A stretch of 64,000 nt of DNA from IMG/VR virus record IMGVR_UViG_3300045988_132725; one strand, given 5' to 3'. The notes below the pieces were generated by a model. That model had not been told where the DNA came from and made no database searches. It was given only the letters and a program-made list of their open reading frames with translations. Shown here piece after piece: positions 1-64,000 of this stretch. Both the position numbers and the translations under genes were made by a program. This DNA is from a virus. Each line of letters opens with the position of its first letter. Positions within the stretch are counted from its first letter, which is position 1.

Positions 1-267
1 CTTTTTGACGAAAGTACCTAGTTGAGGCTCGGAAGGCTCGCTGGTTCCTATGCAGTTCGCTATGGGAGAGGCGAGGTTATAGGCGGCATTCTTTATCTTG
101 TTATTGATCACTATTTGATCCTGTTCTGGTAAACCTTCGAGAGCATCGCCTTGACTACTTTTGATACTAGCATAAAAACTTTCATACAAGTTTTTACAAA
201 CCTCTGATCCTGCCAAATCTGGCATATCAATAAGCCCTTTGTTAGGGTCTATTATCTCTTCTGCCAT
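1..267 (-). CDS. baseplate/tail-module protein, N-terminal 89 codons only (gene runs past window start)
   Basis: Uninterrupted minus-strand frame from ATG 265-267 (MAEEIIDPNKGLIDMPDLAG...) to position 1. Its ATG overlaps the TAA of the upstream gene (TAATG). Absent from the ORF track because no stop lies in the window. Confidence 0.5.
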   Translation of the reverse strand, partial: MAEEIIDPNKGLIDMPDLAGSEVCKNLYESFYASIKSSQGDALEGLPEQDQIVINNKIKNAAYNLASPIANCIGTSEPSEPQLGTFVKK

Positions 268-1070
268 TATTTTACTTTTACGGTTTGTGATAGAAATGAA
301 TTACACTCGGAGAGGAACGATGTGAAATTAGCGAGATTGATGATTGGCATCGTCCCTAGCATGGTAGGGGTGGTTATCTTTGAGCATTCGGTTATGAATT
401 TCATCATGAGGGTCACAAGCTGCGTACCCAATACCGCTGGCTCTGTCGCTCCCTCTCCGATATTTATTGTTTTCCCCTCCAGTGTTACCCCAGATGGATC
501 GATCTTTTCATACGAGCCTTCTACGGTATCCTTTATTTGGGCCTTATCGATCTCTCTTTTGGACGATCCTATCTCTGATGTTATCTTGTCGGGAGCGATG
601 GTTTGAGTGGCTGAGTCGGTCTTGTTCGAGACCATAGAGGTTATTGATGAGTTGGTATATGTGGTTTTGCTCTTGTTCCCGTCATCTTCCAATTCGTTAT
701 AGTCAACCTCATCGTTAGGAGTTTCGCTGGTGACTCCTATATTTACTTCTTTGGTTGAGATGATATTGTAGGTATCGATATGGGAGAAGGATAAGATAGA
801 GGCGTTACCGGTTCCTACCGCCCATAATACTGTCACGTCAGACTTGATGGTAGGAATAGTCATCTGGCCCTTGCTTAATCCGGGAATGGCATTCAATGGA
901 ATTTCTGGTATCCTTACCGTCCCATCCATGGAAATGAAATCTATGGTTCCTATGACTCCATTATCTCCCGGCGTATATTTGGCTACAAAGCCGTGCAATA
1001 TCATCAAGTTATTCTCCGGGGCCTGTACGATCCGTCTCAGCGCTTCTGATAGTTTGTTCTGGTCTGCCAT
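267..1070 (-). CDS. baseplate central hub/spike-like protein (weak gpV-like call)
   Basis: 267-aa ORF coupled to its neighbours, downstream of tape measure and hub genes. The beta-rich N-terminus (GVIGTIDFISMDGTVRIPEIPLNAIPG...DVTVLWAVGTGNASILSF) resembles OB-fold spike proteins by eye only. Confidence 0.4.
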   Translation of the reverse strand: MADQNKLSEALRRIVQAPENNLMILHGFVAKYTPGDNGVIGTIDFISMDGTVRIPEIPLNAIPGLSKGQMTIPTIKSDVTVLWAVGTGNASILSFSHIDTYNIISTKEVNIGVTSETPNDEVDYNELEDDGNKSKTTYTNSSITSMVSNKTDSATQTIAPDKITSEIGSSKREIDKAQIKDTVEGSYEKIDPSGVTLEGKTINIGEGATEPAVLGTQLVTLMMKFITECSKITTPTMLGTMPIINLANFTSFLSECNSFLSQTVKVK

Positions 1071-2323
1071 TATTTATCGCTTAATTTATATGGTATCTTT
1101 AATTTTTGCCTATACCCCTTTACCCCGAAAGTCGTTATTACCTCGCTTACCACGTAAGTTCCGTTTCGCTCGGGATTGAGGTTATCCGTCAGCCGTATCT
1201 TGCATCCAGCTTGTAATCCAAAATCACCGAAGATCGTAAGGTCTCCATCGATTCCGGTCTGGGATATCTCTCCGAATTTCGCTTCAGCATTCTTGATAAG
1301 AGTGTCACGGTTGACGTTATATTCATGAAAAGTACGAATATTATAAGCAGAAAGATCGATTTTGGTGTTCTTGCCGCCGTATTGGTTCGTGAGATTGTTG
1401 TTTTTGTCATATTCTGATAATAAAGTGTTCTTTAACTGGTTCTTACTTATCTTTGTCTCATTTACTACTTGAAATTTAGAGAGATCTTTAGGATCTCTTC
1501 TTATTGTAGCCTTGAACATTGAGTTGTTGGGGTACAAGGCTATCGCTTCCAAGGCGATGAGTGCTGGATCTAATTTGTGGATGGATAAATTATCCTCTGC
1601 CACGTTCTCATCAAACTCTATATCATAAGGAGTATCCGGCATGTCTTTCAGTAACGATTCAGAGGTATTGACAGAAAAGAATGTTCTGCCTATAGCTAGA
1701 TGAGGAATACCGTTATAATTTCTCATATAACACATGATACCCCATTTCTTGAACCTGTTCAATATATCCGCTGCCGTACAGCTTTGTGGATAGATAATCT
1801 GGCCTATCTCCATGTTCATCTCTTTCGTGCTGGGGTGAAGCTCTATTCCAGTGCCTTTCAGTATCGTTGGTACAAATTCATTTATCTTGGTACCTTTTGC
1901 GCTGGTTTTTATCGGATCTAGCGCTGTCTGCTTTAATATATATCCCATATCCTCACATTCAAGGGTGAAAGGATTTCCTGAAACGATAGAGGTTATGTAT
2001 CCATCGAACATCGTTTTGAGATTCTCGTCTATTCCGTAGCAAAGTTTTATATTGATACGCTTGCCTCTTTTGAACAAGCTATCCTTGTCGCCCATAAGCT
2101 TGACCTCTCTGGTTCCGAACTCGTCTTTCAAAGAGGACTTGACCGTGATCTGTCTCGTGAACTCTACGGTGGCCGAATTTATGAGTGTCTGATAGGAGTC
2201 TTTGATCTGGAGATTGACAACCTCGTTGACAGTGACCTTATTTAAGATGTTCAGTTTATCGTTAGGATCTTCGTCCCCTATTGTGATGAGACAATTCAGT
2301 ATGCTTAAGCCATGTATTTCCAT
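1070..2323 (-). CDS. tail hub / baseplate protein (late-control-D-like position)
   Basis: Track ORF is 1070..2428. The ATG at 2321-2323 (MEIHGLSILN...) overlaps the stop of the upstream gene, so the 35-codon extension is probably not translated. Confidence 0.45.
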   Translation of the reverse strand: MEIHGLSILNCLITIGDEDPNDKLNILNKVTVNEVVNLQIKDSYQTLINSATVEFTRQITVKSSLKDEFGTREVKLMGDKDSLFKRGKRINIKLCYGIDENLKTMFDGYITSIVSGNPFTLECEDMGYILKQTALDPIKTSAKGTKINEFVPTILKGTGIELHPSTKEMNMEIGQIIYPQSCTAADILNRFKKWGIMCYMRNYNGIPHLAIGRTFFSVNTSESLLKDMPDTPYDIEFDENVAEDNLSIHKLDPALIALEAIALYPNNSMFKATIRRDPKDLSKFQVVNETKISKNQLKNTLLSEYDKNNNLTNQYGGKNTKIDLSAYNIRTFHEYNVNRDTLIKNAEAKFGEISQTGIDGDLTIFGDFGLQAGCKIRLTDNLNPERNGTYVVSEVITTFGVKGYRQKLKIPYKLSDK

Positions 2324-3366
2324 TATATCCAGTTTTGTAATTGAATGAATTGTTTGGGGTTGAACTTGCGTAGATAATCCTTTAAGCTGGCCTTGGAAAC
2401 AACTTGCTCTGGGTTGGCGGCTAACCAAGCCTCACGTTTGGCGATCTCCTCTTGCATCATTTGTTTTGCGGATAAAATCTTTTGTTTCTCTCCCTCCTCA
2501 TATTTCAATGCCTCCGTATTTCTCTCGAACACTGCGTTAATCGTGTAATTCTGGACATTTGAGAATCCTATGGCTTGTGGTAAATCATAGGATAGTATTA
2601 GGATGGTATTGACCTCAAACATATCGAGGTATGGGGATTGACATGTTACCACGTCCTTATGCTTCAATATCTTTATCAAGTCCATGACCTCTTTTGTCGG
2701 ATATACGTCTTGGTAGGGACTGACTATCTTCCCGGTGATGGTGATATTATAGTCCCCTCCAGAGATATATTCCTTACGTGTGAGATCCCGACCTTGTACC
2801 TTGGTCAACAGGATATTCTTTTGCTCGGAGAGCTTGATAACCGCATGTCCATCGAAGAATTGATAATTTTCGCTTCCGTCCTTTATTTGAAGCTGTATGT
2901 AATGCCTGATAGGAGTTCCATCCAATCCTTTCTCTTGCAGTAAATTGACTGGGGTATTAGCTTCGACCAGTTTCTTGATATTGCTATCCCTGTCAAATAG
3001 ATTGTATCTGGTTTGAAGTTTGTAGTCTGGGGAACCGTTAACGATCTCATCAGCCATTCTTAATGCCGCTTGTTTTGTCCTCCAAGTAACAATACGCTCT
3101 ATGATCCTTGCTTTTTTCTGAAGGTAGGCTTTTGGGTTTCTAGCTAGATCAATGATATTGATTCGAGGGATATAGGTAAGAACCGATGATGGGTCTTTGC
3201 CTTTATATAATTCCCCCAATACCCTTTTTATGGCATGATTCTCGTAGTCCTTGGGTTTAAGTGGGGGGAGTGTTTTTTTCGATAACTCGTTGGCTACGCT
3301 TGCGAATATCCTTGGTGTTGGATTTTCAGGTTTAATCGTAGATTCTATGATACTTAGTTTTTCCAT
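2323..3366 (-). CDS. tail-module protein directly after tape measure, function not recognisable
   Basis: 347-aa ORF. Its start overlaps the tape-measure stop at 3366. Confidence 0.4.
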   Translation of the reverse strand: MEKLSIIESTIKPENPTPRIFASVANELSKKTLPPLKPKDYENHAIKRVLGELYKGKDPSSVLTYIPRINIIDLARNPKAYLQKKARIIERIVTWRTKQAALRMADEIVNGSPDYKLQTRYNLFDRDSNIKKLVEANTPVNLLQEKGLDGTPIRHYIQLQIKDGSENYQFFDGHAVIKLSEQKNILLTKVQGRDLTRKEYISGGDYNITITGKIVSPYQDVYPTKEVMDLIKILKHKDVVTCQSPYLDMFEVNTILILSYDLPQAIGFSNVQNYTINAVFERNTEALKYEEGEKQKILSAKQMMQEEIAKREAWLAANPEQVVSKASLKDYLRKFNPKQFIQLQNWI

Positions 3367-6260
3367 TAGCTGTATGATATTTCAAAATCCTTTACTGCGT
3401 CTATCATTACTTGCGTTACTTTTTCTTTGAAGGTCTCCATATCCTCTTCGTTGGTTGAGTTTACATTGATACTTCCAATGAGGGATTGGATATTGATAGT
3501 GATTATCTTGGGTTGTGTTCCGGAAGTCTTGCCTACTCCGCTATAGGCGCTATTTCCACCATTACCATTACCTCCATTTTCTGCTCCACTTGCATCTCCT
3601 TCTATTCTTATATCTTTCGTGGAGCGAAGCTCGGACATGTCAAATAAATCCTTGATATCACCTAGCGCTGAGATCAATGGATTCAAGAACCATGATTTTA
3701 CCCCAGAGTTTCTAAGTGCGGTCATTGCGGATTTGGACGTGTTCGTTGCTGCTTCCTTGTCGTTATATACGATATCGCCAGATGGCGCTATTATATGATA
3801 CCCTAGCGATTTTTGGCTTAGATCGTAACCCGTGAAATTCTTGATGAAGTCAATGGCCTCGTTGCTGCTTACAGGTAACCCACTTGCTATCTTTAGCTGA
3901 AGGTCCATGATCTCTTTTAATGAGCCAAGCCCTATATCGATGGATTTATTTACGGCCTCCGTGAATTGCTTTGTCTTGCTTTCCGTATCTGCGTTAAGTT
4001 GGTTGACGCTGTCTAATATAGTTACTCCCCTTGACCTTTCCTCATCGGTGAGATTGATATATGGACCGAAATTGTATTTGTAGGATTTCTTCTGGTTTTC
4101 CATGTCATCGATAAGATCAATATAAACCGACTTGATCTTGTCTTTCCCTAAATCCTCCATTCCAATGGATGCCATGAGATATTGGTTGGCTATTTTCGAT
4201 CCTTCCAAGTCTCCCCGTTCGGACATAGCTCTTATGTATTGCGGATAGACGCTACTTTCCCCATTGAACATCATGTTCTTTGTTCCAAGATCATATCCTA
4301 GAAAATCATAGTATTTTGTTCCAGAAAGGGCTTTCTTTGCGTTATTGTTTCCATTATCGGAGCTGTCATCGTCCTTATCCTTGAATACGGGCAGCAGATT
4401 TTCATATTCTTTCTTTATTGACTCGCTTACCGCTTGCGTTGTCTTCCCTGCCCCATATACACCTATTCCCAAAGAGGCTAAAGCGGTAACGGCTGCGGTT
4501 ACTATTGCTGGTATTCCTCCTATGGCCGCTAGCAATCCTCCTCCAATAGCAGATCCAACCCCACCGGCTCCTCCTATGGCGGTTGTCAATGCGCTAGCCC
4601 CTCTAGCGGTATTAAAAAGACCTTTTGCCATAGGAGTTATGGCCGCTACGATTTTTGATATCTTCTTGAATAGTACCCCTCCAATTACAAGATATTCTAA
4701 CCAATTCCAATTTTCGGATACCCATGTAGATACTCCAACCAATGCTTTTGTTAATGCGACCAATCCTGTGGCTACATCTTTGAACATCTGAGCTGTTCCC
4801 GGTTGCTTCAATAATAAGACCAGATCGTCCAGTCCTTCCTTGATGACAGGGTTATAAGCCTCGAACACGGTCATACCTGTTTCCGTGAACTGAGACGTGA
4901 CCTTGTCCCATTTCCCCTTGATGGTATCTTGTTTTTTGGAAGCTATGTTATCAGCCAGACCTCCGGAGTAGATTGAATTTTGTATTAATTCCGGAAGTTT
5001 CATCAACTCGGCGAATACGTTGTTAGCAGCGTTTCCACCGATTTTATCAAATAGTTTGGTCAGGTCTTGTACGCTGGCATCGTTAGACTTGAGCTGGGAG
5101 AATATGTCAAATAACGATCTTAATTTGGTCTTTCCTGTTGCCTTGTCTAGCTCATATAGCTGGATGTTGTATTTTTTCAAGACCTCAGTTCCCTTTTTTG
5201 TAGGATTCAATAATCTTGTCATCATCGCTCGTAAGGCTGTACCCGCAACCGTACCTTTCAATCCGGCGTTTCCTAGCGCCCCGATAGCGGCAGTCGCTTC
5301 ATTGAAAGAGATCTTGGCCATACTCATCATGGGAGCTGCGAATTTCATGGCTTCACCCATTTCCAATACATTGGTATTTGTGCTGGTGGTAACGCTCGTA
5401 AGGATGTCCGCTATCTGTGGCATTTTGGAGCTATCCAACCCATAAGCGGTCTGGATGTTCGTTACTATATCTGCCATCCTATCAAGTGGAGCGTCACCAA
5501 TGATAGCGAGATTGGCGATAGGTTTTATGGAATTATTGATATCCTCGATATTTAAGCCTGCCATACCTAGGTATTTGGCTGCTCCCGCAACCTCGGTCGT
5601 AGTGAACTTTGTATCGACACCAACCTTACGGATATTCTTTGACATATCAGAGAATCGCTGATCGAACGTGGTGATGTCCTTGTCCGTGGCTTTAAGGATA
5701 CTCTGCACCGTTGTCATGATATTCTCATATTCAGCTGCATCCTTTACAATACTCATGGTTCCCATACCGATAGCGGCGGCACCAATCATGTTCGGGAAAG
5801 GGAATCCTGCTGCGTACATGACATCCGCAGCCCCAAATAACCCTTTCGCCCCGCTGCCAAAGCCACGTGCAGCTCTGTTGTTGCCATTTTTAGGGACATA
5901 GTTTCTATTTTTCCTACCCGGAATAGAGGTTGTTGATCCGGTCGTGGTATTGGTCGTTTGGTTAACCTTGGTATTGATAGTGACCGTTTTTCCCTTGATC
6001 GTGTTGATGTGAGATTGAAGGTCTTTTAACTCTTTCTTTATGCCATTATCAATACTGAATTTAATCTTCTTAGGTCTTGTGCCAGTGATTCTATTGAGAC
6101 TTACAAAAGCAGCGTTGACTTTTCCAATCTCTTTTCTCAATGTTTCTAGGGAGGTTATGATGGGAGGGATAGTCCTTTGAATCGTGCTTTGAAAATCACT
6201 GATATTTTTAGAAGCTTGCGCCCCGTTGATGTCTATATTGTACCTGACGTTGTAATCCAT
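3366..6260 (-). CDS. tail tape measure protein
   Basis: 964 aa and the largest ORF of the tail block. It has a long helical Ala/Gly/Met-rich core (AAKYLGMAGL, GEAMKFAAPMM, ALGNAGLKGTVAGTALR) and a Gly-rich hydrophobic segment. It sits right after the chaperone/frameshift gene. Confidence 0.9.
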   Translation of the reverse strand: MDYNVRYNIDINGAQASKNISDFQSTIQRTIPPIITSLETLRKEIGKVNAAFVSLNRITGTRPKKIKFSIDNGIKKELKDLQSHINTIKGKTVTINTKVNQTTNTTTGSTTSIPGRKNRNYVPKNGNNRAARGFGSGAKGLFGAADVMYAAGFPFPNMIGAAAIGMGTMSIVKDAAEYENIMTTVQSILKATDKDITTFDQRFSDMSKNIRKVGVDTKFTTTEVAGAAKYLGMAGLNIEDINNSIKPIANLAIIGDAPLDRMADIVTNIQTAYGLDSSKMPQIADILTSVTTSTNTNVLEMGEAMKFAAPMMSMAKISFNEATAAIGALGNAGLKGTVAGTALRAMMTRLLNPTKKGTEVLKKYNIQLYELDKATGKTKLRSLFDIFSQLKSNDASVQDLTKLFDKIGGNAANNVFAELMKLPELIQNSIYSGGLADNIASKKQDTIKGKWDKVTSQFTETGMTVFEAYNPVIKEGLDDLVLLLKQPGTAQMFKDVATGLVALTKALVGVSTWVSENWNWLEYLVIGGVLFKKISKIVAAITPMAKGLFNTARGASALTTAIGGAGGVGSAIGGGLLAAIGGIPAIVTAAVTALASLGIGVYGAGKTTQAVSESIKKEYENLLPVFKDKDDDSSDNGNNNAKKALSGTKYYDFLGYDLGTKNMMFNGESSVYPQYIRAMSERGDLEGSKIANQYLMASIGMEDLGKDKIKSVYIDLIDDMENQKKSYKYNFGPYINLTDEERSRGVTILDSVNQLNADTESKTKQFTEAVNKSIDIGLGSLKEIMDLQLKIASGLPVSSNEAIDFIKNFTGYDLSQKSLGYHIIAPSGDIVYNDKEAATNTSKSAMTALRNSGVKSWFLNPLISALGDIKDLFDMSELRSTKDIRIEGDASGAENGGNGNGGNSAYSGVGKTSGTQPKIITINIQSLIGSINVNSTNEEDMETFKEKVTQVMIDAVKDFEISYS

Positions 6261-6320
6261 GTTATAGGCTTTGGTTATTGTTTGCTTAATAAAGAATAGC
6301 TTGAAGCGTAAAGACTTGAT

Positions 6321-6359
6321 TAAAAAAGAAAACCCCCACCGACATCACGTCGATAGGGG
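6321..6359 (-). terminator. rho-independent terminator-like hairpin between chaperone and tape measure genes
   Basis: Minus-strand RNA CCCCUAUCGAC-GUGAU-GUCGGUGGGGG followed by UUUUCUUUUUU. Two G-U pairs make the stem valid only on the minus strand. Confidence 0.5.
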
Positions 6360-6383
6360 CCTAGAGAGGAATATATAAAGTAG

Positions 6384-6931
6384 TTAAGAAAAAAGCCTAA
6401 CTGATGATGTGGCTATGACTTGGTTATGTAACCACAAAGCATCGTTGGCGATCAATGCGAAATCTTCGTCTGATATCGTGGATAGATCTACGCTGGGAAA
6501 GTAATGACGGACGAGGGCTATATATTGTCTTAGCCACTCATCACCCCTTACTTGCCAGCGATCGAGAAATTTGCGACCTTGGCTTGGCGAGAGCCAATGA
6601 TATTAACCAGTTTTGCGGACAAGCCATATAAGAACAATGAATCATCGTCCACTAGTTCCTTATCTCCTTGGATAAACGTGTCACGTGCCAATGATCGGAC
6701 GGCTGCGATCTCATCCTTCTTCTGTAATTGTGCGAACTTACTGAACGCAACGAAATCCGGTTCTCTGAAATAAGCGATATACACTTCCTTGTCATCGTAC
6801 TCGTCACCAAATACTACGATAGGATAGACTCTTTTGTTTTTCTTGGGGTCTTGTTTTCTGATTTCCTCTAAGGTTTTCTTGATAGTTTCTTCTTGTGCTA
6901 ATGTAAGCTCTTTGCTTTCTTCCATTTCCAT
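6384..6931 (-). CDS. tail assembly chaperone, -1 frameshift fusion product (gpGT-like)
   Basis: After a -1 slip at A_AAT_TTC (6566-6572) the frame stays open for about 61 codons (KFLDRWQVRGDEWLRQYIALVRHYFPSVDLSTISDEDFALIANDALWLHNQVIATSSVRLFS) to TAA at 6384-6386. Confidence 0.65.
6548..6931 (-). CDS. tail assembly chaperone (zero-frame product, gpG-like)
   Basis: 127-aa acidic ORF immediately upstream of the tape measure. It carries a slippery heptamer near its 3' end. Confidence 0.7.
   Translation of the reverse strand: MEMEESKELTLAQEETIKKTLEEIRKQDPKKNKRVYPIVVFGDEYDDKEVYIAYFREPDFVAFSKFAQLQKKDEIAAVRSLARDTFIQGDKELVDDDSLFLYGLSAKLVNIIGSRQAKVANFSIAGK
6566..6572 (-). promoter_or_regulatory. -1 programmed ribosomal frameshift slippery site A_AAU_UUC
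   Basis: Zero-frame codons are GCA AAT TTC. The heptamer fits X_XXY_YYZ and lies 6 codons before the zero-frame stop. Confidence 0.65.
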
Positions 6932-6996
6932 AATATATACTTTGTTTGGTTGTTTATGAAAGAATAGAGGGGATTTTAGAAAAAAGTTTGATTAAA

Positions 6997-7043
6997 ATAT
7001 ATCTCTTGACTAGTCATGCTGTATTCCTAATCAAGAGATATAT
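6997..7043 (-). terminator. 13-bp-stem terminator closing the glycosyltransferase moron
   Basis: ATATATCTCTTGA (6997-7009) pairs with TCAAGAGATATAT (7031-7043), 5 nt after the stop at 7049. On the minus strand it is followed by a TTTAATCAAACTTTTTT tract. Confidence 0.7.
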
Positions 7044-7048
7044 GTAGG

Positions 7049-7504
7049 TTATTTTATTTCCTTAGATATACTTAAACGATATTGAAATTCATCTACCAAT
7101 CTTTTAATGGCTTGCTCCATAGGATCTTCTATATCTAAAATATCTTTCTCGTAAATGATTTTATCAGAGATATCAGATAACATCCAAGTTCCATATGGTG
7201 CTACACATGCTGAATGGGAGAAATAGCCCGTTAACATTGTGTTATCAATAAGAACAAATGGATGGAATAAAATGGTATTACATTCAAATAGCTTGAATCT
7301 GTTTTGATCTTCAGCTTTTAAAGAATTTTTTATTGACTTAAACGCTTTGATATTAGTTCGTAATTCTATAAGTAAATCTTCTTCACTATATTCCCCTTTA
7401 CGAAGAATACCCGCATAACCATTAAAATGATCATTATGAAACTTTACTAATTCTTCAGTAGGAAAAATTACATTAACTTCTGACTTGTCGTTCTTTTGAA
7501 TCAT
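7049..7504 (-). CDS. hypothetical 151-aa protein, second gene of AT-rich moron
   Basis: ORF overlaps the 3' end of the glycosyltransferase ORF by 32 nt in another frame. No motif recognised. Confidence 0.6.
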   Translation of the reverse strand: MIQKNDKSEVNVIFPTEELVKFHNDHFNGYAGILRKGEYSEEDLLIELRTNIKAFKSIKNSLKAEDQNRFKLFECNTILFHPFVLIDNTMLTGYFSHSACVAPYGTWMLSDISDKIIYEKDILDIEDPMEQAIKRLVDEFQYRLSISKEIK

Positions 7505-8900
7505 TCTCTTGCAAGTAATCTCCTGTTTTAGAATAATAAGGATAGATTATTGCGTCTAACCATATCCGTTTACAAGCTTTTTTCAATAAATGTGTTGAAC
7601 CATAGTTCTCATGCGGTGTAACTACTTTTATCATATATCTAGAATTTAAAGGTTTTACAATTTCTTTTTCTCCAATATCACAGAGGAAACTTATGCAGAT
7701 TTTTTTCCAGCTATATTTTTTTGTTAGCATTTTTTTTAGGGATGTAGCATATTCTTTCCATTTTGATTGTTGATTATTGATAGTTTTAATGGCTTCACTG
7801 ACATTTTCCAAGTCTTGTTGCGAAAATATTGTTTTTCCATCTCCTTTTATTTCTATTGGGTATACATATTTAGCGGCTTGGTTGGCAAAACTATCATCTA
7901 AAAATTCATATAAACCAGAATTTTTGGAAACAACCAAAGGAATACCAGCAGCAATAGCTTCCCAGCCAGCTAAACCAAAACCTTCATGGATAGAAAGCAT
8001 AAGTGCGACAGTACTTCGTTTTAGCAAAGTAAAAATTTCTTCTCGATCCTCCTTATATGGGACTATATTATACAACGATTGACCTTCTCCAAGATTAAAA
8101 ATGTTTAATTGACTTGAAATATGATTTTTAATATCTTGAATCTTTGATTTATCAAGATCTTTTTCTAATCCTACTAGTTCTACTTTAGAGTCGTGATAGA
8201 AAGCTCCTTCTCCACATTCTAGAATAGCTTTCTTTAAAGCGCAAACCGTTAGGCTAAATAATTTAATATAGTCTGTGTTATATTCTAGTCTGCCTGTACA
8301 TACCCCTATAAATTTATTAGGTAATTTTTGATTGCTTTTAATTTCAGGCAATCCCGGTATGAACATCTTACATTTGCTTTTCTGTTCATCATCTACAAGA
8401 TCCATTGCTGATTTATACAATTTAGGACCTACACCAAAAATAATATCGGCATTACTAAATATTATTTCTTGCCTTGATTTTTTATAAGATGATTTGTAAG
8501 GGTCAAAATTAATTTTAAACGGTTCATAGCTTTCATATGACATATGATGGAAAGCTATGAATTTACTGTTATACTCTGATTGAAACTTACATTCATAGGC
8601 AATTTTTCCTGAAATTACATCATGCCCAATAAAGTAGTTCTTAGCATCTTCTCCATTAATAGATTTTAGAATGAATGGAACAAAGGCATCACTAAACTCT
8701 TGTGACTTTAGGTTTATAATTTTAATACCTTTGCCTTCTGCGTCTTCTAATCCTGCTTTGTCTATATTTAATACTACACAATAAAGAGATAGATCTTCCA
8801 AATCCAATTTTGCTAGCGAACACAGTAAATCATAATTGAAAGAATTTATGCCTCCTTTTTGAGTACCCCATGAGTCTGTCAAAGAAATAATGTTAACCAT
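7473..8900 (-). CDS. GT-B fold glycosyltransferase (family-4-like) with about 70-aa C-terminal extension
   Basis: Contains the E-x7-E region HEGFGLAGWEAIAAGIPLVVSKNSGLYEFL and the N-terminal MVNIISLTDSWGTQKGGINSFNYDL. Track ORF starts at 8954, but a TATATTTG -7 box lies inside that extension, so the ATG at 8898-8900 is preferred. Confidence 0.75.
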   Translation of the reverse strand: MVNIISLTDSWGTQKGGINSFNYDLLCSLAKLDLEDLSLYCVVLNIDKAGLEDAEGKGIKIINLKSQEFSDAFVPFILKSINGEDAKNYFIGHDVISGKIAYECKFQSEYNSKFIAFHHMSYESYEPFKINFDPYKSSYKKSRQEIIFSNADIIFGVGPKLYKSAMDLVDDEQKSKCKMFIPGLPEIKSNQKLPNKFIGVCTGRLEYNTDYIKLFSLTVCALKKAILECGEGAFYHDSKVELVGLEKDLDKSKIQDIKNHISSQLNIFNLGEGQSLYNIVPYKEDREEIFTLLKRSTVALMLSIHEGFGLAGWEAIAAGIPLVVSKNSGLYEFLDDSFANQAAKYVYPIEIKGDGKTIFSQQDLENVSEAIKTINNQQSKWKEYATSLKKMLTKKYSWKKICISFLCDIGEKEIVKPLNSRYMIKVVTPHENYGSTHLLKKACKRIWLDAIIYPYYSKTGDYLQENDSKERQVRS

Positions 8901-8922
8901 GATACTTAGATTTAAGAATAAA

Positions 8923-8930
8923 CAAATATA
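8923..8930 (-). promoter_or_regulatory. Bacteroidota-type -7 promoter box (TATATTTG) for the moron
   Basis: Plus-strand CAAATATA equals minus-strand TAtaTTTG, 22 nt upstream of the ATG at 8900 and downstream of the tube-gene terminator. Confidence 0.5.
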
Positions 8931-9042
8931 GTGAATAGATGATAGATTATCCATGAATTTTCATTTATTCGACATGGTTATGTTTTATAACATGGAAATT
9001 TGTTTTGTTTATAGATTTGTAGTCTATCAGAGGGTTATAAAT

Positions 9043-9076
9043 AAAAAAAGGGGAAACAAAGTATATCTGTTTCCCC
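9043..9076 (-). terminator. rho-independent terminator after tail tube gene
   Basis: GGGGAAACA (9050-9058) pairs with TGTTTCCCC (9068-9076). On the minus strand it is followed by TTTTTTTAT. Confidence 0.75.
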
Positions 9077-9093
9077 TTAATCTACTATTATAA

Positions 9094-9540
9094 TTATGTC
9101 CTAGGATCGATTCCTCCCGGATTAAGATCGAATTCCTTAGAAAGATCCGTGTCATCTTGTTTTGCTTCCATACCATCCTCAGAGAAGATACACTTCTGTA
9201 AGGTGGTTGTCACTGTTCGTCCGTCATCTGGATGTGCGAAATGAACGATCAAATCAAACTCTCCAAGTCCCATCAACGTACCATCCGGAGAAGCTTCTTG
9301 GAACATTACCTGCGTGGCGTAATCAAGCTCGATGGAGGCTGTGTATGTCCAATTGCCGTAACCTCGTGAGATTGGTTGGGAACCGATACCATAGTTGCTT
9401 TCTACTTTTCTTTTCCTTTCCCATTTTACGGCCTTGATTCCATAGATCGCCTCGGACGATGAGGCGAACCCGAAATTGACCTCGATCATGGACCAATCAT
9501 AAGCACGGCCATTAATAAGTGTCGTAGTACTATCTGCCAT
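9094..9540 (-). CDS. tail tube protein
   Basis: 148-aa ORF immediately downstream of the sheath-sized gene, the classic sheath-tube order. Confidence 0.65.
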   Translation of the reverse strand: MADSTTTLINGRAYDWSMIEVNFGFASSSEAIYGIKAVKWERKRKVESNYGIGSQPISRGYGNWTYTASIELDYATQVMFQEASPDGTLMGLGEFDLIVHFAHPDDGRTVTTTLQKCIFSEDGMEAKQDDTDLSKEFDLNPGGIDPRT

Positions 9541-9551
9541 ATGTGTTGTTT

Positions 9552-10835
9552 TTAAGCGTTAGTTAAAGCGAATCCTTCCTCTACGATGATCTTTGATGTC
9601 ACGCCTACTGGAACGATTGCGTATGTTATCTTTAATGTATCGGTCAATAGAATGTTTTGGTTTGAAGAGACCAATACGCTATATCCGGAGATCTCGCTAT
9701 TACCTTCCATCGTGCTTAGGATGTTCTTGACAACATTTTGGTATTTCTTGATCTCGATCTCAGCCAGATATCCGGTTTTAGGATTAACCAGTACAGGTGA
9801 GTTCAAATAGGGAAGGAGGGCGTTTCTAATCGCACGCCTTGATTTATCGATGGCTCTGTTTCTGGCGATGGTCCTATAATCACCATTGGAGCAAGTCCTG
9901 TCTTTTGAGAAATAAGTACCATTTGCTCTTCCTGCGTATTTGATAGGGAAGACATATCCTTTTTCCTCAATCTCGTCAATTTGTGCTGGAGCCAATGCCT
10001 CGAATTGCAACATGCTGACAAAATCCTCTCCAGTGTCGTTAAGTTCTATATTACCGAACCCGAACTCGATCTCGCTCATATGTTTGGAAGTCAGGTTGAA
10101 TTGGTTTACCCAAGCGATAGACTCACACACCTTTGCTTCCGCTACACAACCCAAGGCCACGCCTACGCAACCGATAGAAGAGTGCTTTGGGTTCTCGATT
10201 TGCATTTGTCTTAATAGCTCGGATTTACCTTGCCCTAACAATGCTGTCACACGTGGAAAATCTCCTATGCAAGATGGGATCTTTACCAAATCAATGGTCT
10301 TGATAGATCCCGTGGAATCTGCGGATGTGGAGTTAGCTGTTAATAATACTGATAACGGACGGTGCTCGTTAGCTAGCTCTTCGGCGATCGTATTGATATC
10401 GGCCACTAGATTTAGCGAATAATCATCTTCTGAGCTGGATGCTACAGACCAAATGTTTTGTGATGTCCAGATTCCTAGCTGCTTAATATCTCCTTTAGCT
10501 ACAGACTGGATGGTCTTGATTGCGTTCCAGTTCTTTGAGCAATCGGCGAACATTACATATAATGACCCATCCGGTTTCATGCGGAAAAACTCTGAGATAT
10601 GAAAATAAGGGATACCATAGAGAAAGTTTGATTTATCTTTTTCAAATTCAGTAATACCTAATGTCACAGCCTCGTTAACGGAGAACAACTGGATAACGTC
10701 CCCGATTTTTACGTTAGAGGGCATCTGCGTATCGGTTGGGATGTCAAAGATCAATCCGCTGATATGATCGTTACCAACAGAGGTTGGTGTGAGATTGCCG
10801 TCTTTTCTGATGAAAGATACTGTTCCTATTGCCAT
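9552..10835 (-). CDS. contractile tail sheath protein
   Basis: 427-aa ORF preceding the tube gene. Called from size and position; no catalytic motif is expected. Confidence 0.65.
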   Translation of the reverse strand: MAIGTVSFIRKDGNLTPTSVGNDHISGLIFDIPTDTQMPSNVKIGDVIQLFSVNEAVTLGITEFEKDKSNFLYGIPYFHISEFFRMKPDGSLYVMFADCSKNWNAIKTIQSVAKGDIKQLGIWTSQNIWSVASSSEDDYSLNLVADINTIAEELANEHRPLSVLLTANSTSADSTGSIKTIDLVKIPSCIGDFPRVTALLGQGKSELLRQMQIENPKHSSIGCVGVALGCVAEAKVCESIAWVNQFNLTSKHMSEIEFGFGNIELNDTGEDFVSMLQFEALAPAQIDEIEEKGYVFPIKYAGRANGTYFSKDRTCSNGDYRTIARNRAIDKSRRAIRNALLPYLNSPVLVNPKTGYLAEIEIKKYQNVVKNILSTMEGNSEISGYSVLVSSNQNILLTDTLKITYAIVPVGVTSKIIVEEGFALTNA

Positions 10836-10838
10836 GTT

Positions 10839-11132
10839 TTATTTTTTATGATAGGGATTTTGATATAAATGAGCGTTCGGGTACTGGATCGTATAAGCTC
10901 CACCCTTATTATCAATATAAAGTTCCTCGTATCCAGTGTACATTTTCAATATCTTGTTGATATTATCTGGAATGATCTGGGGAGTTGGTTCTTGAAGGGT
11001 CTTTAGGGGAGCGCTCTCTTCCATGCCTTCAATCTTATCGCCAGTCAGTTCAATGATTGGCGCTTCTTCTGTAATTGTGGTTTGCAGAGACTTTTCGGTA
11101 ATCTCTTCCGCTTCTTTCTTGATTCTTGCCAT
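10839..11132 (-). CDS. hypothetical structural-module protein (97 aa)
   Basis: Co-oriented ORF between capsid and sheath genes. Confidence 0.5.
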   Translation of the reverse strand: MARIKKEAEEITEKSLQTTITEEAPIIELTGDKIEGMEESAPLKTLQEPTPQIIPDNINKILKMYTGYEELYIDNKGGAYTIQYPNAHLYQNPYHKK

Positions 11133-11205
11133 TTTAATATTATGTATATAAAAAAAGGAGCGAGACTTGGCCTCGCCCCTTATCGGTTTTGGTTATTGTT
11201 TGGTC

Positions 11206-12234
11206 TTATGCTTTGGCGGTCAGTTTATACGCTGTCCAAACTACGATCTCTGCCGGACGTACGATATTAACATCCATCTTCATTCTCATCTGGAAGAAGT
11301 ATAGCTCAGAGTTGGCTTGTAAACGATCGATCTTCAATACCTCCGTATCATTGGCATAATCAACGCCCATCCATAAGTTAGAGTCCATTCCGGTACTGAA
11401 ATTACCAAGAACGATAGTGCTCTCCGGAATGCCTACGATAGGAACGATTCTCTTACCCTTGAACATATATTTGTTGACTTGGGTATTGTCGTTGTACTTG
11501 TATTGTTTGGATGTTACGTATTGATCATACAAGTCCCAAGAGGCCCAGTCCATGATGTAAACCAGATTGTTCTTTCTGATCTGGTAAGGACATTTCTGCC
11601 ACATCGTGTACATGGCAGATTCGATCTTCTCGCCAGTATCCAATTCTGTATTACCAGCCAATACCGCAGTTTCTCCATTGATACTTTCCTTTAGGTTGGC
11701 CAAGATACGATAGATAGCTCCATCGAAATACTTATAGGAACCCGCTCCCAGATCAACGCCGTTTGTCGGTTTTGTCAACGTATCCGTGATAGCCGCAGTT
11801 CCACCCTTTACGGATTGCCAAATAGCGTCCCCGATAAAGGCGTTCTTCTTGTCCATCAACAATCGTAACATCGTTGCCTGTACTTTCGGGTCAAGCTCAC
11901 GGAATACTAAATTACCATCCGGTTGAGCGAACATCCAGTATTTCTCGAAGTCACGAGGATTGAACTCTAGATAAACCATGAAATCCTTCGGTTCCAAATA
12001 ACGTTCACGGAACGTGTATGTTCCTTTGGAATCTGTCGGGCTTGTTGGGGTTGGTTTGTTATCTTGGATGATCTCACCTAAACTTACGGAAGGAAGGGTG
12101 TATTTGTATTGGATACCACTCTTGATATGGATCAAACCCTCCTTATAGGTATCATTGCCTTGGGCGGTATAGGTCAGCAGGTCCTCTAGGACTTCACCTG
12201 CGTATGAGTTTTGTGCAAAAGTTACACTTGCCAT
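11206..12234 (-). CDS. major capsid protein
   Basis: 342-aa ORF directly after the protease/scaffold gene. Called from size and position. Confidence 0.7.
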   Translation of the reverse strand: MASVTFAQNSYAGEVLEDLLTYTAQGNDTYKEGLIHIKSGIQYKYTLPSVSLGEIIQDNKPTPTSPTDSKGTYTFRERYLEPKDFMVYLEFNPRDFEKYWMFAQPDGNLVFRELDPKVQATMLRLLMDKKNAFIGDAIWQSVKGGTAAITDTLTKPTNGVDLGAGSYKYFDGAIYRILANLKESINGETAVLAGNTELDTGEKIESAMYTMWQKCPYQIRKNNLVYIMDWASWDLYDQYVTSKQYKYNDNTQVNKYMFKGKRIVPIVGIPESTIVLGNFSTGMDSNLWMGVDYANDTEVLKIDRLQANSELYFFQMRMKMDVNIVRPAEIVVWTAYKLTAKA

Positions 12235-12265
12235 AAATTAATTATTAAGGTTTTAGTTATTGTTT

Positions 12266-13618
12266 TTACTTAAGTGACCCAAAAGTGAAGTCCTTGCCAA
12301 CGACAGCCTCTACCTGTTCGGCCATTTTAGCCTCTACCGTATGGACACTATCTTTCACTTTTTCCACATTATCCTTGTCGTTTTCAATCTCTGTGGAGAT
12401 CTTATCTCTGGCTGGGATAGAATCCAACGTTGCCTTAGCCAAATCAAAATTCTTCATCGCCATGTCCATCCAGTTCTGTTTAGCTGAATCCTCGATCTTA
12501 CCGGCTTGAATAGCGTCTTGGACCATAGATGCGATTTTCTGGTTCATAACCTCTTTCTCAGCATCCTTGTAAGTTTTCAATTCTGCTTTAACATTTTCTA
12601 GCTCTTTAGTCAGGTTCTGGTTCTTGGTGATCTCTCCCTCTTTCTCGATTTTCAAGGAATCGATAGTCTTGTTAGCCTCCGTTAATTTATTCTCGACACC
12701 AACCAATTCCGTGATTCGTGCCATGACTTGTGAGACCTCTGTTTTTTCCTTGAAACCAAGAGAAGCGACAACAGCACCAAAATTGAAATCAATAGTCTTG
12801 TTTTCTTCCATGTTATTTGTCTTGGTTTTATTTTCTACTTCCGTAGGTTCTTGTTTGTTTTTATTAAGATTAGAGATACTATCATCTAAAGGTTTATTTA
12901 CCTTATTTAGAGTGTCATTAAGCGATAGCTCATTGCAAACAGAGGTGATTGTGTTCTGGAGGATATGGCTGTCTGTAATGCCCTCTATTGCGTTCTTGAC
13001 TTTCTCTATTTTCTGTTTTGAGGTCTTTATCACGTTCTCCGCTGGGATGATGCCCGCCTTAACCGCATCTTCAGCCGTGAAGAACGTACCATCGGAATCT
13101 TCCTTGCCAGACATGATCTCCTTTACCTTGGTCTTGTTGAACCCCCATCTCTTCATGTAGATCATCTCGATCTGTTGCCGGAAGGCTTTCACGTAATCAG
13201 GTTCCTCGGTTTTGGCCTTTGTCTTGCATCCGTCTTCGGTGTTGCACTTATCGTCTTGATCGGAAGCAGTATTGAAAGGGTTGTGGACCATTAGGATCGC
13301 ATAATCCCTCATTAGAGATTTGTCTCCTGCGGCCCAGATAATAGAACCCATAGAGGCGGCTAGACCCTCGTTTATACATTCCGTGGGAATCGATGAGTTT
13401 CTGATCACTGAGAACATACTCATACCATACAAAACAGAACCACCTTCACTATTAATGAGGATCCTGATCTTGCTTGGTTTTATGTAGCTCTCTATCCATA
13501 AGAACTCTGAGTTGAATGCGTTGGCACTATACTCGTTTACGGCATCAAAGAATCGAATGTCGCAAACTTCATTGGTTTTGGCTTCTCCAACGACATATTT
13601 GAATTTTGTCGTATCCAT
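12266..13618 (-). CDS. ClpP-family prohead serine protease fused to coiled-coil scaffold
   Basis: The N-terminus matches ClpP/S14 (ILINSEGGSVLYGMSMFSVIRNS...EGLAASMGSIIWAAGDK...MVHNP). The C-terminal 250 aa are Lys/Glu-rich coiled coil. Confidence 0.85.
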   Translation of the reverse strand: MDTTKFKYVVGEAKTNEVCDIRFFDAVNEYSANAFNSEFLWIESYIKPSKIRILINSEGGSVLYGMSMFSVIRNSSIPTECINEGLAASMGSIIWAAGDKSLMRDYAILMVHNPFNTASDQDDKCNTEDGCKTKAKTEEPDYVKAFRQQIEMIYMKRWGFNKTKVKEIMSGKEDSDGTFFTAEDAVKAGIIPAENVIKTSKQKIEKVKNAIEGITDSHILQNTITSVCNELSLNDTLNKVNKPLDDSISNLNKNKQEPTEVENKTKTNNMEENKTIDFNFGAVVASLGFKEKTEVSQVMARITELVGVENKLTEANKTIDSLKIEKEGEITKNQNLTKELENVKAELKTYKDAEKEVMNQKIASMVQDAIQAGKIEDSAKQNWMDMAMKNFDLAKATLDSIPARDKISTEIENDKDNVEKVKDSVHTVEAKMAEQVEAVVGKDFTFGSLK

Positions 13619-13711
13619 CGTAAGTTGTTTTGGTTTAGTTTATTAAGATTAGCTGAAACTACGCTTGTTAGTTTTATGTCTCTTTAAACGTGGACTTTTG
13701 GATTTCAAAGA

Positions 13712-16084
13712 TCATGAAAGTACACGATTATAATTCCTATAGGTTACTTTAGAACTTGTATTTACAGGAAGCTCTATCACTAGTTCAATTGTGTATATAT
13801 CAATTTGAGTATTATTATTACCTGCTAATGAAGTATGGGTGGTGGTAAATATAAATGTTTCTCCAAAATTTATACCACTGGTAAACCTATAGAACCCCAG
13901 TCCTTCAAACACATATAAAATAATGTTTCGTTTGTTTTCAAAGGCCGTTTTGATTTCATTATATCTAGCTTCTGTTATAGTAAATGTTTGTTCTCCGGTT
14001 CCTCCAGAGATATCCAAATAATCAATAATATAATCAGAGCTGACAGGCTTATAGCTTCCGTTATCCATCAATGCTTTAGATCCATCACCGTTGGTTTTTA
14101 AAGTTAAGCCGCATGAGGTTGGATTATTTCCATCCGACACTACAGAAGAGATCGATAACCCATTACTGCCTCCGGCTATCGTGCTTGCGTATGCGATCAT
14201 GCTACATGCTTTTGTAGTCGCATCCACGGACATACCTACTAAATATTGAGGATATTGAGGTAATATACCGTTGATGAGCATATCAACGCTACTTGTTGTT
14301 CTTGTTATGACACCTTTGTCATAGCACATTCCTATACCTTCATTTATAAATTCTTCGGTTACGGAAAAGAAATAAGTTTTATCTATCTCTGGGGTAGCCG
14401 CAACCAATATATCCCATTCCGCTTGCGTGACCGTTCCCCCTTCACCTGCGTCTCCAATTCTTTTAAATATATCGCTAACCCCCGGTTTTAACATCGTATT
14501 CACCGTGCTCCAATTACCTTTTCCATCAAGGAATTTCGTAGCGTCATCTGGTAGGACATTAACAATACCATTTTGCGTTGTTGAGACTTTTGGTAAAAAG
14601 CGATAGGTTCCGTCATTCGCTAAAAACATATCACTAGATCCATCTGTGGAAATAACACCGTTATCAGCGCTGCAAGCGAGCGTATATTTTGTATCTTGTT
14701 TTTGAATTTCTATAATAATATCTTTGGCATCTGAGTGTAATGAACCAAATATACATTGGGCAAATTCTGGGCCGTAACACAGCCCGTATACGCAATCTGC
14801 GGTTATATATACTCCGATATCCGCTTGGCTGTATTTTACCTTTATGCTTTCATTGTTTTTTATGGCATTCCAAATATCATTGAATTGAGTTTCTGTTATG
14901 GTTTCTGGAGTTGTGCCCCCTACCATGTCGATATATTCTATCAATAAGCATTCTTTCTCCGGTGTATATCCCAAGGCTGATGTGATATTGCTTTTAGTTA
15001 TGGAGATGGTGCCAGAGCTATTCGTTATGTTAGCACCTGTCTTAACACCACCCAGTATTGACCCTGTGGCTGTTGGTAGCGTATAAGTCGTATCCTTATA
15101 ATAAGGGACACCTCCAATAATAGGACAAGTAGTATAACCTGAAACGTTGGTGACAGAAGAACCATTTTTTACCAAACCAGTGCTTCCATTAGCGCCAACC
15201 ACGCTATATGTGGTGTTGTTATCCGCTCCCCATACAGCCGTACCATCTGAACCCCATCGAAGGATCTGACCGGATGCTCCACCTGCTGGGATATGTTTGT
15301 TTCCTGATGTTGTGGGATGAATGTAATTGTTCGCCCCTGTCGCTATGCCATCTAATTTATTCTTATCTGAGGCTGTCATTAGTCCAGACTTAGAACCATT
15401 TGCTCCATTAATATAAAATGAGCTGTTGCTGGTTGCCCCACTACTGGAATTTATTTGATGTATGAGAAATTTAATCTTATCCTCTTCATATTCTATTGAT
15501 GGAGTTTGATCTATAACCCAACCGATTCTTGATAGTTTGTCTTTTTCGATTGTAGTATAATCATTAGCGCTTAACCCTTTTCCGGATACCTTATCAACTT
15601 TGTTTCCTAACGCTGTGTTTATAACCTTACTTTGCACAGGATTCGTACTTGTCGAGCTTAATGAGCTATCAACGGTTATTGGGGACGGGATTTCGGGCAG
15701 CTGGGATAACGGAATCTTGCCGCTAACAAGATCTGCCTTTGTAGCTAACGCACCATCAACATAAGCCTTGTTGACATCGACAGTAGGGATAGTAGGTTTA
15801 TTGGATAAGTCATTATAACTACCTGTTTTTGCGACATTGGATAATCCTGTTATCTCTGACGCTGAATAAGATGGCTTTGTGGCATTTTTTGCCCATGCGC
15901 TAACATCCGATGCTGGACGTGAGTCGCTTAATCTAGGATCATCTTTTTTGACATATGTTCCATCATGAGTATGAGATACTATTTCGCCAGTAAGAACATT
16001 CTCAATGGTTTCTTTTGTTATCTCATTGCTTGATAATATTTTAATTTGCGTATTACTGATTACTTTATTCCCTTGTTTTATCAT
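13712..16084 (-). CDS. fibre / receptor-binding-like structural protein (790 aa)
   Basis: Ser/Thr/Gly/Asn-rich. Has the repeated fibre motif GKGLSANDYTTIEKDKLS / LMTASDKNKLDGI. Confidence 0.65.
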   Translation of the reverse strand: MIKQGNKVISNTQIKILSSNEITKETIENVLTGEIVSHTHDGTYVKKDDPRLSDSRPASDVSAWAKNATKPSYSASEITGLSNVAKTGSYNDLSNKPTIPTVDVNKAYVDGALATKADLVSGKIPLSQLPEIPSPITVDSSLSSTSTNPVQSKVINTALGNKVDKVSGKGLSANDYTTIEKDKLSRIGWVIDQTPSIEYEEDKIKFLIHQINSSSGATSNSSFYINGANGSKSGLMTASDKNKLDGIATGANNYIHPTTSGNKHIPAGGASGQILRWGSDGTAVWGADNNTTYSVVGANGSTGLVKNGSSVTNVSGYTTCPIIGGVPYYKDTTYTLPTATGSILGGVKTGANITNSSGTISITKSNITSALGYTPEKECLLIEYIDMVGGTTPETITETQFNDIWNAIKNNESIKVKYSQADIGVYITADCVYGLCYGPEFAQCIFGSLHSDAKDIIIEIQKQDTKYTLACSADNGVISTDGSSDMFLANDGTYRFLPKVSTTQNGIVNVLPDDATKFLDGKGNWSTVNTMLKPGVSDIFKRIGDAGEGGTVTQAEWDILVAATPEIDKTYFFSVTEEFINEGIGMCYDKGVITRTTSSVDMLINGILPQYPQYLVGMSVDATTKACSMIAYASTIAGGSNGLSISSVVSDGNNPTSCGLTLKTNGDGSKALMDNGSYKPVSSDYIIDYLDISGGTGEQTFTITEARYNEIKTAFENKRNIILYVFEGLGFYRFTSGINFGETFIFTTTHTSLAGNNNTQIDIYTIELVIELPVNTSSKVTYRNYNRVLS

Positions 16085-16770
16085 AAGGCTTGGTTTATTT
16101 TTGTATCTCCTATAAAAATTTGATTGATAACTTGCTCTCCAACGAATCCGATCGGTAACATTAATTCAAGAACTATACACCCCGGAGATGGAGAGGTTGG
16201 GGCGCTACCTCCAGAGCCTGCGCTTGCTTTTCCATAAGACGTGGTATATTCACATGAAAAGATAGCGTTAGGGGGCGTACTATTAGGAACTCTTCCTCCA
16301 GATGGAGCTTTCGGGTCGTGCCAGTTATGTATAACCATTATAGCACCTTCAGCTTTATTGGCTCTACCGGTTCCTCCTGTGCCTCCATCTCCATTACCTC
16401 CAAAAGCGCTTGCATTCGTACCATTTTCCCCGTTTCCTCCATTGTAGGCTTTGAGCGTAAACTTATTCGATGAGACTTTTGCTCCATACGTACCGTCATC
16501 GTTCGTGTATTCAAGTTTAATGTTATCCGAATATTTTATCGAAGATGATACGCATAAAACTCCTCCGTTCGCTCCTGCACCTCCAGCTCCTCCTTTATAT
16601 AAACCCCACCCATTTCCGGCGTTTCCTCCCATTCCTCCTTTTCCTATACACCATATATTTACGGAATACGATGCGGATGGTATGTTGGGTAACATCTGGA
16701 ATAGATCTCCCAACGTACCTGAATATATGACAGAGGAACTATCATCGATAGGGTGTATACTTTTTCTCAT
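16081..16770 (-). CDS. glycine-rich fibre-associated protein
   Basis: 229 aa with GGMGGNAGNGWGLYKGGAGGAGANGG and GGNGDGGTGGTG runs. Overlaps its neighbours by 4 nt. Confidence 0.55.
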   Translation of the reverse strand: MRKSIHPIDDSSSVIYSGTLGDLFQMLPNIPSASYSVNIWCIGKGGMGGNAGNGWGLYKGGAGGAGANGGVLCVSSSIKYSDNIKLEYTNDDGTYGAKVSSNKFTLKAYNGGNGENGTNASAFGGNGDGGTGGTGRANKAEGAIMVIHNWHDPKAPSGGRVPNSTPPNAIFSCEYTTSYGKASAGSGGSAPTSPSPGCIVLELMLPIGFVGEQVINQIFIGDTKINQAL

Positions 16771-16771
16771 A

Positions 16772-17968
16772 TCAATCCTTTATTAAATATATAGTGTTAG
16801 TGTCATGAGGAATTATTGAACCATATTCTTCTATTGTTCCGATCCAAATATTGAATCCGGAGAATGGGTTCACGTCCGTGATAAAACAAATCCAGCTAGG
16901 ATCGATTTCTCCCGTGCTAAACTGGGTATCGTATTCCGATTGAGTGCCAACCCAGTCATATACCCGATTTGTGGACGAGATAGTATTTTTGTTCGTTGTT
17001 CCTGTCACGGCCCATTTAGATTGAGACTTATCGATACTGGTTTGATCTATATCTTGTTCCAAAATGACATTTGGTTTGTTTAATATTTGGGCACTACCTG
17101 CTATGGCGTTCCAATCAGCGTTGACATTAACCTCTGCGTTTGCGGCAATGCTACTTAACTTGTTTTTTTCCTCATTAGTGTAGTCATTCGTGGATAATCC
17201 CTTACCAACCTCTTTGGGAACATATTTGTTATCATTCTGTTCCGTTGTACTATATGCGGATAAATCGATAGCGGTATTTCCTATCAGCTCATATTTATCA
17301 TCGATCCATATATATTCATTGTGAAAATCAGTGTTTCTTCCATCGCTTTTAGGAACCAAGTAAATGATGCCCTTTTGACCAATTGAGGGTAGGGTAGAGA
17401 CAACCGATATGTCAAATCCTACTATTTTACCAATTTGCTCATTGGTGTATTGTTTCGAGGCGTTTAGCGTGTCCGATATTTGTTGCCGTAAGACACTGTC
17501 ATCAAAAATGGTATCGGTAAATTTAGCGTTGGATGGAACATCGGAATTTACAGTATGTCCATTAACGGTGCTAGAATTTCCACCGTCCGCTGGCAAGGAT
17601 GAAGGGAAATCAGATATTTGGCTCTTGGTGTGGGTGTGGGCATCTGGCGTGAACTTCGAGGGTTTATTCTTAATGTAATCTTTGGCCGATGTGTTTGTTT
17701 GATTCCAGTCTGGTTGAACTTGGGTAATGGAGGCGATAAAATCTTCTTCTGTACCAGAGTTTCCTTGATCTAACCAAGACTGATAAGTGGATTTGGACAT
17801 CAATGCCCAAGACTCACCTTCGGATGGGACTTCGTTGGTATTGTTATTGATTAAGCTGGCCCAAGAACCGCCGTTATAAGAAACAACGTCTTTTTGTTCG
17901 TATGTGGTGAAGGAGTTCCATTCCCCCTTATTAATATAGGCGATCCTACCTAAATCTATAATTGGCAT
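16772..17968 (-). CDS. fibre-like structural protein (398 aa)
   Basis: Shares the GKGLSTNDYTNEEKNKLS motif with the 790-aa protein. Confidence 0.6.
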   Translation of the reverse strand: MPIIDLGRIAYINKGEWNSFTTYEQKDVVSYNGGSWASLINNNTNEVPSEGESWALMSKSTYQSWLDQGNSGTEEDFIASITQVQPDWNQTNTSAKDYIKNKPSKFTPDAHTHTKSQISDFPSSLPADGGNSSTVNGHTVNSDVPSNAKFTDTIFDDSVLRQQISDTLNASKQYTNEQIGKIVGFDISVVSTLPSIGQKGIIYLVPKSDGRNTDFHNEYIWIDDKYELIGNTAIDLSAYSTTEQNDNKYVPKEVGKGLSTNDYTNEEKNKLSSIAANAEVNVNADWNAIAGSAQILNKPNVILEQDIDQTSIDKSQSKWAVTGTTNKNTISSTNRVYDWVGTQSEYDTQFSTGEIDPSWICFITDVNPFSGFNIWIGTIEEYGSIIPHDTNTIYLIKD

Positions 17969-17985
17969 GTTATCGTATTTTTGAA

Positions 17986-19608
17986 TTAATTATCTGGAAT
18001 ATTGATTATTAGATGACCATCGCTGTTAATCATTAAATTCTCAAAGAAATAACGTCCAGTGTTAACCGCCATCGTCTCCTTTTGCTCCGGTGTCAAGTCC
18101 TCCCAAGTATAAGGATCTCCCTTTTGCCCTTCCAAACGACCATGATCCTGCCAGCCACTCTCTCCATCAGATCCTTTACCCCAGAAATAATAGTTGTATG
18201 GTTTTTGGGTTCCAACAGCGCAACATCCGTTTATATCGGATCCGTCCGGTATGGCGGTGCTTAGGTCATCAAGCGTGTCATATGTGGCATGTATATTGAA
18301 AGAGGTTCCAGACTTACCTTTAGGGACAGATATATTGATCGCATAAATCGGGTTACCGCTACTGTCAACGCCGGATTCTGAAAGAGATACATTGGCTGGC
18401 ACGTCCGGTTCCGAGGAGACAACATTACCTATGATAAATTGAGGTGTCTTTCCAGAGAAACCCCTCATACCGGACATGTCCACCAGATAATCGAAACCTT
18501 CTGACGTGCGCACATAAAGTTTTCCTGTATCCTCAACCTCTACGTCCCCATTGATAACCACGAACTTACCTTCTGGCACGTTGTCCTTGTTATTGTTCAT
18601 CTCAGGGATAGAGGGAAACGTCCTAAATATATTGAACGCTTCTGGTCGTAGACATATATCCAGCTTGTTATAGGATTGAGTGGAACGATCCCATTGATAC
18701 ACGTAAAAATCGGTCCCTACATAGTTTGGATGGTTCGCCACGTCAAGGGCCAAATCCTTGGCTGTGTTGGTCTCATTGACAATCTGGGAGTACTCGGATT
18801 TTCTGTCAGATTCAGCTTGGGCACGTAATGTTTCCGCATTTATTCTGGAGGTTTCCTCGTTAACTCTCGCTTGCTCTCTCTGGACCCTTTGAGTCTCCGA
18901 TTGTTCCCGTTGTTGCTCGGCTATCTTCCTTGATTCCTCGTTGCTTATACGTATAGTCTCTTGCCGCTTACGTTCAGTCTCGCTGCTCAACCTGTCTTGC
19001 TCGGACATATCTCGTTTCGCCTCCTCATCACTAATTAAGTTATTTAATGCTTCAATATTATTTAACGCATTATTTACCAGATTTATAACAGTCTCGCATT
19101 GGGCAGCGGCATCTATGGCTGGTTTTTGAAGGAGGGCTATCTCTTGCTCAGTAAAATCTGAGAAATGGAACTTGATCTCGTTTTTCTGCTCCTCGGTTAA
19201 TTTATCGTAGCTGAGGGAAATATCCTTCGTGGGGACCAATAACTTGTATGCGGAATCCGGCTCCCTGTTATATTTAGCCTCTATACCTTCAGTGGTATAC
19301 CTTAATATCGGATAGTCGCCGCTAACAACTCCACAATCGAAAGTAAGCCCATTCGAGAAAGAGATTATAAGGTGTTGGTTATTGATCTCGATGTGGGTAA
19401 TGGAGCTATAGACTTTTGCCTCATCTATAAAACCATCTGTCGCATTGACGATATTTTCCGCACTCACTTGATAATCGGTTTCTGTATGGTTAATGTTAGA
19501 GACTGACATCAATCTTATCTTGGGTGACTGAACGATGGAATACCATTCGCCCTTATTGGGGATTTGATCAATTGAATGCCAGACCTTATTTGTTGAAGGT
19601 TTACTCAT
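17986..19608 (-). CDS. fibre/baseplate-like structural protein with central E/R/Q coiled coil (540 aa)
   Basis: Long ER-rich heptad region (SEQDRLSSETERKRQETIRISNEESRKIAEQQREQSETQRVQREQARVNEE...). Confidence 0.5.
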   Translation of the reverse strand: MSKPSTNKVWHSIDQIPNKGEWYSIVQSPKIRLMSVSNINHTETDYQVSAENIVNATDGFIDEAKVYSSITHIEINNQHLIISFSNGLTFDCGVVSGDYPILRYTTEGIEAKYNREPDSAYKLLVPTKDISLSYDKLTEEQKNEIKFHFSDFTEQEIALLQKPAIDAAAQCETVINLVNNALNNIEALNNLISDEEAKRDMSEQDRLSSETERKRQETIRISNEESRKIAEQQREQSETQRVQREQARVNEETSRINAETLRAQAESDRKSEYSQIVNETNTAKDLALDVANHPNYVGTDFYVYQWDRSTQSYNKLDICLRPEAFNIFRTFPSIPEMNNNKDNVPEGKFVVINGDVEVEDTGKLYVRTSEGFDYLVDMSGMRGFSGKTPQFIIGNVVSSEPDVPANVSLSESGVDSSGNPIYAINISVPKGKSGTSFNIHATYDTLDDLSTAIPDGSDINGCCAVGTQKPYNYYFWGKGSDGESGWQDHGRLEGQKGDPYTWEDLTPEQKETMAVNTGRYFFENLMINSDGHLIINIPDN

Positions 19609-20560
19609 TGTTATTTCTTTTTGTGTAAACTATAATATCCTTGACCGCATTGACCCCGTTTGGTGTCGTGACGAGTATTTGACAGTTTCCGGTCTTGATC
19701 CCGGTTATAATGCCGCTTTGGGTGACAGTCGCTATGGACGTATCAGAGGAAGCGAAACTTATGTTCTTGTTGGTTGTGTCATCTGGAGAGAACAAGACTG
19801 TCAAGACCATTTGCTCTCCAGCTTCTAATCGATTGTCTTGTGGTAATATCTGGATGGCATCGGGACTAATTATACCGTCATCGATCGTGGATGATTCATT
19901 ATAGGCAGGCTCTGTCACGTCTTCCTTATCATCTGGAACATCACTATGGTTGGTGAATGGAGGAGTGATGACCTTTTTCTTGATCCAGTCGGCATACTTG
20001 TAGCTTGATGTTATCCTGAAATATATTTCATAATCAAGCCAGTACGCTTGCAGCATATTAGTGGATTGTGGCATGTCAAAGTACATCAAGTTGCATCGTT
20101 CCTGAAGTGCCTCCTCTTCCTCTTTTGCATCTTGGATAGCCTTGTTCAATCTCTCCGCTATATAAAATGGATAAGTCTCCCAATTCACGTGCTGGTTGTC
20201 TAGCTTGTTGAGGATAAACCTTATACGGATGGTACCACGACCTTCCCCGATACGTTGCTGGGCCACCAGAAAATGAACATTCGTAAATCGTATAAAACAA
20301 GCAGGAAAAACGGTCTCGTATTCAGTATTGGTTTTACTCATGATTCTCTCGAACTGACCGGTATCTATGGCTATTGTTTTAAAAAGGGGAGGACTTTCCA
20401 TATTACCCTCTTCTTCCTTCACGGTAAGGATTGCTCTTTTGATAGCTTGAAATACATCGCCTAATGTGTTCTCATTGTCTGTAAGCTCACTATTGTCTTG
20501 CTCATCAGAACTTCCTTCGCTTTCTTTCGTTAAGAGTCTTGGTTTGTATTTTTTTATCAT
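19601..20560 (-). CDS. structural protein with C-terminal bacterial Ig-like (Big_2-type) domain
   Basis: The C-terminus LEAGEQMVLTVLFSPDDTTNKNISFASSDTSIATVTQSGIITGIKTGNCQILVTTPNG matches the Big_2 pattern. Confidence 0.6.
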   Translation of the reverse strand: MIKKYKPRLLTKESEGSSDEQDNSELTDNENTLGDVFQAIKRAILTVKEEEGNMESPPLFKTIAIDTGQFERIMSKTNTEYETVFPACFIRFTNVHFLVAQQRIGEGRGTIRIRFILNKLDNQHVNWETYPFYIAERLNKAIQDAKEEEEALQERCNLMYFDMPQSTNMLQAYWLDYEIYFRITSSYKYADWIKKKVITPPFTNHSDVPDDKEDVTEPAYNESSTIDDGIISPDAIQILPQDNRLEAGEQMVLTVLFSPDDTTNKNISFASSDTSIATVTQSGIITGIKTGNCQILVTTPNGVNAVKDIIVYTKRNNNE

Positions 20561-21027
20561 ATGATGCTTTTTAATAAGTTATATAGTATCAGTTGCGCTT
20601 TAAGCTCAACCAAAGGGGAGTCACCCATGAATTTACGTTGGATGTTTGGAGGCCATGTTCCTGTGGGATCGTTATGGAAGGCTGCGTAACTTTTAAATGC
20701 GTCATTTCTTCTTCCATTAGCACGGAACTTGTTTTCATCCGTATAGATCATCAACCCTCCTCCTTCGTATAGTTGGTAGGAGATAGAATCTTTCAAATCC
20801 CCCGTTTCGTTCATTAACTCATGATGATAACGATGTTCGTTTTTTCTAAGAGGCCAAAATCTACCATTGTCGCCGGGAGCTTTCTTTAGGTCAAACGACC
20901 TCTTAAATTCCTTGACATATTCTTCCCCTATTTTCAGCTTGGCCTTAAATAAGCCAGACGCAAATTTGCTAGGGACTATTTTCCATTGATTTAGCATGTC
21001 TTGAAAAGTGATATCTATACCATTCAT
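20557..21027 (-). CDS. virion morphogenesis / head-completion protein (gp10- or Mu-G-like position)
   Basis: 156-aa ORF right after the Mu-F-like gene. Position-based call only. Confidence 0.35.
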   Translation of the reverse strand: MNGIDITFQDMLNQWKIVPSKFASGLFKAKLKIGEEYVKEFKRSFDLKKAPGDNGRFWPLRKNEHRYHHELMNETGDLKDSISYQLYEGGGLMIYTDENKFRANGRRNDAFKSYAAFHNDPTGTWPPNIQRKFMGDSPLVELKAQLILYNLLKSII

Positions 21028-21845
21028 GTCAAATTGTATTTGGATTTGATGCTTGATGATATGTTTTTCATGGATTGAATAAGATTCTTATCCACGGTGA
21101 AGTATGGGTGATCCTCTCCGAATATAGCTCCACCCTTCGCTAGGTTTTGCTTGAACACAGGATTAACTGCTTTATCTATAATAGAACTTATATCGGGAAC
21201 ATCCATATAGTTGGGTCTCGTAAATGATTCCACCAAGTAACAACGGCATCTCCAATCGATAGGGGGGATCAGCCATTCAGGAAATTGAGATTTAGGATAG
21301 CTAAGTCCTTCCAGCGCACGATGAGAGTCACGAACACGCTCGTCCCCTTGTGTCATAAACATAAGGGTTGTCTCCTCTGGTAAAGTTATCCACCATGCTG
21401 CTATAAATGAAGCGTAGTCTATGTCCTTATTTTCGGTCTTGGCGTATACATTATTATATAGATAGAAGATCTCTTCCGGACCGCTATCCTCGTCTTGCTC
21501 CTCTATATCCATATATACTTGAGTCTCCTCTGCCGTGGCAAAATCAATCAAGTTGTCCAAAGCCGCAACGAGAGCTTTCCTTCTCTCGATCTCTGAGGGC
21601 GTTAGATATGTCTCGTTGTGATTTCTTACTATATCCAGCGCCTCGTTAAAATCTATACCAAACCTTCTCACGCAATGTCCAAAAGCGAACATGGCCCGAG
21701 CCTCGACAATGTCTTGAAACTCCTCTAGGTCTATGGTCTGGTTGTCGAATTTATCTAATAGTTGCTCGAACAAGAACAATAAATACTCGTACTCTTTCTC
21801 GGTCTCATCATTAATTTTAGTCTCATCGAATATCTCGTCTTCCAT
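21024..21845 (-). CDS. head morphogenesis protein, Mu F / SPP1 gp7 family
   Basis: Motif GDERVRDSHRALEGL...PPIDWRCRCYL. Confidence 0.75.
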   Translation of the reverse strand: MEDEIFDETKINDETEKEYEYLLFLFEQLLDKFDNQTIDLEEFQDIVEARAMFAFGHCVRRFGIDFNEALDIVRNHNETYLTPSEIERRKALVAALDNLIDFATAEETQVYMDIEEQDEDSGPEEIFYLYNNVYAKTENKDIDYASFIAAWWITLPEETTLMFMTQGDERVRDSHRALEGLSYPKSQFPEWLIPPIDWRCRCYLVESFTRPNYMDVPDISSIIDKAVNPVFKQNLAKGGAIFGEDHPYFTVDKNLIQSMKNISSSIKSKYNLT

Positions 21846-23184
21846 TCATGACCTCCTGTAAATAGTTCGCTACGCTACTGCTGCTCCTTCTCCTATAACG
21901 TCTTCTGGATGCAGGGGCAACAGTACCCATTGATCCACCAGCCACCACGTTATCCTTATCATCGACTTTACCGTCATCATTTATATCGTTCCATCCAGCG
22001 GGATTATTAAACTGCTTCTTTACAACAACACCAAATTCCTTTGCGATCTCGTCTGGTTCTATCTCATATTTATCTGAAAGAAAATCGTAAAGATCTATCT
22101 TGCTCTCAACGCTCATCTCCAATCCTCCGGAATATTTAAATTCCAGTCCATTCTCAATATATCCCATAGCTACTAGCCGTGGAATAATCTCCTCGTTCAT
22201 GGCATTCTCAATATATTCCCGATAGACCTTGATGCGGTCTCGGAAAATATCTTGGTGGGCTTTAGTTGATCCTACATAGGATTGTGTCGCTCCAGCCATA
22301 GACTCAGAACCTAGAATCAAATTTGACACCTCGGCGTTAACTAGCTCGATAAGGCTCGTATAAATCTTCTCGCTATTGGACATAGTAAAAGCCTTGATGT
22401 CTATGTCATCATTTAATCCCGTCACGATAACACGATTGGTTGCGGCAGATGCGATATCGTTGGCTAGTCTATTTCGATCTCCAAGATTCTCACTCTCCGA
22501 TTTACCATGGATAATAGGTTGTCCATATGTATGGCTGAAATTTATGTAGTTAGCCAACGTGAATTTCTTGGCGAGAATCAATGGAGTAGTGGCTGAGAAC
22601 AAGCCTAGATCACCAGAGTTTATAAGGATATAGTTCTTCTTATATTTAGGAGTCTCAAGGTCCCAATTAGGAAGCCATATGCCTTGACGTTTCAATACGG
22701 TCTTTTGTTCAGGCAATACATTGCGGCGTTCGATGAGATTCACGTCATTCAGTTTTCCTGTAATAGGATCGATTGTTGGATTAATCTCAATCAACGTATA
22801 ACCATACAATTTAGATTCAGCAATGCCTTTGATGATCTTGATGAATTGGCTCCCTTGTATTTTCTTCGTAGCCTCCACATCACGGACATATTGACCATTA
22901 GCATTTTGTCTTGCCAACATATATCTTTCTCCGATAATCTGGGACTCCAATGTCTCTAAGACACTTCTTATGTGAGCGTCCTGTTGTACACATGCCTCAT
23001 ATAAGTCGATCAATCTTGATCTATCATCCAAGATCACTCCCTTGACAACTTGAGAGCGAGTCGATTTATATCTGCAATTCCTTTCGATCTCGGACACATA
23101 TTCCTGTATGGTCTTTTTGCTTGTCCGGAAGATACTCTCTAAGGTTTGCGAGTCTATTTTCCCTTGATTTATATTCTTGTCCAT
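21823..23184 (-). CDS. portal protein
   Basis: 453-aa ORF, first in the late operon and upstream of the Mu-F-like gene. Basic C-terminal tail (RRRYRRRSSS). Confidence 0.6.
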   Translation of the reverse strand: MDKNINQGKIDSQTLESIFRTSKKTIQEYVSEIERNCRYKSTRSQVVKGVILDDRSRLIDLYEACVQQDAHIRSVLETLESQIIGERYMLARQNANGQYVRDVEATKKIQGSQFIKIIKGIAESKLYGYTLIEINPTIDPITGKLNDVNLIERRNVLPEQKTVLKRQGIWLPNWDLETPKYKKNYILINSGDLGLFSATTPLILAKKFTLANYINFSHTYGQPIIHGKSESENLGDRNRLANDIASAATNRVIVTGLNDDIDIKAFTMSNSEKIYTSLIELVNAEVSNLILGSESMAGATQSYVGSTKAHQDIFRDRIKVYREYIENAMNEEIIPRLVAMGYIENGLEFKYSGGLEMSVESKIDLYDFLSDKYEIEPDEIAKEFGVVVKKQFNNPAGWNDINDDGKVDDKDNVVAGGSMGTVAPASRRRYRRRSSSSVANYLQEVMNGRRDIR

Positions 23185-23433
23185 TAGGTTTTAGTTATTT
23201 ATGAAGAATAGAGGCATCTTAAGTGAGTTGTTTTGAAATAGAGGTTCTATGATATTATCCAATATATATTCAAATGCCTATTTTGTTTGTTTTGTTAAAC
23301 ACGATATTAATATACTTAAACGTTTCTGTGGCATTACATATAAGTGATGAATAATTTTATATATCGTGTATTTATATTTTATGTGCTAATAATTAGATGG
23401 ATATAAATTTATAATAAAAAATATATGTAATAG

Positions 23434-23465
23434 TTTGTCAGTATAAAAATAGATGTATATCTTTG
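23434..23465 (+). promoter_or_regulatory. Bacteroidota-type promoter (TTTG-N20-TATCTTTG) for the rightward early operon
   Basis: TTTG at 23434-23437 and TAtcTTTG at 23458-23465, in the AT-rich divergent intergenic region. Confidence 0.6.
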
Positions 23466-23514
23466 CATCGTATTAATAATAACAATAAATAAAAAGTATG
23501 AAAACTGAAAATTA

Positions 23515-24060
23515 ATGTACGGTTTTAATTACTTTAGCGTTCAAGGAAACTTTCGGTCCATTAACGATAGGGGACAGGAGGAAAACGCTAAAGAGCTATT
23601 TTTAACTGAATCAGCAAATTTTTGTGATGCTGAAACCACGGTCTCGGAACTGCTAAAAGAGACTACTCAATTTCCGGATACTATTGATATCCCAAAGATC
23701 AATAGACTGGATAAGGTGAAAAACTTGCTATATAGGGATATTCTTCAAGTTGAGAAATCAGAGAAGAAAGGCTATATGGAGTATTCAATTGATAAGGAAA
23801 ACGGTGTGATATTGTTTTCCGCAAAGGTGCAATTCGAGGAAATATCGGGAAACAAGGTCAAAACCACAACCGAAATTTATCTCGTTCCGGCTAAATCTAC
23901 CTCAGAGGTCGAGAAGCACCTTAAGGCTCATTTAAAAGATAGTGTATTTGATTACAAGATTCCGGATGTGAACGGGACTAAGTTCGATACCATATTGGTA
24001 TTGGAAGAGACACATCGAGATCTGGTGAAGGATTATGATCTGATTAAAAATAGATTATAA
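23515..24060 (+). CDS. hypothetical protein (181 aa)
   Basis: First ORF of the rightward operon. Confidence 0.55.
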   Translation: MYGFNYFSVQGNFRSINDRGQEENAKELFLTESANFCDAETTVSELLKETTQFPDTIDIPKINRLDKVKNLLYRDILQVEKSEKKGYMEYSIDKENGVILFSAKVQFEEISGNKVKTTTEIYLVPAKSTSEVEKHLKAHLKDSVFDYKIPDVNGTKFDTILVLEETHRDLVKDYDLIKNRL

Positions 24061-24506
24061 TGTACATTCCTCAGTATTTTGAGGTTCAGGAATTAGTATG
24101 CCCTCATGTTTGCAATAAGTGGGGGCATAATCCGAACTTCATCTGGAGCTTCTTTGATCCCCATTTACTTGAAACACTGGACTTTCTGAGAGAAAAACTA
24201 GGGAAACCTATTTTTGTAAATAGCTGGTCTATAGGGGGAAGCTTGTCACAACGAGGTCTTCGTTGTAATCTATGTGATCTGGTTAGATCTAAAACCAGCA
24301 TGTCTAAAATATACATGAGTTCGCACATCTTGGGAAAAGCTTGTGATTTTGATGTTAAGGAAATGAATGCGGCAGCGGTCCGTAATTGGATCATGCTTCA
24401 TGCCTCGGAACTTCCATATCCAATATCACTGGAGGATGGCGTATCGTGGGTACATCTAGATATGCGTGAACAAGGTAATAAAAAAATCTATCTATTTAAA
24501 GCGTAA
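24060..24506 (+). CDS. peptidase M15-like cell-wall hydrolase (candidate endolysin)
   Basis: Zn-ligand pattern SSHILGKACDFDV ... GVSWVHLDMR (H-x6-D ... H-x-D). Confidence 0.6.
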   Translation: MYIPQYFEVQELVCPHVCNKWGHNPNFIWSFFDPHLLETLDFLREKLGKPIFVNSWSIGGSLSQRGLRCNLCDLVRSKTSMSKIYMSSHILGKACDFDVKEMNAAAVRNWIMLHASELPYPISLEDGVSWVHLDMREQGNKKIYLFKA

Positions 24507-24509
24507 AAA

Positions 24510-24929
24510 ATGAGCACTAAACATAATTTCGAGGCTTGGTATCCTGAGTTACCAGATTTATTATTCGGTCAAGTGATGGGAGTATCCGTATTCAACGCTA
24601 CGGCTTTTATGAACAACAGAGAAGTAGATCAATTTCAATGCAGCATTGATAATTATAAGGAAACTTGCTCTGTTATTATTGATCTATACGCAAGAAAATT
24701 GGGACTTGATAGTCCGGAGCAATTGTTTTTGACTGATGATAATGGAGACACTATGATCCACGAGGTTCTCGCCTTCTCCTTTGTTGAGTATATTGATCCT
24801 GCGTTCTCTGTCTATATGCACGATAGGATGCACGAGCTGTTCTACAACGGGATGGTAGTATCTGATAACTATTTGGCAGTAGCCGCTAAGAGAAGGTTGC
24901 CGAAATCGGTACTGGAAAAATTGGTATAA
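24510..24929 (+). CDS. hypothetical protein (139 aa)
   Basis: Co-oriented packed ORF. Confidence 0.5.
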   Translation: MSTKHNFEAWYPELPDLLFGQVMGVSVFNATAFMNNREVDQFQCSIDNYKETCSVIIDLYARKLGLDSPEQLFLTDDNGDTMIHEVLAFSFVEYIDPAFSVYMHDRMHELFYNGMVVSDNYLAVAAKRRLPKSVLEKLV

Positions 24930-24939
24930 GTATCGTAAG

Positions 24940-25305
24940 ATGGCAAGACCTATAGGATTAGGACCAGAAGTAAATACGGTCCTAATCTTTGAACCTAATT
25001 TTAACTTGATAGCCATTGTATCTAATTCGTATCAAGCGGCTAAACTAACAGGGTCATATCAACCAGCTGTACACATGGCGATAAAGGGTGGATTAAAAAC
25101 TACGAATAGCTTGTATTTTAGATCGGTACCTCCCAATATGGAAGTCTATATTTCGGACTTGTATTCATTAAAATTACAAGAGTTTGACCAAATGTGTGGA
25201 TTGGAGAGATCCTATGAAACCCCAGAGAGATTATTAAACAGAGCAAAGAAGTATAACAAGGAAACAACTATTAAGAAAAATGACAAACGTAAGAATCTTA
25301 AATAA
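24940..25305 (+). CDS. small DNA-binding protein (NUMOD/IENR-like HTH, weak)
   Basis: SNSYQAAKLTGSYQPAVHMAIKGGLKTTNSLYF resembles homing-endonuclease DNA-binding modules. Confidence 0.35.
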   Translation: MARPIGLGPEVNTVLIFEPNFNLIAIVSNSYQAAKLTGSYQPAVHMAIKGGLKTTNSLYFRSVPPNMEVYISDLYSLKLQEFDQMCGLERSYETPERLLNRAKKYNKETTIKKNDKRKNLK

Positions 25306-25726
25306 ATCAAATAATTCAAACCCTGCGTATGAGACACTAGGATCATCTGGAATGGATGTAAGAGCTTTTTGTGAAGAAAGTATAGTGATTGAGCCGAACC
25401 ATAGGGCACTAATCAAGACAGGACTTCATGTTGGATTACCGACAGACTATGAGATCCAAGTAAGACCAAGGAGCGGTTTGGCGCTGAAGAAGGGTATAAC
25501 AGTTGTCAATACTCCGGGGACAGTGGATGAATCTTATAAAGGCGAGATAGGTATAATTCTCATAAATCATGGAGATGAGCCTTTCGTGGTCAACAGTGGT
25601 GATCGCATAGCCCAGTTGGTATTGCAAAAAGTCCCTAAGATCAATTGGATTCCGGTTGATACTATAGAAGAATTGGGAGAGTCGGAAAGAGGAGAGAGTG
25701 GCTTTGGTCATACAGGTGTGCAGTAG
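25280..25726 (+). CDS. dut: dUTP diphosphatase
   Basis: SSGMDVRA, RPRSGLALKKGITVVNTPGTVDESYKGEIGIIL, GDRIAQLVL and ERGESGFGHTG are the canonical trimeric dUTPase motifs. Confidence 0.9.
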   Translation: MTNVRILNKSNNSNPAYETLGSSGMDVRAFCEESIVIEPNHRALIKTGLHVGLPTDYEIQVRPRSGLALKKGITVVNTPGTVDESYKGEIGIILINHGDEPFVVNSGDRIAQLVLQKVPKINWIPVDTIEELGESERGESGFGHTGVQ

Positions 25727-25750
25727 TGTTAAATCTAATATGTAATAATT

Positions 25751-26527
25751 ATGGAGAATAAAGTAGTATTATCAAAAAATAGTAACAGTGATGAAATCAA
25801 AGCGTATTTCTTAGAGGTGTCCAGATTATCCAAATCTAATGAAGAGTTTCCTGTGGATTTGGATGATGTATGGCCTCTTGTCTATGAAAGAAAAGACAAC
25901 GCTGTTAAGTCTTTAATCAAATATTTTATACAAGGTATTGATTATCAATTAATCCGCCAAAAAGCGGATCAGCCAACAGGCAGTAAATATGTAAATAAAT
26001 ATTTCATAACATCATCATGTCTTGAATTTTTTATCGCTCGCAAGATTCGTACTGTCTTTGAAATCTATCGGCAGGTTTTTCATAAAGCAGTTATCAACTT
26101 GTCCTTGCCTAATTTTGAGGACCCTGTTGAAGCCGCCTTAGCTTGGGCTGAACAATATAAAGAGAAACAATTAGCACTTCAGAAAATAGAAGAGGATAAA
26201 CCCAAGGTTGAGTACTATAACGAGATGGTAGAGAACCGTGATTACTTTACCATATCTTCTATTGCGATTGAGCTGAAAGTGACAGCAGCCAGTTTGAATA
26301 AGTTCCTCTTGGATACTGGATGGTTTACTAAAAAGTTCAGCATTATTATCGCCGATGATGAGCACAAGAGTTGGCAATGTGATGTTCCTTATTATCAAAC
26401 CAAAAAGGATGGAACAAAATACGTAATGGCATCTCTAGTAAGATGGAGTAAGAAAGGCAGAGAGAATATCATTAAACTTTGGAAGTCTAACAATCAAAAA
26501 CAAGAAAACGATGTTGAATTATATTAA
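25751..26527 (+). CDS. antirepressor-type protein with KilAC-like C-terminal domain
   Basis: EEDKPKVEYYNEMVENRDYFTISSIAIELKVTAASLNKFL. Confidence 0.55.
   Translation: MENKVVLSKNSNSDEIKAYFLEVSRLSKSNEEFPVDLDDVWPLVYERKDNAVKSLIKYFIQGIDYQLIRQKADQPTGSKYVNKYFITSSCLEFFIARKIRTVFEIYRQVFHKAVINLSLPNFEDPVEAALAWAEQYKEKQLALQKIEEDKPKVEYYNEMVENRDYFTISSIAIELKVTAASLNKFLLDTGWFTKKFSIIIADDEHKSWQCDVPYYQTKKDGTKYVMASLVRWSKKGRENIIKLWKSNNQKQENDVELY
26189..26252 (+). repeat. DNA-level direct repeat, copy 1 (KilAC-coding segment)
   Basis: gaagaggataaacccaaggttgagtactataa...gattactttacc recurs at 27468-27530 with a few substitutions. Confidence 0.7.
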
Positions 26528-27758
26528 GAATATCATAAAGAGAGGGAGTTTTGAGTTCGCTGGAAACAGCGTAATGTATATAATCAACAGCGTAGACAAT
26601 ATGATGTGGTTCAGATTGTCGGATATATGCTCCGCTATAAATGTAACGGATTGGTGTAATCCTAAACACAAGAACTACTTGATGGGTAAGGGCAAGCTGG
26701 ATAATAAGCGAAGGATTTTATTCACCCAATCCAAAGTGTACGCTTGGGGAATCAACGAAGAGGATGTTGTTTGGTTATTGGAGGAATATGCGGAGACCAA
26801 TTCCACTAGAGCTGAGTGTGCCTCTAGACTATTGAACATTATCAAAAAATTTATTGAGAGAGAAAAAGGAGCGGAGATGAAAGTGGAAGGACCAAAAGAA
26901 ACAAATAATGTATCAAGCTATAAAAAAGAACTAACTAATTTTCCGGGTATATTTAATTATAATGGGAACAATATAACCTTTAAGACTGTCAACAACACAG
27001 TGATGGTCAATGCTACAGAAATGGCAAAAGGTTTTGACAAAAGATTTCCTGATTGGATACGATTGAAGTCCACAAAAGAATTTCTATATGTATTGTCTAC
27101 CATAAAAAATAAGAATAATAGTCGTCGTGCAGATCTGCACGACGGTATTCAATATGTTAGTTATAAAGAACTTAAATTCGTTATGTCAGGCGCAAAAGAA
27201 AATCATAGCCTTATTTTAATTTCTCAAGGAGGTCAAGCGCAGGGAACGTGGATGCACGAGGATGTAGCTTTGGAGTTCGCTCGTTGGTTAGCTCCTGAGT
27301 TTGCTATCTGGTGTAACGACAAGATTAAAGAGTTAATCACAACAGGAACTACATCATTATATAACAACGTTAATTTTGGCGGTTTCCCCATCCCTCAGAA
27401 ATTCTCTGATGCTCTTATTTTATCCGCTCATCTACAGCAGAAGGTAGAGGAACAGGAAGCCAAGATCGAAGAGGATAAACCGAAGGTGGAATACTACTCT
27501 GGTATGGTAGAGAATCGAGATTATTTTACCACTACGACTATCGCTACGGAATTGAGAACGACATCTCAAGTATTGAATCAATTCTTATGTAACAAGGGGG
27601 TATTGACCGGAAAATCTGGTAACTGGAAAGTAACAGATGAGCATCAAACCTTATTGTCACCTTCTCCGTTCAAATCAATCATTAGATGGAATCATGAGGG
27701 TCGAACATTGATACACCAGCTTTGGGAAGAAAAAGTAGAAGAGTTAGTAGAAGCTTAA
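26511..27758 (+). CDS. Bro-N / KilA-N / KilAC multidomain antirepressor-type protein
   Basis: KilA-N-like GTWMHEDVALEFARWLAPEFAIWCNDKIKEL and a second KilAC copy, EEDKPKVEYYSGMVENRDYFTTTTIATEL. Confidence 0.6.
   Translation: MLNYIKNIIKRGSFEFAGNSVMYIINSVDNMMWFRLSDICSAINVTDWCNPKHKNYLMGKGKLDNKRRILFTQSKVYAWGINEEDVVWLLEEYAETNSTRAECASRLLNIIKKFIEREKGAEMKVEGPKETNNVSSYKKELTNFPGIFNYNGNNITFKTVNNTVMVNATEMAKGFDKRFPDWIRLKSTKEFLYVLSTIKNKNNSRRADLHDGIQYVSYKELKFVMSGAKENHSLILISQGGQAQGTWMHEDVALEFARWLAPEFAIWCNDKIKELITTGTTSLYNNVNFGGFPIPQKFSDALILSAHLQQKVEEQEAKIEEDKPKVEYYSGMVENRDYFTTTTIATELRTTSQVLNQFLCNKGVLTGKSGNWKVTDEHQTLLSPSPFKSIIRWNHEGRTLIHQLWEEKVEELVEA
27468..27530 (+). repeat. DNA-level direct repeat, copy 2 (KilAC-coding segment)
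   Basis: See copy 1. Confidence 0.7.
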
Positions 27759-27814
27759 TAATAACCACGTCCACCCTTCCTTTTCGGATTGGTGGACACT
27801 AAAACTATCACAAA

Positions 27815-28090
27815 ATGGAAAAATACGAATTAAAAGAAAACAACACTTATTATTACAAACATCATTTATATGTCGTAATAAATATAGGAAGACAGAAAAT
27901 GGAAAATGGAGCATGGGAAGATTGTGTTATCTATAAACGTGAAGACGCTCCTAAAGATCCATTAGAGCAAAAGATGTTCGTAATAGCAATATATGATTTC
28001 TTGAAGAATTTTGAAACACTGGAGTACGTAAGACCCAGTTTGTATACCGGAAACATTGTGGCGAACGGAATAATATTTAATGCAAAATGA
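27815..28090 (+). CDS. hypothetical protein (91 aa)
   Basis: Packed co-oriented ORF. Confidence 0.5.
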   Translation: MEKYELKENNTYYYKHHLYVVINIGRQKMENGAWEDCVIYKREDAPKDPLEQKMFVIAIYDFLKNFETLEYVRPSLYTGNIVANGIIFNAK

Positions 28091-28329
28091 AAATTGTAAA
28101 AATACGAGTTGGTAAGGTGCTCGATCTTGTTACGAATGAATTATTGTATAATGTAGAATTTAAATTCGAGAACCAACGCAGATTCACTGGATATTCAATT
28201 GAAAATTGGAAGGATATATGGGACGCAAAGTTAGCTATCCAGATGCACGATAGAGGAACGACCACATTTCATAAAGTAGGAGCAGATAAGAATGGCAAAA
28301 TTTTTATGTCGAGTAAGATAGAACAGTGA
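28087..28329 (+). CDS. hypothetical protein (80 aa)
   Basis: 4-nt overlaps on both sides. Confidence 0.5.
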   Translation: MKIVKIRVGKVLDLVTNELLYNVEFKFENQRRFTGYSIENWKDIWDAKLAIQMHDRGTTTFHKVGADKNGKIFMSSKIEQ

Positions 28330-29231
28330 ATGTTTTATCTCTCTTTGATGGGATCAGTTGCGGAAGACTGGCTTTGGAAAGAGCTGGCTTCACGTCCATC
28401 AAATATTATGCTAGTGAGATAAGCACAGCAGCCATTACCGTGAGTGAACATAACTATCCAGATCTCATAAGGCTGGGAGATGTTCAAAATTGGAAGGATT
28501 GGGATATAAATTGGAACAGCATTGATTTGCTAATAGGGGGAACGCCGTGCCAAGGTTTCAGCTTTGCTGGTAAGCAATTAAACTTTAATGACCCAAGAAG
28601 TAAGCTCTTTTTCGTTTATCTGGATATTCTCAACCACATCAAATCATTAAATCCTAACGTAAGATTTCTTCTTGAGAATGTGAAGATGAAGCGAGAGTAT
28701 CAAGACATAATTTCCAAATCTCTAGGAGTAGAGCCTATTATGATTAATTCTTCTTTGGTCTCGGCTCAAAATAGAAAAAGAAATTATTGGGCAAACTGGG
28801 GTATAAAGCAACCTCAAGACAAGGGCATACTTTTAAGTGATATCGTCTTGGATGGTATCGTTGAAAAGGATAAAGCTTATTGCCTTACATGTAGATCGGG
28901 GAACGCTAGGGATTATTTTAAGAAGCATCAAAGTAATATAGCGTTTATTCCTTCTTCTTCTGGAGAATACAAGATTGAAAATGGAAAGATCAATATCGTG
29001 TTTAAAAAGTCGCCAGATCAAAACGCTTATACCTTTGACGTAAATATACCGGATGGGAGATACAATATTAGACCTCTCTCTCCTGTTGAATGCGAACGTT
29101 TACAAACATTGCCAGACCATTATACTTCTAGTGTTGGGATAACAGAGAGATATAATCAATTAGGCAATGGCTGGAGCGTAGATACGATTACACATATTTT
29201 AAAAGAACTAAAATCACAAGAACAATCATGA
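28326..29231 (+). CDS. DNA (cytosine-5)-methyltransferase, orphan (no cognate endonuclease seen)
   Basis: Motif I LSLFDGISCG, IV GGTPCQGFSFAGK, VI LLENV, VIII QNRKR, X LGNGWSV. GTG start overlaps the upstream stop. Confidence 0.88.
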   Translation: MNVLSLFDGISCGRLALERAGFTSIKYYASEISTAAITVSEHNYPDLIRLGDVQNWKDWDINWNSIDLLIGGTPCQGFSFAGKQLNFNDPRSKLFFVYLDILNHIKSLNPNVRFLLENVKMKREYQDIISKSLGVEPIMINSSLVSAQNRKRNYWANWGIKQPQDKGILLSDIVLDGIVEKDKAYCLTCRSGNARDYFKKHQSNIAFIPSSSGEYKIENGKINIVFKKSPDQNAYTFDVNIPDGRYNIRPLSPVECERLQTLPDHYTSSVGITERYNQLGNGWSVDTITHILKELKSQEQS

Positions 29232-29809
29232 GCGAACAAATAAGCGTATATACATTTGAAGATGTAACTACTCACATGAAAAATGAAATCCATTATTTTA
29301 TCACTATAGATAATGAGATTTTTTTGAATTTGAAAGACGTAGCTATTGGATTAGGGTTTGAAAGAATCCAAAGTATTAATGGTAAAGAGTATCGATCAAT
29401 TAGATGGGGGAACATTAAAGGCTATCTGTCACAAGTAAATGATATGACAAATGTAGATCTAATAGATAGCAATACATATATTTCTGAATCTGATTTTTAT
29501 GGGTTAGCTGTGATTGCCAGATCTAAAACAGCAATGGATTTTAAGCATAAGATGGCTAAAATATATATGCCTGATATCAGAAGAAAGAATGACGATATTA
29601 GATTTAACTCTCTCAATAAGAAAGAACATTGTAGCGATCAGTCTTTGAATAACAAAACAATATCGATCAATATTTCTTCATTAATCAGTAATCTTATAAT
29701 CACCGACACTCAAGCTGATAATGCTGTTGAGATCATTGAACATAAAATACGCATGGCTTTAGAAAATATCGTAAAAACATACTCAATCAATCAAAATGAA
29801 CAATATTGA
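29228..29809 (+). CDS. Bro-N-like antirepressor-type protein
   Basis: The N-terminus VYTFEDV...IFLNLKDVAIGLGFE resembles the Bro-N pattern. Confidence 0.4.
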   Translation: MSEQISVYTFEDVTTHMKNEIHYFITIDNEIFLNLKDVAIGLGFERIQSINGKEYRSIRWGNIKGYLSQVNDMTNVDLIDSNTYISESDFYGLAVIARSKTAMDFKHKMAKIYMPDIRRKNDDIRFNSLNKKEHCSDQSLNNKTISINISSLISNLIITDTQADNAVEIIEHKIRMALENIVKTYSINQNEQY

Positions 29810-31748
29810 ACAACAAATCTACGATAAAATAGTAGGAGCAAACAAGGAGTACCGGCAAGGTACTCCTATCATGTCAGACCTTACCTATGACGTATTGGTT
29901 GACGAACTAAGATTCATCAATCCGGATCATGAGTGGTTTAAAAAGGTGGAACCGGGGATGGATATTGCGGGTCGGAAAGTAAAACTACCGTTCCCGATGA
30001 GATCGTTGGATAAAGTGAAGACTTTTGAGGAGCTATGTCTGTGGTTTGGTAAAGTCGGCATAGGACCAAATGACGATGTGGTTATCACTCCAAAATATGA
30101 TGGTATTAGCTTGTTATGTAATGAGAATGACTGGATGACATATTCCAGAGGTGGTAGCGACAATGAAGGGATGGACTGTAAGCGACATATGGATCTAATG
30201 TCCTCTGTATGGCATCATGACAATGCTCCTGTTGAATATACCTTTGGCGAGGCTATTATCCCAAAATCAATATGGAAAGATAATTTCGAAGGTAAGATAA
30301 ATCCATTGAACGGTCAACCATATAAATCTGCTAGGAACACTGTGGCTGGGTTATTTAGGCGGGACGATCCACCCTCAGAATTACTTAAACACGTATATTT
30401 TATGCGCTATGGAGCTTTTGGGGAAGGGGTTGATAATTTTGATAGCTATATGGATCTCCTTAACCACATGGAAGCATCATTTGTTTATGTGGCAGGAAGA
30501 TACCATACATTTGCCAGTTTTTTGGATACCTTGTTTCTTAAAGAGTTATTTGATGATTGGAGTCAAGATTTCGCTATTGACGGTCTTGTTATCTACGTGA
30601 ACGATATGAGACGCTGGAAAGAGATTGGCCGTCACTCATCAACGGGTAATCCTCAGTGGGCAATTGCCTATAAGCCGGAGGAGTTTACGGGCGCTGAGAT
30701 CACCACTGTTCAATCCGTCAATTGTAAGGTGTCTAAATCCGGATGTCTAAAACCTACCGTGGCTGTTGACGCTGTAGAGCTGGAAGGAGCCACTATCGAT
30801 AACCCTACAGGATATAACGCTAAGTTCTGTTTCGACAAAGGTATTGGCGTTGGAGCTGAGATAAGAATAATCAGGTCTGGGATGGTTATACCAAAAATCC
30901 AAGACGTAATTTGCCCTGTATCCAATGATGTCGTGGAGAAGGCTTTTAAATTCTGTCCTTCATGTGGAAAGGAAACGGTCTGGAATAATTCCTTGGTTGA
31001 GCGTATGTGTCCAGACCCGCTTTGTCCCGGAAGATTATTAGCTAAGTTGATTTACTTCTGCGAGAAGTTGGAGTATGATGAGATAGGAGAGGAAACCTTG
31101 AAGGCGATCTTTAACTCCGGGATCGAGTCTCCGGGAGATCTTCTTCATACGGATCTTTCAACGCTACAGAAGATAGATGGCATTGGTTACGATACCGCTA
31201 GCAAGATCATAGAGAAGAACCGAGGCATTTTTGATGATGGTGTTTCTCTCCCTAAGTTAATGGAAGCATCCGATTGTTTTGATGGAATAGGAGAGAAGAA
31301 GGCAACAATCTTATTGTCTAATGTAGATAATGTGACCTTGAGGTTATGGATCTCTGGAGAATTAACATTGGCTGGATACTTAGTGATGACAAAAATCATG
31401 TCTATGACAAAAGGGGTAGGCGATAAGATGCTAGATGAGTTCTCGAACAAGTGTCAAGGTTTTGTTGAGTGGGTGAGGGGGAACGAGATCCCTATTGCTT
31501 GGGAGAAAGATGAGCCTTTGGGAACATCATTATCCGGAGTGAAGATTTGTTTTACCGGTATCCGAGACAAACAGCTAGAAGCGAAGATCACGAAAGCTGG
31601 TGGTACTGTGTCTGGATCGGTTAGTAAAAATACCACTTATCTGGTTGCTGACGATGTAAATTCCAACTCAAGCAAGGCTGATAAAGCTCGATCGTTAGGG
31701 ATACCAATAATATCGATTTGTGAACTAAATGAAAAAGTAAACTTATAG
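29796..31748 (+). CDS. ligA: NAD-dependent DNA ligase
   Basis: KxDG adenylation motif (ITPKYDGISL), Cys4 finger (CPSCGKE...CPDPLCPGRL), HhH region and C-terminal BRCT (KICFTGIRDKQLEAKITKAGGTVSGSVSKNTTYLVA). Confidence 0.88.
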   Translation: MNNIEQQIYDKIVGANKEYRQGTPIMSDLTYDVLVDELRFINPDHEWFKKVEPGMDIAGRKVKLPFPMRSLDKVKTFEELCLWFGKVGIGPNDDVVITPKYDGISLLCNENDWMTYSRGGSDNEGMDCKRHMDLMSSVWHHDNAPVEYTFGEAIIPKSIWKDNFEGKINPLNGQPYKSARNTVAGLFRRDDPPSELLKHVYFMRYGAFGEGVDNFDSYMDLLNHMEASFVYVAGRYHTFASFLDTLFLKELFDDWSQDFAIDGLVIYVNDMRRWKEIGRHSSTGNPQWAIAYKPEEFTGAEITTVQSVNCKVSKSGCLKPTVAVDAVELEGATIDNPTGYNAKFCFDKGIGVGAEIRIIRSGMVIPKIQDVICPVSNDVVEKAFKFCPSCGKETVWNNSLVERMCPDPLCPGRLLAKLIYFCEKLEYDEIGEETLKAIFNSGIESPGDLLHTDLSTLQKIDGIGYDTASKIIEKNRGIFDDGVSLPKLMEASDCFDGIGEKKATILLSNVDNVTLRLWISGELTLAGYLVMTKIMSMTKGVGDKMLDEFSNKCQGFVEWVRGNEIPIAWEKDEPLGTSLSGVKICFTGIRDKQLEAKITKAGGTVSGSVSKNTTYLVADDVNSNSSKADKARSLGIPIISICELNEKVNL

Positions 31749-31780
31749 ATATTAATTGAGTGTTTTAGAATGTAAAAATG

Positions 31781-31820
31781 CAGTGTATGAATCATAAGAT
31801 TTTGATACACTGTGTTTTAT
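31781..31820 (+). terminator. rho-independent terminator after ligase
   Basis: CAGTGTAT (31781-31788) pairs with ATACACTG (31805-31812), followed by TGTTTTAT. Confidence 0.6.
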
Positions 31821-31894
31821 GGTTGAAAAATTTTGTTTGTTATATAAGTAATACATACCTTCGCATCAGAATGAAACAAAAATAGATTGAAATT

Positions 31895-32491
31895 ATGGCA
31901 AAGAAAGGTGTATTGACAACAGCGGATTATCTTCCATTTAAGGAGTATAAGGAAACAATGTCCAAACTTCATCGTGATGGCTATTATCGTGATGAGCTTT
32001 ATTTTATTCTAGCGTATACAACAGCTCTTCGTGTATCGGATTTACGCATGTTAAAATGGGAAGACGTGTTAAATAAGACATGTTTGGTCGTTACCGAGAA
32101 GAAAACTAAGAAGACCAGACCTATACCATTCAATGATGAGTTTAGAAAAATCGTGTCTGAGCTGTATGAATTATTAGGACATCCATACAAGGGTTGGTAC
32201 ATTTTTGAAGGGAACAAGCAACAACCTATGAGTATCCAACATATCAACCGTAGGCTGAAAGATATCAAGGAGAGATATGACTTATCCATTGAGAATTTCT
32301 CTACCCATACGTTTAGGAAAACATTTGGGCGTAATTACTATGAGACGAGAGGAAAAACAGAGGAGGCCCTTATCCAGCTGCAAAAGGTATTTAATCATTC
32401 CAATGTAGGTATCACTTATGTATATATCGGCATTAGAAATGACGAGATCAACGACTTTTACAAAAACATTAAATATAGAGACGATGATTGA
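31895..32491 (+). CDS. small tyrosine recombinase (catalytic domain only, 198 aa)
   Basis: ALRVSDLRMLKWEDV (Arg I), HTFRKTF (H-x-x-R), NHSNVGITYVYIG (His/Tyr). Confidence 0.7.
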   Translation: MAKKGVLTTADYLPFKEYKETMSKLHRDGYYRDELYFILAYTTALRVSDLRMLKWEDVLNKTCLVVTEKKTKKTRPIPFNDEFRKIVSELYELLGHPYKGWYIFEGNKQQPMSIQHINRRLKDIKERYDLSIENFSTHTFRKTFGRNYYETRGKTEEALIQLQKVFNHSNVGITYVYIGIRNDEINDFYKNIKYRDDD

Positions 32492-33086
32492 TTTAAAAAA
32501 GAACAAGGGAAACTACCTAACGTACGATGAATATAGAATTACGCTGGATAGGTTAAGGATGGATCGTATGTGCATTGAGGAGTTATTTTTCGTGCTGGCT
32601 TTCTACACGGGATTAAAACTGTCAGATCTACTTTCCCTCAAATGGAGTGATGTTTTGGACAAGGATGAATTCATATGGATCAAAACCAATCCGTGCAAGA
32701 GGACATTTGCGTTATCGTGGAAAGGACAGGATGTGCGTTCCCGATTGTCATATTTACATGAAGAACTTGGCTCTCCGGAAAAGGATCGATATGTATTTGA
32801 GACGAAAACAGGAAGACATTGTCATAACTCGTTTATTGATGAGTTACTGAAAAGGGTAAGAGATAAATATGATTTACCGGTAAAGCCTCTATACGCAAGC
32901 AGCTTTAGATTAACCTTTTGCCATCATATATATGAGACCGAAGAAAGAAAAGTAAAGGCTATCGCCTTCTTGGATTCATATGTTAGCGGTAAAACTGTTG
33001 ACATAGCCACTAATGGAAGACATATCCCTAGCGAGGAGATAGAAGATGCTTTAAAATCAATGAATATAAAATATAGAAATGACTAA
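32484..33086 (+). CDS. tyrosine-recombinase paralog with degenerate catalytic residues
   Basis: Same layout, but TGLKLSDL (Arg to Lys), SSFRLTF (His to Ser) and no clear H...Y tail. ATG 32484 overlaps the upstream stop (ATGATTGA). Track start 32418 is rejected. Confidence 0.55.
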   Translation: MIDLKKNKGNYLTYDEYRITLDRLRMDRMCIEELFFVLAFYTGLKLSDLLSLKWSDVLDKDEFIWIKTNPCKRTFALSWKGQDVRSRLSYLHEELGSPEKDRYVFETKTGRHCHNSFIDELLKRVRDKYDLPVKPLYASSFRLTFCHHIYETEERKVKAIAFLDSYVSGKTVDIATNGRHIPSEEIEDALKSMNIKYRND

Positions 33087-33366
33087 AGAAGAGTACTATC
33101 AAGTTTTAAAGGATCTGGAGGAATTCTATGATCAAAAGAGAACTGAGTTAATGAAAGATTATGCCAGATCCAATTGCCCTTACAGTGTAGGAGATATCTT
33201 GAAGGATCATATGGGAATAATTAGAGTTGAGCGTATTGAATGCTATTTGACAGATCCTCCACAATGTATGTTTTATGGAACTGAGCTAACTATTAAGTTG
33301 GTTCCAAATAAAAAGAACACAAAGAGAGAAATGTATCAGACAAATGTTATAGAGAAAGTAAGATGA
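33079..33366 (+). CDS. hypothetical protein (95 aa)
   Basis: Overlaps the upstream stop. Confidence 0.5.
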   Translation: MTKEEYYQVLKDLEEFYDQKRTELMKDYARSNCPYSVGDILKDHMGIIRVERIECYLTDPPQCMFYGTELTIKLVPNKKNTKREMYQTNVIEKVR

Positions 33367-33376
33367 GAACATTGTT

Positions 33377-34204
33377 ATGGGAACGATGATTGACAAAATG
33401 GAAGATCCCGATTTCTCTCGGATCATTAAAGTTAGAGAGGAAAATGATAAGCAGTTGGTGTCTGCGAGAGAGTTGTATGAATTTATAGATGGCAAGGAAC
33501 GATTCACTAGATGGATCGGACGCATGTTTGAGTATGGTTTTGTGGAACATGTTGATTATGAGGCGGTGAACATTTTCGTACAGTGCCAAAACGGTATTGG
33601 TGGTACCAATAAGATGGATTATGCTCTGACAATTGATTGCGCCAAGCAAATAGCGATGCTTCAAAGAAACGCACAAGGACAACAAGTAAGAGCGTATTTT
33701 ATTAAATGTGAAGAGTTACTAAAGGAGAAGTTGAAGAAACAAGAGCTTGTTCTTCCGAAAGATTATCCTTCGGCGTTAAGAGCCTTGGCCGATGCTGAGG
33801 AAGAGAAAATGAAGGCGCTGGAGATAGCAAAGGAAAATGAGCTGAAGGTGAAGGAGCGTGACAAGTATATCAAGTCTAACCATCACAAGGTCGATTTCTA
33901 TGATGATTGCGTATATGAGGATGATGAGACCACTTACGACATGAATGGAGCGGCAAAGATCGTAATGGCCAAATATAACAAGGGAAGAAACACGATGATG
34001 GATATTCTCAGATTCTACGGGGTATTGATGCAGGACAATCTTCCTTACGAGAAATATATAAGATCCGGCTATTTTACCGTTAAGATCACGAAACCAAAAG
34101 ATAAGTTCGGGAACCCTAAGACTTGTAAGTCTACTATCGTGACAAGTAAAGGTGTTACGTTCCTGAAGAAGACGATAGACAAATACTATAGTGAGTTCTC
34201 GTAA
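33377..34204 (+). CDS. antirepressor (AntA/Rha-like N-terminus plus KilAC-like C-terminus)
   Basis: ARELYEFIDGKERFTRWIGRMFEYGFVEHVDYEAV is AntA-like. The C-terminus is lysine-rich and resembles the other paralogs. Confidence 0.5.
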   Translation: MGTMIDKMEDPDFSRIIKVREENDKQLVSARELYEFIDGKERFTRWIGRMFEYGFVEHVDYEAVNIFVQCQNGIGGTNKMDYALTIDCAKQIAMLQRNAQGQQVRAYFIKCEELLKEKLKKQELVLPKDYPSALRALADAEEEKMKALEIAKENELKVKERDKYIKSNHHKVDFYDDCVYEDDETTYDMNGAAKIVMAKYNKGRNTMMDILRFYGVLMQDNLPYEKYIRSGYFTVKITKPKDKFGNPKTCKSTIVTSKGVTFLKKTIDKYYSEFS

Positions 34205-34211
34205 AAAAATA

Positions 34212-34246
34212 AGCCCCATCTACTTGCTAGCGGATGGGGCTTTCTT
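34212..34246. terminator. bidirectional rho-independent terminator
   Basis: AGCCCCATC (34212-34220) pairs with GATGGGGCT (34233-34241), flanked by an A-run upstream and TTTCTT downstream. Sits between convergent genes. Confidence 0.75.
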
Positions 34247-34334
34247 GTGGATTTATGTGAAGTAAAGTCTAACTATTGCAAATGAGGCTTTTATATTAGT
34301 TCTTGAATGTATAAAAAGAAATGTTCTAGCAGAA

Positions 34335-35453
34335 TCAATCTTTTTCAGGCTTGATATGCTCTGATGGGTCAAGAGATCTTAACTTAAGTAAAAAACTAAA
34401 ATGTTCTTCTAATTCTTTACTTTTTTTTGTGTCTTCTATTTTAAATTTTTCGGTTGATTCTTTAAATTTCTTTATTGATTTTGTGATTTCTCTTCTAAAA
34501 CGAAGTAATGGAACAAATAAAGGGAAAAATAGTCCGCTAAAGATAGCAAAAGATATAGACGATATTAGAGCAAAAGTTTCATTGAAAATAAGTTCTTTGT
34601 CTAATAATACATTATATAAGATGGAAAGTATCGATATTGATAATAAAATCAGTGTAAAATGAATCAAATTGAAGTAATGAGTAAATATACTAGCTCCTTT
34701 CTTTTTAAATTTAAAAATAGCTCCTATAGCCAAGACAATAATGGCTAATACATAAACAATTGTCATAGACCATGATCCTAAAAAAGGTAATAATCCAATA
34801 ACAAAAGTAGATAATATTAAAGAAAAGAGTATTTTAATACAAGTCGTAAGTTTAAATTCATATAATATATCGCCATTGGAAGGATTTCTTTCCTTTATAG
34901 AAATCCAATAATAACTCCATATATATAACCAATATATAAAAGATGTAATAGAAACTAAACTTACTGTATCAATGCACCATTTTATAGCCCCCCAAAAACA
35001 ATCAAATATAAAAATAAATATACAAAATAAAAATGAATAAAAGAAAGAAGACAAAAATTCAGGTGCTTGGGTTATATTTTTGTATAAATTATCAACATTA
35101 TCCCTTAAAGTAAAATAACTTGTTTGATATTCAACAGTTAAGAACTGTAGCTCGTTTACCAAGCTAAGCATTTCTTGTTTACGTGGATTATTTTCTTCTT
35201 TTGATTTAGCAATAGCACTATAGAGAACTTTATAATTACGCTTTTTTAAAACATCTACAAAATTATCCCCTTCTCTGCTTAAAAACGCTTTAGTCCGTTT
35301 GCAAATAATTAACAATAAATTTTGTATAAAATTATTGCTGTTTTTCTCGATGTTGTCAGATCCAAAAAAACATAAAACAGCTAAAGTCATTATTGAACCT
35401 AAAAAAGTTGCACTATTTCCACTAAGAAAAGTGCATAATAGTACTAGAAGCAT
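34335..35453 (-). CDS. polytopic membrane protein (about 7-8 TM, about 110-aa cytoplasmic loop, charged C-tail)
   Basis: Hydrophobic runs FLSSFFYSFLFCIFIFIF, ITSFIYWLYIWSYYWISI, ILFSLILSTFVIGLLPFLG, IVYVLAIIVLAIGAIF, FTLILLSISILSILY and ISSISFAIFSGLFFPLFVPLL. Very AT-rich. Confidence 0.65.
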   Translation of the reverse strand: MLLVLLCTFLSGNSATFLGSIMTLAVLCFFGSDNIEKNSNNFIQNLLLIICKRTKAFLSREGDNFVDVLKKRNYKVLYSAIAKSKEENNPRKQEMLSLVNELQFLTVEYQTSYFTLRDNVDNLYKNITQAPEFLSSFFYSFLFCIFIFIFDCFWGAIKWCIDTVSLVSITSFIYWLYIWSYYWISIKERNPSNGDILYEFKLTTCIKILFSLILSTFVIGLLPFLGSWSMTIVYVLAIIVLAIGAIFKFKKKGASIFTHYFNLIHFTLILLSISILSILYNVLLDKELIFNETFALISSISFAIFSGLFFPLFVPLLRFRREITKSIKKFKESTEKFKIEDTKKSKELEEHFSFLLKLRSLDPSEHIKPEKD

Positions 35454-35456
35454 GTC

Positions 35457-36017
35457 TCAATTAATGATTTTGTGTGATGAAAGTAAAAGGCTTTGAAACT
35501 GTTTCTTTAATGCTTCAGTGTTTTTAGTGTCATTAAAATTTGCGAAAGCAGAATGTTCTTCTGCTCCTAATTCTCTTCTATATTTATTGTCATCACCGAT
35601 TGAAAAATGAAATTCAGGTTTTAGTTCGCTGTCTAGTTTATAAACTAGAACCTGCCCTTCAGCTATTTTATCCTTTATTAAAGGACTAATATTTGTTGCT
35701 AAGTCTTCTATAAAGCTATGTTCTTTTTTTTCTAAAATAATGGAAAGTTTTCCTCCTCTATTTAAAAAATGAGTAATTTGGTCGTATAGTGGCTGCATAG
35801 GGTTATAATCCCCTTCTGTAACTTCTTTATCTACTTTTTCAGCAAAACTAGTTCTGAAGAGAGAACCTTCACCGCAAAGCATATCGATTTCATTGGAGTG
35901 CCTAAAAATCTCTTTCATTATTATAGCATTATGTGATCTGTCAGCATTCCACATTAATTCATTTCTTTTGCTGTTTGCAATAGTCTCTATCTCGACATTA
36001 TACTCTACTAGACTCAT
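35457..36017 (-). CDS. hypothetical soluble 186-aa protein, first gene of the cassette
   Basis: 3-nt gap to the membrane gene. FHFSIGDDNKYRRE...ANFND is only reminiscent of a PLD HxKxxxxD...GSxN layout (Ser replaces Lys). Not a confident family call. Confidence 0.6.
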   Translation of the reverse strand: MSLVEYNVEIETIANSKRNELMWNADRSHNAIIMKEIFRHSNEIDMLCGEGSLFRTSFAEKVDKEVTEGDYNPMQPLYDQITHFLNRGGKLSIILEKKEHSFIEDLATNISPLIKDKIAEGQVLVYKLDSELKPEFHFSIGDDNKYRRELGAEEHSAFANFNDTKNTEALKKQFQSLLLSSHKIIN

Positions 36018-36037
36018 TTTCTCTAAGTTTGGACGTG

Positions 36038-36045
36038 CAAATTTA
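36038..36045 (-). promoter_or_regulatory. -7 promoter box TAAATTTG for the 186-aa/membrane cassette
   Basis: Plus-strand CAAATTTA, 21 nt upstream of the ATG at 36017. Confidence 0.45.
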
Positions 36046-36220
36046 AATAAATAATTTGATATTGCAATCTCTACATTGCATTAAAATCAAAATACATTGG
36101 GAGTTATCTTGGTTTTTTTATGTTCTTGGGCATAATTTGTTTTTGTTAAGAATATGGCTTCGCCTTTACCCCTCCGATAACATCCCTCAGCAACGTAGTT
36201 GAAGCTTAACTATAACTACT

Positions 36221-36266
36221 ACCTTATATGACATATACAGTATATACTACTGTTACTATATAAGGT
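36221..36266. repeat. nested inverted repeat
   Basis: ACCTTATAT (36221-36229) pairs with ATATAAGGT (36258-36266), enclosing ACAGTA-tatac-TACTGT. Confidence 0.6.
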
Positions 36267-36392
36267 AATACCTATTTACAGGATATTACAAGATTGGTTC
36301 GATATGGGTTGATACAAGCTTCTTACCTAAAACTACGGCGATAAGAGGACTTGGTTGACTAATCTAGATATCAATCACCATATCCGAGCATT

Positions 36393-37094
36393 CTACGACA
36401 CTTCCGCCCCTCCACCTATGTAAGCAACTTCGTTCATAAAAGGATAACCGTTCTGTTGGCCAAGTAGTAGGGAACTCTTGTATGCTACTCGTTTTAAACA
36501 GATCGGCGGCGCTTGGTCTCCTTTCCTCCATGGATAAACCAGAATAGGAACAGCGAGATTGCAAACGTCAGAGCCTTGGTTGACCTGTTTCCAATTACTA
36601 GGATACGTCCAGTTACGGATGCGAATCATAGGATTTTTATTTGTCTTCGGTCACTCGTTTACCGGCTCTCGGTTGATGTTATCGGAGTTCGGGTTGTCAG
36701 GCGTAAGACATAGCCCTAGATTATACCACCGATAAACGAGCGTTCGTAAATACTCGATCTTTTTGTTAGATTTTTGTCAATCTGGGAGAAGAGAGGCACG
36801 ACATTGCAGCCTTGTCTTAAAAACTCCCGTAAGGTTTGTTTTATATTCTCCAGCATCCCTCAACGCAGGAGAAGTAGAACGGTTATTTATTCCCGGATAC
36901 TAATTTTTCTGACTCGAATCTACATCAAGTTTCTGTCTGCCAATAGCTGTATCAAAGCTGGGATAAGGAACAAGATCCTCTAACTCATCCCGGAAAGCAT
37001 TAATAAATGCCGATTGAGGATATTTCCGCTATTGTATCGTCACCAAGGTATAACTATCGACCAACCGGTTAGGATTGACCCACATGATAGACAT
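36393..37094 (-). pseudogene. about 233-codon gene interrupted only by four nonsense codons (no frameshift)
   Basis: One minus-strand frame is open from ATG 37092-37094 to TAG 36393-36395, apart from TAG 37029-37031, TAG 36900-36902, TGA 36777-36779 and TGA 36651-36653. A neighbouring frame has about 19 stops over the same span. GC is visibly higher than the flanks. Confidence 0.6.
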
Positions 37095-37125
37095 GGAGCA
37101 ATGGGATAGGGTACAAAGCGTCCAG

Positions 37126-37148
37126 ACCTTCGGATTTGAAGGTTTTAT
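37126..37148 (+). terminator. plus-strand terminator-like hairpin in a region with only minus-strand genes
   Basis: ACCTTC-ggattt-GAAGGT followed by TTTTAT. Confidence 0.3.
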
Positions 37149-37195
37149 ATAAGAATAGGCTGATTTGATCAAAAAGGGTTTGTGGTTGTTTGATA

Positions 37196-37765
37196 TTAAT
37201 TCGTTACGGAAACAATAATACCTACTGCTTCCATATCACTTATAGTTTGCCTAGCTTCATCTAGCGTACTTCCATGATATAAGTGATCTGCAATGATATT
37301 TAATTTAAAAGATATGCCTCTATGTCCATTACTTATAAAGTCAATAAGAGCTTGACCACAAGCAGGACATGGGCTTTTAGATACTCTCATAATTAACGAT
37401 AAAGTTCCGCTGGCATCAGTACCTTCATCGTCAATGGAATGATCTATAAATGATTGAATGCCAGCTATTGCCTCCGTTTCTGCATGGACTCCATCTTCAC
37501 TTATGCCTGTGCCTATTACAACTTCATTGCCATCATCTTCATTTATAAAGGAAACCTGAGCATAAGTAGTATATCCTGTACTTGATGATTCTTCTGTTGT
37601 GATGAGTCTATTGTAAATAAAATCGCCTTGAATACAATCTCCATTGATCCCGGAAATTAAATTATACTGTCGTGTGGCAGACTCCCTATTATCCATTTGG
37701 TATTTGGGATGATTTGTATTGTTTGGAGAAAGTCTGCTTATTGCATTTTCTTGGTATGAATACAT
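37196..37765 (-). CDS. free-standing zinc deaminase (cytidine/nucleic-acid deaminase fold)
   Basis: H-A-E (GVHAETEAIAG) and P-C-x-x-C (SKSPCPACGQ) motifs about 35 residues apart. 189 aa with no other domain. Confidence 0.7.
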   Translation of the reverse strand: MYSYQENAISRLSPNNTNHPKYQMDNRESATRQYNLISGINGDCIQGDFIYNRLITTEESSSTGYTTYAQVSFINEDDGNEVVIGTGISEDGVHAETEAIAGIQSFIDHSIDDEGTDASGTLSLIMRVSKSPCPACGQALIDFISNGHRGISFKLNIIADHLYHGSTLDEARQTISDMEAVGIIVSVTN

Positions 37766-37781
37766 TTGGTTCGTTTTAAAT

Positions 37782-38060
37782 TTATGGATTATTCTTCTCT
37801 CCTCGCCCCTCTTCTCTTCTCACCAGTTTCCCGTCACTTCCAGCCAAGAACTTCTCGCTGATGCCTTGCTTCTCTGATTTAATGGGAATGGTAACTATGT
37901 TGGTTTGTCTTCTGGCGAATATCGGAGCTACTTGGTAAAGAATCTCTATCGCCTCATCCATTGACAGGTAATAATTACCAGCGTATAGACCGAAGAAGTG
38001 ACCTTGATCTCCTCTTGATATCTTGTGGTAATAGTTCCTCTGTAAGGCAATATTTCCCAT
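37782..38060 (-). CDS. hypothetical 92-aa protein, first gene of deaminase operon
   Basis: 16-nt gap to the deaminase ORF. Basic/acidic C-tail. Confidence 0.55.
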   Translation of the reverse strand: MGNIALQRNYYHKISRGDQGHFFGLYAGNYYLSMDEAIEILYQVAPIFARRQTNIVTIPIKSEKQGISEKFLAGSDGKLVRREEGRGEKNNP

Positions 38061-38078
38061 CGAGCGATTAGTTTACCG

Positions 38079-38086
38079 CAAAGTTA
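38079..38086 (-). promoter_or_regulatory. -7 promoter box TAACTTTG for the deaminase operon
   Basis: Plus-strand CAAAGTTA, 18 nt upstream of the ATG at 38060. Confidence 0.45.
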
Positions 38087-38225
38087 ATGAAAGTGTCTTA
38101 GAAAGCAAGGAAATGGGCTATATTTTGATTTTTTCTTCAAAAATATTGATGATTATCAAATATACTTTCGAAAAAATTTGTCATGATGGTTTTAATTCAT
38201 AATTTCGCACGAAAAAATTGTTAAC

Positions 38226-39188
38226 ATGAAGCGATTGTTGTTTTTGCCCTTGTTGGTATTATGTTTATCTGGATGTATGATGGAAGAGTTGGACAAGGAG
38301 TCTCCAGTTCAAGAAGCGAAAGAATATCTCGTGCCTATAAAGATGGCGGGGGAGATATTGGAGATAGAGGAAGGGCCATTGACGAAAGCTGGAGAGAACA
38401 ATGATTTGTATGGGTTTCAGATAAATAGTAAGAAGGCTGGAGAGACATCTTATTCTCCTTATGCCTATGGTTTGTTTGATGATATAAGTGACGTGAAGGT
38501 TAAGTTGATTAGTGGTGCTGAGTATGAGTTTGTTTGTACTATGGTGAGGGATGGGAAGAGTAAGATTTGGGGAATTAATCATGCCGGCCAAGGCACACCT
38601 TTTAAAATGAACTTAAATAACTATAATGAATTTATATATGATACAAAAGACTCTTATGAGAATGATTTTAAAAGGGGACTCACTGAGGTTGGTATGGAGT
38701 TATATTATGTTATTCCCAATACAGATCGTTACTATGGAACCATAGATAAAATTGATCCATTATCTGCTTCTTCTTTATCAATAAATATGAAAAGAGTTGT
38801 CTTTGGGTTGAAATGTATTGCTGATGGGCTTACGGAAGGGGAGCTTAAAATACGTGTAATGAAATATACATCTGACGATTCTCCTTATTTATCTATTAAG
38901 ACTCGTGGCGATCAATCCGTTGAAGAAATATATACTTTTGATTCTTTTTACTTGGACGATAACGGAGACCTATCTCGTGCATACACTTTAGAAGTTACCC
39001 ATATACACGTAGATAATACACAAGAGATAATAGTAAATGAGTATATGACTTTTAAACGCAATAAGAAAACCATTGTTACAATTAAGATCAAGAAGAGTAA
39101 TGGTGATACGGGTACTAAAGGAGTAGATGTTGTGTTAGACGATACCCCAATGACTGATGGAGATAAAGTGGTAATAGACGGCAAGTAA
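38226..39188 (+). CDS. lipoprotein (320 aa)
   Basis: Signal peptide plus lipobox MKRLLFLPLLVLCLSGC. Confidence 0.7.
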   Translation: MKRLLFLPLLVLCLSGCMMEELDKESPVQEAKEYLVPIKMAGEILEIEEGPLTKAGENNDLYGFQINSKKAGETSYSPYAYGLFDDISDVKVKLISGAEYEFVCTMVRDGKSKIWGINHAGQGTPFKMNLNNYNEFIYDTKDSYENDFKRGLTEVGMELYYVIPNTDRYYGTIDKIDPLSASSLSINMKRVVFGLKCIADGLTEGELKIRVMKYTSDDSPYLSIKTRGDQSVEEIYTFDSFYLDDNGDLSRAYTLEVTHIHVDNTQEIIVNEYMTFKRNKKTIVTIKIKKSNGDTGTKGVDVVLDDTPMTDGDKVVIDGK

Positions 39189-39213
39189 TAAACCAAACAT
39201 AGCTTTAAAATAG

Positions 39214-39248
39214 GGCGAACATCGTTAAATCTGGTGTTCGCCTTTTTT
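39214..39248 (+). terminator. rho-independent terminator after lipoprotein gene
   Basis: GGCGAACA (39214-39221) pairs with TGTTCGCC (39235-39242), followed by TTTTTTG. Confidence 0.75.
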
Positions 39249-39703
39249 GTATTAAATGGCTAGAATAAGGAGCAAATTGGCACTGGGATAGAGAATTTAG
39301 GGAAAACGGGGCTTGAGGATTTGGTTCCCGGAAAATTTTTGGAAACAGATATATGCATTTTTATATATAGGAAAGAAGATTGTTGGGATGGATGGCAGAT
39401 GGTTAAGAGGCAGTTGGTTAAGGGTGGAAATACTGGATGGGAAAATGAGAGAATTTACATATAGGCAAAGGTGTGCTTCCAGTGTATAAAAACTGTTTTT
39501 GATTTCTGGAAGGACAACCTAGGTTAGGGGAGGTGTTTGGAAGGGTAAAAACGGGACTTGAAAATAGGGACCGGCAACATGTATGGTATCCGCAACGCAA
39601 AGGTAACCCTCCCTCTTCTTTTTTGCCTTTTTCGTCCTGTTTGATCATTAATTAATGATTTATTTATGAATATAATATCTGATTATCAGTATGTTATGTA
39701 AAT

Positions 39704-39734
39704 AAGTTCACTAATATAGAAAGTGAACTTTTTG
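39704..39734 (+). terminator. terminator-like hairpin
   Basis: AAGTTCACT (39704-39712) pairs with AGTGAACTT (39722-39730), followed by TTTG. Confidence 0.45.
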
Positions 39735-39777
39735 ATAAAGGTGTATTAGTTGACTAGTACACTAGTAAGGTGTATAA

Positions 39778-39826
39778 TGTCATGTTTGTATAAAATATGA
39801 CATTATGTCATGTTATTTTGTCATGT
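39778..39826. repeat. TGTCATGT iterons (three direct, one inverted)
   Basis: TGTCATGTT at 39778 and 39806, TGTCATGT at 39819, and ATGACAT at 39797. Confidence 0.6.
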
Positions 39827-39912
39827 GATGATTCGCTTTAGTAAGTTGCTTACTAAAAGTAACTATTGTCTTATTTGCATTAGTTCTTTTGCCTATATAA
39901 TGTACGTGTATA

Positions 39913-40260
39913 TTATTCTTTATTGTCCTGTATCGCTTTCCTAATAGCTTCAGCGAATTTAGGATGTAAATGTATTTCGTTTTCCTCTATGATAACTAAA
40001 TTATCACTTAAACTAGTATGCTTTGTATTATCTGTCTGATTATCAATATTATCAGGGGTAAACACTTGTTCGCCTAATAGTTCATTAAATGTGCTTTTTG
40101 TATATTCTCTTAAACTACATAACTGTTTGATTGATAGTGTATTTATGTCTCTATCTAGTATGGTGGATATTGTACTTTTATTAATCCCTAATACATTTGA
40201 TAAATCTATATTAGTAATATCGTACTTAAATCGTATGTCTCGTATAGTGTTCATATCCAA
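39913..40260 (-). CDS. HTH (XRE/Cro-like) DNA-binding protein, 115 aa
   Basis: ITNIDLSNVLGINKSTISTILDRDINTLSIKQLCSL is a helix-turn-helix. Confidence 0.6.
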   Translation of the reverse strand: MDMNTIRDIRFKYDITNIDLSNVLGINKSTISTILDRDINTLSIKQLCSLREYTKSTFNELLGEQVFTPDNIDNQTDNTKHTSLSDNLVIIEENEIHLHPKFAEAIRKAIQDNKE

Positions 40261-40340
40261 TATTTTACGTATTAATATGTAGTGTATAAACGTTAAATAC
40301 GTGTTAATGAATGTATTTTCCGTTTTTAATCTAAAAAGCC

Positions 40341-40388
40341 GTTACATCTTTGCACTGTGATCAAGAAACAACGGTTACTTAGATCACA
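40341..40388 (+). repeat. conserved promoter-like box plus hairpin element, copy 1
   Basis: gttacATCtttgcActgtgatcaagaaaCaa...agatcaca, with TGTGATC (40356-40362) pairing GATCACA (40382-40388). Confidence 0.55.
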
Positions 40389-40421
40389 AAGTTCTTTGTC
40401 TTATTGATAACAGCGTAAAGT

Positions 40422-40613
40422 TTAGTCTTTTAATTCAGTACCTATTAATTCTTTGTACGGTATGTTAGTGAGTTCATGAATTAACATAACCTCTTTGATA
40501 CTGCGATCTAGCAAATTATCATATTTGCGTAAATTAGACGTATCACATTTGAGTTTATAAGCAATGTCTAATTGCTTAATATTATGTTTTTTAAGTAGCT
40601 CTCTAAAAGTCAT
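40422..40613 (-). CDS. small HTH DNA-binding protein, 63 aa
   Basis: MTFRELLKKHNIKQLDIAYKLKCDTSNLRKYDN. The track ORF extends to 40712 through a hydrophobic, low-complexity extension; the internal ATG 40611-40613 is preferred. Confidence 0.5.
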   Translation of the reverse strand: MTFRELLKKHNIKQLDIAYKLKCDTSNLRKYDNLLDRSIKEVMLIHELTNIPYKELIGTELKD

Positions 40614-40659
40614 ACAAAAACCAATTAATATTATTAAACAACTAATTAACATTCTTTTT

Positions 40660-40693
40660 ACATGTAAAATTGCACATGTGAAAAATAACATGT
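40660..40693. promoter_or_regulatory. three ACATGT palindromes at exact 14-bp spacing (candidate operators)
   Basis: ACATGT at 40660-40665, 40674-40679 and 40688-40693, 47-80 nt upstream of the small HTH gene. They abut repeat copy 2. Confidence 0.55.
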
Positions 40694-40746
40694 TACTTTG
40701 CGCTGTGATCAAGAAATAAAGATCACACCCTAACAGCTGTTAGGGT
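40692..40746 (+). repeat. promoter-like box plus hairpin element, copy 2, followed by a perfect 20-bp palindrome
   Basis: gttactttgcGctgtgatcaagaaaTaaagatcaca (TGTGATC 40704-40710 pairs GATCACA 40721-40727), then ACCCTAACAGCTGTTAGGGT (40727-40746). Confidence 0.55.
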
Positions 40747-41586
40747 TGACAAATATACTGAAATATTGATTATAAACAAAAGGTATGTAATGAGTTTTAG
40801 CGTATTGTTTTACCTGTTATCCGAAAAACTAACATAACATTGCATATTTAACAGGTTTTTGTAAGATTAATAAGTAGGTATTTGAGAAGTTGAAAGCAAG
40901 AAATAAAGGTTTAACCTTTACGATATTGCAGTGAAGTTGTGATGTATTGAGAATTAAAACAACGGTTAGACCGTTCCTAGTGTGATAGGCTAGGATAATG
41001 ATCTTTGACGTATTGAGTGCTAAAAGTACAAATAGATAGCACATAGTTCAGCTGTATTATTGAAATATATCTTTTATATTGGTTTCCGATATTGTAAGAT
41101 ATGTGTATAATATATAGCCTTATGAAAAACCTTGTAAGATAGCATTTATTTATACGCTATGAATGTTTTGTAAAACGGTAACTAAATGTAATGAACTTGA
41201 AAAGGAATATTCCGGGATAGATTTGTCGGAATGTCTGGGTGAAACCAGTTTGTACGGGTAAGGTACGCTTTAATCAATCGGTTTGGTTTTAGAACGGCTT
41301 TACTTACAATTCGGGAATGATAGGCTGTAGTCTCGTATATATATGAGGTGAATCATATCTATATCTCTATTCATTCCCAGTATTACACAACTATTGTAAC
41401 TACGAAATAATTGTGTCTTTTCGGATGGACTACCGACACGAAATACTAGAATCGTAACTTTAGTATTTGGGTGTGTCTTCCAGTGACTTTAAACTTACAA
41501 CGGCGCAAAGATACTGAAAGAATTTGTTCGATACAAATGTAGTTCGCAAATTTTTATAAACAATTTAATTATAGGAGGATTATATT

Positions 41587-42231
41587 ATGACTACAAATGA
41601 GACTATCAATCAGAATGTGGATTTTACAGTAGAACAAGTAAGAAATATTCTTTACGGCTGTATGGATAATTGCCAACGTATTTTCAAGAAATACGATTTG
41701 GAAGATTACGCTAATTGGGGAATCGCACAAAAGAAGGAATATTTTGGCGGTAAGGTAGTGATATTTACGTCTACCAGAGCTTATGTGATCCAAGACATTT
41801 CAGTGGACACTAGCGAAGATCTTGCCAACGGTATCTGGAAGGCATGGAAATCTATGTTCATACTTTCCGCATCATTAGCGAAAGTGAAGCAAAATATTAA
41901 GGAAATGGGGGGATCTATGCCTTCTTTAATGCCAGTGAAGGGTGTTGTTTCTATGTATAACGCTGAAGGAATCAATATCTTTTCCAGTGATCTTTATGGT
42001 GATTGCGCCGACAATATCAGATTTACCCCGAAATCAAAGGATATAAAAGAGGCTGGCAAACCTAAAGAGGTGCGTGATTGTGGATTCCGTCAAGCCAAGG
42101 CTATGTTTACGTTACTTGGCGCTGATAAATTGATTCGTCAATATAGATACGAGAAAGAAGAACCGAAAACTGTAATTCCCGCACTTCCGGAGACCGTGAT
42201 CGAAGAAGCGGAAGCTATCGTTCTAAATTGA
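41587..42231 (+). CDS. hypothetical 214-aa protein with strong AGGAGG ribosome-binding site
   Basis: AGGAGG at 41573-41578, 8 nt before the ATG. The gene has its own terminator. Confidence 0.6.
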   Translation: MTTNETINQNVDFTVEQVRNILYGCMDNCQRIFKKYDLEDYANWGIAQKKEYFGGKVVIFTSTRAYVIQDISVDTSEDLANGIWKAWKSMFILSASLAKVKQNIKEMGGSMPSLMPVKGVVSMYNAEGINIFSSDLYGDCADNIRFTPKSKDIKEAGKPKEVRDCGFRQAKAMFTLLGADKLIRQYRYEKEEPKTVIPALPETVIEEAEAIVLN

Positions 42232-42319
42232 TATAATTGTAGACGTACCTTGAGAAATATGTAAGGGTGTAATGTATCCGTGTGGATAATTACGCCCTTA
42301 TTATATCTATCTTGTAAAA

Positions 42320-42346
42320 GCATCCGCAATTATGTGGGTGCTTTTG
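42320..42346 (+). terminator. rho-independent terminator
   Basis: GCATCCGCA-atta-TGTGGGTGC with two G-U pairs (valid on the plus strand only), followed by TTTTG. Confidence 0.65.
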
Positions 42347-42380
42347 TGTATATTATGTATATTTGCGAAAAATAAAGAAT

Positions 42381-42698
42381 ATGGCAACGATAGTATTGGA
42401 GAAAAAACGAAAGAACATAGATTTACCAGTGGAAACATTGAAAAAGTTGTCTATCATGGCAGCATCACAGGGTAAAAGTTTAAAAGCGTTTATAGAAAAT
42501 ATTTTGATAGCAAAAGCCGATACTCTGGACGTGCAAGTTTCATTGAATCCCAGTCCAAGTAACGACCCGTGGTTTGACAACCCGAAAAACGTGGCTGCTG
42601 TAACACGAGGTATTGAGGATTTAAAACAGAAAAAAGTTGTATCTATGAATCTCGGTGAATCTTTGGATGATTTTCTTAATCGTGTAGAGCATGTATAA
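42381..42698 (+). CDS. antitoxin partner of YoeB-like toxin (105 aa)
   Basis: ATG 42381 (the track uses TTG 42363). Overlaps the toxin ATG by 8 nt. TATATTTG -7 box at 42358-42365. Confidence 0.6.
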   Translation: MATIVLEKKRKNIDLPVETLKKLSIMAASQGKSLKAFIENILIAKADTLDVQVSLNPSPSNDPWFDNPKNVAAVTRGIEDLKQKKVVSMNLGESLDDFLNRVEHV

Positions 42699-42963
42699 AA
42701 TAGAATTTACTAAAGAAGCTATTAAAGATGCTTCAAGATTACGGAAGTCGGATATGCAATCTTATAAGAAGCTTGATAAGTTAATAAATGAACTGAAAGA
42801 ACACCCTACCACAGGCACGGGGCAAGTGGAGCAATTGAAAGGGAGTCTTTCGGGATATTGGAGCAGACGAATAAACAATCAACACCGAATAATCTATTCC
42901 ATACATGAAGAAATTGTAACGGTGGAGGTTGTATCGGTTGGAGGTCATTACGGAGATAAATAA
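42691..42963 (+). CDS. yoeB: type II toxin, YoeB/Txe (RelE-superfamily) mRNA interferase
   Basis: KGSLSGYWSRRINNQHRIIYSIHEEIVTVEVVSVGGHY matches the YoeB signature (LSGYWSRRI...HR..Y...GHY). Confidence 0.8.
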   Translation: MYKIEFTKEAIKDASRLRKSDMQSYKKLDKLINELKEHPTTGTGQVEQLKGSLSGYWSRRINNQHRIIYSIHEEIVTVEVVSVGGHYGDK

Positions 42964-42982
42964 TATACAAACATAAAAATAA

Positions 42983-43012
42983 AGCACTCACAAATTTCGT
43001 GGGTGCTTTTTT
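42983..43012 (+). terminator. rho-independent terminator after the TA pair
   Basis: AGCACTCAC-aaatttc-GTGGGTGCT followed by TTTTT. The 3' arm GTGGGTGCTTTT is shared with the terminator at 42320. Confidence 0.7.
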
Positions 43013-43070
43013 CATAGGCGCTTGCATGGTGCATGAATAACTTTAAGGGAGAAAATTAAATCATAGATTT

Positions 43071-43304
43071 ATGGAAGAAAGAATAATAAACAGACTATGC
43101 GTTATTATATTCGCGAACGCAGCATTTACATTGATCGGATGTTATGTAGTGTATCTCTTTTTGAAAGATATTGAAAATACCCTACATGAAAAGATACAAG
43201 ATTTATCCGATACTTTAAAACAAATGCAATGGGAGAAAGATCTGAAAGAAGCAACAGAAATGCTTTTCGGAAAAAGCAAAAATGATACCATAATACATAT
43301 TTAG
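43071..43304 (+). CDS. small single-pass membrane protein (77 aa)
   Basis: LCVIIFANAAFTLIGCYVVYLFL is a TM helix. Confidence 0.45.
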   Translation: MEERIINRLCVIIFANAAFTLIGCYVVYLFLKDIENTLHEKIQDLSDTLKQMQWEKDLKEATEMLFGKSKNDTIIHI

Positions 43305-43336
43305 TATTAGACTGTGTATTATATCTACATGAATAA

Positions 43337-43912
43337 TTACAGGGTTGGAAGTTCAAGTATAAAATGAATAATAATAGATGAATTTGGAATGTTTTCTAAA
43401 TCTTGAATGTACTGAATTTTCTCATCTTTACTAATTTTAAAATCTTCAACATTTCTGTTTTTTTTGAGAAAATTCAAAATTTGATTGGAATATATTTCAC
43501 ACAATTGATCTTTTTTTGCGATTTTTGCATGTTTTATGGCTTGTACAAAACAGTTAAGGGTATCGGAATATTGCATAATTAAAGCTTTATATTGTCCCAT
43601 TACATACATTGACATACTATATGTTGCGTGAAAAGATTTATCGTCAAGTTCCATTATTTTAATAGCTAATTGATCCTGTAAAGTTTTAATGCGCTCATTA
43701 ATTCTTTTGTCTATTGTCATTGCGGAGTATATTTGACCACCAAGTGCTATTGCGGAAGCTATTCCAATAATCCCGATCGCACCGGTCCAGATCCACGTTA
43801 ACAACTGATCTGTAAAGATAAAAGGTTCACATCTGATAAAGGACGAACACAATGAAATTGCGGATATTGCTATAGCTATGATTGATAGCCAATTAGCTTT
43901 AAGATACTTCAT
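43337..43912 (-). CDS. two-TM N-terminus plus about 110-aa cytoplasmic domain protein (191 aa)
   Basis: ATG 43910-43912 (MKYLKANWLSIIAIAISAISL...). The track start 43987 is a TTG. TATTTTTG -7 box appears as CAAAAATA at 43931-43938. AT-rich. Confidence 0.55.
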   Translation of the reverse strand: MKYLKANWLSIIAIAISAISLCSSFIRCEPFIFTDQLLTWIWTGAIGIIGIASAIALGGQIYSAMTIDKRINERIKTLQDQLAIKIMELDDKSFHATYSMSMYVMGQYKALIMQYSDTLNCFVQAIKHAKIAKKDQLCEIYSNQILNFLKKNRNVEDFKISKDEKIQYIQDLENIPNSSIIIHFILELPTL

Positions 43913-44000
43913 ATACTTTATTTTTAACTGCAAAAATAATGAATTGGGGTGACTTCGGGAAATCGGTACGCTCATATTATACCTCAAAATTCACAAAATC

Positions 44001-44177
44001 ATGAAAAGAAAGAACAAGAAGCAAAAATTCCAGACGGTAAGAATCCGTCTGGATAAGAGAATGTTGACAGAGAAAGACGTTATAAGGATCATTCAACGTG
44101 AACTTATTGATCCAAAAGATGAAATCGATCGGATAGTGGCTGAGTCTGTGCGTCAATTTGAGCTTGAATATCCATAA
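44001..44177 (+). CDS. unlisted 58-aa basic protein (possible ribbon-helix-helix)
   Basis: MKRKNKKQKFQTVRIRLDKRMLTEKDVIRIIQRELIDPKDEIDRIVAESVRQFELEYP. Below the 60-aa track cutoff. Confidence 0.45.
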   Translation: MKRKNKKQKFQTVRIRLDKRMLTEKDVIRIIQRELIDPKDEIDRIVAESVRQFELEYP

Positions 44178-44224
44178 GTGCTTTTGATTTGGAACGTATG
44201 AAGCAAGAATCTGTACGCCTATAT

Positions 44225-44255
44225 TTTGTATAGTCGTAAACATTTTATATATTTG
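44225..44255 (+). promoter_or_regulatory. consensus Bacteroidota promoter TTTG-N19-TATATTTG
   Basis: TTTG at 44225-44228 and TAtaTTTG at 44248-44255, 14 nt upstream of the DUF4160 coding start. Confidence 0.6.
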
Positions 44256-44269
44256 AAAACAAAAAAGAT

Positions 44270-44527
44270 ATACCAATAATAAGCGAGTTTTTCGGAATAA
44301 TTGTAACTTTGCGTTTCTTGGATCACAATCCACCGCATTTTCATGCTAGATATGGATCGCAGAAAGTTTTGGTTGAAATTGAAAACGGGATTATTCGTGG
44401 CGAAATGTCTGAGCGGGCTTTACGGTTGATCTTGGAATGGCTTGATTTACATCGTGAGGAACTGAAAATCGCATGGGAAAAAGCGGCAAGTGGCAATGAT
44501 CCGGGAAAAATTGAACCATTAAAATAG
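44270..44527 (+). CDS. DUF4160-family protein, conserved N-terminus begins at an ATA codon
   Basis: (I)PIISEFFGIIVTLRFLDHNPPHFHARYGSQKV matches the family pattern MP.I..F.GI.I....DH.PPHFHA.Y. No ATG in the open frame (44240 onward). The track uses TTG 44309, which truncates the conserved N-terminus. Confidence 0.6.
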   Translation: MPIISEFFGIIVTLRFLDHNPPHFHARYGSQKVLVEIENGIIRGEMSERALRLILEWLDLHREELKIAWEKAASGNDPGKIEPLK

Positions 44528-44534
44528 TAATGTT

Positions 44535-44777
44535 ATGTTTACGGAAGTTGTACAAGCTAATTACGTGGATGGATACCGTATAGCGGTGTTGTTCAATGAC
44601 GGGGTCAAGAAAATCGTGGATTTCACGAACCTGTTAAAAAGGAATATGCCGGTATTTAAGCCTCTGGAGAACATAGACCTGTTTAAGAAATTCACAGTAA
44701 CAGATACTTTAGAGTGGGATAACGGAAACATTGATATAGCTCCAGAGTATTTGTATGAGAATGGGGTTAAGGTATAA
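44535..44777 (+). CDS. DUF2442-family protein
   Basis: VVQANYVDGYRIAVLFNDGVKKIVDF...LEWDNGNIDIAPEYLYE is the typical DUF2442 pattern. Partner of DUF4160. Confidence 0.7.
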   Translation: MFTEVVQANYVDGYRIAVLFNDGVKKIVDFTNLLKRNMPVFKPLENIDLFKKFTVTDTLEWDNGNIDIAPEYLYENGVKV

Positions 44778-44783
44778 GTAAAT

Positions 44784-44894
44784 ATGGGATTAATAGTGAC
44801 ATTCGGTTTTGTTAGCGTAGTCTCTTTATGTGTGATTACGTGGGGAATATTTGAGATCCATAAAATGAACAAGAAAAAAGAGCGATATTCGTAA
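44784..44894 (+). CDS. possible 36-aa membrane peptide
   Basis: MGLIVTFGFVSVVSLCVITWGIFEIHKMNKKKERYS. Short, so weak. Confidence 0.25.
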   Translation: MGLIVTFGFVSVVSLCVITWGIFEIHKMNKKKERYS

Positions 44895-44907
44895 AATTAC
44901 ATTGTAT

Positions 44908-45081
44908 ATGAAAACTGGAGACAAAGCAAAGGTTAGTCCTGTGCTTACGGGATTGTCCGAATGGATAGAAGGCGTGATTATTAAAATTCGCAACAACCCG
45001 TTTACAGGGCTGGAAATTGCCGTAAAAGATGCTTGTGGGCGTGTCTTTTTCGGTGAGTCTAAATATTTTCAACCCGTATAA
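44908..45081 (+). CDS. unlisted 57-aa protein coupled to vapD (candidate antitoxin/VapX-position partner)
   Basis: MKTGDKAKVSPVLTGLSEWIEGVIIKIRNNPFTGLEIAVKDACGRVFFGESKYFQPV. The stop lies 2 nt before the vapD ATG. Confidence 0.5.
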   Translation: MKTGDKAKVSPVLTGLSEWIEGVIIKIRNNPFTGLEIAVKDACGRVFFGESKYFQPV

Positions 45082-45083
45082 TC

Positions 45084-45362
45084 ATGTTTGCGATAGCTTT
45101 TGATATGGTCATTTCAGACCTTAAACAAAATTACGGGGATCCGTATAATAATGCTTATTTTGATATTAGTAACATAATGGAGAAGTATGGATTTTATAGG
45201 GCACAAGGGAGCTTGTATCTAACAGAGAATAGAGACATGGCAAACCTGTTCCGTGCTATTGAGGCTTTGAAGAAAACGGAGTGGTTCAGAAAATCAGTAC
45301 GTGACATAAGAACATTTAGGGTAGAGGATTGGTCAAACTTCACGGATTTTATGAAAGAATAA
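45084..45362 (+). CDS. vapD: VapD-family (Cas2-like fold) endoribonuclease
   Basis: MFAIAFDMVISDLKQNYG...YGFYRAQGSLYLTENRDMANLFRAIEALKKTEWFRKSVRDIRTFRVEDWSNFTDF matches the VapD pattern residue for residue in the conserved blocks. Confidence 0.8.
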   Translation: MFAIAFDMVISDLKQNYGDPYNNAYFDISNIMEKYGFYRAQGSLYLTENRDMANLFRAIEALKKTEWFRKSVRDIRTFRVEDWSNFTDFMKE

Positions 45363-45455
45363 TATTTTGCAATATATTGTAGTCAAATCAAAGCATGAAG
45401 GCGTTTGCGAGAGATCGTAGGCGCTTTTTTTTATGCCTAAAAATCAAGGAATAAT

Positions 45456-45689
45456 ATGAAAACAAATCTTACATCTGGTTTAATTGTCGCTATGGTAGAG
45501 CTTGCGAAATCTAACAACTATTGTGGTTGTATGCAATATTCGCTAACTCATGATTTATGTTTCTCGTGCGGTTTTAGTGCTAGTAATGTAAAGTTACTTA
45601 GTGCCCTTGTATCCGTATGTCTCGCTTCAAAGGTAAGTTTTGAGGTGAGTTATTCGGGACTTGGAGCCGTGAATTTTAGATGCGAATAA
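45456..45689 (+). CDS. hypothetical Cys-rich 77-aa protein
   Basis: Isolated ORF after the vapD T-run. Confidence 0.4.
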   Translation: MKTNLTSGLIVAMVELAKSNNYCGCMQYSLTHDLCFSCGFSASNVKLLSALVSVCLASKVSFEVSYSGLGAVNFRCE

Positions 45690-45698
45690 TAAAATAAC

Positions 45699-45868
45699 TC
45701 CCCTTACCGGTCTATGATTCCGGTTGAAAATCGTTGAAGATTATAAGGGGACACTTCAGAGAAAGCCGAGAGGATTGCGCACATCCTACCAATATTAAGT
45801 ATAGCGATCCCAGAGTACGTCAGGGGCGTTTGAACGTGACTTAACTGTTACGGCTCGGGATTGCTATA
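45699..45868 (+). ncRNA. candidate structured RNA (two long helices, AGGATTGCG repeats)
   Basis: TCCCCTTA (45699-45706) pairs with TAAGGGGA (45744-45751), enclosing ACCGG/CCGGT. A 15-bp helix forms between 45800-45815 and 45854-45868 with a G-U pair valid only on the plus strand. Confidence 0.4.
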
Positions 45869-45934
45869 TCCTTTCTTCTAGGATTGCGGAGTTGATATTG
45901 AGAGTAATAAATTAAAATAAAAGGAGAAAATAAT

Positions 45935-46159
45935 ATGAAGACGATACTATTAATGATTATGGGGCTTATTTGCTTTTGTGCGGTAAGTAGTTGGGAGTAT
46001 TCTACCACTTTGGAGGAGAGAATGAATACTATTCCGGATTCGGTTTATGAGTATATAATATTGAAATTGGGAGACGATGCTACAAATTCTCAAATTCTCT
46101 CATACTATGATAACCATAGAATTGAATGCGATCAAATAGAACTAGAGAATATGAATTAG
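45935..46159 (+). CDS. secreted/membrane-anchored small protein (74 aa)
   Basis: N-terminal signal-like MKTILLMIMGLICFCAVSS. AAGGAG lies 8 nt upstream. Confidence 0.5.
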   Translation: MKTILLMIMGLICFCAVSSWEYSTTLEERMNTIPDSVYEYIILKLGDDATNSQILSYYDNHRIECDQIELENMN

Positions 46160-46174
46160 ATAAAAAAGAAAACA

Positions 46175-46849
46175 ATGAAAAGAGAAGAAAATGCACTGAT
46201 TTATGCTGATTGTAAATATAAGATTGGCGAGTTTGTATACGTTTTTGAGATGTTTGAGATCAAGAGAAGAAAGATATTGTCTATAACCTTTGGAGATAGC
46301 GCCCAGACATTAAAGAGAACCAGATTCGAGGAAGATCGGCATATTAAAAACGAGAAAGAGGTTTCTTATGTGTTAACTACATATGAGACATATCATGAGA
46401 GTGAGTTATTTAAGACAAGGTTGGAGCTAGAGAATGGGCTGTTAAAATCTTTATTGCCTCAGCTTTGCGCAAGCTCTATCTTGGAAATGATTAATGGCAA
46501 TCAGGTTGTAAGAGAGACCATTATTAATCTTGCCATGTCCGAGAATATGAATATAATTAAGGCGAAAATCAAGAAAGAGGAAAAACCTAAGATCCTAAAA
46601 GAGATATACGCTGAGGAATTACCGAAAATTAGGGAAGAAATAGAACAAAAAGAACGCCCTAAGATTGTCGAGCGAATTATACAGGAGGAAACGGCTATCA
46701 TGGCTGATAAAATTACAAAGGAAATTAAAACTGAATCTTACAATAATGGTTGGGAGAATGGTTATGCGGAGGCTATCAAGAAAGTCAAGAATGATATTCC
46801 CAGTCAAATAAATGACTTAGTGGCGAACGTATTTGGATTAGTATCATAA
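46175..46849 (+). CDS. hypothetical protein (224 aa)
   Basis: Packed co-oriented ORF. Confidence 0.55.
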   Translation: MKREENALIYADCKYKIGEFVYVFEMFEIKRRKILSITFGDSAQTLKRTRFEEDRHIKNEKEVSYVLTTYETYHESELFKTRLELENGLLKSLLPQLCASSILEMINGNQVVRETIINLAMSENMNIIKAKIKKEEKPKILKEIYAEELPKIREEIEQKERPKIVERIIQEETAIMADKITKEIKTESYNNGWENGYAEAIKKVKNDIPSQINDLVANVFGLVS

Positions 46850-46860
46850 AAATTATAGTC

Positions 46861-47115
46861 ATGTCAGATAACAAGTTAGACGTAACGGTCATCCAGAAAC
46901 CCGATCAATCATATATGGTCGCAATCACTTATATACATCTGGATCGCAACAAGGATAAAGAGAAGAGACAAATGGTAAGCGAGACAACCTATCGTTGGAA
47001 CTCTCGATCAAAAGAGGTTATAGATTTCCTCAAGTTTAAGCGCACGAAAGTATTTTATTCCCAAGTTCGTGCCATGTGCAAGCATTACGGGCAAAGGGAA
47101 TTTAGGAGGTATTAA
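46861..47115 (+). CDS. hypothetical protein (84 aa)
   Basis: Packed co-oriented ORF. Confidence 0.5.
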   Translation: MSDNKLDVTVIQKPDQSYMVAITYIHLDRNKDKEKRQMVSETTYRWNSRSKEVIDFLKFKRTKVFYSQVRAMCKHYGQREFRRY

Positions 47116-47154
47116 AGTAACGTGTCATAGATAATAATTAAATTGTTTATTGTG

Positions 47155-47180
47155 GCGGCTGGTTCGTGAGAATAGGCCGT
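47155..47180 (+). ncRNA. conserved GUGA-capped hairpin, copy A
   Basis: GCGGCT-GGTTCGTGAGAATA-GGCCGT. The 14-nt core is identical to copy B and the closing stem differs but still pairs. Confidence 0.5.
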
Positions 47181-47227
47181 TTAAAAAGATATTGTGTGTT
47201 TTTTATGGTATTATTTAGTAGTGTTTG

Positions 47228-47262
47228 CCACGATTGTCTGAGAAGATAGTCGTGGTTTTTTA
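47228..47262 (+). terminator. rho-independent terminator
   Basis: CCACGA pairs with TCGTGG, followed by TTTTTTATT. Confidence 0.6.
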
Positions 47263-47344
47263 TTCTCTAATCGTGAACATGGGAGGGAGGTACGTATGTC
47301 ATTCGATTGACATTAGAGAGCTTAATAATAAAATAGGATGTGAT

Positions 47345-48046
47345 ATGAAAACAATTTATTTAAGTCTGTATAAGTTCGATGAATTATCGAAGGAAGCTCA
47401 ACAAAATGTAATAGAAAAAGAGCGATGGAATATAATGTGGCAGTGTATGGATTGTTATGGTTCAGACTATAAAGCATCTTTAGAAAAGTTTGATACGTTG
47501 ATGGGTACTGAGGCTTGTGATTATAGTGTTGATTATAGTGGTTACGATTTTAATTACAAAATCAATGATATGGTTATATGTGTAAATCCTATTGATTGCG
47601 ACAAGGATATTTACCCTAATAATTTATGTGGAAAATTATTGTTTAGGTATATCAATAACAATATTATGCCATATATCACGAAGGGGAAATATTATTCTAC
47701 AGGTAAATATATAGATGGAAAATATAATTACAAATGTAGGCGCAGTCGAGTAATGTTGGAATACAAAGACAATTGCCCATTAACAGGGATGTGCTATGAT
47801 TTTTATCTTCTTAAACCAATAATTGATTATTACGACACTTGGTGTACTTACCCGGAGAATTTTTCTTTAGAGGATCTAATAGAAAAATGTTATAATAGTT
47901 TTTTCAAGACTTGGCATGAGGAATATGAGTATTGGGCTGATGATGAAGATGCGATACGTGAAGAGCTTCATTATAATCAGTATGAAGATCGACTCTATTA
48001 TGAGAATGGGGATGTATATGTTGGACCATTAAATGAAATAGCATGA
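47345..48046 (+). CDS. hypothetical protein (233 aa)
   Basis: ATG 47345 is preferred because the track's TTG start at 47225 lies inside the terminator. Confidence 0.55.
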   Translation: MKTIYLSLYKFDELSKEAQQNVIEKERWNIMWQCMDCYGSDYKASLEKFDTLMGTEACDYSVDYSGYDFNYKINDMVICVNPIDCDKDIYPNNLCGKLLFRYINNNIMPYITKGKYYSTGKYIDGKYNYKCRRSRVMLEYKDNCPLTGMCYDFYLLKPIIDYYDTWCTYPENFSLEDLIEKCYNSFFKTWHEEYEYWADDEDAIREELHYNQYEDRLYYENGDVYVGPLNEIA

Positions 48047-48435
48047 AAACACAAGAAGAATATGCTCGTGAGATTGATGAGATCGTTCGCCGGGATGTAG
48101 AAAGCTGCCAGAGTGATTGGTTTAAAATCGACAAGGAAATATTTATGCAACCAGAGAACAAGAATAAGACATTTATCCTTGGAACCCGAAAGACCGGATG
48201 TGATTTACTGATATTGGGAGGTATTAATTGTAATGAAGGTACTTTGGATAGAATTTTCGGATGTCTCGGAAATGAAAAATTCTATGTTTGTCAACCGATA
48301 GCTTTTTATCAAACACTACAAAATATCCAAAAAAGACTTGCCTTGTACGCTTTTAAAATAGCAACTGCATATTTCAGAGGGCAAGGTTTGGTTCCTGTAT
48401 TTGAAGATTCACATTGTAAATTAATAAAGCTATAA
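48043..48435 (+). CDS. hypothetical protein (130 aa)
   Basis: ATGA overlap with the upstream gene. Confidence 0.55.
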   Translation: MKTQEEYAREIDEIVRRDVESCQSDWFKIDKEIFMQPENKNKTFILGTRKTGCDLLILGGINCNEGTLDRIFGCLGNEKFYVCQPIAFYQTLQNIQKRLALYAFKIATAYFRGQGLVPVFEDSHCKLIKL

Positions 48436-48446
48436 ATATAAAGCAT

Positions 48447-49019
48447 ATGAAAACTTTAGTTTTACCATCGGTAACTGACTTGTCTCATGAATTCCTCTTC
48501 ATAACAAAAGACGAATTAAAATATAGAAGATTGTATAATAAATACAAGACGAAGAAGGGTTTTTTAAATTCACTGGTTCGTGTTAATGATAACTATAAGC
48601 AACGGTCTGAAAAACCAGACGTGCATATACTTGAAATTGAATTAGAGTGGAAAAATAGTCGTACTTGGGGATACTGTCCTGTTGCTTCAATGAGATGGCT
48701 GGATAAAGACGGTTGGCATTATGAAAATAACTTTTCAACAGCTTCCGGATGTGGATACGATAAAGCAAGTACAGTCGTTGCTGAGTGCTGTAATGCTGTT
48801 TTGTCTGGCATGCTATGGAGAAAGAAGCGCACTAAGAAGCAAATACCTTATGGGGTTTCTATATATAACACTTTTTACCCTCATTTTAATGGAGGTGTTG
48901 GAATGAGTTGCTATTATAGAATTGCAGAATTTCTTGGAGGTAAACTAGAACAAATAGCTAATGCTCAAATGTATGATAAATATGTATTTACATTTAAGAA
49001 TGTTAGGAACAATATGTGA
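48447..49019 (+). CDS. hypothetical protein (190 aa)
   Basis: Packed ORF with a conserved-looking WGYCP...SGCGYDKAST block. Family not recognised. Confidence 0.55.
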   Translation: MKTLVLPSVTDLSHEFLFITKDELKYRRLYNKYKTKKGFLNSLVRVNDNYKQRSEKPDVHILEIELEWKNSRTWGYCPVASMRWLDKDGWHYENNFSTASGCGYDKASTVVAECCNAVLSGMLWRKKRTKKQIPYGVSIYNTFYPHFNGGVGMSCYYRIAEFLGGKLEQIANAQMYDKYVFTFKNVRNNM

Positions 49020-49135
49020 TACATAATTACATAACATTAAAATTAGCCAGCAAGACAATGGGTTTACTGGCTTGCTTTTTATCTGGAGGTTAGTTGTGAA
49101 TTTTCTATAAAAGATGGACAGCTATTCACTCCTTA

Positions 49136-50236
49136 ATGTCTTCAATAACACTATTCGATAATAAAAACTTAACTGATATGAATAATAAAATGGTCGCTCA
49201 CTTATGGGCAAACGAGCAACAAGAATCTGCAAGTGGTAGTAATTTCTTCTTTAAGGGTGCAAGTATATATTCCTATGGCCGACATTTTGAAGCTGGGCGT
49301 ATTGTTAGAAATGAACATGGCGAGAAAGCTTATTTGATTAATAAATGTTCTTACTCCAGTTCTACATCAAAACACCAATGTTATGTTTGGCATGCTATAC
49401 CAACTGGATCAATGGTTTTCTCTGTTGGATACAATATGAGTAATTCTGGTAGCATGTCGTTTGTGGTAAATCAACTGGAAGCTATTAAAAACTCAGCAGA
49501 GAGATACAAGAAAGCCAGAACTGAAATCTTCTATCACGCTATATGGCAACCTTTTACAAGCTTGATGGCTTACATTGGGTTCTTTGATCTTGGGACTCCA
49601 AAACAATTGCTCAAAAAGAATGTAAATGAATGGCTTGGAACAAAACACGAATTAGCGTGGAAATCTGATAAAGTGAAACGGGAACATGTTCGTGAGCTGA
49701 AACGTATCTTCCAGATTATGTTAAGTCATCAATCACTGGATATTCTGGGTACAGTAAATGTGATTGTTGATGAAATATGTGGGGAAGGGACATGGATTAG
49801 CTATATCGAGAGATGTCAAAAGTTTCGTGCTGCCCAAGAAGATCGGGAGGCTAAAAGAATAGAAAAAGCAAGGGTTGAAAATGAAACCCGAAAGAAAACA
49901 TTGAAAGAAAGAATCCAGATGTGGAAGGCTGGTGAAATCCGGGAATTAAATAATCCAGTGATATATGATATATATGAACCTAATGTTTGGCTCCGTATAA
50001 AAAATGGAAAAATTGAAACCAGCAAAGGGATTAAATTATCTCAGACTGAAGCTGAAAGACTTTGGAAACGTATTAAGTCCTTCCATGGTGGTGCTCAATT
50101 TCAACATGATTTAGCAAGAGATTCTTCGGGTAACGATTGGGCCTTTAATAATTATCAAAACGATATACTTACTGCCGGATGTCACAGGATTGCGTATAGT
50201 GAGATGGAAAGTATTGCGAAACAACTGGGATGGTAA
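49136..50236 (+). CDS. hypothetical protein (366 aa)
   Basis: Long co-oriented ORF. No motif recognised. Confidence 0.6.
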   Translation: MSSITLFDNKNLTDMNNKMVAHLWANEQQESASGSNFFFKGASIYSYGRHFEAGRIVRNEHGEKAYLINKCSYSSSTSKHQCYVWHAIPTGSMVFSVGYNMSNSGSMSFVVNQLEAIKNSAERYKKARTEIFYHAIWQPFTSLMAYIGFFDLGTPKQLLKKNVNEWLGTKHELAWKSDKVKREHVRELKRIFQIMLSHQSLDILGTVNVIVDEICGEGTWISYIERCQKFRAAQEDREAKRIEKARVENETRKKTLKERIQMWKAGEIRELNNPVIYDIYEPNVWLRIKNGKIETSKGIKLSQTEAERLWKRIKSFHGGAQFQHDLARDSSGNDWAFNNYQNDILTAGCHRIAYSEMESIAKQLGW

Positions 50237-50258
50237 TTCTGGATAAAATAGATAAGCT

Positions 50259-50510
50259 ATGAAATATTATGTAGAAGGCGAACTAAGAAACTTCATTTTT
50301 GTTGGTGAAGCCAAGAGAAATGCTAATATGCTAACCTGTAAGCAATTAGATGTCGTAGAGGAAATGCTTGAGGAGATCGAGCCGAATGAAGGATGGTCGG
50401 AAACGGCCATCAATGACATGTTTTGGTTCGATTTTGATACCATTTGCAGATGGCTAGGATATGAGAGCCAAGGAGAGTTGGTAAAGGAAATTAAAAATAA
50501 TAGGGTATGA
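50259..50510 (+). CDS. hypothetical acidic protein (83 aa)
   Basis: Packed ORF. Confidence 0.5.
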   Translation: MKYYVEGELRNFIFVGEAKRNANMLTCKQLDVVEEMLEEIEPNEGWSETAINDMFWFDFDTICRWLGYESQGELVKEIKNNRV

Positions 50511-50545
50511 TACAAAAAATATAAAAATGAAATGGAGGAAGAGAA

Positions 50546-50851
50546 ATGAAATCGAATTTTGAATTATGGAAGGAAGGTAAACTGTCTATGTTTATCGTGT
50601 CATTCACAATTAATGGTAATGGCGTGAGTGGATCTGATAGTATAACATATTCTGAAGCTGAAGCAAAGGAGTATTTATCCAAATGCTGTAACGAATTTGC
50701 AGGAACAGGTTTTAAAGGTTTATTAGAGATAAGGGTTTACAACCCAGACATGGAAGACAGAGGTCAATATGACAGTGAGGATCAAATCTTTGAGGATTGT
50801 GATTATTACTTAGGAGTAGATCCTTATTTCTCTGAAACAAAGAAATTGTAG
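50546..50851 (+). CDS. hypothetical acidic protein (101 aa)
   Basis: Packed ORF. Confidence 0.5.
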   Translation: MKSNFELWKEGKLSMFIVSFTINGNGVSGSDSITYSEAEAKEYLSKCCNEFAGTGFKGLLEIRVYNPDMEDRGQYDSEDQIFEDCDYYLGVDPYFSETKKL

Positions 50852-50879
50852 ATGATTTATTAGCTGAAAATAAAAAGCC

Positions 50880-51152
50880 ATGAAAAGGAAAACAAGAATG
50901 TTCGATAAGGAATATATAGAATCTGCCAACAAAAAGATTTGGCAGGTTCTCAATGATGAAAAAGAGTATGACGATTGGACACAGATTTGTTTTTCCATGA
51001 AAGATGCGGTTCAAGCAGCGGCAGATATTTATGGATGTTTGTCTGAGATAGAGATACATAAGCTTTTCAGTTTCTTTCGTGAGATGGTTTATAAAGAAAC
51101 TGAGAATATCCAGACATTTGATATAACATTTAAGAAGAAAGAGGGTGTGTGA
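50880..51152 (+). CDS. hypothetical protein (90 aa)
   Basis: Packed ORF. Confidence 0.5.
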   Translation: MKRKTRMFDKEYIESANKKIWQVLNDEKEYDDWTQICFSMKDAVQAAADIYGCLSEIEIHKLFSFFREMVYKETENIQTFDITFKKKEGV

Positions 51153-51355
51153 TGACTGACGAAAGGATAAAAGAATTTAAGCAAGAATTAGCTCAGTTAC
51201 TTATTAAGTATGATGTGTCTATAGGTTTTACTTGTGGAGAATCTAGTGATACACATGGGCTTTATGATGACCAAGTGGTTATAGAGGATAATAAGACTGG
51301 GAAGAATATAGTGGAGGCAGGTGACTGGTGGTTATCTGCGGAAGATTTAAAATAG
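51149..51355 (+). CDS. hypothetical acidic protein (68 aa)
   Basis: 4-nt overlap with the upstream gene. Confidence 0.5.
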   Translation: MMTDERIKEFKQELAQLLIKYDVSIGFTCGESSDTHGLYDDQVVIEDNKTGKNIVEAGDWWLSAEDLK

Positions 51356-51361
51356 GAGGAT

Positions 51362-51754
51362 ATGAAGGATAAAAATACGACATGGCATGGCATAGATGTC
51401 TCAAAAGAAGTTAGTTTGCTGGAATATAACTTACTTGTACGCTGGGATCGATCAAAACAATCGTTCCAGTGTATTTACAAGATAGGAATGGATAGATGGG
51501 GAATAGCTTTTATGGCTAACCGTGAGATAGATCAAATTATAATGGAGGAATGGTTTGATCTGGGTAGTTTTCAAAGTTTTGTTGGTATTCCTATAGGTTC
51601 TTGGATATCTGGAGATTTTGTATCAAAGGTTCATAATCTTGTATCTTTTATAGGATATGAGAATGTATTTGGGATGACATATTACCCCAAATCCACCAAG
51701 GAGGTTTGCAAGTTATCCAGAGTGGACTATTCCCCGGAATATGCGTATAACTAA
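51362..51754 (+). CDS. hypothetical protein (130 aa)
   Basis: Packed ORF. Confidence 0.5.
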   Translation: MKDKNTTWHGIDVSKEVSLLEYNLLVRWDRSKQSFQCIYKIGMDRWGIAFMANREIDQIIMEEWFDLGSFQSFVGIPIGSWISGDFVSKVHNLVSFIGYENVFGMTYYPKSTKEVCKLSRVDYSPEYAYN

Positions 51755-51766
51755 TAAACTTGACGT

Positions 51767-52537
51767 ATGGCAAGACCAACCAAAACAGGACTTGATTATT
51801 ATTCTTTTGATGTAAATTTCTTTTCAAACAGGAAGATTCGAAAAATCATGCGGGCATGTGGCCCATCTTCTCCTACAATACTTATTTGCTTGCTATGTAA
51901 TATCTACGAATACAAAGGGTATTACATCGAGTGGGACGAAGAATTACCTTTTGATATTGCTGACGATGTTGGGGTATCCGAGGGTGCAGTAAAGGAGGTG
52001 ATGAAGAAAGCTATTGATATTGAGTTTTTTGATAAGGAGATGTACGAGAAGTTCAAAATATTAACATCTAAAGGAATACAAGAAAGGTTTGTTGAAGGGA
52101 CAAGAAAGAGAAAGGATATATCGGTCAAAAAGGAATATTGGATTATTTCAGACATTAACCCTGTTTCTACCGTCAAAAACTCGATTGATGTATCCAGTAA
52201 TAAACAAAGTAAAGTAAATCAAAGTAAAGAAAAGACTCCCTCTAAATCTCCCTCGAAGGAAGGAGGAAAGACATTCTTGAATTTGATTGATAAGAACCCG
52301 CCGAATGATGGCATTCCTAGAAACTGGGATGGACTGAGGAATTTCATGGTCAAATATGGAATAAAGGGACATGAGGCAGACGAGATAATCATACTGTCGA
52401 ATTTTGGTCAGACTTCAGTAGACCCAAATCCACCGATGCCTATTTGGTCATTGAAAATGGAGGTCGAGAAATCTAACGGGAAGATACGTCTTCCGGGAGC
52501 CTTCATTCTGTCCAGATTGAGGACTCAAGCGAACTAG
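51767..52537 (+). CDS. replication initiation/organiser protein (DUF4373, Lin1244-type N-terminal domain)
   Basis: MARPTKTGLDYYSFDVNFFSNRKIRKIMRACG matches the GLDYFP.DVDFF.D.K family start. Confidence 0.55.
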   Translation: MARPTKTGLDYYSFDVNFFSNRKIRKIMRACGPSSPTILICLLCNIYEYKGYYIEWDEELPFDIADDVGVSEGAVKEVMKKAIDIEFFDKEMYEKFKILTSKGIQERFVEGTRKRKDISVKKEYWIISDINPVSTVKNSIDVSSNKQSKVNQSKEKTPSKSPSKEGGKTFLNLIDKNPPNDGIPRNWDGLRNFMVKYGIKGHEADEIIILSNFGQTSVDPNPPMPIWSLKMEVEKSNGKIRLPGAFILSRLRTQAN

Positions 52538-52545
52538 ATATTTGT

Positions 52546-52746
52546 ATGAATAATATGAGAATAGAAAAGATAACCGATTATTCCAAGCCGGAGGAAGGTA
52601 ACAAGTTCCAAGAGCTGGCGCACAAGATATATGTTGGTATTTATCTCCAGTACTATGGGAAAGATACTGGCATATTGGTATGTAAGACCCCAAAATATGG
52701 AAGAACGCTATGGAGCGAGATGGTGAAGATAGTTGATGATAGGTGA
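52546..52746 (+). CDS. hypothetical protein (66 aa)
   Basis: Packed ORF. Confidence 0.45.
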   Translation: MNNMRIEKITDYSKPEEGNKFQELAHKIYVGIYLQYYGKDTGILVCKTPKYGRTLWSEMVKIVDDR

Positions 52747-52779
52747 TAAAAGTAATAACAATCTAAAAAATAAAGATAT

Positions 52780-53019
52780 ATGGATCAATATTTAGCTACA
52801 ATCCAAACAATATTAGACAGATGCGAGGATAATGATACCACTCTTAGTGCCAATGACATGGAAATGATCAAGATCAATCTATGCAAGATAATCCAGATTC
52901 GTTACGGGATAACTCAGCTATGGTTTATCCCACTGGTGGAGAGAATACAAAAGGCTTATGATAAACATTATGATAGAGTTGATAAGTCATGGGAAGAGTT
53001 TATGGGAATAATGTATTAA
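52780..53019 (+). CDS. hypothetical protein (79 aa)
   Basis: Packed ORF. Confidence 0.45.
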   Translation: MDQYLATIQTILDRCEDNDTTLSANDMEMIKINLCKIIQIRYGITQLWFIPLVERIQKAYDKHYDRVDKSWEEFMGIMY

Positions 53020-53040
53020 TCAACGTAATTAAAATAGGCG

Positions 53041-53331
53041 ATGAGTAAAGAATATAAGGCGATAAAGAATTTTATCCATAATGAGCTTGGTCTTACCAAA
53101 GAGGATGTAATCAAGGAGATTAGGCCCTTGATAAAACAAATGACTGAGAGATGTTTCAATAACACTTATGGGAATGATAATAATATACAGGGATGGATTA
53201 GGTGTATGGTAAAAGACGAGATCAACAACAGACATTATAATCTCGTCCCGAAAATGGTCGAAAAAGTGTTACGAGAGGAGATGCTGGGAAATTTAGAGAT
53301 TATTGTAAGAAATAAGAATATAAAGGATTGA
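53041..53331 (+). CDS. hypothetical protein (96 aa)
   Basis: Packed ORF. Confidence 0.45.
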   Translation: MSKEYKAIKNFIHNELGLTKEDVIKEIRPLIKQMTERCFNNTYGNDNNIQGWIRCMVKDEINNRHYNLVPKMVEKVLREEMLGNLEIIVRNKNIKD

Positions 53332-53347
53332 TAATAAATAGCAAGTT

Positions 53348-53581
53348 ATGAAGACAGGAAATTTCAAGAAAGTAAGAGTGATTTTAGCTGGATTAAGAAC
53401 ATCTCAAAATGAGTTCTTAAAATTGACAGAGACTCGAAAAGAATTATTCAAATTACAAAAGGCTACTAAAGATGAAGATGAGAAAGACTATCTAAGCGAT
53501 GCTATAGACGCTTTGGAAAACTTGGATGATTTATTTTGCATGGCGATTGATTCTCTTGAAAACATAGAGGAAGACGATTAG
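53348..53581 (+). CDS. hypothetical protein (77 aa)
   Basis: Packed ORF. Confidence 0.45.
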   Translation: MKTGNFKKVRVILAGLRTSQNEFLKLTETRKELFKLQKATKDEDEKDYLSDAIDALENLDDLFCMAIDSLENIEEDD

Positions 53582-53643
53582 GTATTTATAAATTGCTTGC
53601 GTCATTTTAAAATACTACTTTTGGTAAACCTAAAATTTGTAAT

Positions 53644-53934
53644 ATGGACAATATAGATACAATAAGAGCCGCTTATGCCAGTGCTAAAAAAGGTCGTACA
53701 TCAATAGTGTTTTTTAGAATAGGAACATTCTATATAATTATATTTGATGACGCAAAATTGGTTAGTAAAATTCTTGATTTGACAGTGAAAACAAGGGAAT
53801 GTGACGGATGCGTCGTGGAATACTTATCTTTTGCTGAAGACGAGTTATTTAACATAGTTCGAGATTTGAACTCATCTTCCATTATCCCATGCACTATTAT
53901 TGAGACTGAGGAATTTGATTTTTTAGTAGATTAA
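53644..53934 (+). CDS. hypothetical protein (96 aa)
   Basis: Packed ORF. Confidence 0.45.
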   Translation: MDNIDTIRAAYASAKKGRTSIVFFRIGTFYIIIFDDAKLVSKILDLTVKTRECDGCVVEYLSFAEDELFNIVRDLNSSSIIPCTIIETEEFDFLVD

Positions 53935-53944
53935 TTTTTGTAAG

Positions 53945-54283
53945 ATGAAAATATTAGGGAAAATATGGAATTTGTCAATGGTAATATTGGCATTTCCATT
54001 TAAAATCATTTGGGCATTTGGTGTTGTTTGGGGTAACGCCTCTTCTGCTCAAAAAAGGGAATACCAAAGTGCCTTTTGGTGGTCTATCATCATATTCGTA
54101 GCTCCGGTCATGATGATGTGGAAAAGTTGCGAATTGAGACCTGTCGTTAAAAAGAGAAACGCATTGATTAAGGTAAATTGTGAGGGTGCAAAATCTTTTT
54201 CAACCAATGAAGTTGAGGAAGCTTACCAATATGGACTTGAGCAAGGTTGGTTTGATAAACATCCAGAGTTAAAAAAATACTAG
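53945..54283 (+). CDS. membrane protein (112 aa, 2 TM)
   Basis: MVILAFPFKIIWAFGVVWG and WWSIIIFVAPVMMMW are TM helices. Confidence 0.5.
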   Translation: MKILGKIWNLSMVILAFPFKIIWAFGVVWGNASSAQKREYQSAFWWSIIIFVAPVMMMWKSCELRPVVKKRNALIKVNCEGAKSFSTNEVEEAYQYGLEQGWFDKHPELKKY

Positions 54284-54473
54284 AAAAAATTATATATAAA
54301 TAATTTGGTAAAGTTGGAATATAATGGTTGGTTTTATTTTGCTATATGTCAGTATTTTATAAATTGTAAATTATAAAATACTGTGTTTTTATTGGTTGTG
54401 TATTTTTTATATAATAATGCAATTATAAATCGTTATTATGTAGTGTTTTATAAAAAAAATAATCGCTTAAAAG

Positions 54474-54506
54474 TTTGTGATTTAAAATATAATTTACATA
54501 TCTTTG
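54474..54506 (+). promoter_or_regulatory. Bacteroidota-type promoter TTTG-N21-TATCTTTG
   Basis: TTTG at 54474-54477 and TAtcTTTG at 54499-54506, in a 250-bp AT-rich gap. Confidence 0.6.
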
Positions 54507-54535
54507 CGGTGTTAAAACGATAAAATAGAATAAAA

Positions 54536-64000: not shown

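Follow-up and report, generated by a model that had tools for sequence, protein, structure and literature searches.

Organization of the locus

The window analysed here is a 64,000-nt stretch of viral DNA (IMG/VR record IMGVR_UViG_3300045988_132725), and its source phage is a temperate Mu-portal-type myophage of Parabacteroides distasonis. Between a tail tube-like gene and a gene in the tail-chaperone position lies a cassette of ~2.06 kb that holds a single gene, which is present in the window as two overlapping reading frames (Table 1). The cassette is compositionally foreign. Sliding GC in the window is 0.295–0.32 over positions 7000–9000 compared with 0.41–0.46 on either side, and the mean GC of the AT-rich insert is ~30% compared with ~42% outside. 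An earlier note on this DNA had described an AT-rich insert between the tube and chaperone genes with terminator-like hairpins at both ends, and the GC plot, the gene coordinates, and the hairpins agree with that description.

Table 1 Features of the cassette and of the flanking tail genes in the window
Feature	Position	Strand	Evidence or remarks
Sheath gene, DUF2586 / phrog_907	9552-10835		Followed by the tube-like gene
Tail tube-like gene, 148 aa	9094..9540	-	Backbone; phrog_4579 'tail protein' 5.5e-9
Hairpin and T-run, terminator-like, 3' of tube gene	9048..9078	-	13 pairs, dG -21.3, z -6.1
CCCTCT, upstream copy	9029..9034	-	Insertion junction relative to the empty site; alignment to L025
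TATATTTG, Bacteroidetes -7-box-like motif	8923..8930	-	Consensus match only; 22 nt upstream of ATG 8900
N-terminal gene fragment, 475-aa ORF	7473..8900	-	463 native residues and 12 out-of-frame residues (QENDSKERQVRS), then stop
GT4-conflict domain, residues 6-402	7695..8885	-	PF20706, E=1.9e-66
First ~40 residues of the PLD-like domain	7512..7631	-	Still attached to the GT fragment; strand 1, helix, strand 2, 'RIWLDAIIYPYY' motif
5-bp deletion site, CTATC missing	7509..7510	-	Codons 482-483 in the 636-aa numbering; alignment with L001-L004
C-terminal gene fragment, 151-aa ORF	7049..7504	-	100% identical to P0001 residues 486-636
Hairpin then T-rich tract, cassette terminator-like	6997..7043	-	17 pairs, dG -22.4, z -6.9
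CCCTCT, downstream copy	6966..6971	-	Backbone homology restarts here in every variant
127-aa gene, tail-chaperone position	6548..6931	-	Backbone; phrog_19076 8.5e-10, weak DUF6848 match
Tape measure gene, 964 aa	3366-6260		PhageMin_Tail match; 127-aa chaperone-position gene lies upstream

Among the transcription signals of the cassette itself, the terminator-like hairpins are present. None of 200 shuffles folded as well as the 6997..7043 hairpin, and the sequence of the hairpin 3' of the tube gene is particular to the cassette-bearing variant, with different hairpins in empty-site and other-cargo phages. The -7 box that had been proposed is present as TATATTTG, but it is a TAnnTTTG consensus match at chance frequency, as this pattern is not significantly enriched in the window (80 occurrences versus 69 ± 8 expected). 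We favour ATG 8900 as the true start of the gene because TATATTTG falls within the 18-codon extension of a longer, 493-aa ORF. Homologues also align from the Met at 8900.

Insertion site among related phages

We compared the site in 18 related viral contigs. The tube and chaperone genes are ~115 nt apart, with the site empty, in 11 of the 18 contigs (~220 nt in the most distant, L036), and the window's cassette is present in four. Different cargo was found at the same site in three contigs: PD-T4-9_A (3.5e-44) together with PD-T4-9_C (3.4e-47) in L031, a NACHT NTPase (NACHT domain, 9.7e-8) in L020, and an unknown 308-aa gene in L023. A relationship between the L023 cargo and the window's APOBEC-like protein was ruled out by comparison. 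Backbone homology to the relatives stops at ~9094–9103, at the tube stop codon, and the fixed junctions are this stop codon and CCCTCT followed by ATTCTTTC. The empty site of L025 is contiguous, with ATTTATAACCCTCT running directly into ATTCTTTCATAAAC, whereas the window has ATAACCCTCT followed by GATAGAC. The cassette is foreign in composition, bounded by hairpins, and missing from close relatives in the alignment to related phages. It had previously been called a moron, and we are confident that it is one, carried as cargo at the tube/chaperone junction, a variable hotspot.

Defence hotspots of prophages and satellites are known, including the P2/P4 hotspots and prophage-mediated defence in mycobacteriophages. 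The site resembles P2/P4-type hotspots in having conserved, fixed flanks, in being occupied in some phages and empty in others, and in receiving other cargo, among it the known system PD-T4-9 and a NACHT NTPase. The AT-rich composition of the window's insert and the terminator-like hairpins at both of its ends are further points of resemblance. The site differs in lying inside the tail-gene block of a Bacteroidales phage. To our knowledge, the tube/chaperone position in Bacteroidales phages has not been described as a defence hotspot, and the junction can serve as an anchor point in searches for their defence cargo.

The N-terminal glycosyltransferase domain

The N-terminal part of the gene product belongs to the GT4-conflict glycosyltransferases, and its activity is predicted from this membership. 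The PF20706 profile scored 225.1 bits against a cutoff of 26, with residues 6–402 matching profile positions 2–382 of 385, whereas generic glycosyltransferase families in Pfam and NCBIfam reached ≤40 bits. The E-x7-E signature that had been noticed in the 475-aa ORF is indeed there, as HEGFGLAGWE. Across 32 family members, 32 columns are invariant, and the window's protein keeps every one of them, including W11, G16, G17, N19, N22, G92-H93-D94, H119, G203-R204, K213, and E314. E306, which is found in >90% of GT4-conflict members, is kept as well.

GT4-conflict was predicted computationally to be a counter-invader effector, with STAND, TIR, caspase, and AP-GTPase modules as its fusion partners, acting in the immunity of bacteria, corals, hemichordates, and cephalochordates (Kaur, Iyer, Burroughs & Aravind 2021, eLife, PMC8195603). 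The literature searched contained no experimental study of a GT4-conflict protein, and PADLOC models gave no match to the glycosyltransferase, the 151-aa ORF, or the full-length P0001. The protein studied here shares with GT4-conflict the full-length HMM match, the EX7E motif, the R/K residues, and the family-specific WGxxxGGINxFN and GHD motifs, as well as a glycosyltransferase in the 'effector' position beside a variable non-catalytic module. However, STAND, AP-GTPase, TIR, caspase, VMAP, or CATRA components accompany the described members in cellular genomes, either by fusion or in a shared operon, whereas the window's gene stands by itself within a phage tail operon and has a PLD-like C-terminal module. 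GT4-conflict homologues bear C-terminal STALD/SLOG, nSTAND5, TPR, WD40, and similar modules. The PLD-like module is not mentioned in PMC8195603, and BLASTP did not find it in the 120 nearest GT4-conflict homologues listed outside the protein's own 90%-identity cluster.

Two reading frames of one gene

The cassette had been interpreted as two genes, a glycosyltransferase and a 151-aa orphan. Our comparison with relatives indicates instead that the 475-aa and 151-aa ORFs are, almost certainly, two parts of one gene that a genuine 5-bp deletion has split. Four independent contigs (L001–L004) carry an uninterrupted ORF of 1,911 nt, in which CTATC is present; otherwise they differ from the window by 1 mismatch in 2,998 bp. 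P0001, a protein of 636 aa encoded in a single frame, is 98% identical to the glycosyltransferase ORF and 100% identical to the 151-aa ORF. Intact forms of 618 or 636 aa are recorded on at least 704 + 445 + 150 contigs, and these records include P. distasonis WP_157355048.1 and UVS09903.1 and a Caudoviricetes MAG. The intact product is most likely the 618-aa form that begins at ATG 8900. The earlier note had seen the 32-nt overlap of the two ORFs and had suspected that they could be one protein, and the single in-frame ORF of the relatives bears out that suspicion. The break, however, is not at the A-rich CAAAAGAAC where it had been placed, but 5 nt upstream of ATG 7504, between 7510 and 7509. 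An annotated pair of "GT plus hypothetical protein" can thus be a single frameshifted gene.

Pattern scans spanning the break site retrieved four viral and two metagenome contigs, all of them intact and too few for an allele frequency, and the same scan of GTDB representative genomes gave no match. INPHARED phage records held no DNA or protein match to the region, the glycosyltransferase, or the 151-aa ORF. A word-indexed homology search with the 151-aa ORF likewise returned no match, although this ORF is wholly contained in P0001.

The gene has been disrupted at least four times independently, counting the window's deletion. The other three events are a nonsense codon in L014 (codon 483, TAT>TAA, within the very pentanucleotide that is deleted in the window), the loss of 10 bp in L022, and a truncation associated with IS1595 in L015-18. 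The lookup for lesions covers only ~45 codons upstream of M486, and selection for truncation at the pentanucleotide in the window and L014 is unproven owing to this ascertainment bias.

A functional split, in which a programmed frameshift, translational coupling, or a split protein would yield a glycosyltransferase and a 151-aa partner, had also been considered in part in the earlier note as a frameshift-joined or tightly coupled pair. We rejected it because the relatives have one in-frame ORF and the deletion sits at a non-slippery site, TTGCA[CTATC]AGAG. The overlap, the fact that ATG 7504 is a native in-frame Met (M486), the L014 lesion at the same pentanucleotide, and the existence of some short homologues encoded as two genes (a membrane protein and a PLD-like protein) would all suit a functional pair. 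However, ~1,300 contig records have the gene unbroken as opposed to ~10–20 with this split, and the deletion parts strands 1 and 2 and an invariant motif from the remainder of one compact domain. The L014 coincidence is weak evidence given the ~45-codon reach of the lookup, and altogether a functional split is highly improbable. An artefact of sequencing or assembly that hides an intact gene is barely credible: the breaks in L009, L011, and L012 and an extra break in L006 are clearly artefactual (homopolymer indels or N-scaffolds), but the identical 5-bp deletion recurs in at least three further assemblies (L005, L006, and L008) from different runs and pipelines (ENA, Logan, JGI), in a context without a homopolymer. 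The window's copy, 5 bp short within the PLD-like domain, is a circulating allele.

The C-terminal PLD-like domain

The C-terminal domain of the intact protein comprises ~190 aa. It had been described as a C-terminal extension of about 70 aa on the glycosyltransferase, and ~73 residues do lie past the Pfam match, but these are really a linker and the first ~40 residues of the domain. Likewise, the 151-aa ORF, which had been taken for a separate protein, supplies the remaining ~150 residues. In the model, the first portion contains a strand (E13-16), a helix (H19-29), and a second strand (E34-38), and the invariants A39, Y42, P43, and Y45 fall within it. R91, D143, H153, and W163 (domain numbering) are conserved as well. 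Homologues of the domain align from query position ~13.

No model in Pfam, NCBIfam, or PADLOC matches the C-terminal ~190 aa. An AF2 model of the domain reached a pLDDT of 84.8 and a pTM of 0.83, whereas single-sequence AlphaFold of the whole 618-aa protein was unusable (pLDDT 32). A structure search of the PDB gave 20 matches with E≤1e-3, all of them PLD-superfamily folds, including the non-catalytic TrmBL2 and FAM83. MITD1, also non-catalytic, came next (E 1.6e-3), and the top matches in BFVD were PLD proteins. The TM-scores of the structural matches are moderate (0.4–0.5), and the fold call rests on a predicted model. With respect to the HxK(x)4D(x)6G(S/T)xN motif, neither His nor Lys is conserved at the HxK positions in 27 sequences, and the equivalent strand-turn-strand reads LPxFPxxxID(N/D)xxxxGHYAHS. 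Because the HKD catalytic motif is absent, the domain was assigned to a PLD-like fold and not to the PLD enzymes; according to the model, it is a PLD fold without the catalytic motif. A profile search of PDB sequences yielded a single match, phosphatidylserine synthase at E=0.59, which is a lead and not evidence. The best structural matches, the TrmB/TrmBL2 C-domain, FAM83 DUF1669 / BJ-TSA-9, and MITD1 (5box 9e-6, 4urj 1.4e-5, and 4a5z 1.6e-3), share the absence of the HxK...D catalytic motif. They differ from the domain in having no detectable sequence similarity, TM-scores of ~0.45-0.5, and other partners and context.

An exhaustive phmmer search with the C-terminal region, a query longer than the 151-aa ORF, was the sole search to recover relatives and returned 25 proteins. 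A profile search of genome contigs with the domain gave a single Prevotella MAG locus. The N-termini of the homologues include CAP12/Pycsar-type TIR, TIR_2, and DUF4062, a deoxyribosyltransferase-like domain (a weak match, below the Pfam cutoff), and hydrophobic membrane segments judged by eye from the sequence. The TIR of P0136 matches the models of the CBASS TIR effector (5e-29) and PycTIR (1.6e-17). The neighbourhoods are of the defence-island type, on cellular contigs, with AbiP2/DRT (3e-177), SMODS together with SLATT_4, AAA_15/21, and a second TIR protein among the neighbours. This arrangement of a conserved non-catalytic C-terminal domain with interchangeable effector N-termini is shared with CBASS Cap effectors, Pycsar PycTIR/PycTM, and Thoeris ThsA/B. 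However, the shared domain here has a PLD fold and is not SAVED, CARF, cNMP-binding, STING, or SLOG. Moreover, a CD-NTase, cyclase, or ThsB-type TIR is absent from the cassette, and none consistently adjoins the homologues; the SMODS in L042 is 4.4 kb from the homologue and adjoins a SLATT partner of its own. The literature searches turned up no account of a PLD-like/TIR defence domain. As the domain lacks a Pfam, NCBIfam, or PADLOC model yet has partners of the TIR and membrane effector type, it may mark an unrecognised family of defence proteins.

A probable defence role for the intact gene

Exclusion or defence was among the candidate roles listed in the earlier note, and we favour it on account of the GT4-conflict membership, the partners of the C-terminal domain, and the defence cargo at the same site in relatives. 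As in the context described for GT4-conflict, the putative effector stands beside a domain that is common to TIR, DUF4062, and membrane-type proteins, at a hotspot that also receives PD-T4-9 and NACHT genes. These three lines of association suggest that the intact gene probably has a role in defence. In the mechanism we propose, the intact protein would be a prophage-encoded anti-phage sensor-effector of the superinfection exclusion or abortive infection type. The PLD-like domain would bind a cue and/or drive oligomerisation, and this event would switch on the glycosyltransferase, which would then block infection by transferring sugar from a nucleotide-sugar to a macromolecule of the invader or an essential one of the host. 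The window's allele would be null or would leave the glycosyltransferase unregulated, and loss or deregulation of function is likely. Taken as a whole, we lean towards reading the cassette as prophage defence-hotspot cargo in which a sensor-like domain may be coupled to a glycosyltransferase effector, inactivated or deregulated in the window.

More tentatively, the HKD-less PLD-like domain might represent an undescribed compact family of anti-phage sensors wired to interchangeable effectors, which would be TIR, DUF4062, deoxyribosyltransferase-like, membrane-spanning, and GT4 domains, and the prophage protein might then be the first tractable case of glycosyltransferase-executed immunity, in which a target in the phage or the host would be glycosylated once infection is sensed. 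As part of this proposal, the repeated inactivation of the gene in lysogens would be explained by a fitness cost or autoimmunity. The recurrent breakage could equally be that of dispensable junk cargo. The prophage gene is short, lone, and abundant in Parabacteroides of the human gut, and it occurs naturally in intact as well as broken form, which makes it convenient for testing glycosylation as an anti-phage effector mechanism.

Among other roles, lysogenic conversion is unlikely, though the least so. In this case, a cytoplasmic GT4 enzyme would sugar-modify a lipid-linked capsule or LPS precursor, altering the cell surface and blocking the adsorption of other phages. Surface-glycan synthesis is a common task of GT4 enzymes, the cassette is a moron, and some homologues of the C-terminal domain lie inside or adjoin capsule loci. 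In addition, the glycosyltransferase has weak NCBIfam similarities to exopolysaccharide, LPS, and bacillithiol GT4 enzymes, although GT4-conflict is by far the best-scoring family. The fusion of the glycosyltransferase to a domain otherwise found with TIR, DUF4062, and membrane N-termini, the absence from the cassette of a flippase, GtrA/B, and acceptor-pathway genes, and the intracellular nature of the alternative defence cargo at the site all argue against it. GtrABC is likewise a phage-borne glycosyltransferase moron; however, GtrB is a GT-A (GT2) enzyme that acts with the membrane proteins GtrA and GtrC, whereas the cassette has a single GT-B (GT4) gene and no Gtr or GT2 Pfam match.

We consider it somewhat less likely again that the enzyme serves counter-defence or self-protection, for example by escaping host immunity through glycosylation of the phage DNA or of a component or signal of the host's immune system. 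Phages are known to counter restriction by glycosylating DNA with GT-B enzymes, the gene is phage-borne, and nucleic-acid modification had been named as a candidate role. However, the C-terminal domain also occurs with TIR and membrane N-termini of the effector type, which are typical of abortive infection on the host side, the neighbours of its homologues are defence genes in cellular contigs, and no hypermodified-base pathway (hydroxymethylase etc.) is present in the cassette.

Modification of the phage's own tail tube, sheath, or capsid proteins is distinctly unlikely compared with a defence role. Some mycobacteriophages are reported to glycosylate virion proteins, with glycosyltransferase genes among their structural genes, and the window's gene is part of the tail operon, being the next gene after the tube gene and having the same orientation. 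The glycosyltransferase family and its fusion partners nevertheless indicate conflict systems, the cassette is hairpin-flanked and compositionally foreign, and the gene tolerates the disruptions described above. Moreover, phages with 97–100% identical tube proteins either lack the cassette or have PD-T4-9 or NACHT genes in its place.

The GT and 151-aa reading frames as one gene

The GT ORF and the 151-aa ORF of the cassette are parts of a single gene. P0001, the nearest database protein (636 aa), shares 98% identity with the GT ORF, and its residues 486-636 are 100% identical to the 151-aa ORF, with the frames of P0001 and the GT ORF diverging at ...SKTGDYL. The P0001 protein is encoded in four independent contigs, all with the same order of sheath-tube-GT-chaperone-tape measure. 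Where these contigs have TTGCA-CTATC-AGAG, the window has TTGCA-AGAG; besides the 5-bp gap, the window and the four intact contigs differ by one substitution in 2,998 bp. Because the site is not a homopolymer and the identical deletion is also present in L005 (ERR525726), L008 (ERR525729), and L006 (JGI 3300029101), the deletion is a real circulating allele. The remaining contigs with a split gene represent homopolymer errors, N-scaffolds, or contig ends. The intact 618/636-aa forms account for about 1,300 contig records, including P. distasonis chromosomes (WP_157355048.1 and UVS09903.1) and one Caudoviricetes MAG; for the 475-aa and 151-aa pieces, the records number 7 and 11 contigs, respectively. 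With the gene uninterrupted in its relatives and a 5-bp deletion in the window, the programmed frameshift at CAAAAGAAC raised in the earlier note is not supported.

The layout described in that note, an AT-rich region with hairpins, a -7 box, and two overlapping ORFs, was accurate, as the GC, folding, and ORF data agree. The cassette and the flanking tube, chaperone, and tape measure genes are all on the minus strand, and the GC content along the window falls from about 0.42-0.46 outside to 0.295-0.32 within about 9000-7000 before rising again. TAnnTTTG is the Bacteroidetes -7 box consensus, and TATATTTG is a plausible -7 box by its match to this consensus, a class not significantly enriched in the window (80 observed versus 69 +/- 8 expected). 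Since this box falls within the first 18 codons of the 493-aa ORF, the Pfam match starts at residue 6 when numbering runs from ATG 8900, and homologues begin at the equivalent Met, we favour ATG 8900 as the probable start, giving 475 aa.

Features of the window and of related contigs carrying other cargo at the same site
Feature	Coordinates	Strand	Remarks
Tape measure gene	3366-6260	-	
127-aa chaperone-position gene	6548-6931	-	
Hairpin, 17 pairs	~7043-6997	-	dG -22.4, z -6.9; closes unit ahead of chaperone-position gene
151-aa ORF	7049-7504	-	32-nt overlap with GT ORF
GT ORF from ATG 8900, 475 aa	7473-8900	-	
ORF, 493 aa	7473-8954	-	mechanical ORF list
TATATTTG	8930-8923	-	22 nt before ATG 8900; TAnnTTTG class
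Hairpin, 13 pairs, then T-run	9078-9048	-	3' of tube-like gene; dG -21.3 kcal/mol, z -6.1
Tube-like gene	9094-9540	-	phrog_4579
Portal, Mu-type	21823-23184	-	Portal_Mu 2e-44
AntA/KilAC antirepressor-like genes	26511-27758, 33377-34204		
AT-rich island ORFs	34335-35453, 35457-36017, 43337-43987	-	372, 186, and 216 aa
189-aa deaminase-like gene	37196-37765	-	
tRNA-Glu(TTC), tRNA-Met(CAT)	58187-58258, 59009-59083		right-hand part of window
L020 cargo	2678-4669	-, opposite strand	663-aa NACHT NTPase
L023 cargo	5577-6503		308-aa protein without family match
L031 cargo	5612-6936		three genes: PD-T4-9_A, PD-T4-9_C (SecB-like), 105-aa ORF

A GT4-conflict domain joined to a PLD-like domain

Residues 6-402 match the Pfam family PF20706, GT4-conflict (E=1.9e-66). 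The window sequence retains every invariant residue of the 32-member family alignment, including G203-R204, K213, and E314 of the EX7E motif, as well as the nearly invariant EX7E residue E306 and the family-specific motifs WGxxxGGINxFN, GHD, and HHMxY; the catalytic domain thus looks active. A polymorphism adjoins the EX7E motif at window position 7978 (gene nt 977, 636-aa numbering), where the window and most contigs carry the family consensus HEGFGL and the cluster representative P0001 and the intact contigs L001-L004 carry HEGSGL. GT4-conflict domains are predicted effectors: they take the effector place in conflict systems of the STAND, AP-GTPase, GreA/B-C, VMAP, and CATRA types, and some marine invertebrates have expanded sets of them (PMC8195603); neither that paper nor our literature search yielded biochemical or phage-challenge data on them. 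The best 120 homologues are mostly 600-750 aa with varied C-terminal modules (STALD/SLOG, nSTAND5, TPR, WD40, and others), and the C terminus of the cassette protein is found in none of these outside its near-identical cluster.

Neither Pfam nor NCBIfam has a match for this C-terminal region. When P0001 residues 430-636 were searched exhaustively with phmmer, 25 proteins were returned (E 5e-47 to 9e-4), all aligning from query position ~13 through the end. The homologues are 200-390 aa long and carry the shared domain at their C terminus. The N terminus of P0136 is a CAP12/Pycsar-type TIR matching the PADLOC CBASS-TIR effector and PycTIR models, those of P0139 and P0142 are TIR_2, that of P0159 is DUF4062, and that of P0137 is nucleoside-deoxyribosyltransferase-like by a weak match below the Pfam cutoff. 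P0143, P0144, and P0155-158 begin with segments that look hydrophobic and membrane-like on visual inspection of the sequences, and the others have almost no N-terminal part. Four motifs are conserved in a 27-sequence alignment: K/R-x-I-x-L-H-A-A-F-Y-P-K-Y, L-R, L-P-x-F-P-x3-I-D-N/D-x5-G-H-Y-A-H-S-x3-A-P-x-G-L-W, and A-I-x-R-Y-x-E-E.

With this alignment as input, AlphaFold produced a high-confidence model (pLDDT 84.8, pTM 0.83) of a predicted phospholipase-D (PLD)-like fold. All 20 Foldseek matches in the PDB at E<=1e-3 belong to the phospholipase-D superfamily, including TrmBL2 (9e-6), FAM83/BJ-TSA-9 (1.4e-5), bacterial and human PLDs, vaccinia F13, and SauUSI, with query-normalised TM-scores of 0.4-0.5. 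Just past the cutoff (E 1.6e-3 to 2e-3), MITD1, PLD3, E. coli phosphatidylserine synthase, and Zucchini also have the PLD fold, and BFVD structure matches agree. Because LPxFP...ID stands in place of the HxK...D catalytic motif, the domain is almost certainly not a phosphodiesterase; in lacking HKD it is like the PLD folds of TrmB-family regulators, FAM83, and MITD1, which are binding domains without catalytic activity.

The break falls at residues 52-57 of the model, past the first two strands and the first helix; the invariant A39, Y42, P43, and Y45 precede it and the other strands follow. The first piece in the window therefore comprises an intact GT domain, a PLD-like stub, and 12 out-of-frame residues, and the second is a 151-aa remnant missing part of the fold core. 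Neither piece would be expected to form the domain alone, and the allele should be null or deregulated. It is not lethal, since lysogens carrying the deletion persist in several samples.

Where context was readable, homologues of the domain adjoin AbiP2/DRT (3e-177), and immediately upstream lies a small protein that apparently spans the membrane. Neighbours of other homologues are SMODS+SLATT_4 and DGR elements, AAA_15/21 ATPases, or a further TIR protein. Possible two-gene units were seen in three loci: a small two-helix membrane protein with a PLD-like protein beside AbiP2 (L046 137-2850), a 525-aa unknown with a membrane-PLD-like protein (L037 3393-5882), and a TIR_2 protein with a TIR-PLD-like protein and RyR-domain genes (L054 2315-4273).

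A hotspot between tube and chaperone

We mapped six local proteins onto 18 IMG/VR contigs encoding the tube protein at 63-100% identity. Tube and chaperone are adjacent in 11 of them, with a gap of about 115 nt (about 220 nt for L036, the most distant). The cassette is present in four, intact in three and with a 10-bp deletion in L022, and the other three (L020, L023, and L031) carry other inserts. In all variants, backbone homology stops at the tube stop codon and restarts at about 6971, the empty site being ATTTATAACCCTCT joined to ATTCTTTCATAAAC. The insert in the window is bounded by copies of CCCTCT at 9034-9029 and 6971-6966, with one copy at the empty site; this 6-bp direct repeat has three candidate explanations: a target-site-like duplication, microhomology for recombination, and chance. 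The proposal that the cassette is a moron is thus well supported by fixed junctions, empty sites, and alternative cargo. As this cargo includes a NACHT NTPase and PD-T4-9, a system reportedly recovered when anti-phage systems were functionally selected in E. coli, the evidence supports extending the moron reading to a defence hotspot. The tape measure protein is mosaic: in L015, L024, L026, and L034 it is only 72-88% identical, against 92-100% for sheath, tube, and chaperone.

Recurrent disruption and a proposed role

The gene is broken in other ways in related contigs. In L014 (whole contig, 615 nt), codon 483 carries TAT>TAA, within the pentanucleotide absent from the window, and L022 has lost 10 bp (TAAAAGCAAT; ~5920-5930) at gene nt 615. 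In L015-L018 (e.g., L015 664-2593) and L053, the sheath, the tube, and the 5' third of the GT are missing, and an IS1595-family transposase gene and a P63C-domain gene stand in their place; the resulting 318-aa C-terminal ORF, truncated near gene nt 625, is recorded downstream of these genes on 56+9 contigs. The shared position of the window and L014 lesions is not compelling, because the lookup could find only lesions just upstream of M486. These and the 5-bp deletion make four independent lesions in a gene otherwise >99% identical, which suggests relaxed or negative selection, through neutrality or through a cost of the gene.

The PLD-like domain may be a sensing and/or oligomerising module, since its position equals that of sensor domains in the TIR and membrane effectors of signalling defences and other HKD-less PLD folds have binding roles. 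The GT would then be the effector, glycosylating an invader or host target, as proposed in PMC8195603. The cassette contains no signal-generating enzyme, so any cue would be sensed directly or made elsewhere. Every functional claim here is based on association. Prophage defence hotspots are an established concept and the GT family is known; new here are the fusion of the GT to an unannotated PLD-like domain, the set of effector partners of that domain, and the tube/chaperone hotspot in Parabacteroides phages. The copy in the window is broken, and the intact allele is an attractive test case for this predicted effector class.

Other regions of the window

Further AT-rich islands lie at 34001-36000 (29.5% GC), 40001-41000 (28.7%), and 43001-44000 (31%) and may be additional morons; their three listed ORFs have no Pfam or PADLOC match. 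For the 189-aa protein, matches to AID/APOBEC-like deaminase families exceed the Pfam cutoffs (APOBEC3 PF18771, 8.4e-7, 29.6 bits; SNAD4; NAD1; APOBEC_N), and there is no PADLOC match. Its gene is a lone minus-strand gene within a plus-strand region.

Follow-up and report, generated by a model that had tools for sequence, protein, structure and literature searches.

The window is a 64,000-nucleotide stretch of viral DNA (IMG/VR record IMGVR_UViG_3300045988_132725) in which all ORFs of at least 100 aa within 23515-34204 and 45935-63660 lie on the plus strand. Between these two blocks, at 34212-45934, the gene strands follow the order - - (-) - - + - - + + + + - + + + + + +. The gene calls of near-identical contigs match this layout, in agreement with the strand switching between plus-strand flanks reported by the first-pass annotation. 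The interval and its borders comprise the following features.

33377-34204, plus strand: AntA/KilAC antirepressor (Pfam AntA E 5e-22, ANT E 3.5e-15)
34335-35453, minus strand: 372-aa multi-TM protein (about 6-7 TM by hydropathy) with a charged C-terminal tail
35457-36017, minus strand: 186-aa soluble protein with a predicted PLD-superfamily fold, distant relative of DUF7931 (AF2, Foldseek and hhalign)
36150-37182, unstranded: ORF-free segment, GC 0.43, between two swappable slots and kept in every relative
37196-37765, minus strand: 189-aa AID/APOBEC-like zinc deaminase of an orphan family (HAE and PCPAC motifs)
37782-38060, minus strand: 92-aa ORF, TAACTTTG box at 38086-38079
38226-39188, plus strand: 320-aa lipoprotein (lipobox LSGC), strong terminator 39212-39244
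39913-40260, minus strand: 115-aa cI-like HTH repressor (PHROG phrog_8 E 3e-6, phrog_3 E 2.5e-4)
40373-40696, minus strand: 323-bp cassette with a 63-aa putative HTH ORF (40422-40613), only in the window lineage
41587-42231, plus strand: 214-aa protein kept in all relatives, terminator 42313-42348
42381-42963, plus strand: type II toxin-antitoxin (TA) pair, 105-aa RHH-like antitoxin (42381-42698) and 90-aa YoeB/RelE-family toxin (42691-42963)
43071-44177, both strands: three small genes in the same 1.95-kb indel block (42263-44208) as the TA pair
44309-44777, plus strand: DUF4160 remnant and intact DUF2442 (44535-44777) (Pfam E 2.5e-17 and 3.4e-15)
44908-45362, plus strand: 57-aa ORF and 92-aa Cas2/VapD-fold protein, terminator 45397-45428
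47182-47195, outside the flagged interval: empty slot, occupied in relatives by a 152-287-aa pentapeptide-repeat/DUF5758 gene

Gene GC within the island ranges from 0.262 (the 372-aa gene) to 0.43 (the decayed ORF and the 92-aa ORF at 37782-38060), and mean GC is 0.343 against 0.377 and 0.357 in the flanks; the wide swing in base composition noted earlier is real and lies inside the island, not between island and flanks. The longest gaps measure 724 bp (39189-39912) and 973 bp (40614-41586), close to the 0.65-0.87 kb first given. The island holds 28 of the 80 window matches to the Bacteroidetes -7 box TAnnTTTG (35% of the matches in 18% of the sequence). The suggestion that nearly every unit carries its own promoter and terminator holds for well-placed -7 boxes 16-20 nt 5' of three genes, encoding the 186-aa protein (TAAATTTG, 36045-36038), the 92-aa ORF and the antitoxin, and for four long-stem terminators directly 3' of genes (39212-39244, 42313-42348, 45397-45428 and 44053-44029), but not for total counts, as neither the boxes window-wide (80 against 69 +/- 8 expected) nor terminator-like sites (9 against 6.2 +/- 3.2) are enriched and Sigma-70-type promoters and terminators do not exceed shuffled expectation. 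The island units nevertheless look autonomous, because these signals sit at gene ends and because one gene pair, described below, also occurs in other contexts.

The cI-like repressor, which additionally gives weak Pfam matches to Phage_CI_repr and HTH_37, is kept in all relatives and sits between the two longest conserved non-coding gaps, with a repeated TGTCATGT motif and palindromes at 39774-39830. The 214-aa gene is the first rightward gene past the 973-bp gap. Two HTH regulators had been proposed, of which the 115-aa protein belongs to PHROG repressor families whereas the 63-aa ORF finds no family match; the cassette encoding the latter is flanked at 40348 and 40696 by direct repeats of 24 nt. 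The AntA gene is itself a variable cassette, window positions 33397-34171 being absent from relatives L003 and L012-L014.

The AF2 model of the 186-aa protein (pLDDT 91.8) matches TrmBL2, F13, Nuc, Zucchini and NucT in Foldseek (E 6e-8 to 1e-4), while a direct Pfam search returns no match. In hhalign the protein aligns with a probability of 96.8% to the DUF7931/PLDc_2 protein of locus L009, which likewise has a multi-TM partner. The predicted fold resembles both the PLD superfamily (Nuc, NucT, Zucchini) and non-catalytic PLD-like domains (the TrmB/TrmBL2 C-terminal domain and FAM83 DUF1669). Unlike catalytic PLD enzymes with the canonical HxK(x)4D motif, it reads H-F-S-I-G-D without the lysine (H137-x-S139 instead of HxK). 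The downstream 372-aa gene is very AT-rich (GC 0.26) and its product has no match in any of the family libraries searched. The pair is also found in Phocaeicola beside T6SS genes and elsewhere in Bacteroidales as a chromosomal two-gene islet between housekeeping genes, the partner homologues sharing 40% and 50% identity with the 372-aa protein. Judging from this distribution, the two genes demonstrably move together, turning up in unrelated genomic contexts.

The adjoining ORF-free segment contains a minus-strand frame of about 265 codons (36395-37195) interrupted by four mixed stops, two TAG and two TGA, which supports its earlier reading as a GC-richer pseudogene, that is, a probable decayed gene. 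The segment shows indels relative to L001, is 3.2% divergent from L012, and has no match in Pfam, Rfam, tblastn or genome searches.

AID/APOBEC ranks first for the deaminase in every search method: in Pfam (APOBEC3, SNAD4, NAD1 and APOBEC_N, E 1e-6 to 4e-6, with scores that barely exceed the threshold), in a PDB-sequence profile search (APOBEC3H, E 0.001) and in Foldseek, where the best 50 matches are all AID/APOBEC. Only one homologue, a distant one, was found among 1.84 billion representatives. Like AID/APOBEC enzymes the protein has HxE and PCxxC zinc motifs, and it can be aligned with APOBEC3H over SPCxxC...L.DFI...L.I.A..LY; unlike them it has K in place of W before SPC and lacks the two C-terminal helices, since it ends right after strand 5. 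Bacterial AID/APOBEC-like deaminases include B3gp45 of Wolbachia phage WO and PSEBR_m1207 of Pseudomonas brassicacearum (Iyer et al. 2011, PMC3239186). The window deaminase is phage-borne like B3gp45. It differs in being a small protein, either stand-alone or fused to a domain of about 100 aa, and not a C-terminal toxin domain within an RHS/SpvB polymorphic toxin; no recognisable immunity gene adjoins it. A canonical dCMP deaminase is encoded elsewhere in the phage (61454-62068, E 1e-26) and shows no similarity to the island protein in direct comparison, so the latter is not the phage's nucleotide-metabolism enzyme. What had been called a deaminase operon is a frameshift-split form of a single 295-311-aa ORF found in other relatives: in L012-L014 the 92-aa ORF and the deaminase form one continuous reading frame, the window split results from 1+4-nt deletions, and in relatives without the deaminase the homologue of the 92-aa ORF persists as a stand-alone protein of 103 aa.

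The remaining cargo is composed of smaller blocks. The lipoprotein is either allelic in relatives, with its middle part replaced, or absent. The antitoxin and YoeB genes overlap by 8 nt; the toxin is recognised above threshold (Pfam YoeB_toxin E 2.7e-19) and the antitoxin weakly matches ParD, FitA-RHH and BrnA. The overlapping small upstream gene is reminiscent of YoeB-YefM, although the antitoxin is RHH-like and not YefM/Phd. The three small genes behind the pair encode a 77-aa 1-TM protein (plus strand), a 191-aa 2-TM protein (43337-43912, minus strand) and a 58-aa basic protein (44001-44177, plus strand); L005/L017 carry the 1.95-kb block, whereas L001, L003, L004, L007 and L012-L015 lack it. 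DUF4160 lies 7 nt ahead of DUF2442 as in other two-gene modules of these families, which are putative TA pairs, but here its start codon has changed from ATG to ATA, therefore just a 72-aa TTG ORF is left, and gene callers skip it on window-identical contigs. The Cas2/VapD-like protein (Pfam CRISPR_Cas2 E 8.9e-6, PADLOC Cas2 E 2.8e-14) has a small ORF 2 nt upstream as in VapXD, but differs from VapD in scoring below the family's NCBIfam cutoff (E 2.4e-10); the two genes form a 570-bp indel block (44779-45351). Family searches thus bear out the proposed YoeB, DUF4160, DUF2442, deaminase and AntA/KilAC identities and, as Cas2/VapD-like, that of VapD; the lipoprotein, multi-TM and 2-TM predictions also agree with the sequence. 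Not all units are intact, given the stop-ridden ORF, the DUF4160 gene and the split deaminase gene.

Breakpoints were mapped by blastn in 11 related loci, which are 85-99.9% identical to one another in the DNA they share. The first-pass idea of a hotspot was to be refuted if relatives kept one gene content and order; instead, despite such closely similar flanks, they hold unlike cargo in at least seven slots, which makes the region a variable hotspot. The YoeB block, VapD block, lipoprotein and 63-aa cassette are each separately present or absent, and two slots show true replacement beyond mere deletion: the deaminase gives way to a 540-aa gene in other relatives, and AntA with the two-gene membrane cassette to a three-gene operon (410/105/165 aa). 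Conserved anchors are a 95-aa ORF, the 36150-37182 spacer, an ORF of about 100 aa, the repressor, the 214-aa gene, DUF2442 and the 77-, 74- and 224-aa genes. The AntA indel and the pentapeptide/DUF5758 slot place the variable zone at about 33397-47195, around the repressor, so the boundaries first drawn are too narrow. That the island interrupts an operon is likewise too simple, because blastn shows mosaicism in the plus-strand block upstream as well. The known relatives, which comprise three genomes from IMG/VR together with contigs from metagenomes and genomes, form one narrow phage lineage, none having been found in a one-genome-per-species set or among GenBank phages; a few old deletions passed on by descent may therefore account for some of the swaps.

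The locus is found within NCBI chromosomes of 5.2-5.4 Mb, host genes (LptF/G, TGT) start about 3-5 kb past the right end of the window, and an identical deaminase protein is annotated in P. distasonis. On this context the interval belongs to an apparent temperate phage of about 80 kb integrated in Parabacteroides distasonis. Our preferred reading, held at a probability of about 0.7, is that it forms a plastic zone of accessory ('moron') genes surrounding this prophage's immunity repressor, with autonomous units swapped between related phages. Its slots, separated by the scaffold of anchors, would hold self-contained transcription units gained, lost or exchanged through recombination between close relatives: here the PLD-fold/multi-TM module, the orphan deaminase, the lipoprotein, the YoeB-type pair with small membrane proteins, the DUF4160/DUF2442 remnant and the VapD/Cas2-like pair. 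These would be expressed from the prophage to the benefit of the lysogen or of the prophage itself. The lipoprotein and membrane proteins may serve superinfection exclusion, the TA pairs and PLD/TM module addiction or abortive infection, and the deaminase may act on cytosines of incoming single-stranded nucleic acid.

The first-pass interpretation is accordingly supported in part. Its label of a defence island finds no known defence system in PADLOC, PHROGs, NCBIfam or Pfam beyond YoeB and the Cas2/VapD-like protein, and since PADLOC recognises only the latter, any unit of the window is at most a candidate. The mixed-strand cargo island stands as regards its variable cassettes, but part of the layout is ordinary lysogeny control because the island holds the cI-like repressor. 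That such control is the main content, the mixed strands reflecting regulation and not acquired defence or competition cargo, is somewhat unlikely: the repressor between its long gaps, the AntA/KilAC gene at the left edge and the repeats with palindromes fit this view, but regulation accounts for at most about 3 kb, and the parts that differ among relatives are precisely those without a regulatory role, namely the TA pairs, the deaminase, the PLD/TM pair, the lipoprotein and the membrane proteins.

Because several units are decayed or split, some of the cargo may be neutral or on its way out. Extending this to the whole region, as a graveyard in which TA genes persist by addiction and the rest hitch-hike neutrally with no host or phage benefit, is doubtful. 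The stop-ridden ORF, the start-less DUF4160, the deletions separating the deaminase from its N-terminal ORF, a pN/pS of about 1.2 for the 92-aa ORF and the mostly presence/absence differences among relatives would all be expected. Against this, three cargo genes are under purifying selection, with pN/pS values of 0.24 (372-aa protein, versus L012), 0.26 (186-aa protein) and 0.40 (deaminase). The catalytic residues of the deaminase do not vary even in a 42%-identical homologue, its exact protein sequence recurs in more than 2000 collection blocks, and two slots show true replacements. Cargo for lytic growth, serving counter-defence or host take-over and not the lysogen, is quite improbable: the region does lie between early-gene blocks, a neighbouring slot in relatives holds pentapeptide-repeat proteins, whose fold is known to mimic DNA, and host nucleic acids or lipids are conceivable targets of a polynucleotide deaminase or PLD-fold enzyme, but about half of the units run against the early operons with their own promoter boxes and terminators, TA pairs and lipoproteins are typical lysogen-expressed morons, and no known anti-defence family was matched.

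As a prophage moron or immunity-region hotspot the region is of an already known kind whose cargo includes orphan units, and two uncharacterised ones stand out, the deaminase and the PLD-fold/membrane-protein pair. Moron regions adjoin the repressor in lambdoid and mycobacteriophage genomes. Like these, and like the window region, the immune-system hotspots encoded by P2-like prophages and P4-like satellites occupy a fixed position between conserved phage genes (Rousset et al., bioRxiv 10.1101/2021.01.21.427644). Here too the self-contained, AT-rich cargo differs between near-identical relatives, has its own signals and includes TA-like and membrane proteins. Unlike the P2/P4 cargo, that of the window, known from sequence alone, matches no validated defence system; several units are decayed, the host belongs to the Bacteroidales, and there are many small slots instead of one or two.

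The window is part of an approximately 80-kb prophage integrated in Parabacteroides distasonis. This is apparent from the island, the mixed-strand interval 34212-45934, whose proteins are 100% identical to annotated P. distasonis proteins, from the embedding of the locus in NCBI chromosomes of 5.2-5.4 Mb and in contigs of 0.2 to >1 Mb, from the host genes ABM, LptF/G and TGT, which begin a few kb past the right end of the window, and from tail genes that run on for >10 kb past its left end. The matching IMG/VR genomes are 68.9 and 80.6 kb in size. The structural block lies on the minus strand (267-23184) and comprises a Mu-type portal (21823-23184) together with tape-measure and tail genes, while the plus-strand genes from 23515 onwards encode KilA-N/ANT antirepressors, a DNA methylase, a NAD-ligase and two integrase-like ORFs. 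Right of the island the plus strand resumes at 45935 with Lin1244_N, MutS_I, SPFH, two tRNAs, a dCMP deaminase and an RNA ligase. Deposited phage genomes contain essentially no counterpart of this phage, and a search of GenBank phages returned a single 443-bp match within a 6.2-kb unannotated fragment. Public gut metagenomes contain the phage very often, its proteins being present in 2000-3000 collection blocks; any phenotype that it confers would therefore be ecologically relevant.

The first-pass annotation described the island as a variable defence and competition hotspot. The mixed-strand pattern is evident in the window ORFs, the gene content that it listed is present, and the variability proved to be real and more extensive than proposed. 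Relatives were obtained via flanking and internal proteins and then aligned to the window by blastn. The phage genes that separate the slots are found at a fixed location and with 85-99.9% identity in L001, L003, L005/L017 (L017 being an 80.6-kb genome), L007 and L012-L015, and these relatives differ slot by slot in the cargo that they carry. Two slots hold different cargo in different relatives, namely the deaminase versus a 540-aa gene, and AntA with the 186/372 pair (a 186-aa and a 372-aa gene, 34335-36017, minus strand) versus an operon of three genes. Four further blocks vary by presence or absence.

Variable slots of the prophage (window coordinates) and their state in relatives
33397-34171, plus strand: AntA gene; missing in L003 and L012-L014
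33397-36150: AntA, 372-aa and 186-aa genes; in L017 three minus-strand genes (410, 105 and 165 aa) forming a 2.4-kb operon instead
37183-37844: deaminase slot (minus-strand gene); in L001/L004, L003 and L005/L017 a segment of 1.77 kb with an opposite-strand gene for a 540-aa protein instead
38132-39243: lipoprotein gene; absent in relatives, or its middle part (38568-39120) replaced
40373-40696: cassette with a 63-aa putative HTH ORF; window lineage only, with a 24-nt direct repeat on both sides
42263-44208: antitoxin, YoeB, 77-aa TM, 191-aa 2-TM and 58-aa proteins; a single indel block
44779-45351: 57-aa ORF and VapD-like protein; a separate indel block
47182-47195: slot empty in the window; a pentapeptide-repeat/DUF5758 gene of 152-287 aa in relatives

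The 410-, 105- and 165-aa proteins of L017 gave no family matches. As the slots reach to 33397 and 47195, the variable zone (~33397-47195) is wider than the interval first reported. All relatives share a cI-like HTH repressor (39913-40260) that matches PHROG repressor families, together with the long non-coding gap on either side of it, a 214-aa protein, DUF2442, the small ORFs at 45456-46159 and an ORF-free segment (36150-37182). The plus-strand block to the left of the island is likewise mosaic, with other contigs breaking at 32203, 32400 or 32785. The first two of these breaks fall inside a pair of tandem ORFs of ~200 aa (31895-33086), at 32203 beside a Toprim gene (L012-L014) and at 32400 beside host-like genes (L008). 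Each of the two ORFs matches the catalytic domain of tyrosine recombinases only (E 9e-26 and 1e-9), and in the second K and S seem, by eye, to replace the catalytic R and H. Three antirepressor-type paralogues (ANT, KilA-N+ANT and AntA+ANT) are encoded in the same plus-strand block (25751-27758 and 33377-34204). In L007 (14798-17899) the AntA gene abuts an intein-bearing large terminase (Terminase_3 with Hint/Intein_splicing, 1033 aa) that replaces the ligase, methylase and integrase-like block and to which the window has no nucleotide similarity.

The island is a recombination-plastic region of the phage rather than an inserted mobile element. The latter was dismissed as the island boundaries have no flanking direct or inverted repeats, the interior has no integrase, transposase or CRISPR array, and the 24-nt repeat flanks only the 323-bp cassette of the 63-aa ORF. 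In the relative L015 (complete genome CP132899.1) a truncated integrase (316 aa) is joined at 4107-5541 to what is left of the 540-aa cargo gene, its final 171 codons, and directly left of this prophage remnant there are host genes for efflux and thymidine kinase. L015 was rejected as proof that the deaminase slot is an attachment site, since the truncated integrase abutting the last 171 codons of the cargo gene marks it as a deletion remnant.

Of the remaining architectural claims, those on composition and gaps were confirmed and that on promoters and terminators was upheld in part. Base composition does swing, with gene GC ranging from 0.26 to 0.43, but the island mean of 0.343 differs little from the flanks. 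Long intergenic gaps are present, the largest being 724 and 973 bp. Nearly every unit was also said to carry its own promoter box and terminator. Bacteroidetes-type TAnnTTTG boxes are about twofold denser in the island than in the remaining window and lie 16-20 nt ahead of three gene starts, and four long-stem terminators sit directly 3' of gene ends, yet neither box nor terminator counts overall exceed the shuffled expectation. Just past the 3' end of the cI-like gene (39774-39830) there is a cluster of TGTCATGT / ATGACA motifs, of which three copies are direct and one is inverted, with a 14-nt inverted repeat spaced 5 nt apart among them. The cluster, which overlaps the island's best sigma-70-like match (39750-39778), may represent an operator set.

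The ORF-free segment 36150-37182 is GC-richer than its surroundings and is retained in every relative even though the slots on both sides swap. Its minus strand contains a frame of ~265 codons broken by two TAG and two TGA stops and disrupted by indels between relatives, which fits a decayed gene, as the first-pass annotation had suggested in calling it a pseudogene. No identity for this putative gene emerged from Pfam, from tblastn searches of phages and plasmids or from a scan of the genome collection. Divergence from L012 is 3.2%, below the 11-18% seen at synonymous sites of neighbouring genes, an oddity that might stem either from recent recombination or from constraint at the nucleotide level. 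Stop-codon recoding across the ORF-free stretch 36018-37195 was rejected because the in-frame stops mix TAG and TGA and relatives show indels. A structured RNA in this region or in the long gaps was likewise discarded, Rfam being empty both at the gathering threshold and at E<=1; sliding-window folding picked out one hairpin, a local signal with z -2.4 to -3.3 (~36110-36350), with the rest of the region devoid of signal.

The deaminase (37196-37765, minus strand) is a 189-aa protein with the zinc motifs H94-A-E96 and P132-C133-P-A-C136. A word-indexed search of 5.8 billion proteins recovered near-identical copies only, and an exhaustive phmmer search of 1.84 billion representatives yielded one true relative, P0006, which shares 42% identity and in which both zinc motifs are invariant; two further hits, P0008 and P0009, were excluded as repeat-protein artefacts. 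The Pfam matches of the window protein comprise nine families, all of them AID/APOBEC and four scoring just above threshold; for P0006, Pfam independently ranks NAD1, SNAD4, APOBEC2 and APOBEC_N first. The best PDB match by sequence is APOBEC3H (E 0.015 with the single sequence and 0.001 with the family profile, versus E 1.4 for T4 dCMP deaminase), in an alignment spanning SPCPxC...L.DFI...L.I.A..LY. By these comparisons the protein lies nearer to AID/APOBEC than to the other families of deaminases, all scores being marginal. The top 50 Foldseek matches of the structural model are all AID/APOBEC, a fold match that is weak on its own because the model is poor (mean pLDDT only 43). In this model helix 168-180 lies between strands 151-159 and 183-188, with an 8-residue loop, DHLYHGST.

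The AID/APOBEC clade is characterised by the helix-4 division topology with an extended loop from strand 4 to helix 4, by a pair of additional helices at the C terminus that bear a D-aromatic motif and by a tryptophan before CxxC (Iyer 2011, PMC3239186). The two C-terminal helices are absent from the island deaminase, which in the model stops at residue 189 right after strand 5, and so is the tryptophan, a lysine occupying its place in VSKSPCPAC. Since these features are missing, the protein is designated only as AID/APOBEC-like, its membership of the clade being tentative. Bacterial and phage-borne AID/APOBEC-like domains have been described before, for instance in Wolbachia phage WO B3gp45, as toxin domains of large polymorphic toxins (PMC3239186); in contrast, the island deaminase is a small, stand-alone protein. 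A role in nucleotide metabolism is unlikely, as the phage encodes a canonical dCMP deaminase elsewhere (61454-62068, dCMP_cyt_deam_1 E 1e-26). This second enzyme has no similarity to the island protein and was the reason to reject the latter as the dCMP deaminase of the phage, which thus encodes two unrelated deaminases. The gene for the dCMP/CMP-type enzyme (204 aa) overlaps an RNA ligase gene (224 aa; 61454-62714) downstream of tRNA-Glu (58187) and tRNA-Met (59009).

The island deaminase is under moderate purifying selection (pN/pS 0.40). In L012-L014, which include the complete genome CP143949.1, it forms a single ORF of 295-311 aa with the 92-aa ORF upstream of it, whereas in the window the loss of 1 nt and of 4 nt within a purine-rich linker separates the two. 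This upstream ORF, of ~100 aa, also stands alone in relatives that lack the deaminase. The idea that the 92-aa ORF is an N-terminal polymorphic-toxin domain joined to many toxins was abandoned, its five family clusters all belonging to this phage lineage. P0006 is encoded in a different phage (L009) within an AT-rich accessory stretch, convergent with an SRAP-UmuC-UmuD operon (L009 6178-9367) and 1.5 kb from a DUF7931/PLD-like and multi-TM pair and an HNH ORF, which lie just upstream. SRAP shields abasic sites and SRAP-UmuC-UmuD is an operon for abasic-site tolerance. This neighbourhood would fit a uracil or abasic-site mechanism and, as a single instance, is suggestive only.

If the island holds an undescribed two-gene system, the strongest candidate is the 186/372 pair, be its role in defence, in T6SS-related antagonism or immunity, or in another role. 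The 186-aa protein gave a confident model (pLDDT 91.8, from a ten-sequence alignment) with a PLD-superfamily fold, and its Foldseek matches include TrmBL2, vaccinia F13, Nuc 1byr (E 3.7e-6, TM 0.68 on the target), Zucchini, NucT and FAM83, as well as viral PLD proteins. The catalytic HxK(x)4D motif of the PLD (HKD) superfamily is not present in the ten family members. In its place there is an invariant F-H137-F-S139-I-G-D142 with serine for lysine in 10/10, and it is consequently uncertain from the sequence whether the protein is catalytic. A Pfam scan of the window protein gave no direct match, and hhalign relates its family profile (A5) to the DUF7931/PLDc_2 protein of L009 with a probability of 96.8% (E 2.8e-10); the L009 protein itself scores E 2.2e-5 and 24.6 bits against DUF7931, under the 27-bit cutoff. 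The L009 gene also precedes a multi-TM protein, and BLASTP detects no similarity between the multi-TM partners of the two phages. The pair is mobile as a pair. In Phocaeicola vulgatus its homologues (49% and 40% identity) have T6SS genes on one side and, on the other, an AAA_15/21 ATPase-DUF6661 pair with an integrase, and further homologues, at 72% and 50% identity, stand by themselves as a two-gene islet amid housekeeping genes. Purifying selection acts on both genes of the pair, with pN/pS about 0.25. Beside the Phocaeicola copy (L020-L023, 9832-11422) the AAA_15/AAA_21 ATPase is followed by a DUF6661 protein, also of 186 aa, and the integrase, and the ATPase and DUF6661 genes next to the T6SS locus are possibly another two-gene defence-like module.

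The toxin of the 42263-44208 block belongs to the YoeB/RelE-ParE superfamily (YoeB_toxin 69.4 bits, cutoff 27; ParE_toxin 36.8 bits). The antitoxin gene (42381-42698) is immediately upstream and overlaps the toxin gene (42691-42963) by 8 nt; its product does not match the YefM/Phd family and shows weak matches to ParD, FitA-RHH, HicB and BrnA instead, so that the partner of YoeB is an RHH-like antitoxin. The Cas2/VapD-like protein, which is preceded by a small ORF, matches Pfam CRISPR_Cas2 (26.2 bits, cutoff 23.8), PADLOC Cas2 (E 2.8e-14) and NCBIfam VapD (40.7 bits, under the 100-bit cutoff). It is not part of a CRISPR-Cas locus, since 33000-48000 lacks a repeat array and the scanned island ORFs include no cas gene. 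The cargo further includes DUF4160/DUF2442, of which DUF4160 has lost its start codon in the window, a lipoprotein with the lipobox LSGC and small membrane proteins.

The defence label itself is plausible but unproven. A PADLOC run matched only the Cas2/VapD-like protein, apart from weak noise on an HTH protein, no recognised anti-phage system was found among the cargo, and PHROGs and NCBIfam give nothing for the remaining units. Constraint has been demonstrated on three cargo genes, one unit moves between genomic contexts, and the decayed units indicate that turnover includes loss. A conserved scaffold of phage genes around the repressor provides slots that exchange autonomous units and, judging from temperate phages in general, these units would be expressed in the lysogen. 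On the same general grounds the lipoprotein and membrane proteins may act in exclusion, the YoeB, VapD-like and PLD/TM units in addiction or abortive infection, and the deaminase possibly in nucleic-acid editing of invaders. In its most specific form, this would make the stand-alone deaminase a prophage-expressed polynucleotide cytosine deaminase directed against incoming ssDNA and the PLD/TM pair a second, undescribed abortive-infection module, a reading that is improbable as it stands and to which we assign a probability of roughly 0.15. The targets of an APOBEC-like enzyme would be phage replication intermediates, ssDNA phages and conjugating plasmids. APOBEC3 proteins restrict retroviruses, and the deaminase, if the reading is true, would represent a phage-encoded analogue, in bacteria, of the APOBEC immunity of vertebrates.

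Variable hotspots of prophages are a productive source of new immune systems, and to our knowledge almost nothing of this kind has been characterised in Bacteroidales, of the dominant gut phylum. The locus offers a compact, well-bounded candidate set whose value lies in two concrete orphan candidates. The first, a tiny AID/APOBEC-like family confined to Bacteroidales phages, is relevant to the question of a bacterial origin of the AID/APOBEC clade and might be a source of compact enzymes for base editing. The second is the mobile pair of PLD-fold and membrane proteins, which also occurs beside T6SS loci and is equally testable.

Outside the variable zone, the tail-gene block contains an AT-rich patch (7049-8954, GC 0.30) with a 'GT4-conflict' glycosyltransferase (E 2e-66), which looks like a second moron site, within the structural module. 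The gene is present in the window as 493- and 151-aa parts, having lost 5 nt compared with the near-identical contig L030, where it is intact at 618 aa.

Follow-up and report, generated by a model that had tools for sequence, protein, structure and literature searches.

Among the closest described systems to the locus considered here are the RexAB-type prophage pairs, exemplified by RexABpp of P. putida and by the pairs of the mycobacteriophages Sbash, CarolAnn and Butters (PMC12894663). The Butters pair has the opposite polarity, in which a cytosolic effector is held by its membrane partner (PMC12894663). Rex-type systems exclude other phages through membrane damage, whereas the pair described below is known from its genes and from models of its proteins. 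The joining of a membrane protein to a cytoplasmic, nucleic-acid-directed partner is also seen in Kiwa (KwaA/KwaB) and Zorya (ZorAB with soluble effectors), both residents of defence islands. Catalogued anti-phage systems come mostly from Proteobacteria and Firmicutes, and the repertoire of the Bacteroidales, which dominate the human gut, is poorly charted.

The window analysed here, a 64,000-nt stretch of viral DNA (IMG/VR record IMGVR_UViG_3300045988_132725), belongs to a myovirus-like (pro)phage of Parabacteroides, whose accessory region carries two genes, A and B, antisense to all adjoining phage genes. Searches of the literature on DUF7931, on PLD-like plus transmembrane defence pairs and on P. 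distasonis prophage defence turned up no account of the pair, and among deposited phage genomes and plasmids there was no match to the cassette DNA or to protein A, nor, among deposited phages, to the phage DNA flanking the cassette.

Gene anatomy, transcription signals and limits of the cassette

Gene A (35457..36017, minus strand) is an open reading frame of 186 codons whose product has a PLD-superfamily fold and is predicted to be cytoplasmic; gene B (34335..35453, minus strand) encodes a 372-aa polytopic membrane protein. Both frames are present as an earlier, sequence-only reading of this DNA had described them, as is the 3-nt gap between them, read directly from the junction TGA-gac-ATG. 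The AT-richness that it had ascribed to the cassette also holds, with a GC fraction of 0.32 in A and 0.26 in B against 0.375 for the whole window. The same phage has an AT-rich glycosyltransferase-like gene at 7473-8954.

A Bacteroidetes-type −7 promoter box, TAAATTTG, was located by sequence and pattern scan at 36038..36045 on the minus strand, 21 nt 5′ of the A start codon, where the cassette had been proposed to carry one. Support for a putative promoter belonging to the pair itself comes from comparison across loci and not from the motif count: the pattern TAnnTTTG alone occurs in the window at chance frequency (80 matches against 69 ± 8 expected), whereas such a box recurs 26-59 nt 5′ of gene A in 13 of 22 sequence-divergent loci. 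At the other end, RNA folding and sequence indicate an intrinsic-terminator-like hairpin (AAGCCCCAUC...GAUGGGGCUU) with a U7 tract at 34203..34242 on the minus strand, composed of a GC-rich, 10+3-bp hairpin at 34211-34242 and the uridines at 34203-34209. The hairpin lies ~90 nt 3′ of the B stop codon and directly adjoins that of the convergent AntA gene, which makes its use as a terminator in both directions, proposed earlier, plausible. On the plus strand the tail is U-rich to a moderate degree only. A consensus terminator scanner with a loop limit of 3-8 nt did not report the hairpin at 34211-34242, probably because the inner 3-bp stem was counted into a 12-nt loop, over that limit.

Promoter, A, B and terminator together make up an exchangeable cargo unit with approximate limits at 34171..36150 (unstranded), set by blastn breakpoints against related prophages; the AntA insertion has its edge at 34171. 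Sister phage L046 has, in place of the segment corresponding to 33397-36150 of the window, three genes of an unrelated AT-rich cassette that carries a −7 box of its own. Because it is replaced there, the A-B cassette is dispensable to the phage, and its earlier description as autonomous is upheld in the sense of an autonomous, exchangeable unit. The adjacent slot is filled in sister prophages by an McrBC-like PDC-M26 pair, a 538-aa gene or an APOBEC-like deaminase. The surroundings of the cassette in the phage thus resemble two exchangeable slots for cargo.

Folds and conserved residues of the two proteins

Protein A lacks hydrophobic segments in its hydropathy profile, congruent with its earlier description as soluble. 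Neither A nor B gave more than noise against Pfam, NCBIfam, PHROGs and PADLOC (NYN 0.16, NDK 0.04), in keeping with the remark that A bears no nameable motif. What A is was instead indicated by its AlphaFold model (pLDDT 91.8, pTM 0.89). Compared with the PDB by Foldseek, the model produced 55 matches at E ≤ 1e-3, and all of the matches listed are PLD-fold proteins: Nuc, Zucchini, NucT, PLD1-4, F13, PssA, TrmB, PPK1 and SauUSI. The best structural matches are TrmBL2 (E = 6e-8), F13 (1e-6) and FAM83 (1e-6), and Nuc itself (1BYR) is matched at E = 3.7e-6 with a TM score of 0.68 normalised to Nuc. On the strength of this model, a PLD alpha/beta fold is predicted for A with confidence. At the level of sequence, alignment of the A profile to Nuc and Zucchini by hhalign was insignificant (probability 0.4%), searching the PDB sequences with single profiles or a broad A profile returned nothing credible (NRC2a 0.014, OAS2 0.88), and Pfam PLDc models matched neither A nor any of 93 relatives, for which DUF7931 was the only match, in 2 of the 93. 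The loose PLD/Nuc resemblance noticed in the sequence-only reading is therefore genuine as a fold, and the catalytic lysine, already seen to be missing, is truly absent together with GSxN.

The catalytic motif customary for the fold is lacking in A. Column conservation, judged on 93 family members, shows N24, H137, R147 and E149 to be kept in 93/93, with further conserved positions at H29, C48-G49 and S52. An HxK(x)4D motif with both its His and its Lys does not occur in A: position 139 is S, T, A or C and never K in the 93 members, and position 135 is hydrophobic. GSxN, which would follow the second strand, is missing too, its place being taken by G151-A-E-E in the A of the window and by D-K-x-x in the family consensus (93 members), and R147 and E149 are invariant on that strand instead. 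Judged by its spacing to D142, the invariant histidine may occupy the lysine register of the HKD motif. Such an invariant polar constellation argues for a specific ligand or chemistry. Longer A relatives (P0071, P0158 and others) revealed no informative domain fusion; their N-terminal extensions are low-complexity or arise from spurious starts.

Protein B has seven transmembrane (TM) helices by hydropathy and in its AlphaFold model, which is of lower confidence (pLDDT 74.7, pTM 0.67) than that of A. The predicted topology, for which loop charges were also considered, places the N-terminus outside, followed by TM1 (residues 12-30), a cytoplasmic helical domain of ~100 aa (~31-130), six TM helices between 131 and 313, and a cytoplasmic C-terminal helix extending to ~361; the tail, 314-372, contains 16 K/R and 12 D/E. 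This agrees with the polytopic protein of about seven to eight TM helices, ~110-aa loop and Lys/Glu-rich tail that had been expected. In a broad alignment, T23, L27, C28, N41, E132, D151, S171, H265 and P311 are conserved, and the charged and polar residues inside the TM helices are kept across 15-20% identity. Foldseek against the PDB and BFVD found no structural match for B (best E 0.2, TM < 0.25). Coiled-coil and rhodopsin matches were rejected as noise (E ≥ 0.2, TM < 0.25), and a CPBP/Abi-like (FxxxH, HxxxN) or rhomboid-like identity was set aside because Pfam and Foldseek gave it no support. B is truncated in L007, an isolate genome, by one frameshift in a T7 run, and twice more on metagenome contigs, L023 and L036, of which L023 looks chimeric, judged by its downstream genes; these truncations are a thin sign that B may be toxic.

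Pairing, genomic contexts and defence neighbours

Relatives of A number 797 representative sequences (~800 sequence clusters), all stand-alone proteins. The genome scan was seeded with a narrower A alignment and recovered at least 6 genome loci, a minimum for this reason, and one skewed toward Bacteroidales. Wherever a recovered locus extends far enough downstream, a polytopic membrane protein is encoded directly 3′ of A. The loci counted for pairing comprise the window and 45 A-centred loci in about 20 distinct contexts, with A identity down to 25%; in all of them except L039 and L042, the partner is a detectable B homolog. Most of the intergenic gaps fall between −38 and +22 nt, and the identity matrices of A and B are tightly correlated (r = 0.90, Mantel p ≤ 2e-4). 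The pair is thus no peculiarity of this genome, being co-localised and co-inherited across these contexts. L011 and L013 contain a further “186 aa + 374 aa” pair, which was set aside as unrelated (16% identity; a membrane protein). So far A-B has been seen in Bacteroidales only, traded as cargo by gut phages.

A conserved housekeeping context of the homologs would speak against a role in conflict between genomes; instead, the flanking genes vary by lineage and include a P. distasonis prophage, the end of a Phocaeicola T6SS/ICE, suf genes and integrases. Some copies are inserted between housekeeping genes, as in pyk|AB|pta and OTCase-like|AB|RarA, and plain housekeeping flanks are found in L014, L018, L019, L020 and L022. 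Polysaccharide or capsule genes lie beside the pair in two loci (L030 and L034), and a lysis cassette precedes it in L033.

The surroundings were surveyed for known defence genes. In 5 of ~17 contexts, a raw count uncorrected for background, strong PADLOC matches occur at distances of ~1 kb or less from A-B, with L017 reaching 2.2 kb; weaker signs of defence appear in two other contexts. The neighbours are HEC-02A/B (7e-90) in the Phocaeicola vulgatus context at the T6SS edge, PDC-S27 (2e-50) with PD-Lambda-5_A (2e-190; 2.2 kb off, in L017), a type IIG R-M enzyme (5e-200) and PDC-M26A (2e-45), with HD-CE and Schlafen-AlbA_2 proteins as candidates. PADLOC-DB v2 itself contains no match for A or B, and none that is consistent among the 93 A relatives.

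Function of the pair and its relation to known systems

A and B are always found as a pair as they move between phages, mobile elements and the defence islands of gut Bacteroidales, which suggests that they probably form an undescribed anti-phage or conflict module. The preferred reading, with a probability of roughly 0.45, is that the two genes make up a mobile conflict module under a promoter of its own, which temperate phages, ICEs and defence islands of Bacteroidales carry as cargo and which would most likely protect the carrier cell or lysogen from other phages. By analogy, the pair may work as an anti-phage or exclusion module in the manner of RexAB. B would reside in the inner membrane and probably oligomerise through its long C-terminal helix, with this helix and the ~100-aa helical domain facing the cytoplasm. 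A would be cytoplasmic, its N24/H137/R147/E149 pocket binding, and perhaps cleaving, a phosphate-bearing ligand, for which phage nucleic acid, a nucleotide or a lipid head group are candidates. A would dock on the cytoplasmic parts of B, and infection would alter the state of the A-B assembly, whereupon B might perturb the membrane via its conserved intramembrane Asp151, His265 and Glu132; the disturbance would halt infection in the way of lambda RexA/RexB. The opposite polarity, with A as the enzymatic effector and B either sensing the envelope or sequestering A, is nearly as likely; A could equally act as a nuclease or phosphodiesterase-like effector with B as its membrane sensor or anchor. 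A bolder and rather doubtful extension is that A represents a functionally new branch of the PLD fold, its HKD chemistry replaced by the invariant Asn-His-Arg-Glu site (plus His, Cys and Ser), and would bind or cleave an infection-derived phospho-ligand and thereby gate B, the founder of a new 7-TM channel or effector family. This would be a sensor-effector pairing hitherto unknown in bacterial immunity.

Other functions would account for parts of the evidence. Improbable is envelope or lipid modification by lysogenic conversion, with A a diverged PLD-type phosphotransferase or hydrolase acting on a phospholipid or lipid-linked glycan and B presenting or transporting the substrate, such that the cell surface, for example a phage receptor, is altered. 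PLD3/4, the membrane-associated F13 and the synthases of cardiolipin and phosphatidylserine figure among the PLD-fold structural matches, and B keeps intramembrane D151, H265, E132 and S171, as a possible enzyme or transporter might. Surface changes are common among phage morons, this phage has the glycosyltransferase-like gene at 7473-8954, and polysaccharide-biosynthesis genes border L030 and L034. However, lipid-acting PLD enzymes have two intact HKD motifs per active site, while Lys and GSxN are missing in 93/93 A sequences and a Pfam PLDc match is absent; B is unlike any transporter, flippase, glycosyl- or acyl-transferase in the PDB by Foldseek, and most contexts have no envelope genes nearby. 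Slightly less credit goes to a toxin-antitoxin or addiction module that has no dedicated part in anti-phage defence, in which B would be a membrane-damaging toxin and A its upstream, translationally coupled antidote, the pair persisting because its loss is costly. Both proteins are far bigger than those of typical type II pairs, a simple antidote would have no need of an invariant enzyme-like or ligand-binding pocket, and the proposal overlaps the preferred reading, many such modules being anti-phage themselves. It would nevertheless fit the tight two-gene unit, in which the small soluble gene leads and the gap is between −38 and +22 nt, the co-divergence of A and B, the occasional disruption of B with A intact, and the patchy, mobile distribution with insertions between housekeeping genes.

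The two remaining explanations are far weaker. A benefit to the phage apart from defence, such as lysis timing or membrane remodelling in the lytic cycle, is very unlikely: although the cassette lies inside a phage genome, B is polytopic with a long amphipathic tail, and the L033 pair sits 3′ of a lysis cassette, the cassette is antisense to its neighbours with its own promoter and terminator, L046 does without it, and the pair is also found outside phages, between housekeeping genes. The slimmest chance is that of a T6SS effector-immunity pair, with A a PLD-like toxin sent by the Bacteroidales T6SS and B its membrane immunity protein. The order effector then immunity fits, PLD-family T6SS effectors such as Tle5 are known, and in Phocaeicola vulgatus loci the pair stands directly 3′ of a TssF gene and a 310-aa gene of the T6SS cluster. 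Yet T6SS genes occur in only one of ~17 contexts, where the pair is at the cluster edge beside HEC-02 genes and an integrase; prophages or isolated chromosomal sites hold most copies; A is 186 aa with a single non-HKD PLD-like domain, not a dual HKD protein; and family searches found no PAAR, VgrG, Hcp or adaptor domains in it.

Should the conflict-module reading be correct, the catalogue of defence and exclusion systems would gain a member homologous to none of the others; an unannotated family of ~800 sequence clusters, in which the PLD fold is combined with a new invariant site, would be given a role; and an orphan 7-TM protein family would be introduced. The cargo slots could be mined for more systems, and may shed light on why Parabacteroides strains differ in phage resistance.

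Among known systems, Kiwa and Zorya have in common with A-B the logic of a membrane protein plus a soluble one, but differ in folds and sizes, and A and B have no match in PADLOC although it covers both systems. Closer are the Rex-type pairs, which are likewise prophage-borne adjacent genes for a cytoplasmic and a polytopic membrane protein set apart from the lytic operons, an arrangement that A-B displays. Unlike the DNA-binding RexA, A has the PLD fold and not the RexA fold, with no PHROG, Pfam or PADLOC links between them; B, with 7 TM helices, 372 aa and a large cytoplasmic domain, has no homology to the small RexB (~144 aa, 4 TM). With the PLD nucleases (Nuc 1BYR, NucT, Zucchini/mitoPLD and the SauUSI N-domain), A shares the alpha/beta fold, a single-domain size of ~150-190 aa and an invariant His at the start of the “HKD” strand, but its HxK(x)4D...GSxN is not intact and the sequence-profile link is insignificant. 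An incomplete HKD is also the hallmark of the non-catalytic PLD-fold proteins, namely the TrmB/TrmBL2 C-terminal domain, FAM83 DUF1669 and vaccinia F13, which act by binding ligands, partners or membranes. From these A is distinguished by an invariant polar site of its own, by standing alone as a domain, and by its constant pairing with a membrane protein.

The cassette and its inheritance as a pair

The cassette occupies the minus strand, where gene A (35457..36017), encoding the 186-aa soluble protein, is followed by gene B (34335..35453), encoding the 372-aa membrane protein. The junction reads ...AAT TGA gac ATG..., leaving a 3-nt gap, and both ORFs and this gap are exactly as the sequence-only reading had them. 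GC content is 0.32 in A and 0.26 in B versus 0.375 for the whole window. The -7 promoter box, TAAATTTG, lies at 36038-36045 on the same strand, 21 nt 5′ of the A ATG (sequence read and pattern scan). An own -7 box had been claimed for the cassette: scanned alone, its motif TAnnTTTG occurs in the window at chance frequency (80 matches vs 69 ± 8 expected), but it recurs 26-59 nt 5′ of A in 13 of 22 mutually divergent loci, where the window-wide frequency predicts about one such locus, or somewhat more since upstream regions are AT-rich. This recurrence implies that the module brings its own putative promoter wherever it is found. About 90 nt past the B stop codon, RNA folding places a GC-rich, terminator-like hairpin of 10+3 bp (34211-34242, minus strand) followed by a U7 run (34203-34209). 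Directly 3′ of the pair and convergent with it lies an AntA/KilAC antirepressor gene (33377..34204), whose stop codon the U-run overlaps; the bidirectional use proposed earlier is therefore plausible, with a plus-strand tail that is U-rich to a moderate degree only. A consensus terminator scanner did not report the hairpin, probably because the inner 3-bp stem was counted into a 12-nt loop, above the 3-8 nt limit.

The two genes are inherited together. They are always adjacent in P. distasonis prophages, and also in P. vulgatus (A 49% identical) and another lineage (A 72% identical). A genome scan added six Bacteroidales loci with A at 25-34% identity, from Parabacteroides, Rikenellaceae, Dysgonamonadaceae, Tannerellaceae, Muribaculaceae and an unclassified MAG, and in all six A is followed by a gene homologous to B (E between 3e-18 and 9e-6). 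Metagenome and viral scans yielded 23 more A loci; with a broader B profile, B was found directly 3′ of A in every locus with enough downstream DNA except two (L039 and L042), which carry a different 3-4-TM protein in its place. Intergenic gaps are mostly -38 to +22 nt. Across 19 pairs, the matrix of pairwise identities for A correlates with that for B (r=0.90, Mantel p<=2e-4; r=0.64 when only distant pairs are taken), and B evolves faster (mean identity 22% vs 30% for A). Adjacency across lineages thus runs counter to the prospect, named by the sequence-only reading as fatal to its proposal, of a pair never co-localised outside this genome.

Two orphan families

Protein A contains no hydrophobic segment and has no significant match in Pfam, NCBIfam, PHROGs or PADLOC. 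In a word-indexed search, relatives were confined to 12 clusters of P. distasonis and Phocaeicola vulgatus origin; an exhaustive profile search reached 797 representatives (E<=1e-3), 143 of them with E<=1e-10. These relatives are nearly all stand-alone proteins of 170-220 aa, mostly rare metagenomic sequences, with a Pfam match, to DUF7931, in only 2 of 93. The AlphaFold model is confident (pLDDT 91.8, pTM 0.89), and its 55 Foldseek matches at E<=1e-3 include TrmBL2 (E=6e-8), vaccinia F13 (E=1e-6), FAM83 DUF1669 (E=1e-6) and Nuc 1BYR (E=3.7e-6, TM 0.68 normalised to Nuc), as well as Zucchini, NucT, PLD3/4, SauUSI, PssA and PPK1. The model thus assigns A a phospholipase-D (PLD) fold, and the resemblance tentatively noted from the sequence proves correct at the level of fold. 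The catalytic HKD/GSxN signature is not intact as judged from 93 diverse members: the 'Lys' position of HxK, 139, holds S, T or A and never K (0/93), position 135 is hydrophobic, and the GSxN site is replaced by G-A-E-E in A and by D-K-x-x in the family consensus. H137 is invariant (93/93) and, from its spacing to the conserved D142, may stand in the Lys register, where a forced profile alignment to Nuc and Zucchini also puts it, at 0.4% probability. N24, R147 and E149 are likewise kept in all 93, followed by H29 (90/93), G49 (88/93), C48 (87/93) and S52 (82/93). That a PLD scaffold bears so strictly conserved a set of polar residues points to a specific pocket for ligand binding or catalysis, whose ligand is probably phosphate-bearing.

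Protein B also lacks a family match in the same four collections, and its few homologs bear no Pfam annotation. Hydropathy and an AlphaFold model of moderate quality (pLDDT 74.7, pTM 0.67) give seven TM helices; modelled helices span 12-30, 42-71, 74-83, 92-128, 131-154, 158-188, 202-220, 227-252, 259-283 and 292-361. Loop charges place the N-terminus outside and, in the cytoplasm, a helical domain at 31-130 (15 K/R), the KFKKKG loop at 247-252 and the C-terminal helix at 314-372 (16 K/R and 12 D/E). Foldseek found no match to the model in the PDB or BFVD (best E=0.2, TM<0.25). Homologs as distant as 15% identity agree best in TM1 and the segment leaving it (LGNxQTFxGxLxTLxVLC...SNF); further conserved are E132 and D151 (TM2), S171 (TM3), H265 (TM6) and P311 (TM7). 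Conserved charged residues within the membrane suggest that B is more than an anchor for A. In the isolate genome L007 (P. distasonis GCA_000699805.1), an extra T in a T7 run (col ~716) frameshifts B and leaves A intact, which could reflect an error in sequencing, decay of the gene, or slip-strand switching that turns the membrane partner on and off. B is also truncated in L036 and in L023, the latter apparently chimeric; together these disruptions hint weakly that B is costly to its carrier.

Cargo slots and changing neighbourhoods

The gene content of the window is that of a myovirus-like (pro)phage. Between 1 and 23 kb, genes for the tape measure, tail sheath, head protease and portal occupy the minus strand. 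From 23.5 kb onwards come plus-strand genes, all antisense to the cassette, which include DUF4494, an M15 peptidase, a dUTPase, three ANT/KilA antirepressors, a C5 methylase, a Bro-N protein, an NAD-dependent ligase and two short integrase-fold genes. A near-identical region lies on a 68.9-kb IMG/VR contig (protein A identical; DNA 98.8% over 4.2 kb), and the occurrence of an 89%-identical version inside Parabacteroides distasonis contigs of 0.2-5 Mb (NCBI and ENA assemblies) marks the element as a temperate phage. At least four ANT/KilA/Bro-type genes fall within 10 kb. The integrase-fold ORFs (31895-33086; 198 and 222 aa, overlapping; Phage_integrase 9e-26 and 2e-9) lack the usual N-terminal domains; in some relatives the first is reduced to 87 aa and a primase, polymerase III alpha and PIF1 helicase block takes the place of the upstream ligase/methylase block. 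A second AT-rich island (7000-9000, GC 0.30) inside the structural module contains a minus-strand ORF (7473..8954) for a protein of 493 aa whose C-terminus is glycosyltransferase-like (PHROG 'moron' category, 2.5e-13), possibly a surface-modifying moron.

In blastn comparisons with sister prophages, 37182-34171 forms a single conserved block, and the AntA gene is an insertion relative to most of them, absent from L001-L008 and present in L024 and L044. In phage L046 (IMGVR_UViG_3300008497_000225), an unrelated minus-strand cassette (L046 10981-13409) replaces window 33397-36150. It is AT-rich (GC 0.286), has its own TAnnTTTG box 49 nt 5′ of its first gene and encodes proteins of 410, 105 and 165 aa, the last with a hydrophobic segment; none matches the PDB by sequence, and it may be another unrecognised cargo system. 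On this comparison, A-B is an exchangeable unit. A second variable slot lies just upstream (~37182-37845). Its occupant in the window is an APOBEC-like deaminase; L003 has there a McrBC-like pair that matches PADLOC PDC-M26A/B, L001 a 538-aa gene and L046 a 540-aa gene. The 189-aa deaminase ORF (37196..37765, minus; matched by Pfam APOBEC3 and SNAD4, ~1e-6) and its 92-aa upstream neighbour (37782..38060, minus) correspond to one gene of 311 or 295 aa in sister prophages, and the 189-aa ORF shares 89% identity with residues 117-311 of the L002 protein; the gene is therefore split in the window, as a pseudogene or a two-ORF variant. Between the slots, ~1 kb (36150-37182) with no ORF >=80 aa and a higher GC of 0.40-0.41 is 94-99% conserved in all sister prophages, including L046 without A-B. 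An Rfam search of it gave nothing at E<=1, and it folds better than shuffled sequence (z=-3.2 minus strand, -2.2 plus strand; 20 shuffles); it may encode a non-coding RNA, serve as a regulatory or origin region, or be what is left of a decayed gene. The two adjoining slots together have the look of a hotspot in which the phage carries accessory or defence genes.

The flanks of A-B differ in almost every lineage. The pair sits at the end of the P. vulgatus T6SS/ICE region, between DUF6016 and SPOR, between pyruvate kinase and pta-ackA, or between OTCase-like and RarA genes; elsewhere its neighbours are suf genes, tyrosine integrases, modules for prophage lysis or recombination (L033, L028, L040) or the edges of polysaccharide loci (L030, L034). 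A-B is therefore no housekeeping operon. In several contexts, known or candidate defence genes lie within about 1 kb: HEC-02A/B (7e-90 and 2e-25) in L009-L013, PDC-S27 (2e-50) in L017, a type IIG R-M enzyme (5e-200) in L039, PDC-M26A/B in L003, HD-CE/PRTase and Schlafen-AlbA_2 proteins in L041, and a weak PD-T4-9_A match in L030, with PD-Lambda-5_A (2e-190) up to 2.2 kb away in L017. Five cases among about 17 contexts are strong, which as a raw count is suggestive. In L009-L013 (Phocaeicola vulgatus), A-B is flanked on one side by the final T6SS genes (that for TssF and one of 310 aa) and on the other by the HEC-02A/B ATPase pair, which a tyrosine recombinase follows; the arrangement resembles a small defence islet bordering an element that bears the T6SS.

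Possible functions and known analogues

The best-supported reading is a mobile, self-promoted conflict module, cargo of gut phages and other mobile elements. Its most likely function, at a probability of about 0.45, is exclusion of, or defence against, other phages. Envelope or lipid modification is a doubtful alternative, and a plain toxin-antitoxin or addiction module is slightly more doubtful still. A function benefiting the phage itself is improbable, and a T6SS effector-immunity pair is marginally the least probable of all; some probability falls to none of these readings.

A and B both fall outside the described families, and none of the catalogued defence systems matches. A soluble and a membrane protein as a prophage moron is a known design. 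What emerges is a candidate Bacteroidales defence system that couples an orphan 7-TM family to a PLD-fold branch of about 800 clusters, unannotated so far and marked by a new invariant site. Many defence nucleases use the PLD fold, which would point to A as effector; a sensor role would be suggested by its broken HKD motif and by its closest structural matches, PLD folds that bind ligands or partners and are non-catalytic. The Asp, His and Glu kept within the membrane in B would suit an ion path. The nearest functional analogue is of the RexAB type, a prophage-borne cytosolic and membrane protein. In lambda and P. putida RexAB, a cytosolic trigger acts on a membrane effector, whereas in phage Butters the roles are reversed (PMC12894663). 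Both polarities are conceivable for A-B, with a slight preference for the Rex-like one.

Follow-up and report, generated by a model that had tools for sequence, protein, structure and literature searches.

Introduction

The locus described here raises the question of why a temperate phage that already encodes a conventional dCMP deaminase should carry a second, small and free-standing putative zinc deaminase, and of where this enzyme belongs among the known deaminase families. AID/APOBEC enzymes are central in vertebrate antibody diversification and antiviral restriction, and their origin has been traced just vaguely, to bacterial toxin domains. The window, i.e., the whole stretch of viral DNA that was analyzed (64,000 nucleotides; IMG/VR record IMGVR_UViG_3300045988_132725), belongs to a widespread temperate phage, which is very commonly found as a prophage in Parabacteroides distasonis, a bacterium of the gut. 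An earlier note, made from the sequence of the window, had drawn attention to the deaminase and its neighbors.

Results and Discussion

A second zinc deaminase, separate from the housekeeping enzyme

The deaminase, its motifs, and the housekeeping gene are located as follows.

37196..37765, minus strand: zinc deaminase, AID/APOBEC-like, free-standing, 189 aa (open reading frame [ORF], Pfam, PDB sequence search, and AF2/Foldseek)
37478..37486, minus strand: H94-A95-E96, zinc ligand and catalytic glutamate, in GVHAETEAIAG (sequence, and alignment with the HAE of APOBEC3H)
37358..37372, minus strand: P132-C133-P-A-C136, both cysteine zinc ligands, inside S-K-S-P-C (SKSPCPACGQ; aligned with SPCPSC of APOBEC3H)
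37271..37288, minus strand: D160-H-L-Y163-H-G165, loop past strand 4, counterpart of APOBEC loop 7 (R-L/I-Y) (aligned with A-S-R-L-Y-Y of APOBEC3H)
61454..62068, plus strand: conventional T4-type dCMP deaminase (Pfam, PHROG, and PDB)

The 189-aa protein has the HxE and PCxxC zinc ligands by which the zinc-dependent cytidine/nucleic-acid deaminase superfamily is recognized; both motifs, which the earlier note had reported, can be read in the ORF and are invariant in P0006, a relative with 42% identity. In a 4-sequence alignment that includes P0006, H94, E96, C133, and C136 are invariant, as are the loop residues D160, H161, Y163, H164, and G165. In the AF2 model the loop after strand 4 comprises 8 residues, D160-T167, with the invariant D-H-x-Y-H-G, and in a profile-based PDB sequence search Y163 aligned with the RLY tyrosine of A3H; Tyr130, its equivalent in A3A, forms a stack with the target cytosine (PMC8313598). 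The AF2 model, which was computed from the 4-sequence alignment and is of moderate quality, places the core at residues 67-189 in the order b1 b2 a(HAE) b3 a(PCxxC) b4 a b5 (pLDDT 65-79). Residues 1-66 are of low confidence in this model and had zero matches in Pfam, PHROGs, NCBIfam, and PADLOC. Searches of the same four collections returned deaminase-fold matches, covering residues ~76-187, and no other domain, in agreement with the earlier description of a protein free of trafficking, NTPase, or other domains; likewise, a Pfam domain search found no signal peptide, trafficking, or secretion domain. The protein is strongly acidic, with a pI of 4.4 and a net charge of -16 (-14 in the core), an uncommon property among enzymes that bind nucleic acids.

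The separate dCMP deaminase that had been noted at 61454 is a clear member of its family (Pfam, 1e-26; PHROG 174, 8e-56; T4 enzyme 1VQ2, 6e-32), and the 189-aa protein shows no similarity to it in a pairwise comparison. Near this gene we found an RNA ligase gene only and no cytosine-hypermodification genes, which would represent a possible route to self-protection.

Family assignment

The nine top-scoring Pfam matches of the deaminase are all AID/APOBEC-clan families; four of the nine exceed their gathering cut-offs, each marginally, namely APOBEC3 (29.6 bits, cut-off 27), SNAD4 (29.5, cut-off 27), NAD1 (28.1, cut-off 27), and APOBEC_N (27.3, cut-off 25). By comparison, dCMP_cyt_deam_1 (PF00383) scored 15.5 bits against a cut-off of 25, ~12-14 bits under these four families, and the bacterial toxin-deaminase families of Pfam, including MafB19-deam, gave zero matches. 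P0006 showed the same Pfam ranking, with all scores sub-threshold (best, 24.2 bits). A PDB sequence search matched the deaminase to APOBECs only, with A3H at E=0.0027 when a profile was used; this alignment spans the HAE, the SPCPxC, the L-x-dFI helix, and the L-x-I-x-A-x-x-L-Y strand and loop. No dCMP deaminase, CDA, or TadA structure was matched in this search (for dCMP deaminase, none at E<=10), even though the PDB does contain dCMP-type deaminases, as the ORF at 61454 retrieved such structures in the same search. When the AF2 model was compared to the PDB with Foldseek, the best 50 matches were all A3G, A1, A3C, A3F, AID, A3B, A3H, or A3A (E 4e-7 to 3e-6). The predicted succession of strand 151-159, helix 168-180, and strand 184-187 (pLDDT 60-79), i.e., a helix between strands 4 and 5, corresponds to the topology of the helix-4 division.

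Two features set the protein apart from the described family. The tryptophan of SWSPC is absent, with S-K-S-P-C found in both the window deaminase and P0006; a tryptophan before CxxC has been listed as an AID/APOBEC (AAD) feature (PMC3239186). In addition, the protein terminates at N189, 2 residues past predicted strand 5, and the C-terminal helices 5 and 6 are hence missing; P0006 terminates likewise, and the Pfam alignments stop at ~115 of 137 positions in the APOBEC3 profile and at ~130 of 170 in the APOBEC_N profile.

Taken from sequence and predicted fold, the nearest known family thus appears to be AID/APOBEC rather than TadA, dCMP deaminases, or bacterial toxin deaminases, and the protein is probably a minimal, catalytically intact zinc deaminase of the helix-4 division. 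The earlier view that the phage has a further deaminase, of the nucleic-acid-editing type and without a housekeeping role, is supported by this placement, which Pfam, PDB sequences, and predicted fold have in common. That note had named clustering with TadA, riboflavin, or guanine deaminases in housekeeping contexts, or motifs failing to align in a protein that is inactive and non-toxic, as results that would speak against it; the protein does not group with TadA, riboflavin/guanine, or dCMP deaminases, and its motifs align with APOBEC3H. Specifically for TadA, no match was obtained in the PDB search, and the gene sits in a prophage accessory slot.

An alternative that we consider unlikely is that the enzyme deaminates nucleotides or nucleosides (dCTP, dCMP, cytidine, or a cytosine-containing small molecule or signal), either in a nucleotide-depleting defense comparable to the DcdV/dCTP-deaminase defenses or as a metabolic accessory. 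The acidic surface (pI 4.4) suits a small molecule better than a polyanion, and a weak PHROG match to dCMP deaminase was found (E=0.012). In a structural search against viral models (BFVD), the best matches were phage dCMP deaminases at similar TM-scores (0.43 vs. 0.45-0.50), so that fold alone separates these families modestly. Furthermore, an adjoining slot in a sibling prophage holds an HD protein of the dNTP-depleting type, suggesting that nucleotide depletion is used in this region. Against this reading stand the low dCMP_cyt_deam_1 score, the PDB sequence search without dCMP, CDA, or TadA structures, the absence of a DcdV-like P-loop/NTPase domain and of any PADLOC match (E<=1), and the dCMP deaminase that the phage already encodes. 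Nucleotide depletion may serve as a mode of defense, and we favor it less than polynucleotide editing.

The 92-aa gene and the limits of the cassette

The deaminase gene is preceded by a small ORF and a putative promoter.

37782..38060, minus strand: 92-aa basic protein, pI 9.3; backbone gene at the border of slot 1, with a promoter common to the deaminase, not cargo-specific (ORF and sibling locus maps)
38079..38086, minus strand: TAACTTTG, candidate Bacteroidetes-type -7 box for the 92-aa/deaminase transcript (consensus match only)
37790..37821, minus strand: purine-rich tract at the 3' end of the 92-aa gene (alignment with fused contigs)
37159..37844, minus strand: slot 1, exchangeable cassette with the deaminase (blastn break points and locus maps)

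The order reported earlier, i.e., box, 92-aa ORF, 16-nt gap, and deaminase, was confirmed at these coordinates, with the box being a consensus match. It lies 19 nt 5' of the 92-aa ATG, with CTTG another 19 nt upstream, and is kept in contigs L015 and L016; its 8-mer pattern has 80 matches in the window compared to 69 +/- 8 expected, which represents no enrichment, and the promoter reading is therefore one of position. The 92-aa and deaminase ORFs are in different frames, and the deaminase frame stays open for 18 codons 5' of its ATG. Three further contigs have +1 and +4 nt in the purine-rich tract, which joins the two ORFs in frame and yields a fusion of 311 aa as called in L015 and L016 (P0003, the start of which lies upstream) and one of 295 aa in L017, counted from the ATG that matches the window's 92-aa start. 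AF2 was uninformative for the 92-aa protein (pLDDT 50, pTM 0.22); other alleles of this protein terminate in an AT-hook-like RGRP.

Sibling prophages retain the 92-aa gene (65-68% identity) and have the deaminase replaced by an unrelated 381-aa gene (c381) or by a 540-aa gene on the opposite strand (c540). As determined by blastn against siblings, homology is lost within the 3'-terminal part of the 92-aa gene and regained 14-37 nt past the deaminase stop, giving slot 1 limits of 37183-37844 against the c540 alleles and 37159-37806 against the c381 allele. Since siblings keep the 92-aa gene and swap the gene downstream, the deaminase represents a single-gene cassette of ~0.65 kb, and not the two-gene unit previously described.

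These results bear on the proposal, also made earlier, that the deaminase is an interbacterial or intracellular toxin and the 92-aa protein its immunity partner, which we now regard as very improbable. One promoter with two ORFs 16 nt apart fits such a pair, small toxins of the deaminase type are well documented along with their immunity proteins (Iyer 2011, PMC3239186), and cargo swap at the 3' end of a conserved ORF with in-frame fusions recalls the cassette swapping of polymorphic toxins. The 92-aa gene, however, persists with unrelated cargo, even with cargo on the opposite strand, and cannot be read as a cognate partner; it is also missing from the P0006 locus. Moreover, the deaminase has no trafficking domain or signal peptide and matched no bacterial toxin-deaminase family in Pfam, and the DNA 3' of it is non-coding, whereas immunity genes usually sit 3' of the toxin gene.

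An accessory region with independently exchanged cargo

The deaminase cassette occupies one of three adjacent variable slots in a lysogeny-proximal accessory region.

34240..36149, minus strand: slot 2, with a 186-aa protein and a 372-aa multi-pass membrane protein (p186+p372), low G+C (locus maps, blastn, and G+C)

In siblings, slot 2 contains CmdTAC/PD-T4-9 (PADLOC matches at 1e-13 and 2.5e-26), an HD dGTPase-like protein, or a three-gene set (410, 105, and 165 aa; the c410 trio), or is empty. Three slot-1 cargos (deaminase, c381, and c540) and five slot-2 states assort independently. Through slot 2, the locus shows the variable cargo, conserved flanks, and known defense systems by which hot spots are recognized; slot-1 cargo has no match to a known defense system in PADLOC, and the deaminase's neighbors, c381, c540, and the c410 trio yielded nothing informative in PADLOC, PHROGs, NCBIfam, or PDB searches. 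The region adjoins an AntA antirepressor, integrases, and a CI-like HTH gene, with the prophage end ~4.7 kb off in contig L003, and the deaminase gene shares its strand with the CI-like repressor gene. Judged by gene content, the locus is an accessory/defense hot spot beside the antirepressor and integrases. A hypervariable lipoprotein gene lies next door, its alleles differing at 27-54% of residues as well as in presence/absence. No recombination core motif common to all slot borders was found. An integrase split by integration was considered and rejected, as both ORFs align to one and the same segment of the integrase profiles and represent tandem paralogues.

Relatives and distribution

An exhaustive phmmer search of 1.84 billion cluster representatives yielded P0006 as the single true distant relative; two further low-scoring matches turned out to be repeat proteins, and a profile search for additional family members gained nothing. 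By these searches, the deaminase is nearly an orphan in a family of two lineages only, which makes conservation analysis thin. The identical 189-aa protein is found on at least 1000 metagenome contigs, some >1 Mb, which argues for maintenance by selection. In IMG/VR, no lineage other than the present phage lineage has the region; in the INPHARED phage collection, the region and the 1-kb block described below were both unmatched, and a scan of GTDB species representatives with the 92-aa profile as query gave no matches. The literature searched holds no report of a free-standing APOBEC-like deaminase from Bacteroidales or phage.

At the P0006 locus (contigs L004 and L005, with the same arrangement in both), the deaminase gene is convergent with genes for SRAP (abasic-site shielding), a Y-family polymerase, and a UmuD-like S24 peptidase. 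This setting, together with the hypervariable lipoprotein gene that adjoins in the window, could point to an AID-like mutator or diversifier that raises the mutation rate of host, phage, or a target locus in concert with uracil excision, abasic-site shielding, and translesion synthesis. We consider this improbable: the window and the sibling prophages are without an SRAP/UmuDC cassette, SRAP adjacency is known from two contigs of one arrangement, and the differences among lipoprotein alleles (27-54% of residues, presence/absence) are not a C-to-T pattern.

It is also quite improbable that the gene encodes a phage counter-defense enzyme, which might deaminate a cytosine-containing immune signal or damage host defense nucleic acids, or that it is decaying and non-functional. 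Anti-defense genes do also occur in phage accessory slots, and the fold accommodates small substrates; nevertheless, genes expressed in the lysogen typically lie where this one does, next to the integrase and repressor genes and on the strand of the repressor. Decay is at odds with catalytic residues kept at 42% identity and with identical sequence on at least 1000 contigs.

A possible role in prophage-encoded defense

Our preferred reading, which we hold tentatively and at somewhat less than even odds, is that of a polynucleotide cytosine deaminase which the lysogen produces and which edits foreign DNA or RNA as it enters; its substrate, its expression in the lysogen, and its role in defense are what we infer from family and location. 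In the lysogen state, the enzyme would act on single-stranded DNA that is exposed in incoming elements and deaminate its cytosines to uracil; such elements could be conjugating DNA or other phages, ssDNA microviruses among them, and RNA may be the substrate instead. Uracil excision by the host would then convert these lesions to mutations and breaks, and the prophage would in this way shield its host from competitors. An immunity gene would be unnecessary, as APOBEC-type ssDNA deaminases mutate bacteria with intact uracil repair rather than killing them.

The computed results do not separate RNA from ssDNA as substrate, and an RNA-editing toxin, acting by C-to-U (or A-to-I) changes on tRNA or mRNA and either arresting translation upon infection (abortive infection) or reprogramming the host, has a small probability in our view, slightly below that of a nucleotide-level enzyme. 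RNA editors exist in the AID/APOBEC clan (APOBEC1), and CmdTAC, found in the adjoining slot, targets mRNA (PMC11618068); on the other hand, the cassette includes no antitoxin or sensor gene, and similarity to TadA or another tRNA deaminase is absent.

A stronger form of the editing proposal, which we regard as rather doubtful, is that the protein is a true prokaryotic-viral APOBEC, i.e., a free-standing ssDNA cytosine deaminase with a 123-residue core by which a gut Bacteroidales prophage hypermutates and destroys incoming phage or conjugative ssDNA. Going further, one might suppose that the 92-aa protein, which is basic, has an AT-hook-like tail, and is fused in frame to the deaminase in three contigs, carries the acidic enzyme to DNA.

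With animal AID/APOBEC enzymes (APOBEC3H/3G/3A, AID, APOBEC1; PF18771, PF08210, PF18750, PF18778), the window protein shares the HAE, SPCxxC, and L-x-dFI helix, the strand-4/loop-7 signature L-x-I-x-A-x-x-L-Y with its stacking tyrosine, and the predicted helix between strands 4 and 5. It differs in a core of ~123 residues with helices 5/6 missing, K for W in SWSPC, acidity, prokaryotic-viral origin, and a 66-residue N-terminal region, and the similarity is marginal (27-30 bits). The novel AID/APOBEC-like toxin domains of bacteria (Wolbachia prophage WOCauB3 B3gp45, Pseudomonas brassicacearum; PMC3239186) are likewise prokaryotic, prophage-borne, and without an adjoining immunity gene. These domains, however, are C-terminal in giant secreted endosymbiont proteins and thought to target eukaryotic hosts (Iyer et al. 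2011, PMC3239186), and by their description they retain the tryptophan before CxxC and two extra C-terminal helices (PMC3239186); the window protein has neither and is free-standing, 189 aa long, and placed in a Bacteroidales phage hot spot.

Interbacterial deaminase toxins (DddA/DddI, SsdA/SsdI; BURPS668_1122, SCP1.201, MafB19, and DYW-like clades) are also small zinc deaminases that act on nucleic acid in a conflict setting, but the window protein is without a secretion/trafficking module, cognate immunity gene, or Pfam match to those clades, and its predicted helix-4 topology contrasts with the C-terminal-hairpin topology of most toxin clades (PMC3239186). DcdV and dCTP deaminase defenses (bioRxiv 10.1101/2021.04.26.441389) similarly employ a deaminase as a mobile-element defense gene; DcdV, however, combines an N-terminal NTPase with a dCMP-deaminase-type domain, dCTP deaminases have another fold, and no PADLOC or Pfam link to the window protein was found. 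As for the region itself, CmdTAC (PD-T4-9)-bearing prophage and satellite hot spots of E. coli (PMC9519451, PMC11618068) show the same conserved flanks, independently assorting cargo, known defense systems, and a nearby integrase; the window locus differs in being from Bacteroidales, in a ~1-kb non-coding block that separates the slots, and in uncharacterized slot-1 cargo.

As a minimal free-standing AID/APOBEC relative in a prophage hot spot, the deaminase would allow the idea that bacteria use mutational editing for immunity to be tested directly in a gut commensal that can be cultured. If the proposal were true, editing-based innate immunity of the APOBEC3 type would exist in bacteria, in a minimal form near the ancestor of animal AID/APOBECs, and few natural DNA deaminases available for base editing would be as compact; if active on DNA, the enzyme would also introduce C-to-T mutations into the genomes of Parabacteroides and offer a very small base-editor scaffold. 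The locus further defines a three-slot accessory region of Bacteroidales phages, with c381, c540, p186+p372, and the c410 trio as candidate new defense genes.

The non-coding block between slots 1 and 2

36150..37158, minus strand: ~1-kb non-coding backbone block between slots 1 and 2, candidate structured RNA, not deaminase-specific (sibling alignment and compensatory pairs)

A "nonsense-riddled gene" had been described downstream of the deaminase as part of a distinctive layout. Positions 36018-37195 instead correspond to a conserved non-coding block, neither a recoded gene nor a recognizable pseudogene; stops of all three kinds (TAA, TAG, and TGA) occur in each of the six frames, which eliminates stop-codon reassignment. 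The block is 89-100% identical across all siblings irrespective of cargo and, as it accompanies every cargo, falls outside any deaminase-specific layout. Identity of 96-100% does not indicate special constraint, as backbone proteins, e.g., AntA, are equally conserved. Compensatory base-pair changes make the block a candidate structured RNA: nine compensatory pairs were found compared to 1.8 +/- 1.1 in shuffles (0/500 reach 9) and 0-1 in slid controls, a signal that depends on the 89%-identical copy in L023, since siblings at 96-100% identity alone gave zero such pairs. Rfam searches assigned no family to the candidate RNA, whether gathering thresholds or E<=1 was applied. Thermodynamic z-scores are ordinary except at 36100-36400, and the two ends of the block have a 16-nt imperfect repeat in common.

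Gene anatomy and source phage

The deaminase ORF and the 92-aa ORF lie at the positions assigned to them in the earlier note, and both zinc motifs (GVHAETEAIAG and SKSPCPACGQ) were found in the former. A separate, conventional dCMP deaminase, also claimed there, is confirmed by its database matches.

37196-37765, minus strand: zinc deaminase ORF, 189 aa
37782-38060, minus strand: 92-aa ORF, 16 nt upstream of the deaminase, in a different frame
38079-38086, minus strand: TAACTTTG box, 19 nt ahead of the ATG of the 92-aa ORF, inside a 165-nt divergent intergenic region
61454-62068: standard dCMP deaminase (Pfam, 1e-26; PHROG 174, 8e-56; T4 enzyme 1VQ2, 6e-32)

No similarity between this dCMP deaminase and the 189-aa protein could be detected. 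Because the TAACTTTG-type 8-mer pattern is not enriched across the window (80 matches vs. 69 ± 8 expected), it is only the position of the box that supports its reading as a promoter.

An identical protein, annotated as hypothetical, is known from Parabacteroides distasonis, and at least 1000 contigs carry it, a number of them over 1 Mb long; a search of the INPHARED phage collection gave no similar sequence. Phage genes around the deaminase encode AntA/KilA-N antirepressors, two small tyrosine recombinases, a CI-like HTH protein, a DNA ligase and a C5 methylase, and in L003, a locus on another contig, host genes start directly after one recombinase gene, approximately 4.7 kb from the deaminase. 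This makes the window a temperate phage of a human gut commensal, with the deaminase within a lysogeny-proximal accessory region.

The recombinases are encoded by overlapping ORFs of approximately 200 aa (31895-32491 and 32418-33086, plus strand), which are tandem small recombinases, since each matches the same catalytic part of tyrosine-integrase profiles; this also rules out that they are halves of one gene. As L003 has one recombinase (14680-15369), which host genes abut, and lacks the other, the attachment site may be located at these two genes or between them. The window also encodes a C5 cytosine DNA methylase (28326-29231, plus strand), tRNA-Glu(TTC) and tRNA-Met(CAT) (58187-58258 and 59009-59083) and an RNA ligase (62040-62714, plus strand) overlapping the end of the dCMP deaminase gene, near which no cytosine-hypermodification genes were seen. 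Pfam marks precomputed for L001, an identical locus, identify a ParE/YoeB-type toxin (42691-42963) with a likely antitoxin ORF upstream (the pair spanning 42363-42963, plus strand) and, in the same phage arm, a DUF2442 protein (44535-44777) and another 92-aa ORF with a weak Cas2 match (45084-45362, plus strand).

Classification of the deaminase

The best nine Pfam matches of the 189-aa protein all belong to the AID/APOBEC clan; APOBEC3 (29.6 bits), SNAD4 (29.5), NAD1 (28.1) and APOBEC_N (27.3) each narrowly exceeded their cut-offs, followed by APOBEC2, APOBEC1, APOBEC4-like, APOBEC4 and NAD2. The general dCMP/cytidine deaminase family reached only 15.5 bits (cut-off 25), and bacterial toxin-deaminase families of Pfam gave no match. 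When all PDB sequences were searched, with the single sequence or a 4-sequence profile, APOBECs were the only deaminases found (A3H, E=0.0027 with the profile), and the alignment covers HAE, SPCPxC, the next helix (L-x-dFI) and the strand-plus-loop L-x-I-x-A-x-x-L-Y.

An AlphaFold2 model (mean pLDDT 55; 65-79 for residues 67-189, below 50 for residues 1-66) has the topology b1-b2-helix(HAE)-b3-helix(PCxxC)-b4-helix-b5 of the helix-4 division. Its best 50 Foldseek matches in the PDB were all A3G, APOBEC1, A3C, A3F, AID, A3B, A3H or A3A (E 4e-7 to 3e-6; TM 0.41-0.50, with the first third of the query disordered). The invariant Y163, in a conserved D-H-L-Y-H-G loop, aligned with the APOBEC loop-7 tyrosine, which in A3A stacks on the target cytosine (PMC8313598). 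Against predicted viral structures (BFVD), by contrast, phage dCMP deaminases matched best with similar TM-scores, so that the modelled fold alone separates deaminase classes only modestly. Unlike canonical AID/APOBECs, the protein lacks both C-terminal helices, ending two residues past strand 5, and has lysine in place of the SWSPC tryptophan; it is also strongly acidic (pI 4.4, net charge -16). For these reasons, together with the viral-model matches, we describe it as AID/APOBEC-like and not as a canonical member. The acidic surface and the BFVD matches would also suit deamination at the nucleotide level, which we consider unlikely; homology points to cytosine within a polynucleotide as the target.

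A nearly orphan family

Among 1.84 billion cluster representatives, an exhaustive phmmer search recovered, apart from fragments and variants of the 189-aa protein itself, a single true distant relative, P0006 (188 aa, 42% identity), which is also phage-borne; two repeat proteins were spurious matches. A profile search added no further relatives, and the family is thus nearly an orphan. All four catalytic residues, like the loop that follows strand 4, are unchanged between the two lineages.

The P0006 gene is convergent with a cassette encoding SRAP (abasic-site shielding), a Y-family polymerase (IMS) and an S24 UmuD-like peptidase (L004 6948-9367; L005 946-3365), in the same arrangement in each of these two contigs. 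This set echoes vertebrate hypermutation (AID, uracil excision, translesion synthesis) and would fit an AID-like mutator role, which we regard as improbable for the deaminase.

In bacteria, AID/APOBEC-like domains have been described as toxin domains at the C-terminus of giant proteins, among them one of a Wolbachia prophage (PMC3239186), whereas the 189-aa deaminase is free-standing and encoded by a Bacteroidales phage. In the literature searched, we found neither a free-standing deaminase of this type from a Bacteroidales phage nor any case of an editing-type deaminase carried as defence cargo by a prophage.

Exchangeable cargo and the 92-aa gene

Sibling prophages drawn from Logan, IMG/VR and ENA assemblies have backbones with 94-100% nucleotide identity and differ in fixed places. 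Past slot 1, which holds the deaminase in the window, come a block of approximately 1 kb and then slot 2, the content of which assorts independently of slot 1.

Contents of the two slots in the window and in sibling loci
Slot 1, deaminase: window, L001-L003, L014, L015-L017
Slot 1, unrelated 381-aa gene (c381): L007 (7889-9034, plus strand)
Slot 1, unrelated 540-aa gene (c540), on the opposite strand: L006 (8301-9923, minus strand), L008-L010, L018-L023
Slot 2, 186-aa protein and 372-aa membrane protein: window, several siblings
Slot 2, CmdTAC/PD-T4-9 (PADLOC toxin, 1.4e-13; SecB-like chaperone, 2.5e-26): L007
Slot 2, 495-aa HD-domain protein (PADLOC dGTPase model, 1.2e-6; Pfam HD): L021
Slot 2, three-gene set of 410, 105 and 165 aa: L008 (9289-11354, plus strand), L019
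Slot 2, empty: L018

Homology to the c540 alleles stops at 37845 and restarts at 37182, and to the c381 allele stops at 37807 and restarts at 37158; the exchangeable unit is therefore approximately 0.65 kb, comprising the final codons of the 92-aa gene, the deaminase gene and the 16-nt spacer between them, with no second gene. The 92-aa protein as a cognate partner of the deaminase, proposed in the earlier note, is not supported, as the 92-aa gene is kept in every sibling (61-77% protein identity in those from the collection scans), including beside unrelated cargo, and is absent at the P0006 locus. Its product cannot be a deaminase-specific immunity protein, and a toxin/immunity model is very improbable. 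With a pI of 9.3 the 92-aa protein is basic; in several alleles the C-terminus carries an AT-hook-like RGRP motif, and an insertion hot spot after GLYAG holds 9 residues in L007 (7524-7859) and about 190 in the single L023 allele (5341-6201); an AlphaFold2 model was uninformative. In three contigs, +1 and +4 nt in a purine-rich tract (approximately 37806-37821) bring the 92-aa ORF in frame with the deaminase (fused ORFs called at 311 aa in L015/L016 and 295 aa in L017), so fusion is evidently tolerated. That the basic protein helps the acidic deaminase to reach nucleic acid is speculation.

On the other side of the 92-aa gene, a divergent lipoprotein gene (38226-39188, plus strand) has a hypervariable middle (46-73% identity among otherwise near-identical phages) and is absent from several siblings (L009, L015, L017, L018, L021); we regard this as a probable third accessory slot, e.g., for a surface or exclusion lipoprotein. 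Given these varied contents, including CmdTAC/PD-T4-9 (PMC9519451, PMC11618068), the deaminase is one alternative cargo among several in an accessory region of multiple slots, and this region demonstrably carries anti-phage systems.

Searches of Pfam, PADLOC, PHROGs and the PDB with c540, c381 and the 410/105/165-aa set were uninformative; all of these are candidate defence genes that have yet to be described. The slot-2 pair of the window (34335-36017, minus strand; G+C very low, 26-32%), in which the gene for the multi-pass 372-aa membrane protein overlaps that for the 186-aa protein, has a homologous pair directly upstream of the P0006 gene in an unrelated phage (L004 4113-5508), where a 189-aa protein with 24% identity (E=9e-11) to the 186-aa protein and faint PLD-type matches (MkoC, DrmC) is followed by a membrane protein; the pair may be an undescribed two-gene defence module.

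Proposed role

We propose that the deaminase protects the lysogen, mainly because it is hot-spot cargo, on the repressor strand and near the integrases; as the slot-1 cargos match no known defence system, this is guilt by association. The whole reading, i.e., polynucleotide cytosine deamination that would protect the lysogen from invading DNA, is tentative, at somewhat below an even chance. If it works as AID/APOBEC enzymes do, the deaminase would act on exposed single-stranded DNA, and the excision of uracils from an invader's DNA would then cause mutations and breaks. RNA might also be a substrate, and RNA editing as the main activity is rather unlikely; counter-defence or decay is quite improbable. 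AID/APOBEC enzymes act in E. coli as mutators and not as lethal toxins, and a single-gene cassette without an immunity gene is hence plausible for the protective role. Bacteroidales meet single-stranded DNA microviruses and conjugative elements that enter as single-stranded DNA, and these may be the natural targets. For the deaminase, the anatomy is clear, the homology intriguing, the function reached by inference and the family tiny.

The non-coding block between the slots

The region 36150-37158 (minus strand), previously taken for a nonsense-riddled gene, does have all three stop codons in each of its frames and offers no usable reading frame; it proved, however, to be a non-coding backbone block present in every sibling with any cargo (among them L006, L007, L008, L009, L017, L021 and L023) and is thus not specific to the deaminase. 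Its identity in siblings (96-100%) is no higher than that of backbone genes, and conservation alone therefore says little. Rfam gave no match and thermodynamic z-scores were ordinary. When a minimum free energy structure computed from the window sequence alone, on the deaminase strand, was compared with the more diverged L023 copy (89% identity), nine base pairs, all from this one sequence, had changed on both sides with pairing kept, two local hairpins having two each. Shuffles gave 1.8 ± 1.1 (0 of 500 reached nine), structures slid by 1-3 columns gave 0-1, and the opposite strand gave six. The block is thus a candidate large structured RNA, probably on the deaminase strand. Its two ends carry an imperfect 16-nt direct repeat (36139-36154 and 37142-37157; GTTTTTGTTAAGAATA / GTTTTATATAAGAATA, plus strand), a motif that did not turn up at the other slot borders; the repeat may have arisen by chance, serve as a recombination core in cargo exchange or be the footprint of an insertion.
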